Assembly: GCA_965655095.1 (NCBI GenBank) | Contig: OZ296653.1 | Coordinates: forward strand, 5,704,001-5,768,000 | Direction of reading: 5' to 3' | Source of the DNA: Haplodiscus bocki | Lineage: Eukaryota | Length of the DNA stretch: 64,000 nucleotides | In this document: positions 1 through 64,000 of the stretch, piece after piece | How the letters are laid out: each line of letters begins with the position of its first letter | How positions within the stretch are numbered: the first letter of the stretch is position 1 | The notes under the pieces: model-generated | Seen by the model: the letters and a program-made list of their open reading frames with translations, nothing else | Databases searched by the model: none | Told to the model about the DNA's origin: nothing | Made by a program: the position numbers and the translations under genes

Positions 1-232
1 TAAATTTATAGTTGCGCTCTGACTGTCTCAAAACGCATGTTTCCATCACTCATCTTGGAACCACCAATTCTATAGAGAGCGCTTGATGACCTAAATTGTA
101 ATGAGGTAGTAGTTGTGATTTTTCATTCATTTTCAGTCATTGTTTTCTGAAACTGAATCATTTCATCAGGCTTTCATCATTTTAAACAAAAAACTCGCGC
201 AATCGACTCGAAGTAAACTCGTTTTCGTAAAA

Positions 233-1523
233 ATGGCCGCCGCTCACGCACAGTCAACAGTTTCTCTTCCAAAATACGGAAGAAGTTGAACGGACAACTG
301 GACCGACTTTGAGTCCTTGTTTAGGAGCATAGTTGATGTCACAGGAATCCATGCAATTCAGAGAGTAGGATTTTTGAAACTTAACTTGAAAGATTCAGCA
401 TTACAGTTTTTTCACACTCTAGATGAAAACACTAGAGCAAACTTAGAGCTGACAATCACAGCTTTGAAGAACCTTTTTTGCAACCCGAATTTGAGGGAAA
501 TTCATCATATCAACTTAGAAAAAATGAATTTTAATCAGAAAATAGAGTCTCCGGAAGAATTTTTGGTAAAACTTCAAAATCTAGCGTTGAAAGCTTACCC
601 AACACGACTAGATCAGCCAGTAGCACCAGCACCATTTGATGATGTACTTGGTGACCAAGACCGATTTCATCGGGAAACCAGAGAAAATGAAAATAGGAGA
701 AATTTCGCTCAAATGGAACGCGAGAGACACATACTCAGATTATTCAAAAAAGCATTGCCGACTTTTATAAGACCTAAACTTTTAGAAGATCCTGAAACTG
801 CCACAATCCAAGAATTGTGCAGAAAAGCCAGGGAAAAACTATTTTTGAGAGAGTTATGTCCAGTAGATGACCGATCTAGAGACGGATTTAATGAAATGAG
901 TACAGACAACTCAGAAGAATTCTTGACTGTCCTAACCAAAATTACAGAAACTCAAAATTCTCTTGATAATAGAATTAACGCCCCGACTGAAAAAATTAGT
1001 CTGCCGCAACAAGGCATATCGGGTCAAAACACAAGCCAACGTTTTAACAACCAACAAAAATGGGGAGGAAATTCAAGAGGACGCTTTAACCAAAATCGTG
1101 GAAACCGAGGATATAATAATAATCAAGGATCAAATAAATTCCAGAATCAAAATCAAGGACGATATGGAAACAGTTTTAGATGAAAAAGGCAGAGGAAGAA
1201 ACAATTATACAAGGAACAATCGAGGCAATTACTCTAACAATGACAACAGAAATAATAACTTTCAACAACATGATAATCAAAATGTGGAAGTGACATTAAA
1301 CACAGGAAATGCTGAAGGACACATTGAGACAACAGCATTTTCAAAAAAAGTTTGCTACTCATGTGGTTATCCTAATCACACAGGGAAGAATTGTGAAATG
1401 AGAGAAAGAAGCAGTCATGAGGTGGACAGATTCCGTTCAACTCGCAGCCAAAAAACTAGTAACGCCACACACGTCCGACAGTCCACAAATTTTAAACCTT
1501 TTAAATTCAATGCACTACACTGA
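233..1523 (+). pseudogene. gag: gag (capsid + N/R/G-rich linker + CCHC zinc knuckle)
   Basis: ATG 233 is in frame with ORF 317-1183 through one TGA (MAAAHAQSTVSLPKYGRS*TDNWTDFESLF). Capsid-like 'QKIESPEEFLVKLQNLALKAYP'. After a frameshift, CYSCGYPNHTGKNC = CX2CX4HX4C. Confidence 0.9.
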
Positions 1524-1699
1524 AAATCATAATCTAAATGTTTTATCACCAGAATTAAATTTAGTGAATCAAAATCAGTCTGAAGGAAACCTAAACAATG
1601 AAACCCCCCAAACTCTGCCTCCTACGTATTTCGAAATGAACGCAGTCATTCCACTTGAAGGAGAAACTTTGATGTATTTCCCAATTCCCATTAAAATTT

Positions 1700-2030
1700 G
1701 AGAATGACGTTAAAAGAAAAGCATTAATTAACACAGGAGCGTGTGCTAACGCCATGCCCTCGGATTATTACGAAAAACTAAGAGAAGCATTCCCAAACTC
1801 CCTCTCGGATTTGAAGCAAGCTTCCTTCTTGAATGTCAGTAGCATCAGGGCGCAATGTGAGAGTGCTAGGGCAAATTGACGTTCAATTCAGTATAAATGT
1901 GCATAAATTTGACACGTTCCTAATCCTCCCTTCAATGAACAGTGTTGTCTTAGGCAACCCATTTTTTCGCAAATACAGTATTGAAATTAGCCCAGGAGAC
2001 AACATACTTAAACTGCCAGAAATGACATAT
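1700..2030 (+). pseudogene. retropepsin-like aspartic protease (catalytic D mutated to N)
   Basis: 'KRKALINTGACANAMPS' near 1712-1762 (DTG changed to NTG), then 'VASGRNVRVLG' and 'SVVLGNPFF' (the ILGxDF-equivalent motif). Confidence 0.85.
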
Positions 2031-2489
2031 GAATTGAATGAAATAAAAACAGCTAGTGAAGGACGCAAAATGGTTCCTAATCGACGTTACCCAGTTGTGA
2101 TGAGCCAAAAAGTCATTATCAAACCTCAGCATCAAGAAGTTTTACAGACAAAAGTAGATTTTAGGAAAAATCTTGAAGGACATACTGGAATGATAATCCC
2201 AGATGAAGATCTCGATAATAGTACTGAATTGAGACTCTCATCGTATGTTGCCACAGTTGTAAAAGACAATATAGTTTCGATTTTAGTGATAAACTTGAAC
2301 GACCATGCTGTAACATTTACAAAAACCAAACAAGTAGCAGTTTTCCAATTTCTCTCTCCACAAGAAGAAGAGGATTTAATTGAAATCAGTCCAGACATTC
2401 TGGCAGTTGAGAAAATGAAACATGGAGAAATTTTCAGAGATTAATCAGCTTATGAGAGTGGCAAAAACAAGTTGAGGCCGACAACCGAA

Positions 2490-4150
2490 ACGCCCTCCTC
2501 CTGAATATGACAAAATTTGGTTTCCCACACCAGAAACATGTCGAAATCTTGACAACCGACATTCCTTACAGAGAAAAATGTTCGATAACATAGCTGACTT
2601 GCAAAAAAGTACTCTTTTAGGTCCGCAAAATAACGAACAGGACAAGAAAACATTTTTAGCACAATTTGATTGGTCATGTTCAGCCTTGAACCAAGATCAA
2701 ATTTCTGAAATACAGCAACTTTTAGTTATTACTATGATATTTTTGCCAAACATAGATTTGATGTTGGATATAATACGGAATTGAAAGTTAAGCTGACACC
2801 AGCGGATGATTTACCAGTTTACGTACAAAGTCCACCCTCCCCAATCCACTTGAGAGATGAAATCTTAGTTGAATTAGCCCTTATGCAATATTATGGCATT
2901 GTCACACTTTTATCAAATTCTAAATATAGCAGTCCAATATTTGCACAACGCAAGCCGTCAAGGAAACTGAGAATATTAATCGTTTTGAGGCGTGTTAATC
3001 ACCTGCTTCGAAGTGATTACAGCGATAACATTTTCCCGTTTTCCAATATGACAGATGCCGTTCATCATTTTGCAGCAAAGACCATGTTTACCAAGTTAGA
3101 TTGTTCACAAGCTTATCACTGTGTACAAATGGCTGACCCCTTATCAGTCCAACTCTTACCATTCAACTTTGCCTCAAGAACATACGCCTACACAAGATTA
3201 GTTCAAGGATTAAACAAATCAGTGACAGGATTTAGCTCATTTGTCAGATCTTATCTTGATTCTTGCCTCGCGGCTAACTTTTGTACACAATTCATGGATG
3301 ATATCGGATGTGGAGTGGAGACATTTGAACAAATGGTACCCACACTTAGACAAATATTTGATGGTTTGCGCAAATCAGGACTTAGATTGACACCTCATGA
3401 ATGTGAATTTGGCATGACCTCGATAAACTTTCTTGGCAACACGATCACTCCGAAAAGACTTAAACCGGAAACTGACGAAGAGAAATTTTTGAAAACAATG
3501 AAATTGCCTGCAACAGTTATTTAAGTGAAAAGATTAATCGGTTTTGTCTTGTTTTTTTTTCGCACATTTTCACCAAACTTAGCTCAAAAATTGATGCCTC
3601 GGTATAAATTACTTCGGAAAGATGCTGATTTTTCCCCGAGTCATGATCATTCAAAAAGTTTTGAAACAATCAAGAAAGATCTTTTACAAGCAACCACTCT
3701 TAGAGTAGCAAAGCCTGGACAACAATATGTAATCCTAAGTGATGCAAGTTTTTACAATAGTGGACTTGTTCTCATGATAGAGGACTACCTAGAACACAAA
3801 GACGGTACGAAAAAACACGCATATGCACCAGTGTCTTTTGGCTCTCAACTTTTCAATACGAGTCAATTGAAAATGTCCACGTACTGTAAAGAGTTTTAAG
3901 CTTTTTAGTTTGCCTTAGAATATTTTTCTCATTTCATCCGGGGTACAGGAAAACCTGTAAATATTTTGACGGATAACAAGAGTCTCACTAGTTTTTTGCA
4001 GTCAAAATCACTTCATCCATCGTTATGGAATTTCATGGTTAGAGTGATAGCTTACATTATCGTTTTAGCTCATATACCTGGCCGAGCGAATGCAGCGGCA
4101 GATTTTTTGTCGCGAATGCAAACTGATCCATGTCAAAGCTTAGAACCCTA
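2490..4150 (+). pseudogene. pol: reverse transcriptase and RNase H of pol
   Basis: RT motifs: SKYSSPIFAQRKP, KLRIL..LRRVN, FTKLDCSQAYH, RLVQGLNKS, QFMDD, INFLG. RNase H motifs: YVILSDAS, TDNKSL, HIPGRANAAADFLSR. Several stops and frameshifts. Confidence 0.95.
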
Positions 4151-4427
4151 GTTGCTAGACTCCATTCCAATGAAACAAATTGATATAGATATGAAAACCA
4201 AAAGACCGGATGCATCTATACTACCCCTAGAATCGAGTAGCATCTTAAATGAAACAAAACCGCCTATACCACCGGATTTAATGGCACAGTTGCAAGCAAA
4301 TGAAGTGTTACAGATTTGAATTCCTAACCTAAACGAAATTCTAGCGTCTGCTTCACACAGAGAAACGATTGAACTTTTTGCTCCAAAAAGAGCGCCCGAA
4401 ATTCATTCAATTCAAGCAATCGACCCG

Positions 4428-5776
4428 ATGAAAATTTTCGATTCGTCAAATGCGAACACGCAAGTGATAGACGTTCATACAGAGCAGAAAAAAGATCCAG
4501 TCTTGCGTGAAGTTGTGACTTGGATTCGAAAAGGATGCACAGATGATATTACTTATGCTTCACTTGTATTAAAAAAATATCATAAGCACCTTTCGCGTTT
4601 GCACTTACAAAAAGGCATCGTAACTCGTCAATGTTTTAATGATGTTGGAAAAATTTCGCATTATCAAGTGTGCATTCCAAAACATTTGCGACAAGAATTA
4701 ATCTATAGAATTCAAAACTCACCGACCGGTGGTCATATCGGAATCGTCAGAACTGCCCAAGAGTGCCGTAAAAGATTTCCCGGTATTCACTGAATTCCTC
4801 ACGGATTACATCAAAAATTGTCTCTCATGTTCGACACTGAAACGAGTTAACAAAAAGCAATTGAACCCTCCTTTGCAACCAATCTCATCGGAACAACTTT
4901 TCCGGCAGATATGATGCAAATTGACCTGGTTGGTCCTTTCAAATCACCCATTTACAAATTTTCTCTTTCTGGCATTGATGTATTTTCAAAATATCTCTTG
5001 GCAGTTCCGCTAACATCGGCACATGCTGGAATCGTAGCAAAAGCATTAGTTTCATTATTTTTTCAACATAGCTACATTCCTACAACAATTCTGTTTGACT
5101 TGGGAACAAGCTTCTTAGCAAAATTGCAACACGAACTCACTGATTGACTTGAAATTCAGTTACAACACGCTTTTTTGAAGCATCTACAAATTATTGCAGT
5201 AGTTGAACGATCACATTCGGCATTGAAACGCATTATTAAACTTAATACGGATCAAAGTTGGAACACATGGTATAGGTATGTTGACCTAGCCACATTCATC
5301 CATAGTTCTTCTTACCATTACTCAATCGGATGTACACGTAGCTCATTATTTCATGGCAGGGAGCCTATCAAACCAATAGACCTGAGATTTCGGAGCCATG
5401 TACTAGCGAAAAAACAGCTAGCATCAGATTACCTGGTGGACTTGCAAGATTAACTTCTGGAACAGTTTTCACACATGAAATCTAGATTATTGGATGCCTT
5501 TCACAAATACCGTACCTGATACGATAAAAAGCAGCAGCCAAACCGTTGGCAAACCAGTATTGCTTACTGTTGAACCTTTCTTTGCTCACGCAAAGTAACT
5601 TTGCTGCAAAATCCGCAACGATTTGGCTTTCACTGTACAAAGTTGAAAAAGTTCTGACAAAATCTAACTACCTGATACGGAAAGTCGGTACTCCCTATAC
5701 CCAATGTGTTCATCGCATTAGGCTGAGACCAATAAAACCTAATTATGACATTGATGACATTTCTCTCAACGGATGA
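4428..5776 (+). pseudogene. integrase (HHCC zinc finger, DDE core, C-terminal domain)
   Basis: (H>Q)NSPTGGHIG...YIKNCLSC; IDLVGP, GIDVFSKY, LFDLGTSF, VERSH; C-terminal 'YKVEKVLTKSNYLI...VHRIRLRP'. Confidence 0.93.
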
Positions 5777-6559
5777 TTTTCGACCCGATACCAGCTGAGG
5801 AAAACATCGTTCCGAACATGAAATTCCGCCCTAGAGCAATCTTTTGAGGATACTTCTTCTTATCAAATTCCTGCTACGTCGCAAAAAAATTGACGATGAA
5901 GTACAACACACAATACGAGGTGCGATAGCTGGAGCACCAGTGCACGCTGCTGCTCCACCGGTTATTCATGGGGCAGGCGATGCCCCCCAGTCCCACCACC
6001 ACCCGCACCTGAGCCGGACCTGGACAACCTAACCTATCCTCAACCTAACCTAGTCGTGGACCGGCCTCAGGTACACACCGACAGTCCCCAGTCAGGTGTG
6101 CTAGCTCACGAAACCGCAGACGGTTACCTCGACGAAAACGTTCCTACATCTTGGGTTCATTTTCAGAGGACAGGAACACGATCTAGGGTTCCTACAAAAA
6201 GTCCAGTGCCCAAACTGAATGCTGAATCGCAGCCCTCTCGTATTCGATTTGACAGTTATGATCATTTTAGACAGGTCCCTAACCGAAAACAGTTGACAGA
6301 CGGTGGTTATTATGCTTATTTAGCTCAGCATATGGAAACACCGCCTACAAGAAATGAAAAGCACGAACACTTAAAGTCGATCGCACCGTCGACTCGACAA
6401 CAATTAGCGCAATCCAAATTTCCAGTGCCACAAGGTGGCCGATCACCCGCAAAAGCGATTTTGAAGCACTGTTATCCCGACCGATCCAATCGAGGACAAC
6501 CTGCCCCTTCTAATGACATTTATTCAGCGCAATTTCGAATCAATATGTATGATAAACCT

Positions 6560-7020
6560 TTTACTGAAAACATTGAGTTGACGTCTAACATTACAATTTC
6601 TGAATGTGATATTTTTAGTGACACAAAAGCAATTTTCGCTCACTCCGTTTCATCTGACCTAGCAATGTCAGCCGGGATTGCGATGCAATTTCTTCGTATC
6701 TTCCCCGACTTATCCGAATTACGCAAAACTCACGCCAATTTACCTCCAGGTTCACTGATAGCACAATTTAATGAATCAGGTAATAACTGGATATACAACT
6801 CAATAACAAAACGACCTTTTTCAGACAAACCGACTTGTTCTGACTTACACAAATGCCTTTGTCGCATGAAAAGTCACATGTTACACAATAACATTAAGGA
6901 AGTTCGCTTACCTCAAATTGGATGTGGTATTGACAAATTGGAGTGAAAAATAGTTTTGATGAATTGGGTAACAATTTTTGAAAGCACAACTGTTCCTGTT
7001 GAAATTTTCTTACTGAGAGA
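6560..7020 (+). pseudogene. Poa1p/TARG1(OARD1)-like macrodomain at the pol C-terminus
   Basis: 'DIF...AHSVSSDLAMSAGIAMQF', 'IYNSITK', 'KPT', 'LPQIGCGIDKLE*KIV' (TGA 6944-6946 at the conserved W). These match the TARG1-type motifs GDLF/AHCISxDxxMGAGIA/LITK/PRIGCGLDxLxW. Confidence 0.9.
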
Positions 7021-7385
7021 TTCAAATTCCAATAGTTCGGAAAATATATTGATTGCAGAGGAATATTCCTCGGATGAGGAAACGCAACGACATGTTCGAG
7101 AAATGAGTAAATTTCGGAATTTAGCTCTGAAATGTATGCTTAAATGCCCTCCCACGAATGACCGCAACATCCGTGACACACCACACTGAGAACTGCCACA
7201 AACGATAACCTATTTGTCAATTAGTCTTATCAGAACTTTGGCGACGTTCAGCCTGACCGATCTGATTAGAGTGTTTACCTTAAGTTGAAGTCCCATGTGA
7301 TTTCTTATCAGTCAACACTTCAACATTGAACTTTCTACAATTTATACATCATTTGGAATCAAATAAAATACAAGCAACGACGAAA

Positions 7386-7691
7386 ATGAATAACCTCTTT
7401 TGGGGCTATCAGCACCGTACTTTAACGTGCGAGATATTCCAAAATATTACGATTAGAAGAATTGAACATCGCAGACTGACTCCACCATGTCTTCGACTTT
7501 TTACACAGCGTTGGCACCACCAAATGCTGGTGTTTGATGAATTTAATGTCTTACCGCATACATTTGAATGGAGTGCATTGATTGACTCCACCAGGCAATA
7601 TGCTGATACGGAACACCTGGAAGATTTTGCTGACTGGCTTATCACAGTCGAGCAGCCTCTAGGGCGCACATTATTCTTCATGGTCTTGTAA
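7386..7691 (+). CDS. accessory small protein A (unknown Trp-rich family, paralogue of B and C)
   Basis: Intact 101-codon ORF from ATG 7386. Shares the M-x2-L-x-W...C(D/E)...W...P...W-x2-L...W pattern with the ORFs at 7818 and 8523. Confidence 0.7.
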   Translation: MNNLFWGYQHRTLTCEIFQNITIRRIEHRRLTPPCLRLFTQRWHHQMLVFDEFNVLPHTFEWSALIDSTRQYADTEHLEDFADWLITVEQPLGRTLFFMVL

Positions 7692-7817
7692 CATGACACC
7701 TGATATCGCTTAATTATTTTGGATCAATCATCATTTATCTTATCAGCCTCTATAGAAACACAGAATTTCCACTTCTATCATGAGTCCTAAATCAGTATTT
7801 CAACGTTAGCTATCACC

Positions 7818-8096
7818 ATGAGTCGTTTATTTTGGAAAATTCCCATCACTGGATACATATGTGATATTCATGGCGTTCCTGTGGTCTGGAGAGTGACCCT
7901 TCATGCATCACCCCGAGTGGACTTCACAATCCGTTATTGGAATCAGGGAGCACTCATATACGAAGATTTTACAATCTTCCCGGAATCACCGGAATAGAGC
8001 ACGCTCATGAGTGCCGCTGATCCCCATGCTCATGACTTCAACTTGGCTGAAGATCTCATTCACTGGATGGCCAGACAATTTCGAAGCAATTTATGA
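7818..8096 (+). pseudogene. accessory small protein B (one in-frame TAG; absent from the ORF track)
   Basis: Manual translation: MSRLFWKIPITGYICDIHGVPVVWRVTLHASPRVDFTIRYWNQGALIYEDFTIFPESPE*STLMSAADPHAHDFNLAEDLIHWMARQFRSNL. The TAG at 7995-7997 aligns with a Trp in A and C. Confidence 0.7.
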
Positions 8097-8522
8097 ATTC
8101 AGATCATGACATCACTCAAGGTCATGACATCACAACTTCGATTACTCTTAGACAGAACTATCATTTCCTGAATATTTATTTTTTACTTATTTTTGTATTG
8201 GTACCTTGAACAGAAAAACAAAGAAAGGAAAAAAACAAAAACCAAAACACAAAATCGAAAGAAATAAAAAAAACAACAGCACTTATTTCATTGAATCACG
8301 GTTCACGGTATTTGAGTTTCCAAACTCCCAGTTAGGAATTGTATGTTGTTAATTCATTCGGACAAAAAAATTTTTCTTTGGCATCAGTTTTGCTTGATGA
8401 AAGACAAACAATATAATTTGCAGTTAGGCTTTCTTGAGCATATGAGAATGCTTGACAGGCCTCGTCATTGTTGCATTCTCCCGACTGTATACTAATGTGT
8501 TCCGGAAGTTTCAGTTTTGAAA

Positions 8523-8837
8523 ATGCACCATTTAAATTGGCTTCATTCTCACGAATACTACGTTTGTGATGTACTTGGAAGAGTTCAACTAGTCGGTATT
8601 GGCGGCGAATTTGGCTACCCCCCACTGATTTTGACATTCCGCCGATGGAATAATGGCCACTTGCTGTATTGGCACGACACTATATTCCCTAACACTCCAG
8701 CTTGGAATGAGTTGATCGCATGGGCAGCCCGTAATGCGGAAACAACCAGCCAGCACTCACTTATCGACTGGCTAATTCACCTTGACGTCTTTGCCATCCA
8801 ATCCATGGCTTGGTATAATCAGCGCGAGTTATTGTAA
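8523..8837 (+). CDS. accessory small protein C (paralogue of A and B)
   Basis: Intact 104-codon ORF MHHLNW...VCDV...RRWNNGHLLY..TIFPNTPAWNELI...LIDWL, alignable to A and B over ~90 aa. Confidence 0.72.
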   Translation: MHHLNWLHSHEYYVCDVLGRVQLVGIGGEFGYPPLILTFRRWNNGHLLYWHDTIFPNTPAWNELIAWAARNAETTSQHSLIDWLIHLDVFAIQSMAWYNQRELL

Positions 8838-10114
8838 TAAAACTTCACATCGTAACTCGACGTTCTAATTAATTCTACTAGTATGAATTTTCATTTCACA
8901 ATTTACCGAAATTGACCTTCATTTTTCTTGTTTCTCTTACATAGCACGAGACGCTCCAGTGAATTTAATTGAGTTTGCTTTTCGGTTGCAAAAAAAAGTC
9001 ACTAGAGCCTACAGCAGGTCCGTTGCTGCTTTTCATTTTCCCTTTTACTGATGTTAATTTCACTTACGATATTCCGAGAAAGCCCCACAGTTTCTACGCA
9101 GCAACTTGATGTCAGAAAAAAAAACAAATTTGACACTGATAGAATTGTCAGATGGTAACCACAACTCTCTGAATAATTGCAGACGGACGTTTTCAGCTCT
9201 TTGGCCTGGTATAGCCTGGACAAACTAGACCATCAAATTTGATGCTTTAATTCATTTTAATTTCAATGACCATATCTTTTTCTTTTTCTCAATATTGTGA
9301 TCGAAAATGCGAAATCCGCCAAGATACGATTCTTCACCCCACTGTTGGCCTTCTTTTGAAGCACCTTTTTTTGCCTAATATTCGTCATAAAAAACGGGGC
9401 CATTTTGTCCTCAGATAACTCAGCGCCGAATGGTCTTTTTTACCGTTTTTTTTTTGGAAAACACAACCATTTTATTTTTTTTTCAACTTTTTGGCAGAAA
9501 TTCCAAAATCCACCACCATTTTTAGTTGCAAGGTCTTATATGTCGAATAAGGTCTACGTATGGAAGCTGGAGGCCCTGTGCTGCAAGGGGCACCACTTAG
9601 CAGTTTGGTGCCGCAGTTTGCTCGGGACCTCCACATGTGTGGATGCATAGTTATTACTCACCTTGAGGCTCCCGCATCTCGAAAGATAGCGCATTCTGCA
9701 AACTGTTTTTGCGCTATCCCGCTTTTCGGTCATGTGTTTTTCCAATCAGTGCACATAGAAATGATTCCATGAATTGATAACAATCTAGTATCAATTACCA
9801 TGATGAGATGATTTTACCTTTATTTTTTCTCTTTCGATTTCACAGAAGACAACCAACGGCCTAATCGGTCTATAAAAACTTTACTGTATGCAAATGCCAA
9901 GTACCCTTCAATTTATGTCTGTTTAAAGAACAGTCTAACCTTCTTTTTCAACCCTTCTCCGCTCGACTCATTTGCAACAGCGCCCAATATTCAGCATTCG
10001 TCTTTTTTTTCTTTGATACTAAATAGTTTTTTTTTGTGGTGGCTCCTCCGGAAGGGGCTTTGAATCAAACTGTAAACATTCTAATTGCTCGAATAATGCT
10101 GTCTTCTTTATCTT

Positions 10115-10890
10115 TCACTCGTCCAACTTGCCTAGTACTGCCTGATCGGAAACCTTTTTCGACAAAACACTGCGTCTCTCCCGTTGTAGATCGGTCGCAT
10201 AATAATTTAAAACATGCGCTCTCCTTCGTACATCATGCTGCATATAGCCCTCAAAGCCCACCAGCGGAGCCGGTCCCTTTCCCACAGTCAGTACGGTGTG
10301 AGCGCACAGTGCTGGGTGTATCATCAAGGATCTGGGTTGTGTTATAAAAAAACTTGACACTATCCCTCCACTGTTTTGGCGTTGGCTTTGTTAAGAGATT
10401 CACAAGCGACTTCACAGAGGTTAGCAGTTCCTCCAGCCGCCTAGAGGGACTTCCACGTTTGGATATCAACATTATCTTTTTTCCCACGGGTACATAGGTG
10501 ATGCTATCCTCTCCGCCAGTTTCAACATGGCCTGAGGTAAACCACGGACCAAATGACATTATTCCGTCCATTTTTGTAATTGTGAGACTCCCAGGGCACT
10601 GCATATCCTTTAGATTGTCCAAGTTAAAAGAGACAGCAGTTGAGAACTTCGTAAATTCTTTGTCATAACTTTTTATAGGCCCCTAAATTTGCGTTTTAGG
10701 AATCAAGATTTCTTTCTTCATATGAAGTAGCCACACCAACCTTGTTTTAGGGGTTGTTAGCCTCTTTACAAAACTCGTGATTGATTTTAAATAAGGATTG
10801 GTTTGTGATCACCAACGGCTCCGTTGCCCACTCTCCAGAAGACACAGAAGCCAACCCACAGCGCTCCATTTGGATTCTACTTCTTTCCAT
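10115..10890 (-). pseudogene. JmjC-like Fe(II)/2-oxoglutarate oxygenase, antisense within the retroelement
   Basis: ORFs 10251-10622 and 10115-10360 join by removing one base from the A7 run at 10346-10352. This gives T-x2-H-V-E-T-G-G...G-K-K-I-M-L-I followed by ITQPRSLMIHPALCAHTVLT. A degenerate N-terminus runs to ATG 10890 ('EPLVITN'). Confidence 0.78.
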
Positions 10891-11448
10891 GTTTTAAAGT
10901 GGTCCCGTGAATCTCAGGTACGGGCCTCCACCCCAACTCCGTGAATTTTGTTCACTTAGCAATGCTTCAACTGATTTATGCCCAAATGGGTTTCACTACG
11001 CGTTTCCATTCCTATAACAAAACGCTCCAGGTAAATACTTACCTCATTAACTCCTCATCCTATTACAGCGTTTCTGATCACTTTTCAGTTTGCTCCTTTT
11101 TTTAGTTGTTTGCGTTCACGGGTTTTTCTCTTTAACACAGAAGTTCTTTAAACAATCAAATGACCGTCGTGCACTCACCAGGTTATTATTCGCGTCAGTA
11201 TCTTTCCCCCGTTGATTTCCTGACTCGTCAATTCACTCTGAAAATACTTGTTCGTTCTGCGTTTTTTTTTGGGCTCATGATCTTCCTTCACTTGTATGCC
11301 AACCACTTATTTACTCAAACACTAAATTACTCTAAACTACAGTACAAATAACTAGTTGACAAAAAAACAAAGTAACACTGCAAAGTTACCAGAACTATCA
11401 CTTTCATCTGCTAAATGGTCTGCGGTAATCAAAGCTGCCTATTCTGTT

Positions 11449-11733
11449 TTAAAATCGGCGAAGAAGCCACAAGAAGATAAAAAGAAATACAGGGATGCAG
11501 ATCATGACCCACGACTGGTCTCCCGGCTCTCCGTCTCCCACAGGCCCAGGATTTGTGCAGAAGTCCAACACCTCTTGCACGCAGTGATGTCCCACGCATG
11601 TCATCTTGTCACAACATGTTATGGTCATGCCGGAGACAATTTTTTTTAAAACACATGACTCTTTGAGCTCTGAAACGCTCGACATTTTTCTTACACACTC
11701 TTTTCTTTTCACAATAAAACAACAAAAATACAA
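11449..11733 (-). CDS. small Cys-rich protein with C-terminal transmembrane segment (antisense accessory ORF)
   Basis: 'CCDKMTCVGHHC...FC', a P/G linker, then the hydrophobic WVMICIPVFLFIFLWLL followed by RR. Confidence 0.45.
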   Translation of the reverse strand: MYFCCFIVKRKECVRKMSSVSELKESCVLKKIVSGMTITCCDKMTCVGHHCVQEVLDFCTNPGPVGDGEPGDQSWVMICIPVFLFIFLWLLRRF

Positions 11734-11865
11734 AATTCTGAACTAAGTCAAAACCGCCTTTCGCCTTTCACCCGAAGCAAAGAAAAGTTGTCCATAACTT
11801 TTCCTTCTGGTGTATTGTTTTTTTCTCCCCGACACCTTCCGTGAAACTATTCAACTTTTTTCACA

Positions 11866-14335
11866 CGCGACATTTTTATTTCAGTACTTCCGCTCCTATT
11901 GGGTGCAATAGCTGCTCCGGCTGAATGGAAATGCGATATTATTGCTGACCAAAACTCTGGCACAGTACTTGCAAAAGGCATCATTTTCAACCACGTTACC
12001 AAAATTCTATTAGCTGAAATATTTATGTTGATTTTCTGGTTCCCTTTCCAAAGTTCGACATGAACGTGAGTGCCGACTTAGGCGCCTACATGGAGAAATT
12101 GGGAAAGCTTTGGAGCCACCCAAGTTGGGAATGTCATTTGGATTACTCCTCTATTTTTCAAACCAATGACTCTACGTTTGATATCGATTGGCTTTTACAT
12201 CATGTTCAGAACGAAGTTCGCACTGAACACGAGCTTATCGCTCTACGCAACTACAGTTCATCCTTCTTGAACACGCCACAGGGTACCGCCTCCGGACACA
12301 ATCGACCGCCGAGGGCAGCGCCACTTGCAATGATGGCGCTTGCTTCAGTTGGATTGTTCGGATCAGGAATTGCCCTTGGAGCTGGCGACTGCGGACTTAG
12401 AGGAATTTTTGGATCATGTCAAGAACGCGCTAAACAAAACGCAGCGAAAATAGAACAAATAGCAAAATTTACTGAATCTGTAGCAGAAGATGTTTTCAAA
12501 TTAAGAAGCGACGTGAACGATAAATTTTTCAAGGTTACGACGGAGCTCGCTGCACTTAAATCCGTTCAAAAGGAAATGCTTGGAATCCAAAATCGTAACT
12601 GGAAAGTTATACGAGAACATTTTGAAACATTTGAGCACAACATTCACGTTCTAAGAGACTGTGACCAGCTCTTATTCTCTCGACAGCAAATAAATTTCAA
12701 TTATGATATTATTTCTTCATTGCTGGTAGTAACTTTCGCCAACGTTAAAAGCTATAGAAGTGCTCTGTATACTTATCGGATTAACATGATGAATTCAATA
12801 CGGCCAATGCTCAATCATTATCTTCCTATGTCGCTAGTTTCCAGACAATCGCTCTTGAAACTTTCAGACAATGTAGCATTGGAACAATGACGAGTATCAG
12901 ACAGACTTTCTTTAGCAATTCCTCTTGTTGAAATATTAGCCTACCACGAATCGAAACTATTACGTGATGTTATAGTCGTCGAACAAGGACTTATTATGCG
13001 AATAGCAATTCCACTAGCAATCAAGGAATCAGCGTTTACAGTCTTTCGGGCTATAGCAGTCCCTATGCCTCAACCGGAAAATGATATGGCAATTAAATGG
13101 AAATTAGAAGCACCTTACTTAGCAATTTCAGAAAATAACGACGACACACATTTCTTAAGTGTATATGATCTCTCACGATGTATTGGATCTACTCGTTATC
13201 AATTATGCCTAGATATGATTGCAACTGAAGCAGGGCACGAGTCCTTCCTAGCAACTCTCTACTTCAAAGAGAGCGTTGAAGCTCTACAAACTTGCGATAC
13301 TGCACAAATAATATCACCGTCGACAGAAAAAGCAGAAAATTTAGGCTATGGCGCTTGGCTTGTCCCTTCAGCTACAACAGCTTATACATTGTACGAATCG
13401 GATACTGAATCTACTACGTCTTCGGGAATTGTTAAGTATCCAGGATGCCGAATGTGTATAATTACATTGAAGTGCGGAAGGCAAATGTCTGGTCCTCACG
13501 TCAATATAAGATCTGACCTCAGTACTTGCGAAGAACTTCCAGCTATCAAAGTGAATGTGAAATTTCCCGATCCCTTGAAACAGTTATGGAGTGAATTACC
13601 AGCATTTGAGGACATGCCTCATTACGCTACGAAGACAGAGGCAGGAGTTGCTTTACTCAAAGAAGTCCGTGAACGCTTACTCGAAGGTCCTTACTTGCGC
13701 GACCCGAAAAAAACTTTTAGACATAGCGCGTCCTATTACTTCTAAAATGACACAGTTGCGACCTTCCCTTTCTAAAGAATTTGAATCACAACTTTCTATT
13801 GATCTTTCTCTGATCATGAGTCTGATTTCTTTTCTTGGTTCTATGCTACTTCATGTAATTGTTGTTTGGCTGTATCGTCGCTATAAACATCGCCACCCTA
13901 CTATTCCACTTTGGTGTGGCCTCTTTTGCCCTAGAACGCCTAAAGAAACGCGAACAATAGGCTGCTCTGAAGCAGCCCCTGCTTACAGTGCTGAATTAAA
14001 ACCAGTACACATACAGGCTACTTATTATTCGACAAAAGTTGGAACTCTTACTCCAGCTCAATCACAACAAAGAAACGCGAACAATAGGCTGCTCTGAAGC
14101 AGCCCCTGTGTACAGTGCTGAATTAAAACCAGTACACATACAGGCTCCTTATTATTTGACAAAAGTTGGCACTCTTACTCCAGCTCAATCACAACAAAGT
14201 CTGCGCGCGAAATCGAACATAAACCTAGCTTCCCATCAGGAAGTCCATTCGACTGCGCCGCCAGTTGAGGCTCTTCAAAACCCAGGAAATCTCTCGAGAA
14301 GTGCTTCATTGCACAATGTGCAGCAAGCCCCTTGA
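11866..14335 (+). pseudogene. env: env-like class I fusion glycoprotein
   Basis: Signal-like 'IFISVLPLLLGAIAAP'; RPPR followed by hydrophobic AAPLAMMALASVGLFGSGIALGAG; long heptad/coiled-coil region; Cys-rich region; TM 'LIMSLISFLGSMLLHVIVVWLY' then RRYKHRH. Broken by frameshifts near 12030 and 13710 and by TGA at 12888. Confidence 0.85.
13942..14195 (+). repeat. 127-bp tandem duplication in the env cytoplasmic tail
   Basis: 13942-14068 is nearly identical to 14069-14195. AAAG occurs at the start of each copy and again immediately after the second. Confidence 0.95.
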
Positions 14336-14774
14336 CCGACATACAGAAAAAAAACGGTTATACTGACCGTTCGGGTCCTTTTTCGAACCGTTGGAAAAGG
14401 AACCAGAACATTTTTTTTGCAAGCTGATTGAAGTGATCATTGTCTTTTCGAACTTTTATTCACTCGAATCATTTTCACTTTCATCACTGTAGTGCAGTGA
14501 AATTTTCAAAATATAAAAGCATCCTGGGACTGGACGACAGTGTGTTGGCAACACAACGACAACTATTCTCGGTTCTGCATATTCATTTTGGATTTTGATT
14601 TTCATATTGGAATTATTCTCAACTCTTCAATGATATTTTGGATCGATTTGTACCTTTTGGTTTTGGAATTTTAATTTATACTATGCCATTCTGGAGATGC
14701 CTGTACTGCATTTGGGACCCTGGTTTTCCTTCGCCGTCTTCCTCTTGATGATGAACCAGCGGCGAAGTGACAGC

Positions 14775-14791
14775 AAGGAGGGTTGTGTAAC
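14775..14791 (+). other. probable polypurine tract and start of the 3' LTR (TGTAAC at 14786)
   Basis: AAGGAGGG-TTG-TGTAAC downstream of env. The LTR end cannot be fixed because the partner LTR is not in the window. Confidence 0.55.
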
Positions 14792-16732
14792 ATTGCATGT
14801 TATGCTTGACCTACAACAGAAGAGACTTATCTAAGGAATGTGCCCATCAAACTTTATCTTTACAGGAAATGTGAACAAAACTTAAACTTTGCACTTCCAG
14901 GAGCCTAAACGGCGCTATGTTCATGATAAACCTCTGCCGCTTATCATTTGTTTAAACATTACCTAATTAAATAATCTATACTCTCTAAAATTGTCTAAGT
15001 GTAATATACGTCTTCGATCATATTTTCAAATGTCTCTCCAGACTTTTGATGTGCGCTTATTTATGATCTCTACTGACAAGTAATAAGTTTATGCGAGGTT
15101 CTGTTGAGTTTAACTATCGGTCAATTTTCTTTCATATTCCCTAGAAGTTTTGTTCAAAACTGCCCCAACTTTGAAATGCCATCACAATCTGACTGCAGTC
15201 CTTCACTTACTAACTTTTGATTGAGGTAACAGAATAGCTTTTCCAAATGAACTTGAAAGTGGAGCAGTTTTTGGCTATTTTGCATCCTTTTGCCAGATTT
15301 CAGCCTTATATCCTACAAAGTTGGTCTCAAAACGTCGCATGATCACCAGAGGATTGTGAGAGAGACTCCAGTGTATTACCAAGTGCAGTTTGGTTGTTGT
15401 CAGAGAATGTTTCGGTAAATTTTTCCGAAAGGAATTCTACAGTTGAGCAGTTGTTGCCTGCTTCGAAATTTTTGTCAAAGTTTAGTCCTATATCGTCGGT
15501 GCTGCGCCCATAAAATACCCATTTCAAGCAAATGAATAACACACAAACTTTTGTGGTACATACCAAATTTTGGTTGTGTTCAGAAAATTTTTGCGAAAAC
15601 TTCCAATTCTAAATCATTGGCCTTACAAATCCGTGAGTAACCGTGGATTCAATTCGAAGGTTATTCTACGTTTTGCTTGCTTCTTCTAGAAGATAGTCCT
15701 TAGTGCCTATGTTTTGATGAAACCTACTGAAAATTTTTTTCACTAAGAAGCCATCCAAGGTGTTTTTTGAGCTTCGAGTAAAACGAAAAAGTTTTGTTTC
15801 TTGTTTTTGCTTGTTTGAGCAGATATCCGGTGTACATTTTTTCGTCAAAAAACACAGTAATGTGTCAGGGCGTGTGAGACCTAAGGAAGTAATTGCGTCT
15901 GATTCATTACCGGAGTTTTTTGTGCGAATTTCTCGCCAAAGTTAATCGGGGAATTTTGCGCCTTCATTGGTTCTTCAGCCGAAAACTTGTGAATACAATT
16001 CGTTTTACCTAGCTTTGAAGCATGCTAGTCTTAGAACTTCGTACATCTTGACTCTCAGGCTCGGCTCGTAGCTGCGGTACGTACGCTAGTGAAATTGTCC
16101 ATTAACCAATATTTTTTGGAACTTTTTCAAAACTGAAACTGCTTGTTTTGTCTGAAAATGTTTGTCGCCTTTACTTTTTGGGCTTTTTGTTTCCTTCACC
16201 TTAGAATTGACTCACATTAATCCTAGGCGCTAAGAAGCTCAATCAGGGATCTTTTGATGAGTTACTTCAGTTTTTACCCTGCGCAAAAATTAGTTTTTGT
16301 TACCGATTTTTATCGGTTTTTGACTGCAGCAGAAAAGAGGCTTTTTAGTGCTTTTCAATGGGCCAAAGGTGCTAATTTTGACTTTTTAAAAATAAAATGT
16401 TAGCACTTTGTTTCGATTGAAACTTTCTAGGTACTGGTCCAAACTAATGCGAAGTAAGCACCATTCTAGCGAAATACGTTAGAATTGTCAAGCATAGCAA
16501 CTTCCCTGATTGTTCCGAACTTTTTCTTTCAGTATCAACGTTCTACTAATATATAATACGGTTGACAAACGAAAGTTAGCCGAATACAGATTATTATAGT
16601 CTGTTCATTTTTGAGGTTTTTAGCGATGACTTATGGTAATCGAGAAATAGCTAATTTTGTGGAATTCTCCCTTCTCTTGGATTCTAAATCTGCTTGACTG
16701 CAATTGTAACGAGACGGCCGACTACCATCAGC

Positions 16733-17174
16733 ATATTTTCCGCCTTACCATTTTGGTAAAGATGCCTTTTTAAAAGATGAGAGCGTTTTTTTTCCGAAAT
16801 ACTCTGTTTCGTCGTCATATTTTTTAATTTTTGTTGAAAAAACATCACAATTAAGGTGGAAAAGGCATTTAGGAAATACTACCATTCGATGCGCATTTTA
16901 CAAAACGTTTGCCACATTTAGTGATTTTGAAAAAATTCAAGATTTTTTTCGAAAAAACCTATCCATTTTTTCAGAAAAAAACATTTCGTTTTTTTTTTAG
17001 AAAACTTACTATTTCAGTCGCATTCTACGGCAAATGTGCTACAATTTGGTGTAAAAAGTTCACGTTCAGAAACGTGAACGAACATCTTGAACGCAGATGG
17101 CTAACATCTGGTAAAAAAACGTTCCATTTGAGAGGAAGATTTTCCTTCCATATTTTATAAATATGGCGAAGAAT
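16733..17174. repeat. MITE-like/interspersed repeat remnant
   Basis: Imperfect terminal inversion TATTTTCCGCCTTA ... TATGGCGAAGAATA; internal degenerate direct repeat (~16880 and ~17005); hairpin GTTCACGTT-CAG-AAACGTGAAC near 17058. Confidence 0.35.
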
Positions 17175-17979
17175 ATTGAAAACTCATTAGAAGGACATAT
17201 TTAGCAAAGGTCAATAAAAACCGGGCCATTTGTATGAAAAGATTTGAATGTTGGAGAGTTGACGAAAATAGCTAATACCTCGTTATTTATCTCTCAAACG
17301 TTTGACGTTTTTCCATTCAAATCAACTTTTTGACCACGAATTTTGGTGCTTAGTGGTACTTTTGGTGCTCTACGTACGGTTAGCCAATAAATCAATTAAA
17401 TTTGAGCATTTTTCTCAGAACTTCAGTTCTTTTGCTTCTCAAATCAGTATATTAGCTACACAAGCATCAAATAGCATAAAATCTCGTAGGTTGCTGCTTT
17501 GAACCGGCTCTTCAAGCTTCATTCTTGGCAAAAAATATTCTTTGTTAGCGTAGATGGTGCCTATAGTTTCGTGCTGTTGCATTTTGTGACGTCATCAGCG
17601 AGTCTAGTCTGAAGCTTCGGAACTTTTTAGAAACTGGTTGTTGAACAACGATTCGTAATTGACAGTTCGATGGCTCACGAGCGGGCAATAAAACGTCGCT
17701 ACTTAGTGAAACGCTGTAGAAGCTGAAGCAATCATGGCTCCTTACGTAAAAATCTTACCTATAGAAATCGAATTACAATTAGAAAGTTTTTGAAATTAGA
17801 TTCAGTGAAAAGGGGCTGAATATTTTCGACCAGGTGGGGTATATGAGGAGTGATACGTAAATTATAGAAGATGAGTCGACGACTTGTTTCTCTGTAAAAT
17901 CATCATCGTGTCTAAATAGCAGCAGAACTGAATGAAGCAAGAATTTCACTGCAGTTTTGAGTCCATATCCATTAAACAA

Positions 17980-18272
17980 AACATCAACGAGCCAAGAATT
18001 GTCAAAGTCGGTGCCGCCCGTATGACTCAAAATGCTCATAGAAAACATAGCGTATGCTTAGATTCTAACCCGCTACCTGCCGATTCTGTGTATTTATTAG
18101 GGGGTATCGCGAAAACTTTTGGACCGATGATTCGAAGTTTTCGAAAATAGGTCGATTATTGGTATAAAATAAAAGTTTCCGGTATAAAATGTAAAACAAC
18201 ATAGCCTGCACCGGGGATCGTGCCCTCAACCTGAGGCTTCGCAGTCCTCTTCCTACGCACTGGGTCATATAA
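17980..18272 (-). mobile_element. tRNA-derived SINE-like repeat, copy 1
   Basis: The reverse complement aligns with 31260-31590 across the tRNA-like head, the 'aatc.tcggt..aa...ttttcg.gatacc' block and the 'ttttgag.catacgggcggc' block. Confidence 0.7.
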
Positions 18273-18725
18273 AACATGGAAACTCCAATATATGTAAGAT
18301 TGGGGGTATCACGAACATTTTAAATTTTTGCGCAGTTTAGAAGCAATGAAGACCGTCGTCTATTTGACCAACTCTTAAACATGGATCAGTTCGTTGTGAG
18401 TTCTGTCATCTAACGAAAAAATCACTACAATAGTCGGCCTCTTTACTAAAACTAAAGCACCGAGTAAAAGCACTACTGATATGCTCTGGTGTTTCTGGGG
18501 CCTGAACTGGGTCAAGTTGCTGACAATAATTGTTGATTGAAAGTTTATTTATTCGACAGTTGTATTTGTAAAAGCTAAATATTTGGTACGAATGTATTGC
18601 AACTAGTTTAACACGGAGCTATGAAGTTACTTGTTACCCAACTCCGGACATAACCATGACTTTATAAATCCATCTTCGCTTGTGTTTTCAATTTTCGGTT
18701 GACTTTGTTGAAGTGACGTTTCCAG

Positions 18726-18941
18726 GCAATTTTAGATCGACTCTTCTGGGCAGCTTCCTTGCCAGACTTTTGGCCCATCAGAGGCAGAGTAGACGAACTG
18801 AAGACGACAGTGTTGTGAATGATGTCATCAGATTGAACTATTACGGAGACTGGGGTCAGCAGTTCAATCTACTGCTCACTTACTGCAAACAACTAAACGA
18901 AAAATTTGAGCCTGAAATTGAGAACAGACACGACAAAGGAG
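18726..18941 (+). CDS. RARS2: arginyl-tRNA synthetase (mitochondrial-type) exon, first visible
   Basis: Acceptor tttccag at 18725; (G)NFRSTLLGSFLARLL...VIRLNYYGDWGQQF is the second half of the HIGH region plus the ArgRS NY.GDWG.QF motif. Probable GC donor AG|GCAAG. Confidence 0.88.
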
Positions 18942-19493
18942 GCAAGAATTGCAAATATATTTATAAGAATACAAAGAAGAACCCGGCAAACTCCGGAATA
19001 TTTTCTGCTGTCCAACTTAGGAAAAAAGCGTTAAAAAAAGTAATTCGAACAAAATATCAGAGAATTCTTCTAAATTTGGCTTAAAATTCTTAAATTAATT
19101 CATGATTTTTTCGGATTTTTGATCAATGCTACTATATTAGACGGATTCTATGACAAATTTGGCGAAATACAAAAGTTCGATTGTGCAGTTTTGCATATCG
19201 TGCAGTTTTAATATAAAAAATCTTAATGTTGAATGAATGATTTTCCTTCCAAATGAAAATAGCAAGCCGTGCATGCTGAAGTCGGCGCCTCCGTCGACTA
19301 TCGGATTCGTGGGAAATCGTCGATTTCAGCGGTGTTAGAAAAGCAAAAGCTACTGGTACAGATTGGCCATTTTTTTGATATCGAAGCCATGTTACTCGGT
19401 TTTTGTTTTATTTTTTTCTGAAGCTTTTTCATTCATGCGACGTAATCCAAAATAAATTTTATGCGACATTTGATTTTTTCATGCAAACGGAGC

Positions 19494-19722
19494 AAATCTG
19501 CGTGGCAGTACAGGAGAGACCATACGGACCATCATAGTAGCAATGAGAATGCGCCAATCAAAAAGTTTCGGATTTTTTTTCGTGTTCCGCAGTCAATGTG
19601 CTTGGATTTTCGTGCGAATTTTTGAAAGAAGTTCATTTTTTTCCAAAAACGCAACAAATCTGCGTGGGAGTATAGTTTTGACCATACCCATCATATTGGA
19701 GGTAAAAGAGCGCAGATTAAAG
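19494..19722 (+). repeat. two degenerate ~70-bp direct repeats about 160 bp apart
   Basis: CAAATCTGCGTGG.AGTA.AG....GACCATAC...CCATCATA at ~19494 and ~19655. Confidence 0.6.
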
Positions 19723-22700
19723 AAAACTTCTCTGAATCCTCTCCGATTGGTGGCTCTTTTACTTCTGTTTTTATGCGAGCGGAGCGAAACCTATTCTCCA
19801 CTCTCAATATGTCGAAATGAGTTTCGTTTTTTCCTCTCCCGTGACATCCTCCTACGTTTTATTTCTCTGTAAAACTAATTATCTGGGCACCTTTTAGGGG
19901 AATTTTTCTATTTTTCAAAGAAACAACTGCTGGACGATATGTGAAATTTTGGGCTGTCGAATTTTTTTGGCTATTCATCAGCAAAAAAAAGTAAAATTTT
20001 GGAATCTTGATAGAGCAAAAGCTATATTTTTGGGTCTTGTACAGCAAGCTTTGAAATACTATTGTTTTTGCCCGAAACGATGAGAGACCATTCCTCAGAG
20101 CAGTTTTTAGTGACATTTTTGATCAATTTTTTTTCCGCCAAAAAGGGCGAAGATTAATAATTTGTTCAAATTTTGGGTAGTTTCTCCAGTTTCAATTTTG
20201 TTTTTGTTCTTCATCGGACCGATACTTCATTCAAGCATGAATAGAGTTATTATCAAGGTCGTTGAGTGCAGACTAATGTTTTTCCTTAATGTGCAATTTG
20301 TTGTACTTTTTGAAGAAATATTGGAGAGTAAAATGCCATTTTTTCAGAATTAATATGGAGCAATCGTATTTTTTTTGGGAATTAATGGGCTGTCCAGATC
20401 CTTTTTTCGATCACCTGAAGGTGAGGAATTACGATCCCTACTGTGGTTTTTGAAACATCTGCATTTCTGTGTTCTGTTGGTGAGTCTTTTACTCAAAAAG
20501 TTGAGTTTTCGAAATTCTTTGAAGGATAGACTCATATTAGGAGCGCTCCGTAAGCATTAACTTCGCCCATATCCTACATAATGGTGAACCATGGTCTTCG
20601 TTGAGTGTATGCCACCTTTCAATCAAGTTTCGGTTCTCGAAAATTTGAGTGAATATTCCAGGAAATTATTGGAAAACCAATGGCCTCAAGCTGGGTTAAT
20701 TAGTGTGTGATACTTGTTGAATGAGTGCAGCAACATAGTAATACATGGTTCGTATCGTCAATAAACTTTTTGGCATGAAATTCTGGCCGAGAAAGTTTTT
20801 ATTTTTCAGGATTTTGAGCAATTATCCAAGGCTCTTTATTCCTGCTGTTGAAGAAGGGGTAAAGCAGACGCTGCGGTTTTGACTAGCTCAAGCGGTTGCC
20901 TTCGAGCTGGAATTGAGCGATAATCTATTTTGATGTGAGAAACTAATTTGCATTTTTCGTCAGGCCTCAGATAGACTGTGGCCTCAAATCACTGCGTTAT
21001 CTCGCGCATGTTTGGAGAAAAGCTTTTCTGGAGCTCTCTTCCTTGCTCTAGTGGTTGCTGCTCATCGCAAGCTTGGTGCTAAGCACCTTAGTGTCTTTGT
21101 TCTTGTGTTTACTTTCAGCAGCTTTCCTTAAGCTATAGCGAAGATCGCCCTGTATACTTAGATTCCAAGTAATTGTGGTAGTCGGAGCGTAGATTCTCAA
21201 ATTTGCCACAATCGCATATTGTTTTCCGCTTGGTGAAAACATGAGCACTCATTGCGTCTGAATATTGTTGGTTCCCAAAGTGTCGAAAAATTCCCTACTA
21301 TTCAAAGCGTCGGAACTGACCGGTGATCACTTTTTCCGAGATCTTCGGCGTTTTGATTTGTCTCCAGTTTAACGACGCGATGGGATTTTTTACTGACTAT
21401 CTGTTTTCGTAGCGCTCAATGCTTTGCACCCTTAGTGCCTGTTTCATTCTTTTTTGTTCTGAGCACACCGGGAATCATTTTTTTGATGGTTTTTCGTGAA
21501 TGTCAGTCGGAGCTGATTTTTTTCAGCCAAAGCTGGCAACGGCGAAAAAATTTCGTTTTACAATTGTAAAATATTTGGCTTACAAAAAGGCCTCGCGGAA
21601 ATTCTGGTGATTGTTTTTTAAGTTGTTATTGTTACGATGGAGGTGTCTGAAATGGTTTGGGTCTCTGCTTCAAAATGAAATCTGAGAAGGAGAGCATTGC
21701 GAATGTTTTTTGTTGCAATTTACTTTGGTTATGTTCTTTTTGAGCTTTTTCGCATGGTACATTCATTCGACCTGTACATTTTAGCAAGCGAGATCCCTAT
21801 TTCATTCAACTTAACGGGGATTTCAATCGGTTCATTCCTTGGTCGTTTGCTTTGTTTAGACGCTAATTTTTTCATTGCATTTTCTTGTTGATGATTGGCC
21901 ATTCAAATTGTTGAAACTCGACCATTTTTCTTTCATTTGGTTTTTCCGCCTCCATATGTCTTCTGAAAAGCAAAATTATACCATGGCTGATGTCATGTTT
22001 CTTCTTATTTTTCTGACACGGTCTGCCAATTTAGAATTTTCACTTCAAATGACAGATTGTTTACTTCTAATGAGAATTTTTTCACTTCTTGATCATAACT
22101 ATTTGCCACATCAACATTTAATCAACTGATTTGAGTTTCAATGCAAACTTTGAATAAGTTTCAGACATTTTTCTGTTTTAACTACATTTTTAACATTGGT
22201 TCCCTAATTTGTAAGGCGGAAATTATCCCGGAGTTTGCCAGGCGTCTTGTTTGTTCTTTTTTCAACTTTATCGGTCAGTTTATGTTAAGATGTCTCACCT
22301 TTTCCCTTTCTGACAATGGTAATTTCTCGGCGCTGGCTTTTCTTGAAGTTTCATCGAGAGTTTATGGAGGCTGTTTTACAAATACTTGAACGAAAATATT
22401 GGAATAAATCAATGATCTTTCATTTTTAATTTACTCGATTCGAAGTTTGAGCCGCTCCAGGGGCATTTTTTTTCAAAAAACAGCCGACTGATATTTAAAA
22501 TATTTTTTGGGTCATCTTTTTTTAATTTTTTTTTCATGAAAAATGGTGATTTTTTCCCATTCTATCTCGAATTTGGGTTCTCAATCATCAAAAAGTTTCT
22601 GTATAGACTCATTAAACCATTGAACTCTGTTTCTAGCCAATATGCGTTGTGCACTGTTGTTCTATTATGAAATATTACAAACCGGAAAAGGCTCCAAGTC

Positions 22701-22885
22701 TCTTAGAATGCTAAGGGTAGTTATTTTTCAGTTTCTGTTGTCTGGAAAATGAGGATAAATAGTTTCTGTTTAAGCGAGTTTATTGGAGAACAACTTTCAT
22801 ATTTCTGTGCAACCAAAAACAATCAAAATTGTATGAGATGACTTGCCTGTTTTTTATGTGTTCATACTTGGCTCTTTTTGCTCAG

Positions 22886-23180
22886 GAAGCGACCCTTATC
22901 TTCGTGGTCAGGACGATCTAGAGCTTGAAATAGAATCACTGAACATCGAAGATCTTTTGCAGTTATATTCGAAGGCTTTCCATTTAAGTCAAACTGACGA
23001 ACGTTTCAAACAGAAATGTGCTGAAACGCAAACTTTGATGGACGCTGGAGACGAAAGCTGTTTGCGGCTGTGGAAAATCATTCAGCGCAAATCTCTGCTC
23101 TATTTCAATTGCATCTTCACTATGTTCGGTATAGAATTTGATCAGCAAATTGGAGAGTCGCAGTACAAACACAAAACTAG
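22886..23180 (+). CDS. RARS2: RARS2-like exon
   Basis: tttttgctcag acceptor, AG|gtgac donor; 'GDESCLRLWKIIQRKS...FGIEFD...GESQY'. Phases 1 and 2 match the neighbouring exons. Confidence 0.92.
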
Positions 23181-24126
23181 GTGACCCACAAAAAAATGCT
23201 TAAAAAATTTGCAGGTCTCTTCACAATTTTACCAACCAATTTCTCATGAAACTTGAAACAAAAACACGTTTGTTAATAGATGCCAAATTGGTTCCACCGA
23301 CTAATCTCTTCTAGACTCGAAGACTATTCGTCCAAAATTGTGAAACAAAAACTAAAGGCTTGCTGAAAATCTTTGAGCAAACTCTACCCTGCTCATCATA
23401 GGTTTGGCGAAATTGGTTTTGAAAAAAAAATATCCATGTTTTCCAAAAAGTGCCCTTTCGTTTCGAATTTTTGAATGCACGGTATGACTTTTCAATCATG
23501 GAAAACTCACGCATGCTTAAAGCATCTCAGTAAAAATTGCATACTTTCCGTGATGATCCGTGACTAAGATGTGTAGATAATTTTAGTGAATTGAGCATGA
23601 AATTGTCACATTCACACTTGCCAAGAATTGGAGTTGTCAATTCTGACAATTGACGGGCGACACAGAATGACTGGAGGGGAATTCCGGCGTCTTCCTTACT
23701 AATTTGGAAGTAGAAATTGAAGATCTCTTTCTAATCCGATCGATAGTTAAATCTCGTCGGTCAAAATCTCCAAAAGTGCAAAAATAAGTGAAAACACCAA
23801 AATTGATTTTGCGTCCGATTTCGATACAAACAAGGACGTTGGTAGTCTTATCAAACTACAAAAAACATTTGGTGCCACCATTTTTGTGCCCATCCATTTA
23901 GATTTTGAGATTGATAGCCGCCACTGATTTTGCTATGGAGTTGTCCATTAGGTATAGTCACCACTGTGGTCTACACTTTGATGTTCGAATCGAAGTAAGT
24001 GTGAATTTAATTGGACGATTGAAACAAGAAGTGTGGAAACATTGTGAGAAGTTATCTTCTAGTATCAGCTTAGCTAATTTGGCAGATGCAATGTAAAAAC
24101 GAATGTTATGTTTCTGGGTCATCTAG

Positions 24127-24409
24127 TACGGAAGAAGTTGTTGAAGCGATGAAACAAAGTTTACAGTTTACTCAAGACTCCAACGGCAGCTTTTGTTTCA
24201 AATTACATAATGGAAAACCGCGCAAACTGTCCAAACGAGATCGAACTAGCTCCACATACCTTACAAGAGACGTCGCTGCCGCTTTAGACCGTATTAACAC
24301 CTTTCCTCGTCTCAACAAACTTTATTACGTAGTCGACAAATCCCAAAGCCAACATTTTGAGAACTTGTTTTTTGTGCTGCGCAACATTCTTCAGTGGAAG
24401 CAGAAACAG
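24127..24409 (+). CDS. RARS2: RARS2-like exon
   Basis: 'TYLTRDVAAALDR...LYYVVDKSQSQHFENLF'. Phase-2 start matches the previous exon. The 3' end is tentative (CAG|GCAGGG). Confidence 0.88.
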
Positions 24410-27400
24410 GCAGGGATTGAAAATAATAATCCACTAAATAATCTACTCGATCTATTGACGTGTGATAACTATTTTCGGATAACACGTAATTTAACCAAGA
24501 TATATTTCTCCAAACTATAAAGTTATTGAGCTGGCAAACCGCGTTTTTTGTCGTATCGGTCAAAATTCGCACAATATGATAGCGGGATGGATCTAGCAAT
24601 AGTCAGGTAGTATCTCGTCTAGTGATTGATGACAATGAACTCCTGCGCTCTGTTACTACGACCATCCGTCCGGTTTTGAATCTCCTCGCGGCAAAAAACA
24701 CTTTGCTTCCGTTATTTACTTCTCAATTTTGTTGAAAAAAAAATATTTTCTTAATTGGGAGAGAGCGCTCTCTGCTTTGAGGAAGTTCGCGCAATTTTCT
24801 GAAATTTATTCAATATTTTTTAACAAGTTTATATATTGGTACCAAAATATCTATATTTTATATTCTTTTCGAAAGAGCCGAAAGTTCTCTCATCATAATT
24901 AATTGTTCTTTGCTATTTTCAGTCAATTTTTGTTTTTCCTCCTACCCAGTCATTTTTTTCGCGCTGAATTTGACGAAGTTAATACCTATTTTTTTCTGGA
25001 ATAAACCACAAGTTTTCGTGCTTTGAGTGTACTATAACTTGCCAAATTTTTGCTGTTTATTTCGCATTTTCTCTATTTTGCCCTACGAAACATCGTTTCA
25101 AAAACGCATCTAGCATAATTCGATACTAAACGTTGGATTTTGCAAAATTTCTCCAAATTTTGTAGTTTTTGTCCGAAAATTCCGTTTTTAGGGTTTTAAA
25201 GTCGGCCAGAAGTGGCCAATTTCCTTATTTTCCCAGAATTTTTTGTCCTTCTGACATCCATAAATATTGTCGCGGTAACTGGCTCAATCAATATAATAGA
25301 GAAGCGCTACAATTGGTAGATATTGCATGAAGCGCCAAATTGTTTCGCTATTGATGTTGTTCGTTGGCTTAAAATGAACGAGAAGTATCTATTTTAACTA
25401 CTTTTGCGTGATTTTCGCTCCTTTGACGTCTATGTCTACTTTTTAGCTGCAAGGTCATTAAAAACCAAAGGTAGACGACATATTATGCAATTGTCCATTA
25501 AATTTTAAATATTGCATGAAAATGGTCCTGTTTTGTTCGTTTGCCGTAAATTTCAGCTTTTCGACTGCAATAGCATCACATAGGATATAAACTCACGTGT
25601 AATGCTCTGAACAAGTTCCTTGGGCTTTTTTCTTGTAGCACAACTATTCTTCTGGCCAATAGCAAACCTTGGTGCTGCCTAGGGCGCCTATGTTTAGCAT
25701 ACCCATTGAAGATGATCTAATACCTCATGTGTAACAAACGTCTGGAATTTCATTCTTTTTTTGCAATTTTCAAAAGGAAAACTTTTTGTCAGTTTTTGTC
25801 AAAATTTCCAGAAATGTTCTCGTATAACAGAGCCCGAGAAATTTCAGTTTAAAATGGGTGTAAATCGTCGTTCAATCCGGAAATTTTCACATTTTGTGAC
25901 AGGCTTTTCCGGTATTGATAGGTACTGTTGTTCCGAACTTTCGGAAAACTGGAAGATTTTGTTTTGCCAGTTCTGACAGGCTCCGCTTCGCCTCTGTTCT
26001 GCACTTGATACCGAAAAAAGGTAATCGAGTAGCACCGTCAACCACTTTTCTGATCTGTTCAAAAGTCGCTTTGCGTGTTCTCCAATGCTCTAGTTAAAGG
26101 TTGGCGGCAAATTGACTTCTCCATCTTGATCAGTCTACTGCTTTGCTTTGGAATCGCGGCGGAAGGTTCAATGGAAAGTGAATGAAGGAGTGAACTGTCA
26201 GATGCGTATAATCGGGGAATTCTAGTGCGGCTGTTTGCTTGTTATTTGAATGTACTATCTTATTTTTTCTTGGACGTTCATCCTTTATTCTTTGGATTGT
26301 GAACATCCAGTCTCATGACACACCTTCAATATGGACTATCTACACAGTACCAGAGATATCCTATTTCATACACTTCTAGTGAACTATCACGATTCGTGCT
26401 TTGAATTTTGAAATCTTTTTGATTGCCTCTTTTTTGAAAACTGTTTTCTCAAAGAATACTGGCCGTATGGCTGCCAATCAGTGGTCATTCGAAATTCCAG
26501 AAAATGAAGGTTTTTTGGAGTACCAGGAAAATCCGGTTGCAGTCTTTTCACGCGAGTTAACCTAATTTTTAGATTGAAATTCAAATTTTGTGTTTTCAAA
26601 TCAGTCTTCCCCGAAGACTACTTGTTGGATTGAAATCCGATGCTGAGTCGAGAACCCGATTTGTTGGAATCTTTGAAGAAACATAGTTGTTCGGTTTCAT
26701 ACTTTTCTGCGAAATCCCTTGACGTAGCGCCTTTTTTGCAAATCGTTTTCTGAAAACAACTTGGATTTCGACCATCCAGATCTGCTTCGGGCACCCGTAA
26801 GGTGGAGAAGTTGTAAGGATACCGGGTTGTCTCATGTCATACCTGTCCGTTGAAATATATTGGATTATAGTTTGAAATTTTTTCAACATCGTTTTTTTTC
26901 GAAGACTGCTCGATTGCGTTGCAGCCATGCATTGCTCATTCTAAAACTCATAGTTTGAATAATCTGCGAAAAAGCAGGCATATCACGTTTCGTACTGCAC
27001 GTATGAAATATTTTCGCTTGTTATTGGTGATAGAGAATTTTCGCATGTCTTTTTCCAGAGATGTTCCGCTCGAAAACGATATGTTGGATTGCAGCTCTCT
27101 AGTGGTTGTTGAAAAGCTTGCAATTTGATGGCTTGTTGAAGAACCCGAGATATCGCGTCTCATAGTTTTTTTCATCGAAATATGGTGAGTTGTCCTACAA
27201 AATTCAAAGGATTTGATCGCGTGTTTTGAAATTGTTTTTCTCAGATTTTTGGTCGGGTTTTGGCCGTGCAGTGGTCATTCAAACACTTTGCAACGTGGAG
27301 AAATTGGTAAGTACCAGGGAAATCCCCGTTAAATTCTTACTTGCGTTTTTTTTCGAATTTGTTCACCTGGGAGAGTCTGTTAGATTGCAGGCAGCCAGTG

Positions 27401-29005
27401 CTCATTCAAACGTCGACATTGTGTAGAATCTGCCTAGAAGCCGGAGCGACACACTTTTTTCCTTCCGAGAAGTATCTCTGGACTTGTAATTGGAAAATGT
27501 TTTACTTGCGTTTTTTCGCAAAGTTGTTTTTCTCGAAGATTCGGTTCTATTGCGGCCACTCAGTGCTCCTTCAAAGTCCGGCATTATGGAGAACTTGCGA
27601 AGAAATAATTGGTTTTGGGCAAGTTTGATGCCTTGCAAGTGCACTGTTTTGACACTTGATTTTGTAAGTGGAATATTTTTAGCTCGCGTCTTTTCTTGAA
27701 GTTGTTTTTGAAAAACTAATGGTTCGATTGCAACCATCCACTGCTTAATTTGAGTCCAGATGAGGACACTTGTTTTACTACAGCTGTAAAGTTTTTTTTG
27801 TAAATTAAAGTTTGGAGAAATGAATAATCATCAGTTAATTGATACCATTTCTCACCCTTATCCCAAGTGTATGTGCGTTTGTATCACAATTTTGTGAATT
27901 TCGTTTTGAAATAAAACAGATGAAAAAATCAGGTCACTCAATCGCATTTTATTCGAAGCAAGCATTTGCAGTTTGGAAAAGGCCGGCAAACGCGACCAGT
28001 TTGAGCGTCCTTTGATGCCTGTTCTGAAACTACTAATCTCATTGTCTAAAACAGGTATGAATTTTGGAAGCGGCATTTTTTTGCAAATAATTTCACTTTT
28101 TTGTCATTATATTATCGGAAGATGAAAAGCAATTTTTCGACGAGGCAGAACTTGTTTGAGTAAAAAGATTTTCATAAAACCTGAAATCAGGAAGTCAGGT
28201 TCAACCAGTATTGTTGATTTCTGATTTTTTTGAAGGGCTTTATCGGATTTGAAGGAAATCAAAAACATTAAAGGAATCCTTTAATTTTTTATTTTTTACA
28301 GAGGCAAAAAATGTACCAACCTCTTCAAATTTGACCGTATCAGAGAACCATTATATAAACAAATTCTGCCAAAACTTTCGACTGAAGAGTTTTTAATAGC
28401 GGTGTCAACGACATTTTAGATGAGAAATTCTTGTCTGGCGTTGATTAGACATAAGAATGAAAACTGGACATTTTCAGATTTTTTAGGCTAAACAATCATT
28501 TCAATGAAAATAGTTCAAGTTTTTCTGATGAAGCTACTATAAATGTACAGGATCATTTAAGCTATCTTTCAAAAGAGCTTATCCTTGCATCATTTGGTAC
28601 AGGTATACTACATTGGATTCTTGTCCATATAGAGCCCAAATTTGTGGAAGGATCAATGTCAAGATTAGGGAATGGTTAATCCCATTCAAAATGATTTAAA
28701 AGATATGCGCTTGTTTTGAAAAAGTGACTTGTTTTAAAAACACTCTCGAAGAACAATTCAACCTCGTGCAAACAGATATCTTAAAATGAAACATCTAGTT
28801 TCTGCACTTCGATGTTAGCGCTATGTTTGCCCCTGTAATCGAGACTGAAAAACTGAAATAGTCAGGCGCAATTCCACATAATGAGAGTGTCTGGAGCGTC
28901 TGCTGAATAACAATCATAAAAGTTGTGATGTAGAATAATTGCATTGGTTACTAAAAGTTTGTTATGATTGAAAACCAGTGAAAATTTTGCAATCCCTGAA
29001 AGCAG

Positions 29006-29260
29006 CCTGAGAAGGAAGATGTGGGCAGCAGAGATTTAGGGATGGTTGATTTTGAGCACGTGAAATTTGGACGAGTGATAGGCATGAGTGCTCGGTTGAA
29101 CCGGACTGTGAGTGTTGAGAAAGTGGTGGCTGAGTGTGAGCAGAGAGTGATGCAAAAATTGGGGAGTGTTGGCACCACTAAGTCAGAGCAGAGTCAATTC
29201 AATCAAGTTGCCAAGAAACTCGCCCTGGCTGCGCTCATTGTCAACTGCTTCTCTTACAAG
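29006..29260 (+). CDS. RARS2: RARS2-like exon with KMSKS-equivalent loop
   Basis: 'EHVKFGRVIGMSAR', 'VAKKLALAALIV'. NAGNAG acceptor (29003 or 29006); AAG|gtctgt donor. Confidence 0.9.
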
Positions 29261-30430
29261 GTCTGTCAGCACATATCTCAATTAGTGCTATTTTACATTC
29301 TAATACACCTAGTCTCAAGCATGACAATCTGAGTTCGAATCAGGGGCTCATTGCTAAGATTTTGTGTTATTTCAGCCTCAAGTTTGCTTAATTTGCAAAA
29401 ATTGTCGGGAGTACAGTCTTCCTGCAGTTGAAGCGTTCTCGCGGAAATGATTCAAATTATCTGTGAAACTGAACTAATCCAATCATGTAATGAATGGTCA
29501 AGGCGCCTATGAACGAGACACGCGCAAAACGAGAATTCGATTCTTTTGGCGATGGACCAATCACGCAACGCCTTGATGGGAGAAGTTGTCTGTCTGAGTT
29601 GATCATTGCAAATAAAGTACAATAGTAATTTTAATTGAGTAAACTACCAAGAAAAAAATCAGCGTTTTTGAAGCTCGAAATCTGAGAAAATCATAAGGTT
29701 AGAAAAAGTTGTAGAAGCAAAAGCTTCCTATATTTGTGATAACTTCATGAATGAACCTTAAAAATCCCCTCAAAGCCATGGTAAGCAAATTCGACCCAAA
29801 TTTCATTCCCTTTGGAGAAGCTCGTTCTTCCAAGGTATTGATGTCTTGTTATCCCTGCTTCAAATCTTCAAAGTCTCAACCTTCAAAAAAGGAAGAAAAA
29901 CAAAGTGCGCACCGTTTTGTACGCTTTGAATCTCTCAAATTTCTGACATCTGAACTCAAAAAAGACATACCTCTTTATAACTGAAAGTATAGACAAACGC
30001 ACTTCATTTAAGTAGCGTAAACTTTTAAAGACTCCGTTCCTCAGAAACTAGTGAAAGTGAAAGATTTTGGGAGAGATTTAAAGCTCCAAAATTGCATTGG
30101 AACGTAGTTTACTATTGTTAAGGAAATGCTGGAATTTTGTCAAAATTGGGGTGTTCATAAATTTTCAACATTTGGCCGATTCGAAAACAGATAACAGCTA
30201 TTAATTCTTATGAAAAATCTGAGAAACTTTTGCTTTTACTGATTCTTCGTATGATCATTGTGCTTTAAAAAAATAAATTGCAATGTGACTCAATTTTTGC
30301 TGAGACTTGCACTTTATTAAAATTAGTACTGTACATGTAAATTTTTGGATGAATAATTTCTTGCTACTACTTTTATGAGCCTAGCTGTTGCTCAGAAATT
30401 GCTTGCGTTCTTTAGTAATTATTGATTACC

Positions 30431-30812
30431 AAATAAGACCACTAAACATGAATTTGGAAGTAGTCTCACTAAACATAAAATTATCAAGAAGTATTATGCA
30501 TAATGAGTACGGTTGTGCTAATAACAGCCGGAAAGGGATTTGAAATACTATTAGCATTGAAACCAACACCTTCGGCATCTCGATATCGTCCAATCCGACC
30601 GCTCGGTGGCCTTTATGTGTGCCCTTGCTATGCTCACTTGCCCCCATTAGTAACAATTTTTTGTTCGTAAAAGCATCCGCTGACTAAATTATAACAAAGT
30701 TAACGGATAGTACGCATGTAAATTTTAGCCAATCAGAACATTTTGTCTGTACGATATTTAATTTTTATGTTTAGTGAGATTCTTTTCAATTTTGTGTCTA
30801 CTGGTCTTATGT
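30431..30812. mobile_element. MITE-like element with ~55-bp imperfect terminal inverted repeats
   Basis: ATAAGACCA...TCTCACTAAACATAAAA (30433-30480) is the reverse complement of TTTTATGTTTAGTGAGA...TGGTCTTAT (30763-30810). Confidence 0.65.
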
Positions 30813-31259
30813 CATTTGGGAATCCACCGTAATTGTTGATTCTTATAATAATTGCAAGTACACTACCTTTGCTAACAATGTTAACGAAGCACTTAAGAGT
30901 TTTCAAACTTACAGATGTACCGCATCAGAAAACCGTTTTTACGACCGAGCTGAAGTTGCTGAAGTTTGATTTTTATCCCTGAGACTTAAAACTAACGCTT
31001 TTATCTTGTTTCTTCGTTGAATAGTTAAATCTTTTGAAATTTATCCATATTTTTTTTAGTCAGCCCTTCTCTTCAAGTAAACTTCAAGTAAAGGCCGAAT
31101 ATTGTCGTCGTTTTTTTGTAGGACGACATGACATCGAACTGATCCATTTGTAACAGAGTTCGTCAAATTGACGGCCTTCATGATACGAATTGTACCATTG
31201 CTTTCAATTTGTCAAAAATCTTAAAAATTTTGTTTTAGGCTATGTTTTTAAATTTTTTA

Positions 31260-31590
31260 ATGGCCCGCTGGATAGGGCCAAAGGCTTCCGAAGCCACAGG
31301 TCACGGGTTCAAACTCCAGTGAAGGCCTTAGGCCTTAATTTTTTAAACATTTTTTCGGAAACTATACCAAAAATCTTCGGTGCAATTTTTTTCGTGATAC
31401 CACTTCTAAAATCTACCGGGTCGACAAGTAACGGGTGCAAACCCAAGCATGAGTTATATTCTCTTATATTTTTTTAAACCAAAAAGTATACCATATTATT
31501 TTTTTTCAAATATCAAAATCAACTCCGTCCTACGAGAATTTTGAGCCATACGGGCGGCGCTGACCGTGGCCGTTCTTGGCTGGTTAAGCA
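31260..31590 (+). mobile_element. tRNA-derived SINE-like repeat, copy 2
   Basis: A-box-like TGGCCCGCTGG (31261), GGC-TTCCGAA-GCC arm and B-box GGTTCAAACTCC (~31306). The body is homologous to 17980-18272 in inverted orientation. Confidence 0.72.
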
Positions 31591-32270
31591 TCAGTCGTGT
31601 AATATGCACTTTTTTGCTTGAAAAATTCCCCGTTTGGCCTGTTCCAAATATTTCAAACTTAAAAACGATCATGTTGATTTCGCTATTTAATCCTAGCTTA
31701 CGGATTGCGTTTTGCGTTTTTTTTTTTTGAAGAAACGCAAAAGTCGAACGCAAAAAAAGTCGATTTTCTGTTGTTAACTCAATTTGCTGCTCATCTTGAA
31801 AATAGCGGTACCTTTGTTTTACTCGTTTCTGTCTTGATTTTAATCAGCTATTTTAATGTTTTAGTTTGTTTGTCAGATTTTGAGATGTGTTCGTAAGCAC
31901 TTTGGTATTTTATCTCATCTCGATGAAGGTTCAAGTGCATTCAATATAAACTCTTGTCGGAATAGCGTAAAATGTTTATTGACGGTTGTATTGGTGCAAT
32001 ACTTCCCGGTCCAAGAAAATATCGATGGTTTTTTGAAAATAAATTATACAACTAAATTGTAACTTAGTTACAATATTCACATCCTATTCTCAAATATCGG
32101 TGTTTCTTCCAATATTGTTCTGAATTTTTATAGTGTAAAGCGCGAGAAAACTGTTTTGACTATGAGTGTATGAAATGCGAACAGTATTGGTTTTATTTGG
32201 ATGTGAGAATTTTGTAACAACAAAGTGCATATATCCTTGGATGAAGTTCAATTTTGCTTTCTGTTCTCAG

Positions 32271-32496
32271 AGAATGAGTGACTACAGATATGATTGGGAT
32301 CGTGTGACGTCATTGAAAGGAGTGAGTGGAGTGTACATGTTGATGACTTATGCAAGAGTGTCTTCTTTGCTGAGAAAGGCAACAGCGGAGAAAGTCAGTG
32401 AAGACAGCGGCATTGCTTCAAATCAAGAATTATTAGTGATGGCTCACAAGACTGTAAAGAAGAATGCCGCTGCTGCATTGGGAGAAGAAATTGAAG
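32271..32496 (+). CDS. RARS2: RARS2-like exon, start of the DALR anticodon-binding domain
   Basis: ttctgttctcag acceptor; 'SDYRYDWDRVTSLKGVSGVYMLMTYARVSSLLRK'; G|gtgggt donor in phase 1. Confidence 0.9.
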
Positions 32497-33175
32497 GTGG
32501 GTTAAGTAGGACGCTAAAACAAATAACATTGAATGACCCCCAAATTGACCGTTTTCTCTTTTGTCCTCTTTCCCAGCAACAGCATTTTTACATATTTACA
32601 CAGGCAATTTTTCACAATTAAACTCAGCGTTAATTGCCGCTTTATATCAATGGTGTCTTCCTGTTAAACAGTTCATTCCATTTCTTGTCAAACTTTTCGC
32701 TACTATTTTGTGTCAGTTTTCATTGTACGCATGGAAACAAGCCCTGCTGACTATTGGTGTGACTTTTCGTTTCTCTTCGACCTGAGAAATGCCATTCTTC
32801 ATTGGTTTCCAATTGTTCCTTCACGTGGATGATTGGCAGCTTGAAACTACTCTCGCTTGCTCAGCAACACTTGAAGACAGCGCGTAACGCGTTCTAAAGC
32901 GTTCAAAACGTAACGTGACAACCATTTTTCGGCACTGTGGAACCAATTTTCTCCGCGATAATTGCTATCTTTACCACCTTTTGGGTATATCATTTTTAGA
33001 TGGCCAGAAAAAATTTGAAAGACTAGCGAGAACCAAGAATGATGCGCCGCTGTGTGACCACTTTCAGACACTCCTGAGAAATGTGATCTGACAAGAAAAT
33101 TTCGAAAAAATATGATACATTTTACCTTTTCCGACTGTTCAAAAAATAGTTTTGCTAAGAGTCTTGAAAAAAATT

Positions 33176-36100
33176 GTTGTTGTTGTTCTTGTTGAGAATT
33201 CGGAGCTATAGCCGCAGGAATCAATGCCCCAGTCGTCATTTCAAAATAATGTCCACTTGTTGCGGCACGTGGGGCAGTCGCAGGAGAGCTGCCAAGTGCA
33301 CACGTTTGATTCTGAGTATATTTCATTCACAAATTTCCACGTCAATTTTAGGAGTCTGTTCTTCAGTCTTTGCGGGTTCATGAAGTCGATATAGTCGTCC
33401 AATCGATTGATGAGTCTGCAATTTCTGAAGACGAACTCACTTTTTGCTTTCTCTGTTCGTGTCTTCCAAAGTTTGAAGATTTCATATTTTCTTCCTCTTA
33501 TTTCGATTCTCTCGGGTAGGCCGATGCTGGTTCCCATTTCTTCGTGTATGATTTTCGATAATAGCAGTATATCGTCCACTGTAGAAACATTGGTAGCAGC
33601 AGGTTGTTCAGGATTCTCAGTTTGCTTAGATAACTCATTTTCATATTCCCGGTTATCCATCTCACTGCCTTCTGGAAATTTTGTAGTAGGTGGAGATCTG
33701 CTCTTGATGCGAAAATACATGAGAAGCTGTACTTTCACTGCAACGCTTCTGCGGAAAAGGTATAGCACTTTATTGGCTTTCCTCAATCGCTCTTTGATGT
33801 GTATTTTCCAGGTTAGATTATCCGAAACATCGATTCCGAGATCTTTTACAGTCTTTGAGCGATGTAGTTTTTGATCCATGATGTTGAAATTTTGGTCACT
33901 GCCTCTAAAGGTGATTTTCGTACACTTGTCCATGGGAAGTTCCATTCTGTTCTTTTTGTCCCATTCTTCAACCCTATCCAGATCATCCTGTGTTTCCCAG
34001 TATTATTTCTTGATTGAGAGTACTTTCAAGTCGTCCGCGAAGATGAATGGCTCAGAAAAGGTTAGAACTTCCGGTACATAGTTTAAAAATATGCAGAACA
34101 GCAAAGGGCCAAGGCGTGACCCTTGGGGTACTCCGTTTGTAATGTCTGTTGTTCAGGAGCTGCAGTTGTCGATTCTAACAAACAAACTGCTTGCGTATAT
34201 CAAGGTAGTTGATCAGGACTTCAAGTAGACACCCGCCTACCCTGATTTGGGCGACCTTTTGGATGAGTTCATAATAAGGCACTTTGTCAAAAGCTTTAGA
34301 GAAGTCGATGTAGAGGGTCACAGTTTCGGAGTTTGAGTCTCTGTCCAGCGCTTCATGTATCTTTTTGAGAAAGGAAAAAATGTTCCAAAGAACTGATCTG
34401 TGCTTCACAAACCCCTTGTTGATGTTTGGTAAGATAGAAGGTGAAGTGGTTGTAGAGAGCTATATAGATGCATTTTTAAAAGATTTTGTTTTCAGTGTCC
34501 AGTGGAGAAACTGGTCTGTAGTTACCGACCTTTCGTCTTACCCCTTTTTTGTGAATTGGCGTAACTGCAGCCGTCTTCCAACTATCCGGAATTTTTCTTA
34601 ATCTTTTGATGTTCGTGAAGAGTTGGTTCAGAATTTTGATTATTTGCTGGAAATCTTCTGGAAGAACGCTGGAGGAAGGCCTTTCGGCCTACGGGATTTT
34701 GTTACATCAATCTGGTCAACTATTTTCTGGATTGTTCGCTTCGATATATCGAATTTTGTCGAAATAGGATTTTCGTTTTTGGCCGATATTGGTTATGCTG
34801 AACTACTATTTGCGACAGAAAACTGATTGGAAGAATTCATTCAGCATGTCAACTTGTTCATTGAGATTTGTGCTGCTGATGTTGCAGCTGATCATGATTT
34901 TCGATAGGCTGTGCGACTTGTTCAGGCATTTCGAGTGCTTGATGATTGCACCAGTGTACCGTGTGCTTAGCAGTTTTTCTTGGTACTCTTTCCGGGCTTG
35001 CTCTGAAGAAGCAGTTACAAGGTTCTCTAGCTTGTGAACTTGTTGCTTCCGGTAACTGGTGGGCTTTTTTCGAGCAGAGCTTTGTGCATTTTCAGCTGTT
35101 TCAGAAGATTTGATGGGTGGCTGGTAATCCTCGGTGCTATACATTGTCTGTGCCGTGTCTGTCTTGGGACATAAATCTCTATCATTTGATCGAGATACTG
35201 GTAGAATTTTTAATAATGTTCGTGTGTCAAATTGGTTGGAATGGATTGACTGCAAGGTAGTTGTTGATGACTTTATATTCCGCATTTCCAAAACTTCTGG
35301 AGTGCTGGTTTACTTTCAGTGACAGGACATTCTAACGTGGTGTGGACTGCCTCGTAGTTTGTCCAGTCGTATGTAATGGGAAAAGATAGATATTTTTCTG
35401 AAGAAAGAAAACTATTTCGGTAGAATGCTACATCTAGTATGTTCTGAGAGCAGGGCGCGAAATCGATGGCTTGTCTGAGCAGAGCTTCCTCAAATATTTC
35501 TAGGAGTGAGTTCAATTTCTCGCTAGAACTGCTGTTTGTGCTCCAGGTAGTTTCGGGGAAATTCAGGTCACCACATATTATGGCCGGCTTGCTTTTTGGA
35601 ATGTTTTCCAGGAGTTTTTGGAAATCTTCCCCTGAGTAACGCTATGCATTTCCTGTGGGGGGGGGGGGTGTGCAATAACTACTTCCGATGTATTTGGTTT
35701 TATTCTGCAAGCTACTCATGAGTCGGAAAAGCGCGTTCTGTTTTGCTCAGAATTGAGGTTGTTTTTACCAGCTATCAGTGAGTCACCGTGGAAGTTTTTA
35801 TCTCCGTCTAGTTCTGTCTTCTCGACGGATGTAGTCGTTCAGGATGAGTTCTTTTGAATTGATATTTTCTTTTGGCCTTTTTTGGCATAGACAAATCACG
35901 TTTTAGTTCGATGTCAAGACTGCATTGGAAAACTTTATTCGCCTATCTTTGCCAAAGAGACTCCTGGTGTTCATTTGGAGAATGTTGAGAAAAAACCCAG
36001 TCAGTCTGACTTGGCTCCCTCTTGCTTGATTTCCACTTTCTGTCCTTTAATGAACAATTCCAGGTTGCGGATTTTCAGCTTCTCTGCAGATACCTCTTGA

Positions 36101-37140
36101 TCCAGGAGTTCCCTCCGCCTCAGAATAATATTTTCTTTCAAAGCATCTTCTTTCGACAGAGCAGGTAATATAAACATTGCTTTTTGTTTCAACATTTCCC
36201 GATGTTCATGACTTTCTGCCAACGTCAGGCGTGCTTCATGTTCGTTTGGCAATGTTACCAGCAGCGTTCGTGGTTTCTTACGTTCGGCTTCGAATTTTCT
36301 AAGTCTTCTGAGCTCCACGATGCTCCTTTTGACTGCCATTGTGTCCAGGATATCGTTCTTTTCGGCAATTGTCGGGGCAAGATTTTATCCTTTGTCTTTA
36401 CTGGGGTCCTCTGGTAGCCCCTGAATTCGCAATCTCTGACTGATGTGATTTGTTTTTCCTTTGTTAACTTTCTGTGAGGTGTTGGTGTTGCCTATCTCCG
36501 TGGACTTCTTCACGGCGACTACGGCAGCGTATATTCTTCCCACTTTTTCACAGGTTAATTCATGGCTTCGGCGACTTTTCGATCCACTAGGTCTGTCAAT
36601 CTTTTCTCTTATGTTCTTCAACTTGTCAACCACATTAAAGGTTGATAGTTTTTTCGAGATACTCGCAGGCGCTCTGCCTCGTATGAAATTATCAAGTTCA
36701 TTGTTTTCAACGCATTTGTTGCACAATAGCATTACGTTCACTCCCAATTCTTCGATGCCATTGATGACTGCAGTTGACAATGCGGTGCATTCCGGGGTAA
36801 GATGCATGTGGCAGTTACAAGAAACGCACATGTATACGTTTTCACTACTAGGAATGGACCAACTTTGGGACCCAGTTCACTTCTGTCTCGCTCAAAATGC
36901 CGAATTCCGGTCTCGGGGTCTCGAATGAACCAAGCGTGGGGCTCAAGTATTTTTAGGGTCATTTGTTTTTCCGGAGAACCGCCCACACTCTTTTGCCGAC
37001 GCACGATAATTATCAATCTACACACTGCAAGAACAATCAGGATGATAACTCCAAATATAGAGATAATCCAAGCCGAGGTTTTACAATTTCGTCCCGTAAT
37101 TTCAGTTTTCGTTTTTTTTGGACTGTGCCAAGGAACTTAA
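33176..37140 (-). mobile_element. non-LTR retrotransposon (CR1/Jockey-group LINE), the only unit with an intact 3' end; degenerate
   Basis: ORF1 has a PHD-like finger (CVSC..H...C...LLCNKC) and 'RIQGLPE...LRRL.KF...KPRTLLVTL'. ORF2 has APE (CGDLNFP, NILDVAF) and RT (YIDFSKAFDKV, GVPQGS.LGPLLF, FADDLK, KDLGI) motifs. The 3' tail is (CAA)n at 33176-33194. Confidence 0.9.
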
Positions 37141-40100
37141 TCCGAGATTCTTTACAGTCTTTGAGTGTTGTAATTTGTGATCCATGATGTTGAAATTTTG
37201 GTCACTGCCTCTGAAGGTGATTTTCGTACACTTGTGCATGGCAAGTTCCATTCTGTTCTTTTTGTCCCATTCTTCAATCCTATCCAGATCATCCTGTGTT
37301 TCCTAGAATTATTTCTTGATTGAGAGTACTTTCAAGTCGTCCGCGAAAATGAATGACTCAGAAAAGGGTAGAACTTCCGGTAGTTAGTTTCAAAATATGC
37401 AGAACAGCAAAGGGCCAAGGCGTGAACCTTGGGGTACTCCGTTTGTAATATCTATTGTTCAGGAGCTTCAGTTGTCGTTTCTAACACACTGCTTGCGATT
37501 ATCAAGGTAGTTGATCAGGATTTCAAGTAGACACCCGCCTACCCCGATTTGGGCGACCTTTTGGATGAGTTCATAATAAGTCACTTTGTCAAAAGCTTTA
37601 TAGAAATCGATGTAGAGGGCCACAGTTTCGGAGTTTGGGTCTCTGTCCAGCGCTTCATGTATCTTTTTGAGAAAGGACAAAATGTTCGAAAGAACTGATC
37701 TGTGCTTCACAAACCCCTTGTTGATGTTTGGTAAGATAGAAGGTGAAGTGGTTGTAGAGAGCTATATAGATGCATTTTTAAAAGATTTTGTTTTCAGTGT
37801 CCAGTGGAGAAACTGGTCTGTAGTTACCGACCTTTCGTCTTACCCCTTTTTTGTGAATTGGCGTAACTGCAGCCGTCTTCCAACTATCCGGAATTTTTCT
37901 TAATCTTTTGATGTTCGTGAAGAGTTGGTTCAGAATTTTGCTTATTTGCTGGAAATCTTCTGGAAGAACGCTGGAGGAAGGCCTTTCGGCCTACGGGATT
38001 TTGTTACATCAATCTGGTCAACTATTTTCTGGATTGTTCGCTTCGATATATCGAATTTTGTCGAAATAGGATTTTCGCTTTTGGCCGATATTGGTTATGC
38101 TGAACTACTATTTGGGACAGAAAACTGATTGGAAGAATTCATTCAGCATGTCAACTTGTTCATTGAGATTTGTGCTGCTGATGTTGCAGCTGATCATGAT
38201 TTTCGATAGGCTGGGCGATTTGTTCAGGCATTTCGAGTGCTTGAAGAGTGCATCAGTGTACCGTGTGCTCGGCAGCTTTTCTTGGTACTCTTTCGGGCCT
38301 TGCTCTGAAGAAGCAGTTACAAGGTTCTCTAGCTTTTGAACTTGTTGCTTCCGGTAACTGGTGGGCTTTTTTCGAGCAGAGCTTTGTGCATTTTCAGCTG
38401 TTTCAGAAGATTAGATGAGTGGCTGGTAGTCCTCGGTGCTAGACATTGTCTGTGCCGTGTCCGTCTTGGGACATAAATCTCTATCATTTGATCGAGATAC
38501 TGGTAGAATTTTTTATTAATGTTCGTGTGACAAATTGGTTGTAATGGATTGACTGCAAGGTAGTTGTTGATGCCTTTATATTCCGCATTTCCAAAACTTC
38601 TGGATTGCTGGTTTACTTTCAGTGACAGGACATTCTAACGTGGTGTGGACTGCCTCATAGTTTGTCCAGTCGTATGTAATGGGAAAAGATAGATTTTTTT
38701 TCTGAAGAAAGAAAACTGTTTCGGTAGAATGCTAAATCTAGTATGTTCTGAGATCAGGCCGAGAAATCAATGGCTTGTCTGAACAGAGCTTCCTCAAATG
38801 TTTCTAGGAGTGAGTTCTCTTTCTCGCTAGAACTGCTGTTTGTGCTCCAGGTGGTTTCGGGGAAATTCAGGTCACCACATATTATGGCCGGCTTGCTTTT
38901 TGGAATGCTTTTCAGGAGTTTTGGAAATCTTCCCCTGAGTAACGCTATGCACTTCCTGTGGGGGGGGGGGGGTTGCAATAACTACTGCCGATGTATTAGG
39001 TTTTATTCTGCAAGCTACTCATGAGTCGGAAAAGCGCGTTCTGTTTTGCTCAGAAATGAGGTTTTTTTAACAGCTATTAGTGAGTCTCCGTGGAAGTTTT
39101 TATCTCCGTCTAGTTCTGTCTTTTCCACGATGTAGTCGTTCAGGATGAGTTCTTTTGAATTGATATTTCCTCTTGGCCATTTTTGGCATAGACAAATCAC
39201 GTTTTAGTTCGATGTCAAGACTGCATTGGAAAACTTTATTCGCTTATCTATGTCAAAGAGACTCTTGGTGTTTATTTGGAGAATGTTGAGAAAACCTAGT
39301 CAGTCTGACTTGGCTCCCTCTTGCTTGATTTCCACTTTCTGTCCTTTAATGAACAATTCCAGGTTGCGGATTTTCAGCTCCTCTGCAGATACCTCTTGAT
39401 CCAGGAGTTCCCTCCGCCTCAGAATAATAATTTCTTTCAAAGCATCTTCTTTCGACAGAGCAGGTAATATAAACATTGCTTTTTGTTTCAACATTTCCCG
39501 ATGTTCATGACTTTCTGCCAACGTCAGGCGTGCTTCATGTTCGTTTGGCAATGTTACCAGCAGCGTTCGTGGTTTCTTACGTTCGGCTTCAAATTTTCTA
39601 AGTCTTCTGAGCTCCACGATGCTCCTTTTGACTGCCATTGTGTCCAGGATATCGTTCTTTTCGGCAATTGTCGGGGCAAGATTTTATCCTTTGTCTTTAC
39701 TGGGGTCCTCTGGTAGCCCCTGAATTCGCAATCTCTGACTGATGTGATTTGTTTTTCCTTTGTTAACTTTCTGTGAGGTGTTGGTGTTGCCTATCTCCGT
39801 GGACTTCTTCACGGCGACTACGGCAGCGTATATTCTTCCCACTTTTTCACAGGTTAATTCATAGCTTCACCGACTTTTTGATCCACTAGGTCTGTCAATC
39901 TTTTCTCTATGTTCTTCAAATTGTCAACCACATTAAGGGTTGATAGTTTCTTCGAGATACTCGCCAGCGCTCTGCCTCGTATGAAATTATCACTTTCTTT
40001 GTTTTCAACGCATTTGTTGCACAATAGCATTACGTTCACTCCCGTTTCTTCGATGCCACTGATGACTGCAGTTGACAATGCGGTGCATTCGGTGGTAAGA

Positions 40101-43100
40101 TGCATGTGGCAGTTACATGAAACGCACATGTATACGTTTTCACTACTAGGAATGGACCAATTTTAGGACCCAGTTCACTTCTGTCTCGCTCAAAGTGCCG
40201 AATTCCGGTCTCGGGGTCTCGAATGAAGGAAGCGCGGGGCTCAAGTAATTTTAGGGTCATTTGTTTTTCCGGAGAACCGCCCACACCCTTTTGCCGACGC
40301 ACGATAAATATCAATATAAACACTGCAAGAACAATCAGGATGATAACTACAAATATAGAGATAATCCAAGCCGAGGTTTTACAATTTCGTCCCATAATTT
40401 CAGTTTTCGTTTTTTTTTGGTCTGTGCCAAGGAACTTAATCCGAGATCTTTTACAGTCTTTGAGTGATGTAATTTTTGATCCATGATGTTGAAATTTTGG
40501 TCACCGCCTCTAAAGGTGATTTTCGTACACTTGTCCATGGCAAGTTCCATTCTGTTCTTTTTGTCCCATTCTTCAATCCTATCCAGATCATCCTGTGTTT
40601 CCCAGTATTATTTTTTGATTGAGAGTACTTTCAAGTCGTCCGCGAAACTGAATGACTCAGAAAAGGGTAGAACTTCCGGTAGTTAGTTTCAAAATATGCA
40701 GAACAGCAAAGGGCCAAGGCGTGAACCTTGGGGTACTCCGTTTGTATTATCTATTGTTCGAGAGCTTCAGTTGTCGTTTCTAACACACTGCTTGCGATTA
40801 TCAAGGTAGTTGATCAGGATTTCAAGTAGACACCCGCCTACCCCGATTTGGGCGACCTTTTGGATGAGTTCATAATAAGTCACTTTGTCAAAAGCTTTAG
40901 AGAAATCGATGTAGAGGGCCACAGTTTCGGAGTTTGGGTCTCTGTCCAGCGCTTCATGTATCTTTTTGAGAAAGGACAAAATGTTCGAAAGAACTGATCT
41001 GTGCTTCACAAACCCCTTGTTGATGTTTGGTAAGATAGAAGGTGAAGTGGTTGTAGAGAGCTATATAGATGCATTTTTGAAAGATTTTGTTTTCAATGTC
41101 CAGTGGAGAAACTGGTCTGTAGTTACCGACCTTTCGTCTATCCCCCTTTTTGTGAATTGGCGTAACTGCAGCCGTCTTCCAACTATCCGGAGTTTTTCTT
41201 AATCTTTTGATGTTCGTGAAGAGTTGGTTCAGAATTTTGCTTATTTGCTGGAAATCTTCTGGAAGAACGCTGGAGGAAGGCCTTTGGGCCTACGGGATTT
41301 TGTTACATCAATCTGGTCAACTATTTTCTGGATTGTTCGCTTCGATATATCGAATTTTGTCGAAATAGGATTTTCGCTTTTGGCCGATATTGGTTATGCT
41401 GAACTACTATTTGGGACAGAAAACTGATTGGAAGAATTCATTCAGCATGTCAACTTGTTCATTGAGATTTGTGCTGCTGATGTTGCAGCTGATCATGATT
41501 TTCGATAGGCTGGGCGATTTGTTCAGGCATTTCGAGTGCTTGAAGAGTGCATCAGTGTACCGTGTGCTCGGCAGCTTTTCTTGGTACTCTTTCGGGCCTT
41601 GCTCTGAAGAAGCAGTTACAAGGTTCTCTAGCTTTTGAACTTGTCGCTTCCGGTAACTGGTGGGCTTTTTTCGAGCAGAGCTTTGTGCATTTTCAGCTGT
41701 TTCAGAAGATTAGATGGGTGGCTGGTAGTCCTCGGTGCTAGACATTGTCTGTGCCGTGTCCGTCTTGGGACATAAATCTCTATCATTTGATCGAGATACT
41801 GGTAGAATTTTTTATTAATGTTCGTGTGATAAATTGTTTGGAATGGATTGACTGCAAGGTAGTTGTTGATGCCTTTATAGTCCGCATTTCCAAAACTTCT
41901 GGAGTGCTGGTTTACTTTCAGTGACAGGACATTCTAACGTGGTGTGGACTGCCTCGTAGTTTGTCCAGTCGTATGTAATGGGAAAAGATAGATTTTTTTT
42001 CTGAAGAAAGAAAACTGTTTCGGTAGAATGCTACATCTAGTATGTTCTGAGATCAGGCCGAGAAATCAACGGCTTGTCTGAACAGAGCTTCCTCAAATGT
42101 TTCTAGGAGTGAGTTCTCTTTCTCGCTAGAACTACTGTTTGTGCTCCAGGTGGTTTCGGGGAAATTCAGGTCACCACATATTATGGCCGGCTTGCTTTTT
42201 GGAATGTTTTTCAGGAGTTTTTGGAAATCCTCCTCTGAGTAACGCTATGCACTTACTGTGGGGGGTTGCAATAACTATTTCCGATGCATTTGGTTTTATT
42301 CTGCAAGCTAATCATGAGTCATAAAAGCGCGTTCTGTTTTGCTCAGAAATGAGGTCATTTTTAACAGCTATTAGTGAGTCACCGTGGAAGTTTTTATCTC
42401 CGTCTAGTTCTGTCTTTTCCACGATGTAGTCGTTCAGGATGAGTTCTTTTGAATTGATATTTCCTCTTGGCCATTTTTGGCATAGACAAATCACGTTTTA
42501 GTTCGATGTCAAGACTGCATTGGAAAACTTTATTCGCTTATCTATGTCAAAGAGACTCTTGGTGTTTATTTGGAGAATGTTGAGAAAACCTAGTCAGTCT
42601 GACTTGGCTCCCTCTTGCTTGATTTCCACTTTCTGTCCTTTAATGAACAATTCCAGGTTGCGGATTTTCAGCTCCTCTGCAGATACCTCTTGATCCAGGA
42701 GTTCCCTCCGCCTCAGAATAATAATTTCTTTCAAAGCATCTTCTTTCGACAGAGCAGGTAATATAAACATTGCTTTTTGTTTCAACATTTCCCGATGTTC
42801 ATGACTTTCTGCCAACGTCAGGCGTGCTTCATGTTCGTTTGGCAATGTTACCAGCAGCGTTCGTGGTTTCTTACGTTCGGCTTCAAATTTTCTAAGTCTT
42901 CTGAGCTCCACGATGCTCCTTTTGACTGCCATTGTGTCCAGGATATCGTTCTTTTCGGCAATTGTCGGGGCAAGATTTTATCCTTTGTCTTTACTGGGGT
43001 CCTCTGGTAGCCCCTGAATTCGCAATCTCTGACTGATGTGATTTGTTTTTCCTTTGTTAACTTTCTGTGAGGTGTTGGTGTTGCCTATCTCCGTGGACTT

Positions 43101-46100
43101 CTTCACGGCGACTACGGCAGCGTATATTCTTCCCACTTTTTCACAGGTTAATTCATAGCTTCACCGACTTTTTGATCCACTAGGTCTGTCAATCTTTTCT
43201 CTATGTTCTTCAAATTGTCAACCACATTAAGGGTTGATAGTTTCTTCGAGATACTCGCTAGCGCTCTGCCTCGTATGAAATTATCACTTTCTTTGTTTTC
43301 AACGCATTTGTTGCACAATAGCATTACGTTCACTCCCGTTTCTTCGATGCCACTGATGACTGCAGTTGACAATGCGGTGCATTCGGTGGTAAGATGCATG
43401 TGGCAGTTACATGAAACGCACATGTATACGTTTTCACTACTAGGAATGGACCAATTTTAGGACCCAGTTCACTTCTGTCTCGCTCAAAGTGCCGAATTCC
43501 GGTCTCGGGGTCTCGAATGAAGGAAGCGCGGGGCTCAAGTAATTTTAGGGTCATTTGTTTTTCCGGAGAACCGCCCACACCCTTTTGCCGACGCACGATA
43601 AATATCAATATAAACACTGCAAGAACAATCAGGATGATAACTACAAATATAGAGATAATCCAAGCCGAGGTTTTACAATTTCGTCCCATAATTTCAGTTT
43701 TCGTTTTTTTTTGGTCTGTGCTAAAGAACTTGATCCGAGATCTTTTACAATCTTTGAGTGATGTAATTTTTGATCCATGATGTTGAAATTTTGGTCACTG
43801 CCTCTGAAGGTGATTTTCGTACACTTGTGCATGGCAAGTTCCATTCTGTTCTTTTTGTCCCATTCTTCAATCCTATCCAGATCATCCTGTGTTTCCCAGT
43901 ATTATTTTTTGATTGAGAGTACTTTCAAGTCGTCCGCGAAACTGAATGACTCAGAAAAGGGTAGAACTTCCGGTAGTTAGTTTCAAAATATGCAGAACAG
44001 CAAAGGGCCAAGGCGTGAACCTTGGGGTACTCCGTTTGTATTATCTATTGTTCGAGAGCTTCAGTTGTCGTTTCTAACACACTGCTTGCGATTATCAAGG
44101 TAGTTGATCAGGATTTCAAGTAGACACCCGCCTACCCCGATTTGGGCGACCTTTTGGATGAGTTCATAATAAGTCACTTTGTCAAAAGCTTTAGAGAAAT
44201 CGATGTAGAGGGCCACAGTTTCGGAGTTTGGGTCTCTGTCCAGCGCTTCATGTATCTTTTTGAGAAAGGACAAAATGTTCGAAAGAACTGATCTGTGCTT
44301 CACAAACCCCTTGTTGATGTTTGGTAAGATAGAAGGTGAAGTGGTTGTAGAGAGCTATATAGATGCATTTTTGAAAGATTTTGTTTTCAATGTCCAGTGG
44401 AGAAACTGGTCTGTAGTTACCGACCTTTCGTCTATCCCCCTTTTTGTGAATTGGCGTAACTGCAGCCGTCTTCCAACTATCCGGAGTTTTTCTTAATCTT
44501 TTGATGTTCGTGAAGAGTTGGTTCAGAATTTTGCTTATTTGCTGGAAATCTTCTGGAAGAACGCTGGAGGAAGGCCTTTGGGCCTACGGGATTTTGTTAC
44601 ATCAATCTGGTCAACTATTTTCTGGATTGTTCGCTTCGATATATCGAATTTTGTCGAAATAGGATTTTCGCTTTTGGCCGATATTGGTTATGCTGAACTA
44701 CTATTTGGGACAGAAAACTGATTGGAAGAATTCATTCAGCATGTCAACTTGTTCATTGAGATTTGTGCTGCTGATGTTGCAGCTGATCATGATTTTCGAT
44801 AGGCTGGGCGATTTGTTCAGGCATTTCGAGTGCTTGAAGAGTGCATCAGTGTACCGTGTGCTCGGCAGCTTTTCTTGGTACTCTTTCCGGCCTTGCTCTG
44901 AAGAAGCAGTTACAAGGTTCTCTAGCTTTTGAACTTGTCGCTTCCGGTAACTGGTGGGCTTTTTTCGAGCAGAGCTTTGTGCATTTTCAGCTGTTTCAGA
45001 AGATTAGATGGGTGGCTGGTAGTCCTCGGTGCTAGACATTGTCTGTGCCGTGTCCGTCTTGGGACATAAATCTCTATCATTTGATCGAGATACTGGTAGA
45101 ATTTTTTATTAATGTTCGTGTGATAAATTGTTTGGAATGGATTGACTGCAAGGTAGTTGTTGATGCCTTTATAGTCCGCATTTCCAAAACTTCTGGAGTG
45201 CTGGTTTACTTTCAGTGACAGGACATTCTAACGTGGTGTGGACTGCCTCGTAGTTTGTCCAGTCGTATGTAATGGGAAAAGATAGATTTTTTTCTGAAGA
45301 AAGAAAACTGTTTCGGTAGAATGCTACATCTAGTATGTTCTGAGATCAGGCCGAGAAATCAACGGCTTGTCTGAACAGAGCTTCCTCAAATGTTTCTAGG
45401 AGTGAGTTCTCTTTCTCGCTAGAACTACTGTTTGTGCTCCAGGTGGTTTCGGGGAAATTCAGGTCACCACATATTATGGCCGGCTTGCTTTTTGGAATGT
45501 TTTTCAGGAGCTTTTGGAAATCCTCCTCTGAGTAACGCTATGCACTTACTGTGGGGGGTTGCAATAACTATTTCCGATGCATTTGGTTTTATTCTGCAAG
45601 CTAATCATGAGTCATAAAAGCGCGTTCTGTTTTGCTCAGAAATGAGGTCATTTTTAACAGCTATTAGTGAGTCACCGTGGAAGTTTTTATCTCCTTTTAG
45701 TTCTGTCTTTTCCACGGATGTAGTCGTTCAGGATGAGTTCTTTTGAATTGATATTTTCTTTTGGCCATTTTTGGCATAGACAAATCACGTTGTAGTTCGA
45801 TGTCAAGATTGCATTGAAAACTTTATTCGCCTATCTATGTCAAAGAGACTCTTGGTGTTTATTTGGAGAATGTTGAGAAAACACAGTCAGTCTGACTTGG
45901 CTCCCTTTTGCTTGATTTCCACTTTCTGTCCTTTATTGAACAATTCGAGGTTGCGGATTTTCAGCTTCTCTGCAGGTACCCCTTGATCCAGGAGTTCCCT
46001 CCGCCTCAGAATAAGATTTTCTTTCAAAGCATCTTCTTTCGACAGAGCAGGTAATATAAACATTGCTTTTTGTTTCAACATTTCCCGATGTTCATGACTC

Positions 46101-49100
46101 TCTGCCAACGTCAGGCGTGCTTCATGTTCATTTGGCAATATTACCAGCAGCGTTTGTGGTTTCTTCCGTTCGGCGTCAAATTTTCTAAGTCTTCTGAGCT
46201 CCACGATGCTCATTTTGACTGCCATTGTGTCCAGGAAATCGTTCTTTTCGGCAATTGTGGGGGCAAGATTTTATCCTTTGTCTTTACTGGGGTCCTGTGG
46301 TACCCCCTGAATTCGCAATCCTTGACTGATGTGATTTGTTTTTCCTTTGTTAACCTTCTGTGGGGCATTGGTGTTGCCTATCTCCGTGGACTTCTCCACG
46401 GCGACTACGGCAGCGTATGTTTTTCCCACTTTTTCACAGGTTAATTCATAGCTTCACCGACTTTTTGATCCACTAGGTCTGTCAATGTTTTCTCTATGTT
46501 CTTCAATTTGTCAATCACCTTAAGGGTTGATAGTTTCTTCGAGATACTCGCTAGCGCTCTACCTCGTATGAAATTATCACTTTCATTGGTTTCAGCGCGT
46601 TTGTTGCACAATAGCATTACGTTCACTCCCAATTCTTCGATGCCACTGATGACTGCAGTTGACAATGCGGTGCATTCCGGGTTAAGATGCATGTGGCAGT
46701 TACAAGAAACGCACATGTGTACCTTTTCACTACTAGGAATGGACCAATTTTAGGACCCAGTTCACTTCTGTCTCGCTCAAAATGCCGAATTCCGGTCTCG
46801 GGGTCTCGAATGAACGAAGCGCGGGGCTCAAGTAATTTTAGGGTCCTTTGTTTTTCCGGAGAACCGCCCACACCCTTTTGACGACGCACGATAAATATCA
46901 ATCTACACACTGCAAGAACAATCAGGATGATAACTCCAAGTATAGAGATAATCCAAGCCGAGGTTTTTCAATTTCGTCCCATAATTTCCGTTTTCGTTTT
47001 TTTTTGGTCTGTGCTAAAGAACTTGATCCGAGATCTTTTACAATCTTTGAGTGATGTAATTTTTGATCCATGATGTTGAAATTTTGGTCACTGCCTCTGA
47101 AGGTGATTTTCGTACACTTGTGCATGGCAAGTTCCATTCTGTTCTTTTTGTCCCATTCTTCAATCCTATCCAGATCATCCTGTGTTTCCTAGAATTATTT
47201 CTTGATTGAGAGTACTTTCAGGTCGTCCGCGAAAATGAATGACTCAGAAAAGGGTAGAACTTCCGGTAGTTAGTTTCAAAATATGCAGAACAGCAAAGGG
47301 CCAAGGCGTGAACCTTGGGGTACTCCGTTTGTAATATCTATTGTTCAGGAGCTTCAGTTGTCGTTTCTAACACACTGCTTGCGATTATCAAGGTAGTTGA
47401 TCAGGATTTCAAGTAGACACCCGCCTACCCCGATTTGAGCGACCTTTTGGATGAGTTCATAATAAGGCACTTTGTCAGAAGCTTTAGAGAAGTCGATGTA
47501 GAGGGTCACAGTTTCGGAGTTTGGGTCTCTGTCCAGCGCTTCATGTATCTTTTTGAGAAAGGACAAAATGTTCGAAAGAACTGATCTGTGCTTCACAAAC
47601 CCCTTGTTGATGTTTGGTAAGATAGAAGGTGAAGTGGTTGTAGAGAGCTATATAGATGCATTTTTTAAAAGATTTTGTTTCCAATGTCCAGTGGAGAAAC
47701 TGGTCTGTAGTTACCGACCTTTCGTCTATCCGCCTTTTCGTGAATTGGCGTAACTGCAGTCGTCTTCCAACTCTCCGGAGTTTTTCTTAATCTTTTGATG
47801 TTCGTGAAGAGTTGGGTCACATTTTTGCTGATTTCCTGGAAGTCTTCTGGAAGCACGCTGGAGGAAGGCCTTTCGGCCTACGGGATTTTTTTTACATCAA
47901 TCTGGTCAACTATTTTCTGGATTGTTCGCCTCCTTATATCGAATTTTGTCGAAATAGGATTTTCGCTTTTGGCCGATATTGGTTATGCTGAACTACTATT
48001 TGGGACAGAAAACTGATTGGAAGAATTCATTCAGCATGTCAACTTGTTCATTGAGATTTGTGCTGCTGATGTTGCAGCTGATCATGATTTTCGATAGGCT
48101 GGGCGATTTGTTCAGGCATTTCGAGTGCTTGAAGAGTGCATCAGTGTACCGTGTGCTCGGCAGCTTTTCTTGGTACTCTTTCCGGCCTTGCTCTGAAGAA
48201 GCAGTTACAAGGTTCTCTAGCTTTTGAACTTGTCGCTTCCGGTAACTGGTGGGCTTTTTTCGAGCAGAGCTTTGTGCATTTTCAGCTGTTTCAGAAGATT
48301 AGATGGGTGGCTGGTAGTCCTCGGTGCTAGACATTGTCTGTGCCGTGTCCGTCTTGGGACATAAATCTCTATCATTTGATAGAGATACTGGTAGAATTTT
48401 TTATTAATGTTCGTGTGACAAATTGGTTGGATTGGATTGACTGCAAGGTAGTTGTTGATGCCTTTATTTTCCGCATTTCCAAAACTTCTGGAGTGCTGGT
48501 TTACTTTCAGTGACAGGACATTCTAACGTGGTGTGGACTGCCTCATAGTTTGTCCAGTCGTATGTAATGGGAAAAGATAGATTTTTTTCTGAAGAAAGAA
48601 AACTGTCTCGGTAGAATGCTACATCTAGTATGTTCTGAGATCAGGCCGAGAAATCAACGGCTTGTCTGAACAGAGCTTCCTCAAATGTTTCTAGGAGTGA
48701 GTTCTCTTTCTCGCTAGAACTGCTGTTTGTGCTCCAGGTGGTTTCGGGGAAATTCAGGTCACCACATATTATGGCCGGCTTGCTTTTTGGAATGTTTTTC
48801 AGGAGTTTTTGGAAATCCTCCCCTGAGTAACGCTATGCACTTACTGTGGGGGGTTGCAATAACTATTTCCGATGCATTTGGTTTTATTCTGCAAGCTACT
48901 CATGAGTCGGAAAAGCGCGTTCTGTTTTGCTCAGAAATGAGGTCATTTTTAACAGCTATTAGTGAGTCACCGTGGAAGTTTTTATCTCCTTTTAGTTCTG
49001 TCTTTTCCACGGATGTAGTCGTTCAGGATGAGTTCTTTTGAATTGATATTTTCTTTTGGCCATTTTTGGCATAGACAAATCACGTTGTAGTTCGATGTCA

Positions 49101-52100
49101 AGATTGCATTGGAAAACTTTATTCGCCTATCTATGTCAAAGAGACTCTTGGTGTTTATTTGGAGAATGTTGAGAAAACACAGTCAGTCTGACTTGGCTCC
49201 CTCTTGCTTGATTTCCACTTTCTGTCCTTTACTGAACAATTCGAGGTTGCGGATTTTCAGCTTCTCTGCAGGTACCCCTTGATCCAGGAGTTCTCTCCGC
49301 CTCAGAATAAGATTTTCTTTCAAAGCATCTTCTTTCGACAGAGCAGGTAATATAAACATTGCTTTTTGTTTCAACATTTCCCGATGTTCATGACTCTCTG
49401 CCAACGTCAGGCGTGCTTCATGTTCATTTGGCAATGTTACCAGCAGCGTTTGTGGTTTCCTCCGTTCGGCGTCAAATTTTCTAAGTCTTCTGAGCTCCAC
49501 GATGCTCATTTTGACTGCCATTGTGTCCAGGAAATCGTTCTTTTCGGCAATTGTGGGGGCAAGATTTTATCCTTTGTCTTTACTGGGGTCCTGTGGTACC
49601 CCCTGAATTCGCAATCCTTGACTGATGTGATTTGTTTTTCCTTTGTTAACCTTCTGTGGGGCATTGGTGTTGCCTATCTCCGTGGACTTCTCCACGGCGA
49701 CTACGGCAGCGTATGTTTTTCCCACTTTTTCACAGGTTAATTCATAGCTTCACCGACTTTTTGATCCTCTAGGTCTGTCAATATTTTCTCTATGTTCTTC
49801 AATTTGTCAATCACATTAAGGGTTGATAGTTTCTTCGAGATACTCGCTAGCGCTCTACCTCGTATGAAATTATCACTTTCATTGTTTTCAGTGCGTTTGT
49901 TGCACAATAGCATTACGTTCACTCCCAATTCTTCGATGCCACTGATGACTGCAGTTGACAATGCGGTGCATTCCGGGGTAAGATGCATGTGGCAGTTACA
50001 AGAAACGCACATGTGTACCTTTTCACTACTAGGAATGGACCAATTTTAGGACCCAGTTCACTTCTGTCTCGCTCAAAATGCCGAATTCCGGTCTCGGGGT
50101 CTCGAATGAACGAAGCGCGGGGCTCAAGTAATTTTAGGGTCCTTTGTTTTTCCGGAGAACCGCCCACACCCTTTTGACGACGCACGATAAATATCAATCT
50201 ACACACTGCAAGAACAATCAGGATGATAACTCCAAGTATAGAGATAATCCAAGCCGAGGTTTTTCAATTTCGTCCCATAATTTCCGTTTTCGTTTTTTTT
50301 TTGGTCTGTGCTAAAGAACTTGATCCGAGATCTTTTACAATCTTTGAGTGATGTAATTTTTGATCCATGATGTTGAAATTTTGGTCACTGCCTCTAAAGG
50401 TGATTTTCGTACACTTGTCCATGGCAAGTTCCATTCTGTTCTTTTTGTCCCATTTTTCAATCCTAGCCAGATCATCCTGTGTTTCCCAGTATTATTTCTT
50501 GATTGAGAGTACTTTCAAGTCGTCCGCGAAGATGACTGGCTCAGAAAAGTGTAGAACTTCCGGTAGTTAGTTTAAAAATATGCAGAACAGCAAAGCGCCA
50601 AGGCGTGACCCTTGGGGTACTCCGTTTGTAATATCTATTGTTCAGGAGCTGCAGTTGTCGATTCTAACAAACTGCTTGCGATTATCAAGGTAGTTGATCA
50701 GGATTTCAAGTAGACACCCGCCTACCCCGATTTGGGCGACCTTTTGGATGAGTTCATAATAAGGCACTTTGTCAAAAGCTTTAGAGAAATCGATGTAGAG
50801 GGCCACAGTTTCGGAGTTTGGGTCTCTGTCCAGCGCTGCATGTATCTTTTTGAGAAAGGACAAAATGTTCGACAGAACTGATCTGTGCTTCACAAACCCC
50901 TTGTTGATGCTTGGTAAGATAGAAGGTGAAGTGGTTGTAGAGAGCTATATGCATTTTTCAAAGATTTTGTTTACAATGTCCAGTGGAGAAACTGGTCTGC
51001 AGTTACCGACTTTTCGTCTATCCCCTTTTTCGTGAATTGGCGTAACTGCAGCCGTCTTCCAACTATTCGGAATTTTTCTTAATCTTTTGATGTTCGTGAA
51101 GAGTTGGTTCAGAATTTAGCTTATTTGCTGGAAATCTTCTGGAAGAACGCTGGAGGAAGGCCTTTCGGCCTACGGGATTTTGTTACATCAATCTGGTCAA
51201 CTATTTTCTGGATTGTTCGCTGCGATATATCGAATTTTGTCAAAATACGCTTTTCGCTTTTGGCCGATATTGGTTATGCTGAACTACTATTTCGGACAGA
51301 AAACTGATTGGAAGAATTCATTCAGCATGTCAACTTGTTCATTGAGATTTGTGCTGCTGATGTTGCAGCTGATCATGATTTTCGATAGGCTGGGCGATTT
51401 GTTCAGGCATTTCGAGTGCTTGAAGATTGCATCAGTGTACCGTGTGCTTAGCAGCTTTTCTTGGTACTCTTTCCGGGCTTGCTCTGAAGAAGCAGTTACA
51501 AGGTTCTCTAGCTTGTGAACTTGTTGCTTCCGGTAACTGGTGGGCTTTTTTCGAGCAGAGCTTTGTGCATTTTCAGCTGTTTCAAAAGATTAGATGGGTG
51601 GCTGGTAATCCTCGGTGCTAGACATTGTCTGTGCCGTGTCCGTCTTGGGACCTAAATCTCTATCATTTGATCGAGATACTGGTGGAATTTTTTATTAATG
51701 TTCGTGTGACAAATTGGTTGGAATGGATTGACTGCAAGGTAGTTGTTGATGACTTTATATTCCGCATTTCGAAAACCTCTGGAGTGCTGGTTTACTTTCA
51801 GTGACAGGACATTCTAACGTGGTGTGGACTGCCTTGTACTTTGTCCAGTCGTATGTAATGGGAAAAGATAGATATTTTTCTGAAAGAAAACTTTTTCGGT
51901 AGAATGCTACATCTAGTATGTTCTGAGAGCAGGCCGAAAAATCATTGGCCTGTCTGAACAGGGCTTCCTCAAATTTTTCTAGAAATGAGCTCTCTTTCTC
52001 GCTAGAACTGCTGTTTGTGCTCCAGCTGGTTTCGGGGAAATTCAAGTCACCACATATTATGGCCGGCTTGCTTTTTGGAATGCTTTTCAGGAGTTTTTGG

Positions 52101-55100
52101 AAATCTTCCCCTGAGTAACGCTATGCACTTCCTGTGGGGGGGGGGGGTTGCAATAACTACTTCCGATGTATTTGGTTTTATTCTGCAAGCTACTCATGAG
52201 TCGGAAAAGCGCGTTCTGTTTTGCTCAGAAATGAGGTTGTTTTTAACAGCTATTAGTGAGTCTCCGTGGAAGTTTTAATCTCCGTCTAGTTCTGTCTTTT
52301 CCACGGATGTAGTCGTTCAGGATGAGTTCTTTTGAATTGATATTCTCTTTTGGCCATTTTTGGCATAGACAAATCACGTTTTAGTTCGATGTCAAGACTG
52401 CATTGGAAAACGTTATTCGCCTATCTATGTCAAAGAGACTCTTGGTGTTTATTTGGAGAATGTCGAGAAAACCAGTCAGTCTGACTTGGCTCCCTCTTGC
52501 CTGATTTCCACTTTCTGTCCTTTATTGAACAATTCCAGGTTGCTGATTTTGAGCTTCTCTGCAGGTACCCCTTGATCCAGGAGTTCCCTCCGCCTCAGAA
52601 TAAGATTTTCTTTCAAAGCATCTTCTTTCGACAGAGCAGGTAATATAAACATTGCTCTTTGTTTCAACATTTCCCGATGTTCATGACTTTCTGCCAACGT
52701 CAGGCGTGCTTCGTGTTCATTTGGCAATGTTACCAGCAGCGTTTGTGGTTTTCCGTTCGGCGTCAAATTTTCTAAGTCTTCTGAGCTCCACGATGCTCCT
52801 TTTGACTACCATTGTGTCCAGGATATTGTTCTTTTCGGCAATTGTCGGGGCTAGATTTTATTCTTTGTCTTTACTGGGGTCCTCTGGTACCAACTGAATT
52901 CGCAATCTTTGACTGATGTGATTTGTTATTCCTTTGTTAACTTTCTGTGAGGCATTGGTGTTGCCTGATTCCGTGGACTTCTCCATGGCGACTACGGCAG
53001 CGTATGTTTTTCCGACTTTTTCACAGGTTAATTCATGGCTTCGCCGACTTTTTGATCCACTAGGTCTGTCAATCTTTTCTCTATGTTCTTCAACTTGTCA
53101 ACCACATTAAGGGTTGGTAGTTTTTTCGAGATACTCGCTAGCGCTCTACCTCGTATGAAATTATCAAGGTCATTGTTTTCAACGCATTTGTTGCACAATA
53201 GCATTACGTTCACTCCCAATTCTTCGATGCCACTGATGACTGCAGTTGGCAATGCGGTGCATTCCCGGGTAAGATGCATGTGGCAGTTACATGAAACGCA
53301 CATGTATGCCTTGTCACTACTAGGAATGGACCAATTTTAGGACCCAGTTCAATTCTGTCTCGGTCAAAATGCCGAATTCCGGTCTCGGGGGCTCGATTGA
53401 ACGAAGCGCGGGGCTCAAGTAATTTTAGTGTAATTTGTTTTTCCGGAGAACCGCCCACACCCTTTTGCCGACGCACGATAATTATCAATATACACACTGC
53501 AAGAACAATCAGGATGATAACTCCAAATATAGAGATAAGCCAAGCCGAGATTTTCAATATCGTCCCATAATTTCTGTTTTCGTTTTTTTGGTCTGCTTTA
53601 AGGAACATAATCCGAGATCTTTTACAGTCTTTGAGTGATGTAATTTTTGATCCATGATGTTGAAATTTTGGTCACTGCCTCTAAAGGTGTTTTTCGTACA
53701 CTTGTCCATGGGAAGTTCCATTCTGTTCTTTTTGTACCATTCTTCAATCCTATCCAGATCATCCTGTGTTTCCCAGTATTATTTCTTGATTGAGAGTACT
53801 TTCAAGTCGTCGGTGAAGATGAATGGCTCAGAAAAGGTTAGAACTTTTGGTAGTTAGTTTAAAAATATGCAGAACAGCAAAGGGCCAATGCGTGACCTTT
53901 GGGGTACTCCATTTGTAATATCTATTGTTCAGGAGCTTCAGTTGTCGATTCTAACAAACTGCTTGCGATTATCAAGGTAGTTGATCAGGATTTCAAGTAG
54001 ACACCCGCCTACCCCGATTTGGGCGACCTTTTGGATGAGTTCATAGTAAGGCACTTTGTCAAAAACTTTAGAGAAGTCTATGTAGAGGGGCACAGTTTCG
54101 GAGTTTGGGTCTCTGTGCAGCGGTTCATGTATCTTTTTGAGAAAGGACAAATTGTTCGAAAGAACCGGTCTGTGCTTCACAAAACCCTTGTTGATGTTTG
54201 GTAAGATAGAAGGTGAAGTGGTTGTAGAGAGCTATATAGATGCATTTTTAAAAGATTTTGTTTTCAATGACCAGTGGAGAAACTGGTCTGTAGTTACCGA
54301 CCTTTCGTCTATCCCCCTTTTCGTGAATTGGCGTAACTGCAGTCGTCTTCTAACTATCCGGAATTTTTCTTAATCTCTTGATGTTCGTGAAGAGTTGGTT
54401 CAGAATTTTGCTTATTTGCTGGAAGTCTTCTGGAAGAACGCTGGAGGAAGGCCTTTCGGCCTACGGGATTTTATTACATCAATCTGGGCAACTATTTTCT
54501 GGATTGTTCGCTTCCTTATATCGAATTTTGTCGAAATAGGATTTTCGCTTTTGGCCGATATTGGTTATGCTGAACTACTATTTGGGACAGAAAACTGATT
54601 GGAAGAATTCATTCAGCATGTCAACTTGTTCATTGAGATTTGTGCTGCTGATGTTGCAGCTGATCATGATTTTCGATAGGCTGGGTGATTTGTTCAGGCA
54701 TTTCGAGTGCTTGAAGATTGCATCAGTGTACCGTGTGCTTAGCCGCTTTTCTTGGTACTCTTTCCGGCCTTGCTCTGAAGAAGCAGTTACAAGGTTCTCT
54801 AGCTTTTGAACTTGTTGCTTCCGGTAAGTGGTGGACTTTTTTCGAGCAGAGCTTTGTGCATTTCCAGCTTTTTCAGAAGATTAGATGGGTGGCTGGTAAT
54901 CCTCGGTGCTAGACCCTGTCTGTGCCGTGTCCGTCTTGGGACATAAATCTCTATCATTTGATCGAGATACTGGTAGAATTTTTTATTAATGTTCGTGTGA
55001 TAAATTGTTTGGAATGGATTGACTGCAAGGTAGTTGTTGATGCCTTTATAGTCCGCATTTCCAAAACTTCTGGAGTGCTGGTTTACTTTCAGTGACAGGA

Positions 55101-56904
55101 CATTCTAACGTGGTGTGGACTGCCTCGTAGTTTGTCCAGTCGTATGTAATGGGAAAAGATAGATATTTTTCTGAAGAAAGAAAACTATTTCGGTAGAATG
55201 CTACATCTAGTATGTTCTGAGAGCAGGGCGCGAAATCGATGGCTTGTCTGAGCAGAGCTTCCTCAAATATTTCTAGGAGTGAGTTCAATTTCTCGCTAGA
55301 ACTGCTGTTTGGGCTCCAGGTGGTTTCGGGGAAATTCAGGTCACCACATATTATGGCCGGCTTGCTTTTTGGAATGTTTTCCAGGAGTTTTTGGAAATCT
55401 TCCCCTGAGTAACGCTATGCACTTCCTGTGGGGGGGGGGGGGTGCAATAACTAATTCCGATGTATTTGGTTTTATTCTGCAAGCTACTCATGAGTCGGAA
55501 AAGCGCGTTCTGTTTTGCTCAGAAATGAGGTTATTTTTAACAGCTATTAGTGAGTCTCCGTGGAAGTTTTTATCTCCGTCTAGTTCTGTTTTCCACGAAT
55601 GTAGTCGTTCAGGATGAGTTCTTTTGAATTGATATTTTCTTTTGGCCATTTTTGGCATAGACAAATCACGTAGTTCGATGTCAAGACCTCATTGGAAAAC
55701 TTTATTCGCCTATCTATGTCAATGAGACTCTTGGTGTTTATTTGGAGGATGTTGAAAACCCAGTCACTCTGACTTGGCTCCCTCTTGCTTGATTTCCACT
55801 TTCTGTCCTTTATTGAACAATTCCAGGTTGCGGATTTTCAGCTTCTCTGCAGGTACCCCTTAATCCAGGAGTTCCCTCCGCCTCAGAATAAGTTTTTCTT
55901 TCAGAGCATCTTCTTTCGACAGAGCAAATAATATAAACATTCCTTTTTGTTTCAACATTTCCCGATATTCATGACTTTCTGCCAACGTCAGGCGTGCTTC
56001 ATGTTCATTTGGCAATGTTACCAGCAGCGTTTGTGGTTTCTTCCGTTCGGCGTCAAATTTTCTAAGTCTTCTGAGCTCCACGATGCTCCTTTTGACTACC
56101 ATTGTGTCCAGGATATCGTTCTTTTCGGCGATTGTCGGGGCAAGATTTTCTCCTTTGTCTTAACTGGGGTCCTCTGGTACCCCCTGAATTCGCAATATCT
56201 GACTGATGTGATTTGTTTTTCCTTTGTTAACTTTCTGTGAGGCATTGGTGTTGCCTGTCTCCGTAGACTTCTCCACGGCGACTACGGCAGCGTATGTTTT
56301 TCCCACTTTTTCACAGGTTAATTCATAGCTTCGCCGACTTTTTGATCCACTAGGTCTGTCAATCTTTTCTCTATGTTCTTCAACTTGTCAATCACATTAA
56401 GGGTTGATAGTTTCTTCGAGATACTCGCTAGCGCTCTACCTCGTATGAAATTATCACTTTCATTGTTTTCAGCGCATTTGTTGCACAATAGCATTACGTT
56501 CACTCCCGATTCTTCGATGCCACTGATGACTGCAGTTGACAATGCGGTGCATTCGGTGGTAAGATGCATGTGGCAGTTACATGAAACGCACATGTATACG
56601 TTTTCACTACTAGGATTGCACCAATTTTAGGACCCAGTTCACTTCTGTCTCGCTCAAAATGCCGAATTCCGGTCTCGGGGGTCTCGAATGAACGAAGCGC
56701 TGGGCTCAAGTAATTTTAGGGTCATTTGTTTTTCCCGAGAACCGCCCACACCCTTTTGCCGACGCACGATAAATATTAATATAAACACTGCAAGAACAAT
56801 CAGAATGATAACTCCAAATATAGAGATAATCCAAGCCGAGGTTTTACAATTTCGTCCCATAATTTCAATTTTCGTTTTTTTTGGTCTGTGCCAAGGAACT
56901 TGAT
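33835..56904 (-). repeat. seven-unit head-to-tail tandem array (~3.29-3.31 kb period) of the LINE 5'UTR-ORF1-ORF2 (3'-truncated)
   Basis: Anchor TCCGAGAT at 33835, 37141, 40440, 43734, 47027, 50324 and 53611, ending at TTCGAGA 56905. The ORF track repeats with the same period. Confidence 0.97.
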
Positions 56905-56944
56905 TTCGAGAAAGAGTCGTGTCTTGATTTCGAGAAAGAGTCGT
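56899..56944 (+). repeat. 22-bp direct duplication at the array boundary
   Basis: CTTGATTTCGAGAAAGAGTCGT at 56899-56920 and 56923-56944. Confidence 0.95.
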
Positions 56945-57946
56945 AAATGAAGTTTGCTATAAGTGCTCAGGACTCTTTTGTCTGTGCACCAACAACGATT
57001 ATCATATCAAAGGGCCACCACGGCTGCCCTGGTGTTTCATTTAATCTGAAACTATGTAAGAGATTTAGGATTCTTGAAAAAAATTAAAATTTAGAATAAT
57101 CTCTGCGTGGGAATTATCTCGCCAGGTGCGTAGAATCGATGTTTGAGCAGTTGAACGTTTCTAGTTTTTAGGCTTGATTCGATTACCTTAAGGGCTATGA
57201 TTTTAGACCGTGATTAGTCAAAAGTGACAAAAAATCCTGTTTTTGGTTTATTTCAGAAATGACTTTTATCTTAAACTAACTGCTCAATTTCTTTCATCTT
57301 AAGCTTAATCGAAAGCCTATTGTATGATTTTTTAATTAGAACACTGTTTCGTTATTTTGTTTTCTTTTGATGGTCCAAGCATTTCTACGAATGCATGTGA
57401 TGTTGATTTCAGTTGAATTTCTTGAATGAAATTCCTTCAACTGGAGGAAGTTTCTAGATTTTGTTCCAATTTCTAAAACATATGGTCTAAAAATAGGTTG
57501 TCGAAGTTCCTCAAAGTTGAAAATGTTTTGCTTTCATAACTACTCATTCAATTTTGTTTTAGTTCGGGGCTGTATCGAAAACCCTTAGGTTTGATTTGAT
57601 TGATTTAATATAGGTAATGCTGAGATTCAAACCAGTAGCCTATGAATTTGGAACCCTTTGCCCCTACTCTATAGGCCACGGAGTAAAAAGTAGGCAGATA
57701 ATGGTGCTTTCTGAAACTGATGGCAACAGAGAGGCTGAAGAGAATAATATACTATATCAGTCAGGCATTTTATATTCTTTTGGAAAGCCTAGAAGTCAGT
57801 TCTTAGTGCCAAATTTTCTTATCGGTGAGCATTTATTCATTCAATGCCGCGTCTTCCCCTTTCTCGCAAGTGTATGTGAGACGCTGTTTTTCACTGTATG
57901 ATTGTATTTTATGAGTATTTTGATATTTACCATGTTGTGTGTTTAG

Positions 57947-58341
57947 ATTTGAAAGGAATGATGAAACCGCATCGAAATCACCTGAGTCATGAAGCGATCT
58001 GTTCTGATTTGCAAAGACTGCGAGATTCAATAGAAAGCCACGAGAGGGAAGAGAAGGTTGTGCAGGTTTCCAATGAGTTGATCGACCATTTAATCAATCA
58101 CCAACGCACGCTGGACAAATGTGAACAAGATTTAGACCCGTTCTACCTGTGCATGTATCTGCATCACTTGTGTCGCATGTTGTCGAGGTTGTACAAAGTG
58201 GCCCCTTGCGCTGTTGATGCTGGTGGTGTAAGAATATCAGCTGAATGTAAACAAATCAGACTGAATTGTTTCCAAAGAGCTCTTTCTGTTCTGCATCAGG
58301 GCTTGTGCCTCATGGGGGTCACTCCTCTGCAGAAAGTTTAA
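57947..58341 (+). CDS. RARS2: RARS2-like terminal exon (DALR domain)
   Basis: gtgtttag acceptor in phase 1, matching 32496; 'DLDPFYLCMYLHHLC...IRLNCF...VLHQGLCLMGVTPLQKV*'. Confidence 0.9.
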
Positions 58342-60147
58342 GTTGAAGTTCATTTCGAAATACTCAAAACAGACATTTATTTTTTTAGAAAATTGTCCTT
58401 CTCTGCTGAAGATGTTTGCAATTCATCCTTCTTTGAGAAATATTCGAAACCTGAGTAACTTTATTTGATTCCCTCGAACTGAAATTTTGTTTGTCCTTCC
58501 GAATTTGGCTGTGAATTTCGAAGAAACGCAATTTAATTTGAAGATTTCAATCGTCCAGCCAACCTTATGGAAGAGATCATGTTTCGCAAATATCCCAATT
58601 GTATTGTATGCGTCAAGATTCGTATGTCAAGAACCGTTTGCACTTTTCGATTTTTTCTCAACTTCAAAGTGTAGCTTCAACGTTTTGTATGTTGCATTTC
58701 AGATATTTATGCGTGAATTAGCATTACATATTTAAAAATAACGAATAGTTGTCCATTGCCTATAGTCGTTGTATTTGAGTAGGAAAACAAATAAAGAGAA
58801 GGAAAGAATTCGCAGTTCTCTTCTAATTTGGATTACCACAATTTAATACCAAATATTCTATTCTCACTCTTCAATTGCTCACTTTCGTTCACGTTTCTTC
58901 GCCTTTCTTGTTAATGGACGGATAATTCGGCTGAAAGAAAGGGAAAAAAAGAAAACATCGTTTTGGACTGTTTCATGCTGCACGTTCTACGTAATTGCCC
59001 ATAATCACTACTGCAGTATCCCTGATTTGCATTGCAGAACGTACAAGAGTGGATGATGAAGCTATTTGTGGAAGGAAGTAGAATGTATGTTGTTGTGCAC
59101 ATGCTAATGGTATCACTTTGATTTGTTCACTACACTTACTGAAATACAGCATTAAAATTGTTATCGTTATTGTTACACGATTTACTTCATACCTCGTGTA
59201 TATGTGCCTACACCTCCTGTTGATTGCGTGGTGCTAAAAATTATTGATCGCATTATTCTAAACAGGCTGAACGGCAAAAATAGAGTAAGAGGCCAGCGAA
59301 GTTCTGCACCCGTCAATTAACTCACTATGAGGCAGACAAATTGTGCCCAGTGGTATCTTTGCTCATAAAATGGCGCCACTTTTTGAGGCTTTTTTCAGCA
59401 AATGCTTCGAGTTATCGGCCTTTTGGCTAAACATAAATTTTCAGTCAAATGATTACATTGGTCTTCTAGAAGAGTGCGACCTTCCAGTTTTAGATTATTT
59501 TGAAAAAGCTGGAATTGCATGGCAAATAATACACTTTCGGAGTGGACAAAGATATTGTAAGTTCATTGGAAGAGCTATCGAAAGTTAATTTTATTTGCTA
59601 AAATCGACGCCTATAATAAGTTCAAAATTGAGTCAGAAAATGCTTCTTCTTACCCATGTAGTTATTTGTCATGGTCGGTATTTTTTTCAGTTTTTACCAG
59701 AAGTTTCGTAAAGGATTCTAGATAGGAAAACATCCTGAAGACACTGTAATTCTTTAGGATGTCCTCAACAATTATTGATTTTTGCGGTATTTCGAAAAGT
59801 TACCTCCAAAAAATGTGAGCCAAAAAAAATTTAACCCCTATCTTCAAACATTTATTTGCTATTTTGTTGAAAATTCAACTTTTTCCCCATTTTCTTGCCA
59901 AATTTGTCCAAAAAAAATAACGCTACTTTTCGAAGGATATTCAAAGATTTTTATTAAGCTATTTTTTCCAAAAAAATGTTCCAAAAATCATTCATAATAG
60001 CAAATCCAAACTTTTTTCGTATTGGTCAGAAAAATTTCGGATGAAATTGTCATCTACGTTCAATTTCAAGGATCTTTTGTTTCTAGGACTGTGGTCTAAC
60101 TCGTTTACTTTCAATTATTCCTTATCAAAGTTGACTTATAACAGTTT

Positions 60148-60195
60148 TGTCGCTTTTTTTAGAACACCACTGTCGCTTTTTTTAGAACACAACTG
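60148..60195 (+). repeat. 23-bp tandem duplication
   Basis: TGTCGCTTTTTTTAGAACAC(C/A)AC twice. Confidence 0.9.
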
Positions 60196-60606
60196 TAGTG
60201 TTAAAATCACCTAATTGTAAATAAAGTTATCGAAACTATTTATCTCGAAAGGATTTATTTGAAAATTGCGCATCTTTTGGAATTTGCGTCTATTAAATTA
60301 TTCCTCAGATAGTTTGTCTAAATGTTAACCCTAGTTTTGCAGCTTCACGCTTTGAATCAGTCAAAATGATTCACCCACGATTTCAGAAAAACTAAAACAT
60401 CTTTGGCGAAACATTATCTGATATGTTCTGAAATACAATTTCAAAAAAGAAGGTTTGAAATATGAACACTTTAATGAAATTTCTGGCGTGAAAAAAGCAA
60501 GATTATATTTTTGAGATTTCACGTGGGGTGGAAAAACTGGATTGAATTATTGAATTAAACCGGGTGCATAACTGTTAGCTGTTGTAAGCGATTCAAACGA
60601 GTTAGC

Positions 60607-60911
60607 ATGCGGAAGGCGGATTCGGTGGAAAGCGCAGATGTGCCTTTGGGTGGAGTATCCGGGGGTAACCAGAAGAGTTTTTGGGACATCGACGGATACA
60701 AGGAAGTGATAAGGAGAGCTAACAACAGCAACTCTCAACTGAGTCAGTTTCGTAAGTTGTTGGACGAGAGAGCGCAGATGGAAGCCAAGTACGCGGAGAG
60801 TCTGTCTAAGTGGGCCACCACTTGGAAGAGGAGCATCGACGCTTCTCCCGAAGAGGCCGACTTGAAGTCAGCGTGGCTCGCTTTTGCCCATGAGGCCGAT
60901 GCTATTGCACG
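60607..60911 (+). CDS. PACSIN: PACSIN/syndapin-like F-BAR protein, first coding exon
   Basis: 'SFWDIDGYKEVIRR...ERAQMEAKYAESLSKWATTWKRSIDASPEEADLKSAWLAFAHEAD' follows the PACSIN FCH pattern SFWE.GNYKR...ERA.IEK.YA.QL..W...W. Canonical CG|gtaagt donor. Confidence 0.88.
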
Positions 60912-62079
60912 GTAAGTCCTCCCCATTGATCAAGCTGACAAACCGCCAGTTTATTATGAGCGGCGCGCGTTTGACAGCAGAACTCACGTCGAATCGATCC
61001 AAATTTTGTGGTTACATTTTCTGGGAAATTTTCTTGATGTTACAACTTGTGCCATACCTCCCCACTTTGGGTTTACTGGAACTTTTCTAGAAGGCAAACA
61101 CGGAAACTTTTTGTGATTACATCCTTGAATAGACTGGAAAGTTTTCGGGCAACCCCCTTTTTTCGATTATCCGCAAGTTTTGCTGGCGTGATTTTTGAGT
61201 GAAGTATATAACCGCCAAACGTCGACATGATGATAACACTTTTGATGTTTTATGCTTGAGAATGAAGTAATGGAAATTAAACCCACTCTTGGTCAGGCAA
61301 CGCCCTCAATGGACTAGCATTCTTAATAAAACGAAGAGAGATCCTGGAGTAAGAAATATCTTTGTACTTGGGCTTAATACCGATAGATTTTTATTCAGCG
61401 CTTTTACTTGAGTAAAAAAGCCGACTCTTATAGTCTCTCTGTTTTTCTTCAGAACGAATTGTCTTTTTTTCCCGAACTTTTTGCCTGGCATTTTGTTTTA
61501 AAGCATCCAAATACAGTTCATGACAAGCACGGGCAAATATTCTTAAAAATCAAAAGGTCCCCTTGCGAATTTTTTCGGTACTCTGAGACAAAAAGTTTTG
61601 GAACTTTTTCGTCATACCCCTCTTTATGGTTAATTCATATTTCCGCTTGGAATAATTTCTTTATGCTTTTTTCCGTTCATTTCCATTTATATTCTCCACT
61701 TCCCAAGCTAGAGCGAACGTCATCTACTCTTCGCTTTCTGAAAATGGTTCTTCATTCCCAAAGCGTCGAAAAGTTGGCCACAGTCAAATCGGCGAAAATT
61801 TACCAGTAGATCATTGTATGCTCCGCGATTTTTCAATGCCTTGAATTTTTGGATGCGATGGAACTTCTTGCTGAATTCATTCTTCCATCTTTTAGAAATC
61901 ATTTCATGCTTAATGCCTAGCATGCTTGATACCCATGTTTTTTTTATCAAAAGAAAATCTGTATACCACAGGAAAGTATATCGTCACTTGATTTTCCGTC
62001 GTATATGCGACAAGGTAGAGGGTAGTCAAGGTATTAACCGTTGTGGATAAACAATTGTAAAAAGGGATATCACAAAAAA

Positions 62080-62445
62080 ATTGTGTTTTCGGAAGAAAAT
62101 AATGCGAATGACAGCCCAAAAGCATGGCAAGGTGGCAAAAGTGGAAGATTTTAGTGTGGCGGATAATCGATGGATAAAAAGAGTCATATGTTATCGATGG
62201 ATAAATAGAGTTGTAGATAACCGAGAGATAAATGGAGTATCATGAAAGTTTGTTTATTTCCGGAAAAACCAGTAGAAAATGTGAAGGGCAGGCAAACAAC
62301 ATATATGGTAAGTTGGCGAAAGTGGAGGATATTAGTGTGGCGGAAAATCGCGGGATGAAAGGAGAGTGTTTGCCTCTCGAACATTTTCTGCTATATGTAA
62401 AGTATATGCTATATGTATTCTGCTATATGTATCACGAAAGTTTTT
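62080..62445 (+). repeat. degenerate ~180-bp-period tandem repeat
   Basis: ATGG.AAG.TGGC.AAAGTGGA.GAT.TTAGTGTGGCGGA.AATCG at ~62124 and ~62305; TTTC(C)GGAA.A upstream and GTATCA.GAAAGTTT downstream of each copy. Confidence 0.7.
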
Positions 62446-64000
62446 GAGTTGGTATTCCCGAAAATTATTTCGTATAAGCAAAGGTCTACTTATCCTATGA
62501 AACTGCTTCGGTGCAATATTGTAAAAAATGCAAACTCCTGTGAAATTGGATCAGTCCCGTGTGAGTTCTGTTATGCTACGAAAAAAGTAGATGTAGATGT
62601 CTCGGGCCAACTATAAATTGATTTGAAACTTTAAAGGGAGTTCGATATGTCAGAACAAAAGGTTTAGTTTAGATTTTTCAGTCGTATTTATTGCAAAATC
62701 TGGAAAACGAATTGTTTGACTATTTTTTTTACTCGGGCGCTTTTTAGAAGTGTCCGATTTGTAAAGTGGTTTCAAATACTGTTCCACAAGAATTTTGCAA
62801 TTTAGTGCTGCGGTCTCAGCCGCCCTGGAAAGGGCAATCCAAAGCACGGGAACGTCATATATTACGTACAGTAAAACGTACACAAGTTTTCAACCAAGTG
62901 CCGATAATTTTTGTGATACAAGGCCATACATATTGAGTGCAAGGGCAGCGAAGTGTTGGGCCGTTCCCGGCTTGTTTGAGTAGTATCGACACTAAATATT
63001 TGTGTCCAAATTTCAAATCTCTTCTGAAATCTCCGTTTTTGGGAGATGTGCTGCAAACTGCATATAGCAAAAGTCTCGTGTTTCTCAGTTTTCGACATTT
63101 TCCGCAGTTTTGCCTTTTTCCTTTCCTCAATTTTTTTCGCAGTCTTACATGTTTTCAAAAAACAAGAATTTTAGAAGTAATTTTCGACAAATTGCGGCGT
63201 ATTTTTTTTTACTCAGGTTGTCATGCTTCGGTATTGATGGGTAGTGGTGTTCCGAATTTATAAAAAAAACCAAAAGAAATTGTTTTGCCAGCTTTGCGAA
63301 GCGCCGCTCCGCATCTGTGTTACACTTGCTACAAAAATTGTTGTACCATTGCCTTCTCACTTTTTCCCGATTCGTTCACTGGTAACAAATTTTCCAATAT
63401 TTCGGTTGGCAGAAAAAAGTAGAGTGTTCGGGACCCAAAACTAGGACTCTTCGCACTGCAGATCCTCTCGGGGGTTGACAATTTTCTTAAACAAATGTGG
63501 AGCAAGTTAACCGCTATAGCGTTTCGTTCTTGTTTAAATTTGTATACGAACGTTTAAAAATTTACTGATTTAATAAAGCTGGCAAACTGCCATCTTATCA
63601 CGCTCGACACGCGTTTTTTGTCACAACCGCAATTGTTTCGAGATTTCCGGGATTTTGTCCCCAAAGTTTTGTGGCAATTTTTGGCATCGAAATATATCAA
63701 AAATAGGTCTTTAAGGTATTTTTATGGCGTCTATTTTCTGTAGAAAACTCCCTTTTTTAACACTAAATGGAAATTTGTCACTTCCCAGTCACAAATTTCT
63801 CATTTAAAAAGGTTTTTCTGATATCGCCACTACTACATTGGTCCATTTGGTCACTCCAGTATTCGTTGGCAGTTTTGCTGTGTTGAGTTTCGAAAAAAAA
63901 TTTACAAAATTCCACTTGAAATTCTATGTATGTTGACTGGAGAACAAAAACATTTTTCAAAATTTTTTTTATTTGCGCGTTCTCACCGCTTCTCTGATGA

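What the first reader, a model, noticed from the sequence alone, without database searches (positions are those of the whole stretch)
7386..8837. Three tandem, highly diverged paralogues of an unknown ~100-aa Trp-rich protein
Seen: ORFs A (7386), B (7818, not in the ORF track) and C (8523) align from their start Met. The blocks are MNNLFW/MSRLFW/MHHLNW; TCEI/ICDI/VCDV; QRWHHQMLVF/RYWNQGALIY/RRWNNGHLLY; VLPHTFEWSALI/IFPESPE*STLM/IFPNTPAWNELI; FADWL/LIHWM/LIDWL. DNA similarity is not obvious by eye, yet the Trp/Cys/Pro skeleton is kept, and B's only stop sits on a conserved Trp codon. Inference: an old gene-family expansion under protein-level selection inside the element, as seen for viral antagonists of host defence. 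I do not recognise the domain.
Basis: partly seen in the sequence, partly recalled or inferred. Interest (0 to 1): 0.82.

Follow-up and report, generated by a model that had tools for sequence, protein, structure and literature searches.

The report
Tandem accessory genes of a retroelement
Three small, related genes that sit between pol and env of a decayed ~16-kb retrovirus-like element are real: they encode a previously undescribed, tryptophan-rich, almost lysine-free protein family that was kept by selection, varies from one to four copies per element, and has no recognisable relative by sequence or predicted fold.

Summary
ORFs A (7386-7691), B (7818-8096, one in-frame stop) and C (8523-8837) are paralogues: local alignment scores lie 15 (A-C), 12 (C-B) and 6 (A-B) SD above shuffles. 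They lie between pol and env of an env-bearing Ty3/gypsy-like LTR element whose gag, pol, env and antisense gene are heavily broken. Sister copies in two other assemblies carry the same genes in the same place, in 1, 2, 3 or 4 tandem copies. Orthologues evolved under purifying selection (omega 0.04-0.4; p down to 1e-6), so these were working protein genes. The predicted fold is a four-stranded sheet plus two helices (pLDDT 82). Pfam, PDB sequences, PDB folds and viral folds gave no match, and 1.84 billion representative proteins held only unnamed copies from such elements. The proteins are soluble, near-neutral and strikingly poor in lysine (1.3% against 5-8% in gag/pol/env). In the window the A-B-C cassette is 88-93% identical to sister copies, the backbone only 74-75%, so the cassette arrived by recombination or gene conversion. 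The function is inferred only: host-protein-binding accessory factors, possibly linked to ubiquitin-dependent turnover.

The parts
1..15053 (+). LTR retroelement (Ty3/gypsy-like, env-bearing), cut at its 5' end by the window edge; the 5' LTR lies off-window
   Evidence: Pfam RT, dUTPase-like, zinc knuckle, Macro and weak Baculo_F hits. tblastn with intact gag/pol/antisense/env of sister copies. Window base 1 aligns 57 nt after the 5' LTR of L004. Sister copies have LTR pairs 15.3-15.6 kb apart.
233..1456 (+). gag, broken: 2 in-frame stops and 2 frame changes
   Evidence: tblastn with L007 and L008 gag, 64-68% identity.
1633..7207 (+). pol (protease, RT, RNase H, integrase, C-terminal macrodomain), broken: 24-31 in-frame stops, 2-5 frame changes, several indels of 5 aa or more
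6581..6943 (+). OARD1/TARG1-type macrodomain at the C-terminal end of pol
   Evidence: Residues 176-296 of ORF 6056-6943 match PDB 4j5r (O-acetyl-ADP-ribose deacetylase 1) at E 1.5e-16. The same domain is in L008 pol at E 5e-8. Pfam Macro scores lie just under the cut-off.
7377..8997 (+). High-identity tract (the A-B-C cassette with its spacers) shared with sister copies
   Evidence: blastn tract bounds. Identity to L006/L007 by region is 88-93%, against 74-75% for gag/pol/env. dS is 0.13-0.39 against 1.2-4.
7386..7691 (+). Gene A, 101 aa, intact; no lysine
7818..8096 (+). Gene B, 92 codons, broken by one in-frame stop; intact 93-aa orthologues exist elsewhere (e.g. P0027, a cluster of 39 members)
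8490..8514 (+). Conserved TACTAA(T/C), then a pyrimidine-rich stretch ending in CAG, 9 nt before the ATG of C. It looks like a branch point plus 3' splice site (inferred only).
   Evidence: Alignment of five copies. One copy has lost the AG.
8523..8837 (+). Gene C, 104 aa, intact; no lysine
9938..10974 (-). Remnant of the element's antisense gene (356-362 aa when intact), broken: 6 in-frame stops and 2 frame changes
   Evidence: tblastn with the L007 and L008 antisense ORFs, E 1.6e-52. No Pfam or PDB match.
11911..13995 (+). env-like gene (786 aa when intact), broken: 1 in-frame stop and 2 frame changes
   Evidence: 71% identity to L008 env. Weak Baculo_F hit, E 0.006.
14776..15053 (+). 3' LTR, bounds approximate (inferred)
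   Evidence: Projected from the 278-nt LTR pair of L004 through the 68%-identical alignment 14384-14945.

Best explanation
A, B and C are three diverged tandem paralogues of an accessory protein gene. The gene belongs to a group of ~16-kb, env-bearing, Ty3/gypsy-like endogenous retrovirus-like elements with the layout gag - pol (PR-RT-RH-IN-macrodomain) - 1 to 4 small genes - antisense gene - env. SHOWN: Each gene is a separate ORF that starts at a conserved Met. Each encodes a soluble, near-neutral protein of about 93-104 aa, with four fixed Trp and almost no Lys. The predicted fold is a four-stranded antiparallel sheet backed by two helices. The genes were under purifying selection while the element lineages diverged. 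The array grew and shrank by tandem duplication and loss. The copy in this window is a dead element: A and C are still intact and B carries one stop. Its cassette is much younger than its backbone, so it came in by recombination between element lineages or by gene conversion from a younger copy. INFERRED: The genes are expressed from spliced subgenomic RNAs; a branch-point and acceptor look-alike sits just before C. The proteins act as small protein-binding adaptors on host factors. Their lysine depletion would protect them from ubiquitin-dependent turnover, either while they work with the host ubiquitin system or while they escape it. That is the same logic as the accessory proteins of complex retroviruses, though not the same fold. 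I put about 0.9 on 'a genuine element-encoded accessory protein family' and about 0.3 on the host-factor/ubiquitin-linked mechanism.
For: Paralogy: z = 15, 12 and 6 against shuffles. Context: Pfam and tblastn map gag, pol, antisense and env around the genes. Every family member whose contig I fetched (loci L001-L014) lies between pol and the antisense gene of the same element type. Selection (NG86 omega): C W-L006 0.15 (p 1.4e-5); C L006-L007 0.04 (p 1.4e-6); A W-L001 0.24 (p 1e-5); A W-L011 dN 0.38 with dS saturated (p 6e-6); B L006-L007 0.37 (p 0.02). Copy number 1, 2, 3 or 4; NJ tree groups genes by type across lineages. Fold: pLDDT 82, pTM 0.72, with the same sheet-then-helices core in the independent model of C. 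No transmembrane stretch; pI mostly 4-7. Lysine: 1.3% pooled against 5-8% in gag/pol/env, and none in the A and C types. There are 7 Lys codons against 27.8 expected from the genes' own base composition, Poisson P 3e-6. Lysine deserts are enriched in ubiquitin-proteasome components and substrate receptors (PMC10169902, PMC10665810). Mosaic: cassette 88-93% against backbone 74-75% DNA identity; dS 0.13-0.39 against 1.2-4. Splice-site look.
Against: There is no expression data of any kind, and no binding partner is known. Omega values are low, not raised, so nothing points to an arms race. The sequence comparisons use a handful of related copies that share branches, so the p-values are not independent. 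Lysine depletion has other possible causes, such as structural composition or avoidance of A-rich signals in a region that must be spliced or read through. The four Trp sit inside predicted strands and helices and may only build the core. The AlphaFold DB was not available, so a cellular fold relative cannot be excluded. The host organism is not identified.
Confidence: 0.45

Rival explanations
1. The proteins serve the element's own replication rather than acting on host defence. They could be regulators of its expression or RNA handling, or small virion or assembly components. The paralogues would then have divided such tasks between them.
For: Strong purifying selection with no sign of diversifying change. 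Fixed position next to the other element genes in every lineage. One copy is enough in the intact-looking L008-L010 elements.
Against: The proteins are near-neutral to acidic with no basic patch, which argues against RNA or DNA binding. Copy number changing from 1 to 4, and cassette exchange between lineages, are unusual for core replication functions. There is no similarity to gag, pol or env parts.
Confidence: 0.3
2. In this window, A and C are intact because the host has taken them over (domestication) and keeps them under selection. Decay simply missing them would not be the reason.
For: The copy's pol carries 24-31 stops, which implies about 8-11% neutral decay. The cassette has 1 break where 4-5 are expected (P about 0.055). 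C shows omega 0.15 against L006.
Against: The non-coding A-B spacer is as conserved as the genes (89%), and B is broken. Many other copies carry the same intact genes. A transfer of the whole 1.6-kb tract from a younger copy explains all of this without host selection. The deficit of breaks is not significant.
Confidence: 0.05
3. The ORFs are not genes: the similarity is a decayed DNA triplication, and the open frames are chance.
For: The three units are tandem, one is broken, and several sister copies are broken.
Against: Non-synonymous change is strongly deficient in the proposed frame in all three genes. The Met, the four Trp, the Cys and the Pro are conserved at 20-28% identity. Intact copies are numerous, for example a 39-member cluster for B. 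A confident fold is predicted from the family alignment.
Confidence: 0.02

Closest known systems
Accessory genes of complex retroviruses, in particular the lentiviral Vpr/Vpx paralogue pair
   Same: Small (about 100 aa), Trp-containing, non-enzymatic proteins. They are encoded by separate ORFs outside gag-pol-env, multiplied by duplication within the element, and kept by selection. They appear to act as adaptors rather than enzymes (the last point is inferred here).
   Different: No sequence or fold relation was found: no Pfam, PDB-sequence, PDB-fold or viral-fold match. From general knowledge Vpr/Vpx are helical bundles, whereas this family is predicted as a four-stranded sheet plus two helices. 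The carrier is a Ty3/gypsy-like element, not a member of Retroviridae. Binding to a ubiquitin ligase is not shown.
Errantiviruses and other env-bearing Ty3/gypsy (Metaviridae) elements
   Same: LTRs, gag, pol in the order PR-RT-RH-IN with Integrase_H2C2 and rve domains, and a third large ORF in the env position.
   Different: The elements are about 16 kb instead of about 7-8 kb. They carry extra genes: a macrodomain fused to pol, 1-4 small genes, and an antisense gene of about 360 aa. The env match to baculovirus F is weak and below threshold and absent for the intact L008 env. The host is unknown.
Lysine-desert proteins of the ubiquitin-proteasome system (PMC10169902, PMC10665810, review PMC13696103)
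   Same: Lysine is absent or nearly absent over the whole protein, and this is conserved across orthologues and paralogues, while Arg and His are used freely.
   Different: The described deserts are mostly in disordered regions of cellular ligases and receptors; these are small folded proteins of a mobile element. No link to ubiquitin has been tested.
[quoted passage not shown] 2009, as cited in PMC4977317); retroviruses with an antisense gene (deltaretroviruses, from general knowledge)
   Same: Retrovirus-like elements that captured a macrodomain and carry additional ORFs; one gene is read from the minus strand.
   Different: Here the macrodomain is fused to the end of pol in a Ty3/gypsy-like backbone. 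The antisense protein has no detectable relative.

Membership tests
Retroelement accessory gene (functional class) | Separate ORF inside an LTR retroelement, outside gag, pol and env | tested here: met
   The genes lie between pol (ends 7207) and the antisense/env genes. The position is the same in 13 related loci.
Retroelement accessory gene (functional class) | Maintained as a protein-coding gene by selection during the element's spread | tested here: met
   Omega 0.04-0.4, with p down to 1e-6, for A, B and C orthologues.
Retroelement accessory gene (functional class) | Expressed from a spliced subgenomic RNA | not testable with these tools
   The only evidence is a conserved branch-point and acceptor look-alike before C. 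No transcript data were available.
Lentiviral Vpr/Vpx family | Sequence or fold homology to Vpr/Vpx | tested here: not met
   No such hit came back from Pfam, PDB sequences, PDB folds or viral folds. The predicted fold contains a four-stranded sheet.
Errantivirus / env-bearing Metaviridae | LTR element with pol order PR-RT-RH-IN and Ty3/gypsy-type RNase H and integrase domains | tested here: met
   RVT_1, RT_RNaseH, RT_RNaseH_2, Integrase_H2C2, rve and gag-asp_proteas in L008 pol. LTR pairs in sister copies.
Errantivirus / env-bearing Metaviridae | env related to the baculovirus F protein | tested here: inconclusive
   Baculo_F at E 0.006, 15.6 bits against a cut-off of 24.1, on one window fragment. 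No family at E 0.01 or better for the intact 786-aa L008 env. No PDB sequence hit.
Lysine-desert proteins | Long, evolutionarily conserved stretch without lysine | tested here: met
   A and C types have 0 Lys over 101-104 aa in several diverged copies. The family pool is 1.3% Lys against 5-8% in gag/pol/env. 7 Lys codons against 27.8 expected.
Lysine-desert proteins | Function within or against the ubiquitin-proteasome system | not testable with these tools
   No data.
GW/WG 'Argonaute-hook' silencing suppressors (considered because of the Trp richness) | Repeated GW/WG motifs in flexible regions | tested here: not met
   The Trp occupy four fixed columns inside predicted strands and helices. 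Only the A type has a single WG.

The most novel reading that the evidence does not exclude
These elements may be 'complex' retrovirus-like agents outside the Retroviridae that carry a full counter-defence kit. The kit would comprise an ADP-ribose-removing macrodomain on pol, an antisense gene, and an expandable, exchangeable cassette of lysine-free adaptor proteins with a new fold that redirect or evade the host ubiquitin system. Cassette swapping between element lineages that are saturated at synonymous sites would then be the mobile-element counterpart of accessory-gene exchange among lentiviruses.
Probability: 0.2. Interest if true: 0.8.

Novelty: new variant of a known kind. Interest (0 to 1): 0.58.

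Why it matters
Accessory genes are what separate 'complex' retroviruses from simple ones, and nearly all that is known about them comes from vertebrate viruses. This work defines an undescribed accessory protein family in a Ty3/gypsy-like lineage. The family has measurable selection, copy number from one to four, and a confident predicted fold with no known relative. It also has a compositional signature, near absence of lysine, that points to a testable class of function. It travels as a cassette between diverged element lineages. Together with the pol-fused OARD1-type macrodomain and the antisense gene, it marks this element group as a promising place to study how retroelements outside vertebrates deal with host control. 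The family could also be added to domain databases to improve the annotation of such elements.

Tried and rejected
1. Known domain: Pfam on the three ORFs and on 28 family members gave nothing. PDB sequence searches with a single protein and with a profile gave nothing below E 0.35.

2. Fold relatives: Foldseek of two models against PDB and of the better model against BFVD gave best E 0.03-0.08 and TM at most 0.38. The lipocalin, coat-protein and gL hits are partial sheet matches, and I reject them.

3. Further copies in the window: none in any of the six frames.

4. Relatives in named sources: two word searches and the 1.84-billion-protein profile search returned only unnamed ENA proteins. 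The one outside hit, P0075, is a pentatricopeptide-like repeat protein and is spurious.

5. Host identity: searching the literature for the three ENA analysis accessions found nothing. Rfam and tRNA scans of the window were empty. The host stays unidentified beyond 'a eukaryote with introns'.

6. Membrane or secreted protein: rejected, with no hydrophobic stretch.

7. Nucleic-acid-binding regulator: disfavoured by pI 4-7.

8. Trp as Argonaute hooks: rejected.

9. The idea that A and C are significantly better preserved than the rest of the copy: only marginal (P about 0.055).

10. Literature on LTR elements with macrodomains: only an indirect mention for fish ERVs.

Full report
OBSERVATION. 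The window is eukaryotic DNA of about 40% G+C with no N. The three ORFs exist as described. A runs 7386-7691 (101 aa). B runs 7818-8096 (92 codons, one frame, exactly one in-frame stop). C runs 8523-8837 (104 aa). Local BLOSUM62 scores against 2000 shuffles give z = 15.4 for A-C, 12.3 for C against the first piece of B, and 6.2 for A against the first piece of B. The short second piece of B is not significant alone, but it matches the 18-member family profile. A profile of the three finds nothing else in the window.

WHAT SURROUNDS IT. Pfam finds a zinc knuckle, a dUTPase-like stretch, RT, a Macro domain and a weak Baculo_F match in the flanking ORFs. With intact proteins from sister copies, tblastn maps these genes:
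- gag at 233-1456
- pol at 1633-7207
- a minus-strand gene remnant at 9938-10974
- env at 11911-13995

The element is cut by the window's left edge, 57 nt after where a 5' LTR would end. It ends near 15053 with an inferred 3' LTR. It is a dead copy. Break counts are:
- gag: 2 stops and 2 frame changes
- pol: 24-31 stops, 2-5 frame changes and several larger indels
- env: 1 stop and 2 frame changes
- antisense gene: 6 stops and 2 frame changes
- B: 1 stop
- A and C: none

RELATIVES. A word search with C found five unnamed ENA proteins. A search with an alignment found 43. The profile search of 1.84 billion representatives found 31, one of them spurious. A third word search with the divergent members found 17. 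None carries a name or comes from a source other than ENA.

Every contig I fetched (L001-L014, from analyses ERZ26859043, ERZ27298220 and ERZ25074608) shows the same element type. The small genes always lie between pol and the antisense gene. LTR pairs lie 15.3-15.6 kb apart.

L008-L010 are three near-identical, intact-looking copies: gag 402 aa, pol 1907 aa, one small gene of 94 aa, an antisense ORF of 356 aa and env of 786 aa. Copy number per element varies:
- 1 in L008-L010
- 2 in L011 and L013
- 3 in the window, L001-L004, L006 and L007
- 4 in L012

A neighbour-joining tree groups genes by type, not by element. First-position genes are orthologous across the 2-, 3- and 4-copy lineages. The duplications are therefore old.

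- L006 and L007: all three intact
- L001: B broken
- L002: B truncated at its start
- L003 and L004: all three broken, and L004 has an extra partial first gene from an internal 1-kb duplication

SELECTION.
- C: W-L006 omega 0.15 (p 1.4e-5); W-L007 0.20; L006-L007 0.04 (p 1.4e-6).
- A: W-L001 0.24 (p 1e-5); L001-L006 0.18 (p 5e-7); W-L011 dN 0.38 with saturated dS (p 6e-6).
- B: L006-L007 0.37 (p 0.02); L007 against the first piece of the window's B, 0.26 (p 0.004).

Some close pairs are near 1 (A, L002-L006 0.99), as expected for decay after insertion. The pairs share branches, so these are not independent tests, but the signal is present in all three genes.

THE PROTEIN. With 28 diverse members, AlphaFold2 gives pLDDT 82 and pTM 0.72 for A. 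It predicts strands at 2-8, 21-29, 35-44 and 47-55, and helices at 60-71 and 76-89. An earlier model of C from 18 sequences shows the same sheet-then-two-helices core at pLDDT 70. This explains why conservation starts at the first residues.

Foldseek finds no relative in PDB or BFVD; best E is 0.03-0.08 and TM is at most 0.38. AlphaFold DB was not available. The proteins have no hydrophobic segment and pI mostly 4-7.

They are Trp-rich (4.6% against 0.4-1.1% in gag/pol/env) and lysine-poor (1.3% against 5-8%). The A and C types have no lysine at all. Lys codons number 7 against 27.8 expected from the genes' own base composition (P 3e-6). The paralogue types differ most in the second and third strands and in type-specific C-terminal tails.

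MOSAIC ORIGIN OF THE WINDOW'S CASSETTE. Against L006 and L007, DNA identity differs by region:
- gag, pol and env: 74-75%
- A: 93%
- A-B spacer: 89%
- B: 88-89%
- C: 91%

The high-identity tract runs from about 7377 to 8997, and the spacers outside it do not align. Synonymous divergence is 1.2-4 for gag and pol but 0.13 for A and 0.24 for C.

The pol stop count implies about 8-11% neutral decay of this copy. At that rate 4-5 breaks are expected in the cassette and one is seen (P about 0.055). C also shows too few non-synonymous differences for that much decay.

The simplest reading is that the cassette is younger than the backbone. It would have been brought in by recombination between element lineages, or by gene conversion from a younger copy after insertion. 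Host constraint on A and C is a weaker alternative.

EXPRESSION (INFERRED). Nine nt before the ATG of C lies a pyrimidine-rich stretch ending in CAG, preceded by TACTAA(T/C). This is conserved in five copies, one of which has lost the AG. The region before B is 92% conserved among four copies and also holds pyrimidine-AG sites. This resembles acceptor sites for subgenomic RNAs. No transcript data could be consulted.

MECHANISM. Shown: an element-borne, selected, soluble, folded, lysine-poor protein family in a variable tandem array. Inferred: the proteins are adaptors that bind host proteins, and lysine avoidance shields them from ubiquitin-dependent turnover. The lysine-desert literature links that trait to ubiquitin-system components and substrate receptors (PMC10169902, PMC10665810, PMC13696103). 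The neighbouring OARD1-type macrodomain shows that this element group does carry at least one captured host-type enzyme. In RNA viruses that class of enzyme is known, from general knowledge, to counter ADP-ribosylation-based defence. I put about 0.3 on the host-factor/ubiquitin-linked mechanism, about 0.3 on a role in the element's own replication, and the rest on 'other'.

COMPARISON. In logic the family resembles retroviral accessory genes such as the Vpr/Vpx pair. It fails the homology test for that family. The carrier passes the structural tests for an env-bearing Ty3/gypsy element, but the errantivirus-type env test is inconclusive. I rate the finding as a new variant of a known kind.

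One slip: the script printed stop-to-stop segment bounds for the window's B and for broken sister genes, which in effect brackets their breaks. I noticed this afterwards. Later scripts printed only counts and outer bounds.

Nothing in the window looked human.

Noticed in passing
window 6581-6943 (+); L008 about 9240-9620: The element's pol ends in an OARD1/TARG1 (C6orf130)-type macrodomain. It matches PDB 4j5r at E 1.5e-16 in the window and 5e-8 in the intact L008 pol. Pfam Macro scores lie just under the cut-off. A captured ADP-ribose-removing domain fused to a retroelement polymerase seems little described; the only literature trace found was macro-domain ORFs in fish epsilon-like ERVs (PMC4977317).
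   Followed up: partly
window 9938-10974 (-); L007 11077-12162 (-); L008 11144-12211 (-): A minus-strand gene of 356-362 aa lies between the small genes and env. It is intact in several copies and conserved at 30-49% identity across lineages. It is lysine-rich (8-11%) and has no Pfam or PDB sequence match. It looks like an antisense gene inside a retroelement.
   Followed up: partly
window 7377-8997 compared with the rest of 1-15053: The A-B-C cassette is 88-93% identical to L006/L007 while gag, pol and env are 74-75% identical. The flanking spacers do not align at all, so the exchange borders hug the cassette.
   Followed up: yes
window about 18680-32620 (+): Exons of a host arginyl-tRNA synthetase gene, separated by long introns. 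Three ORF fragments hit Pfam tRNA-synt_1d at E 1e-8 to 9e-6, and PDB 1bs2 matches at E 2e-4. This shows the window is from a eukaryotic chromosome.
   Followed up: partly
window about 34180-57000: Seven tandem copies of a 3.29-3.30-kb unit, 90-100% identical to each other, with marked negative AT skew. The two longest ORFs inside have no Pfam match. Its nature is unknown.
   Followed up: no
window 13942-14195: Two tandem copies of a 127-nt unit (96% identical), just after the env region of the element.
   Followed up: no
window 33241-33945 (-): A 234-aa ORF that by eye resembles the C-terminal part of a non-LTR retrotransposon protein. It has no Pfam hit at E 0.01.
   Followed up: no
L014 1-7300: A Polinton/Maverick-like stretch (weak Pox_A32 packaging ATPase hit plus an rve integrase) lies directly upstream of a 5'-truncated copy of the retroelement.
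   Followed up: no
L002 1-3495 and 16528-19963; L013 about 1037-3643: In L002 the direct repeat extends far beyond an LTR, to about 3.4 kb, which suggests two elements in tandem sharing an LTR. L013 has a run of four repeated 101-aa ORFs about 767 nt apart in its gag region.
   Followed up: no
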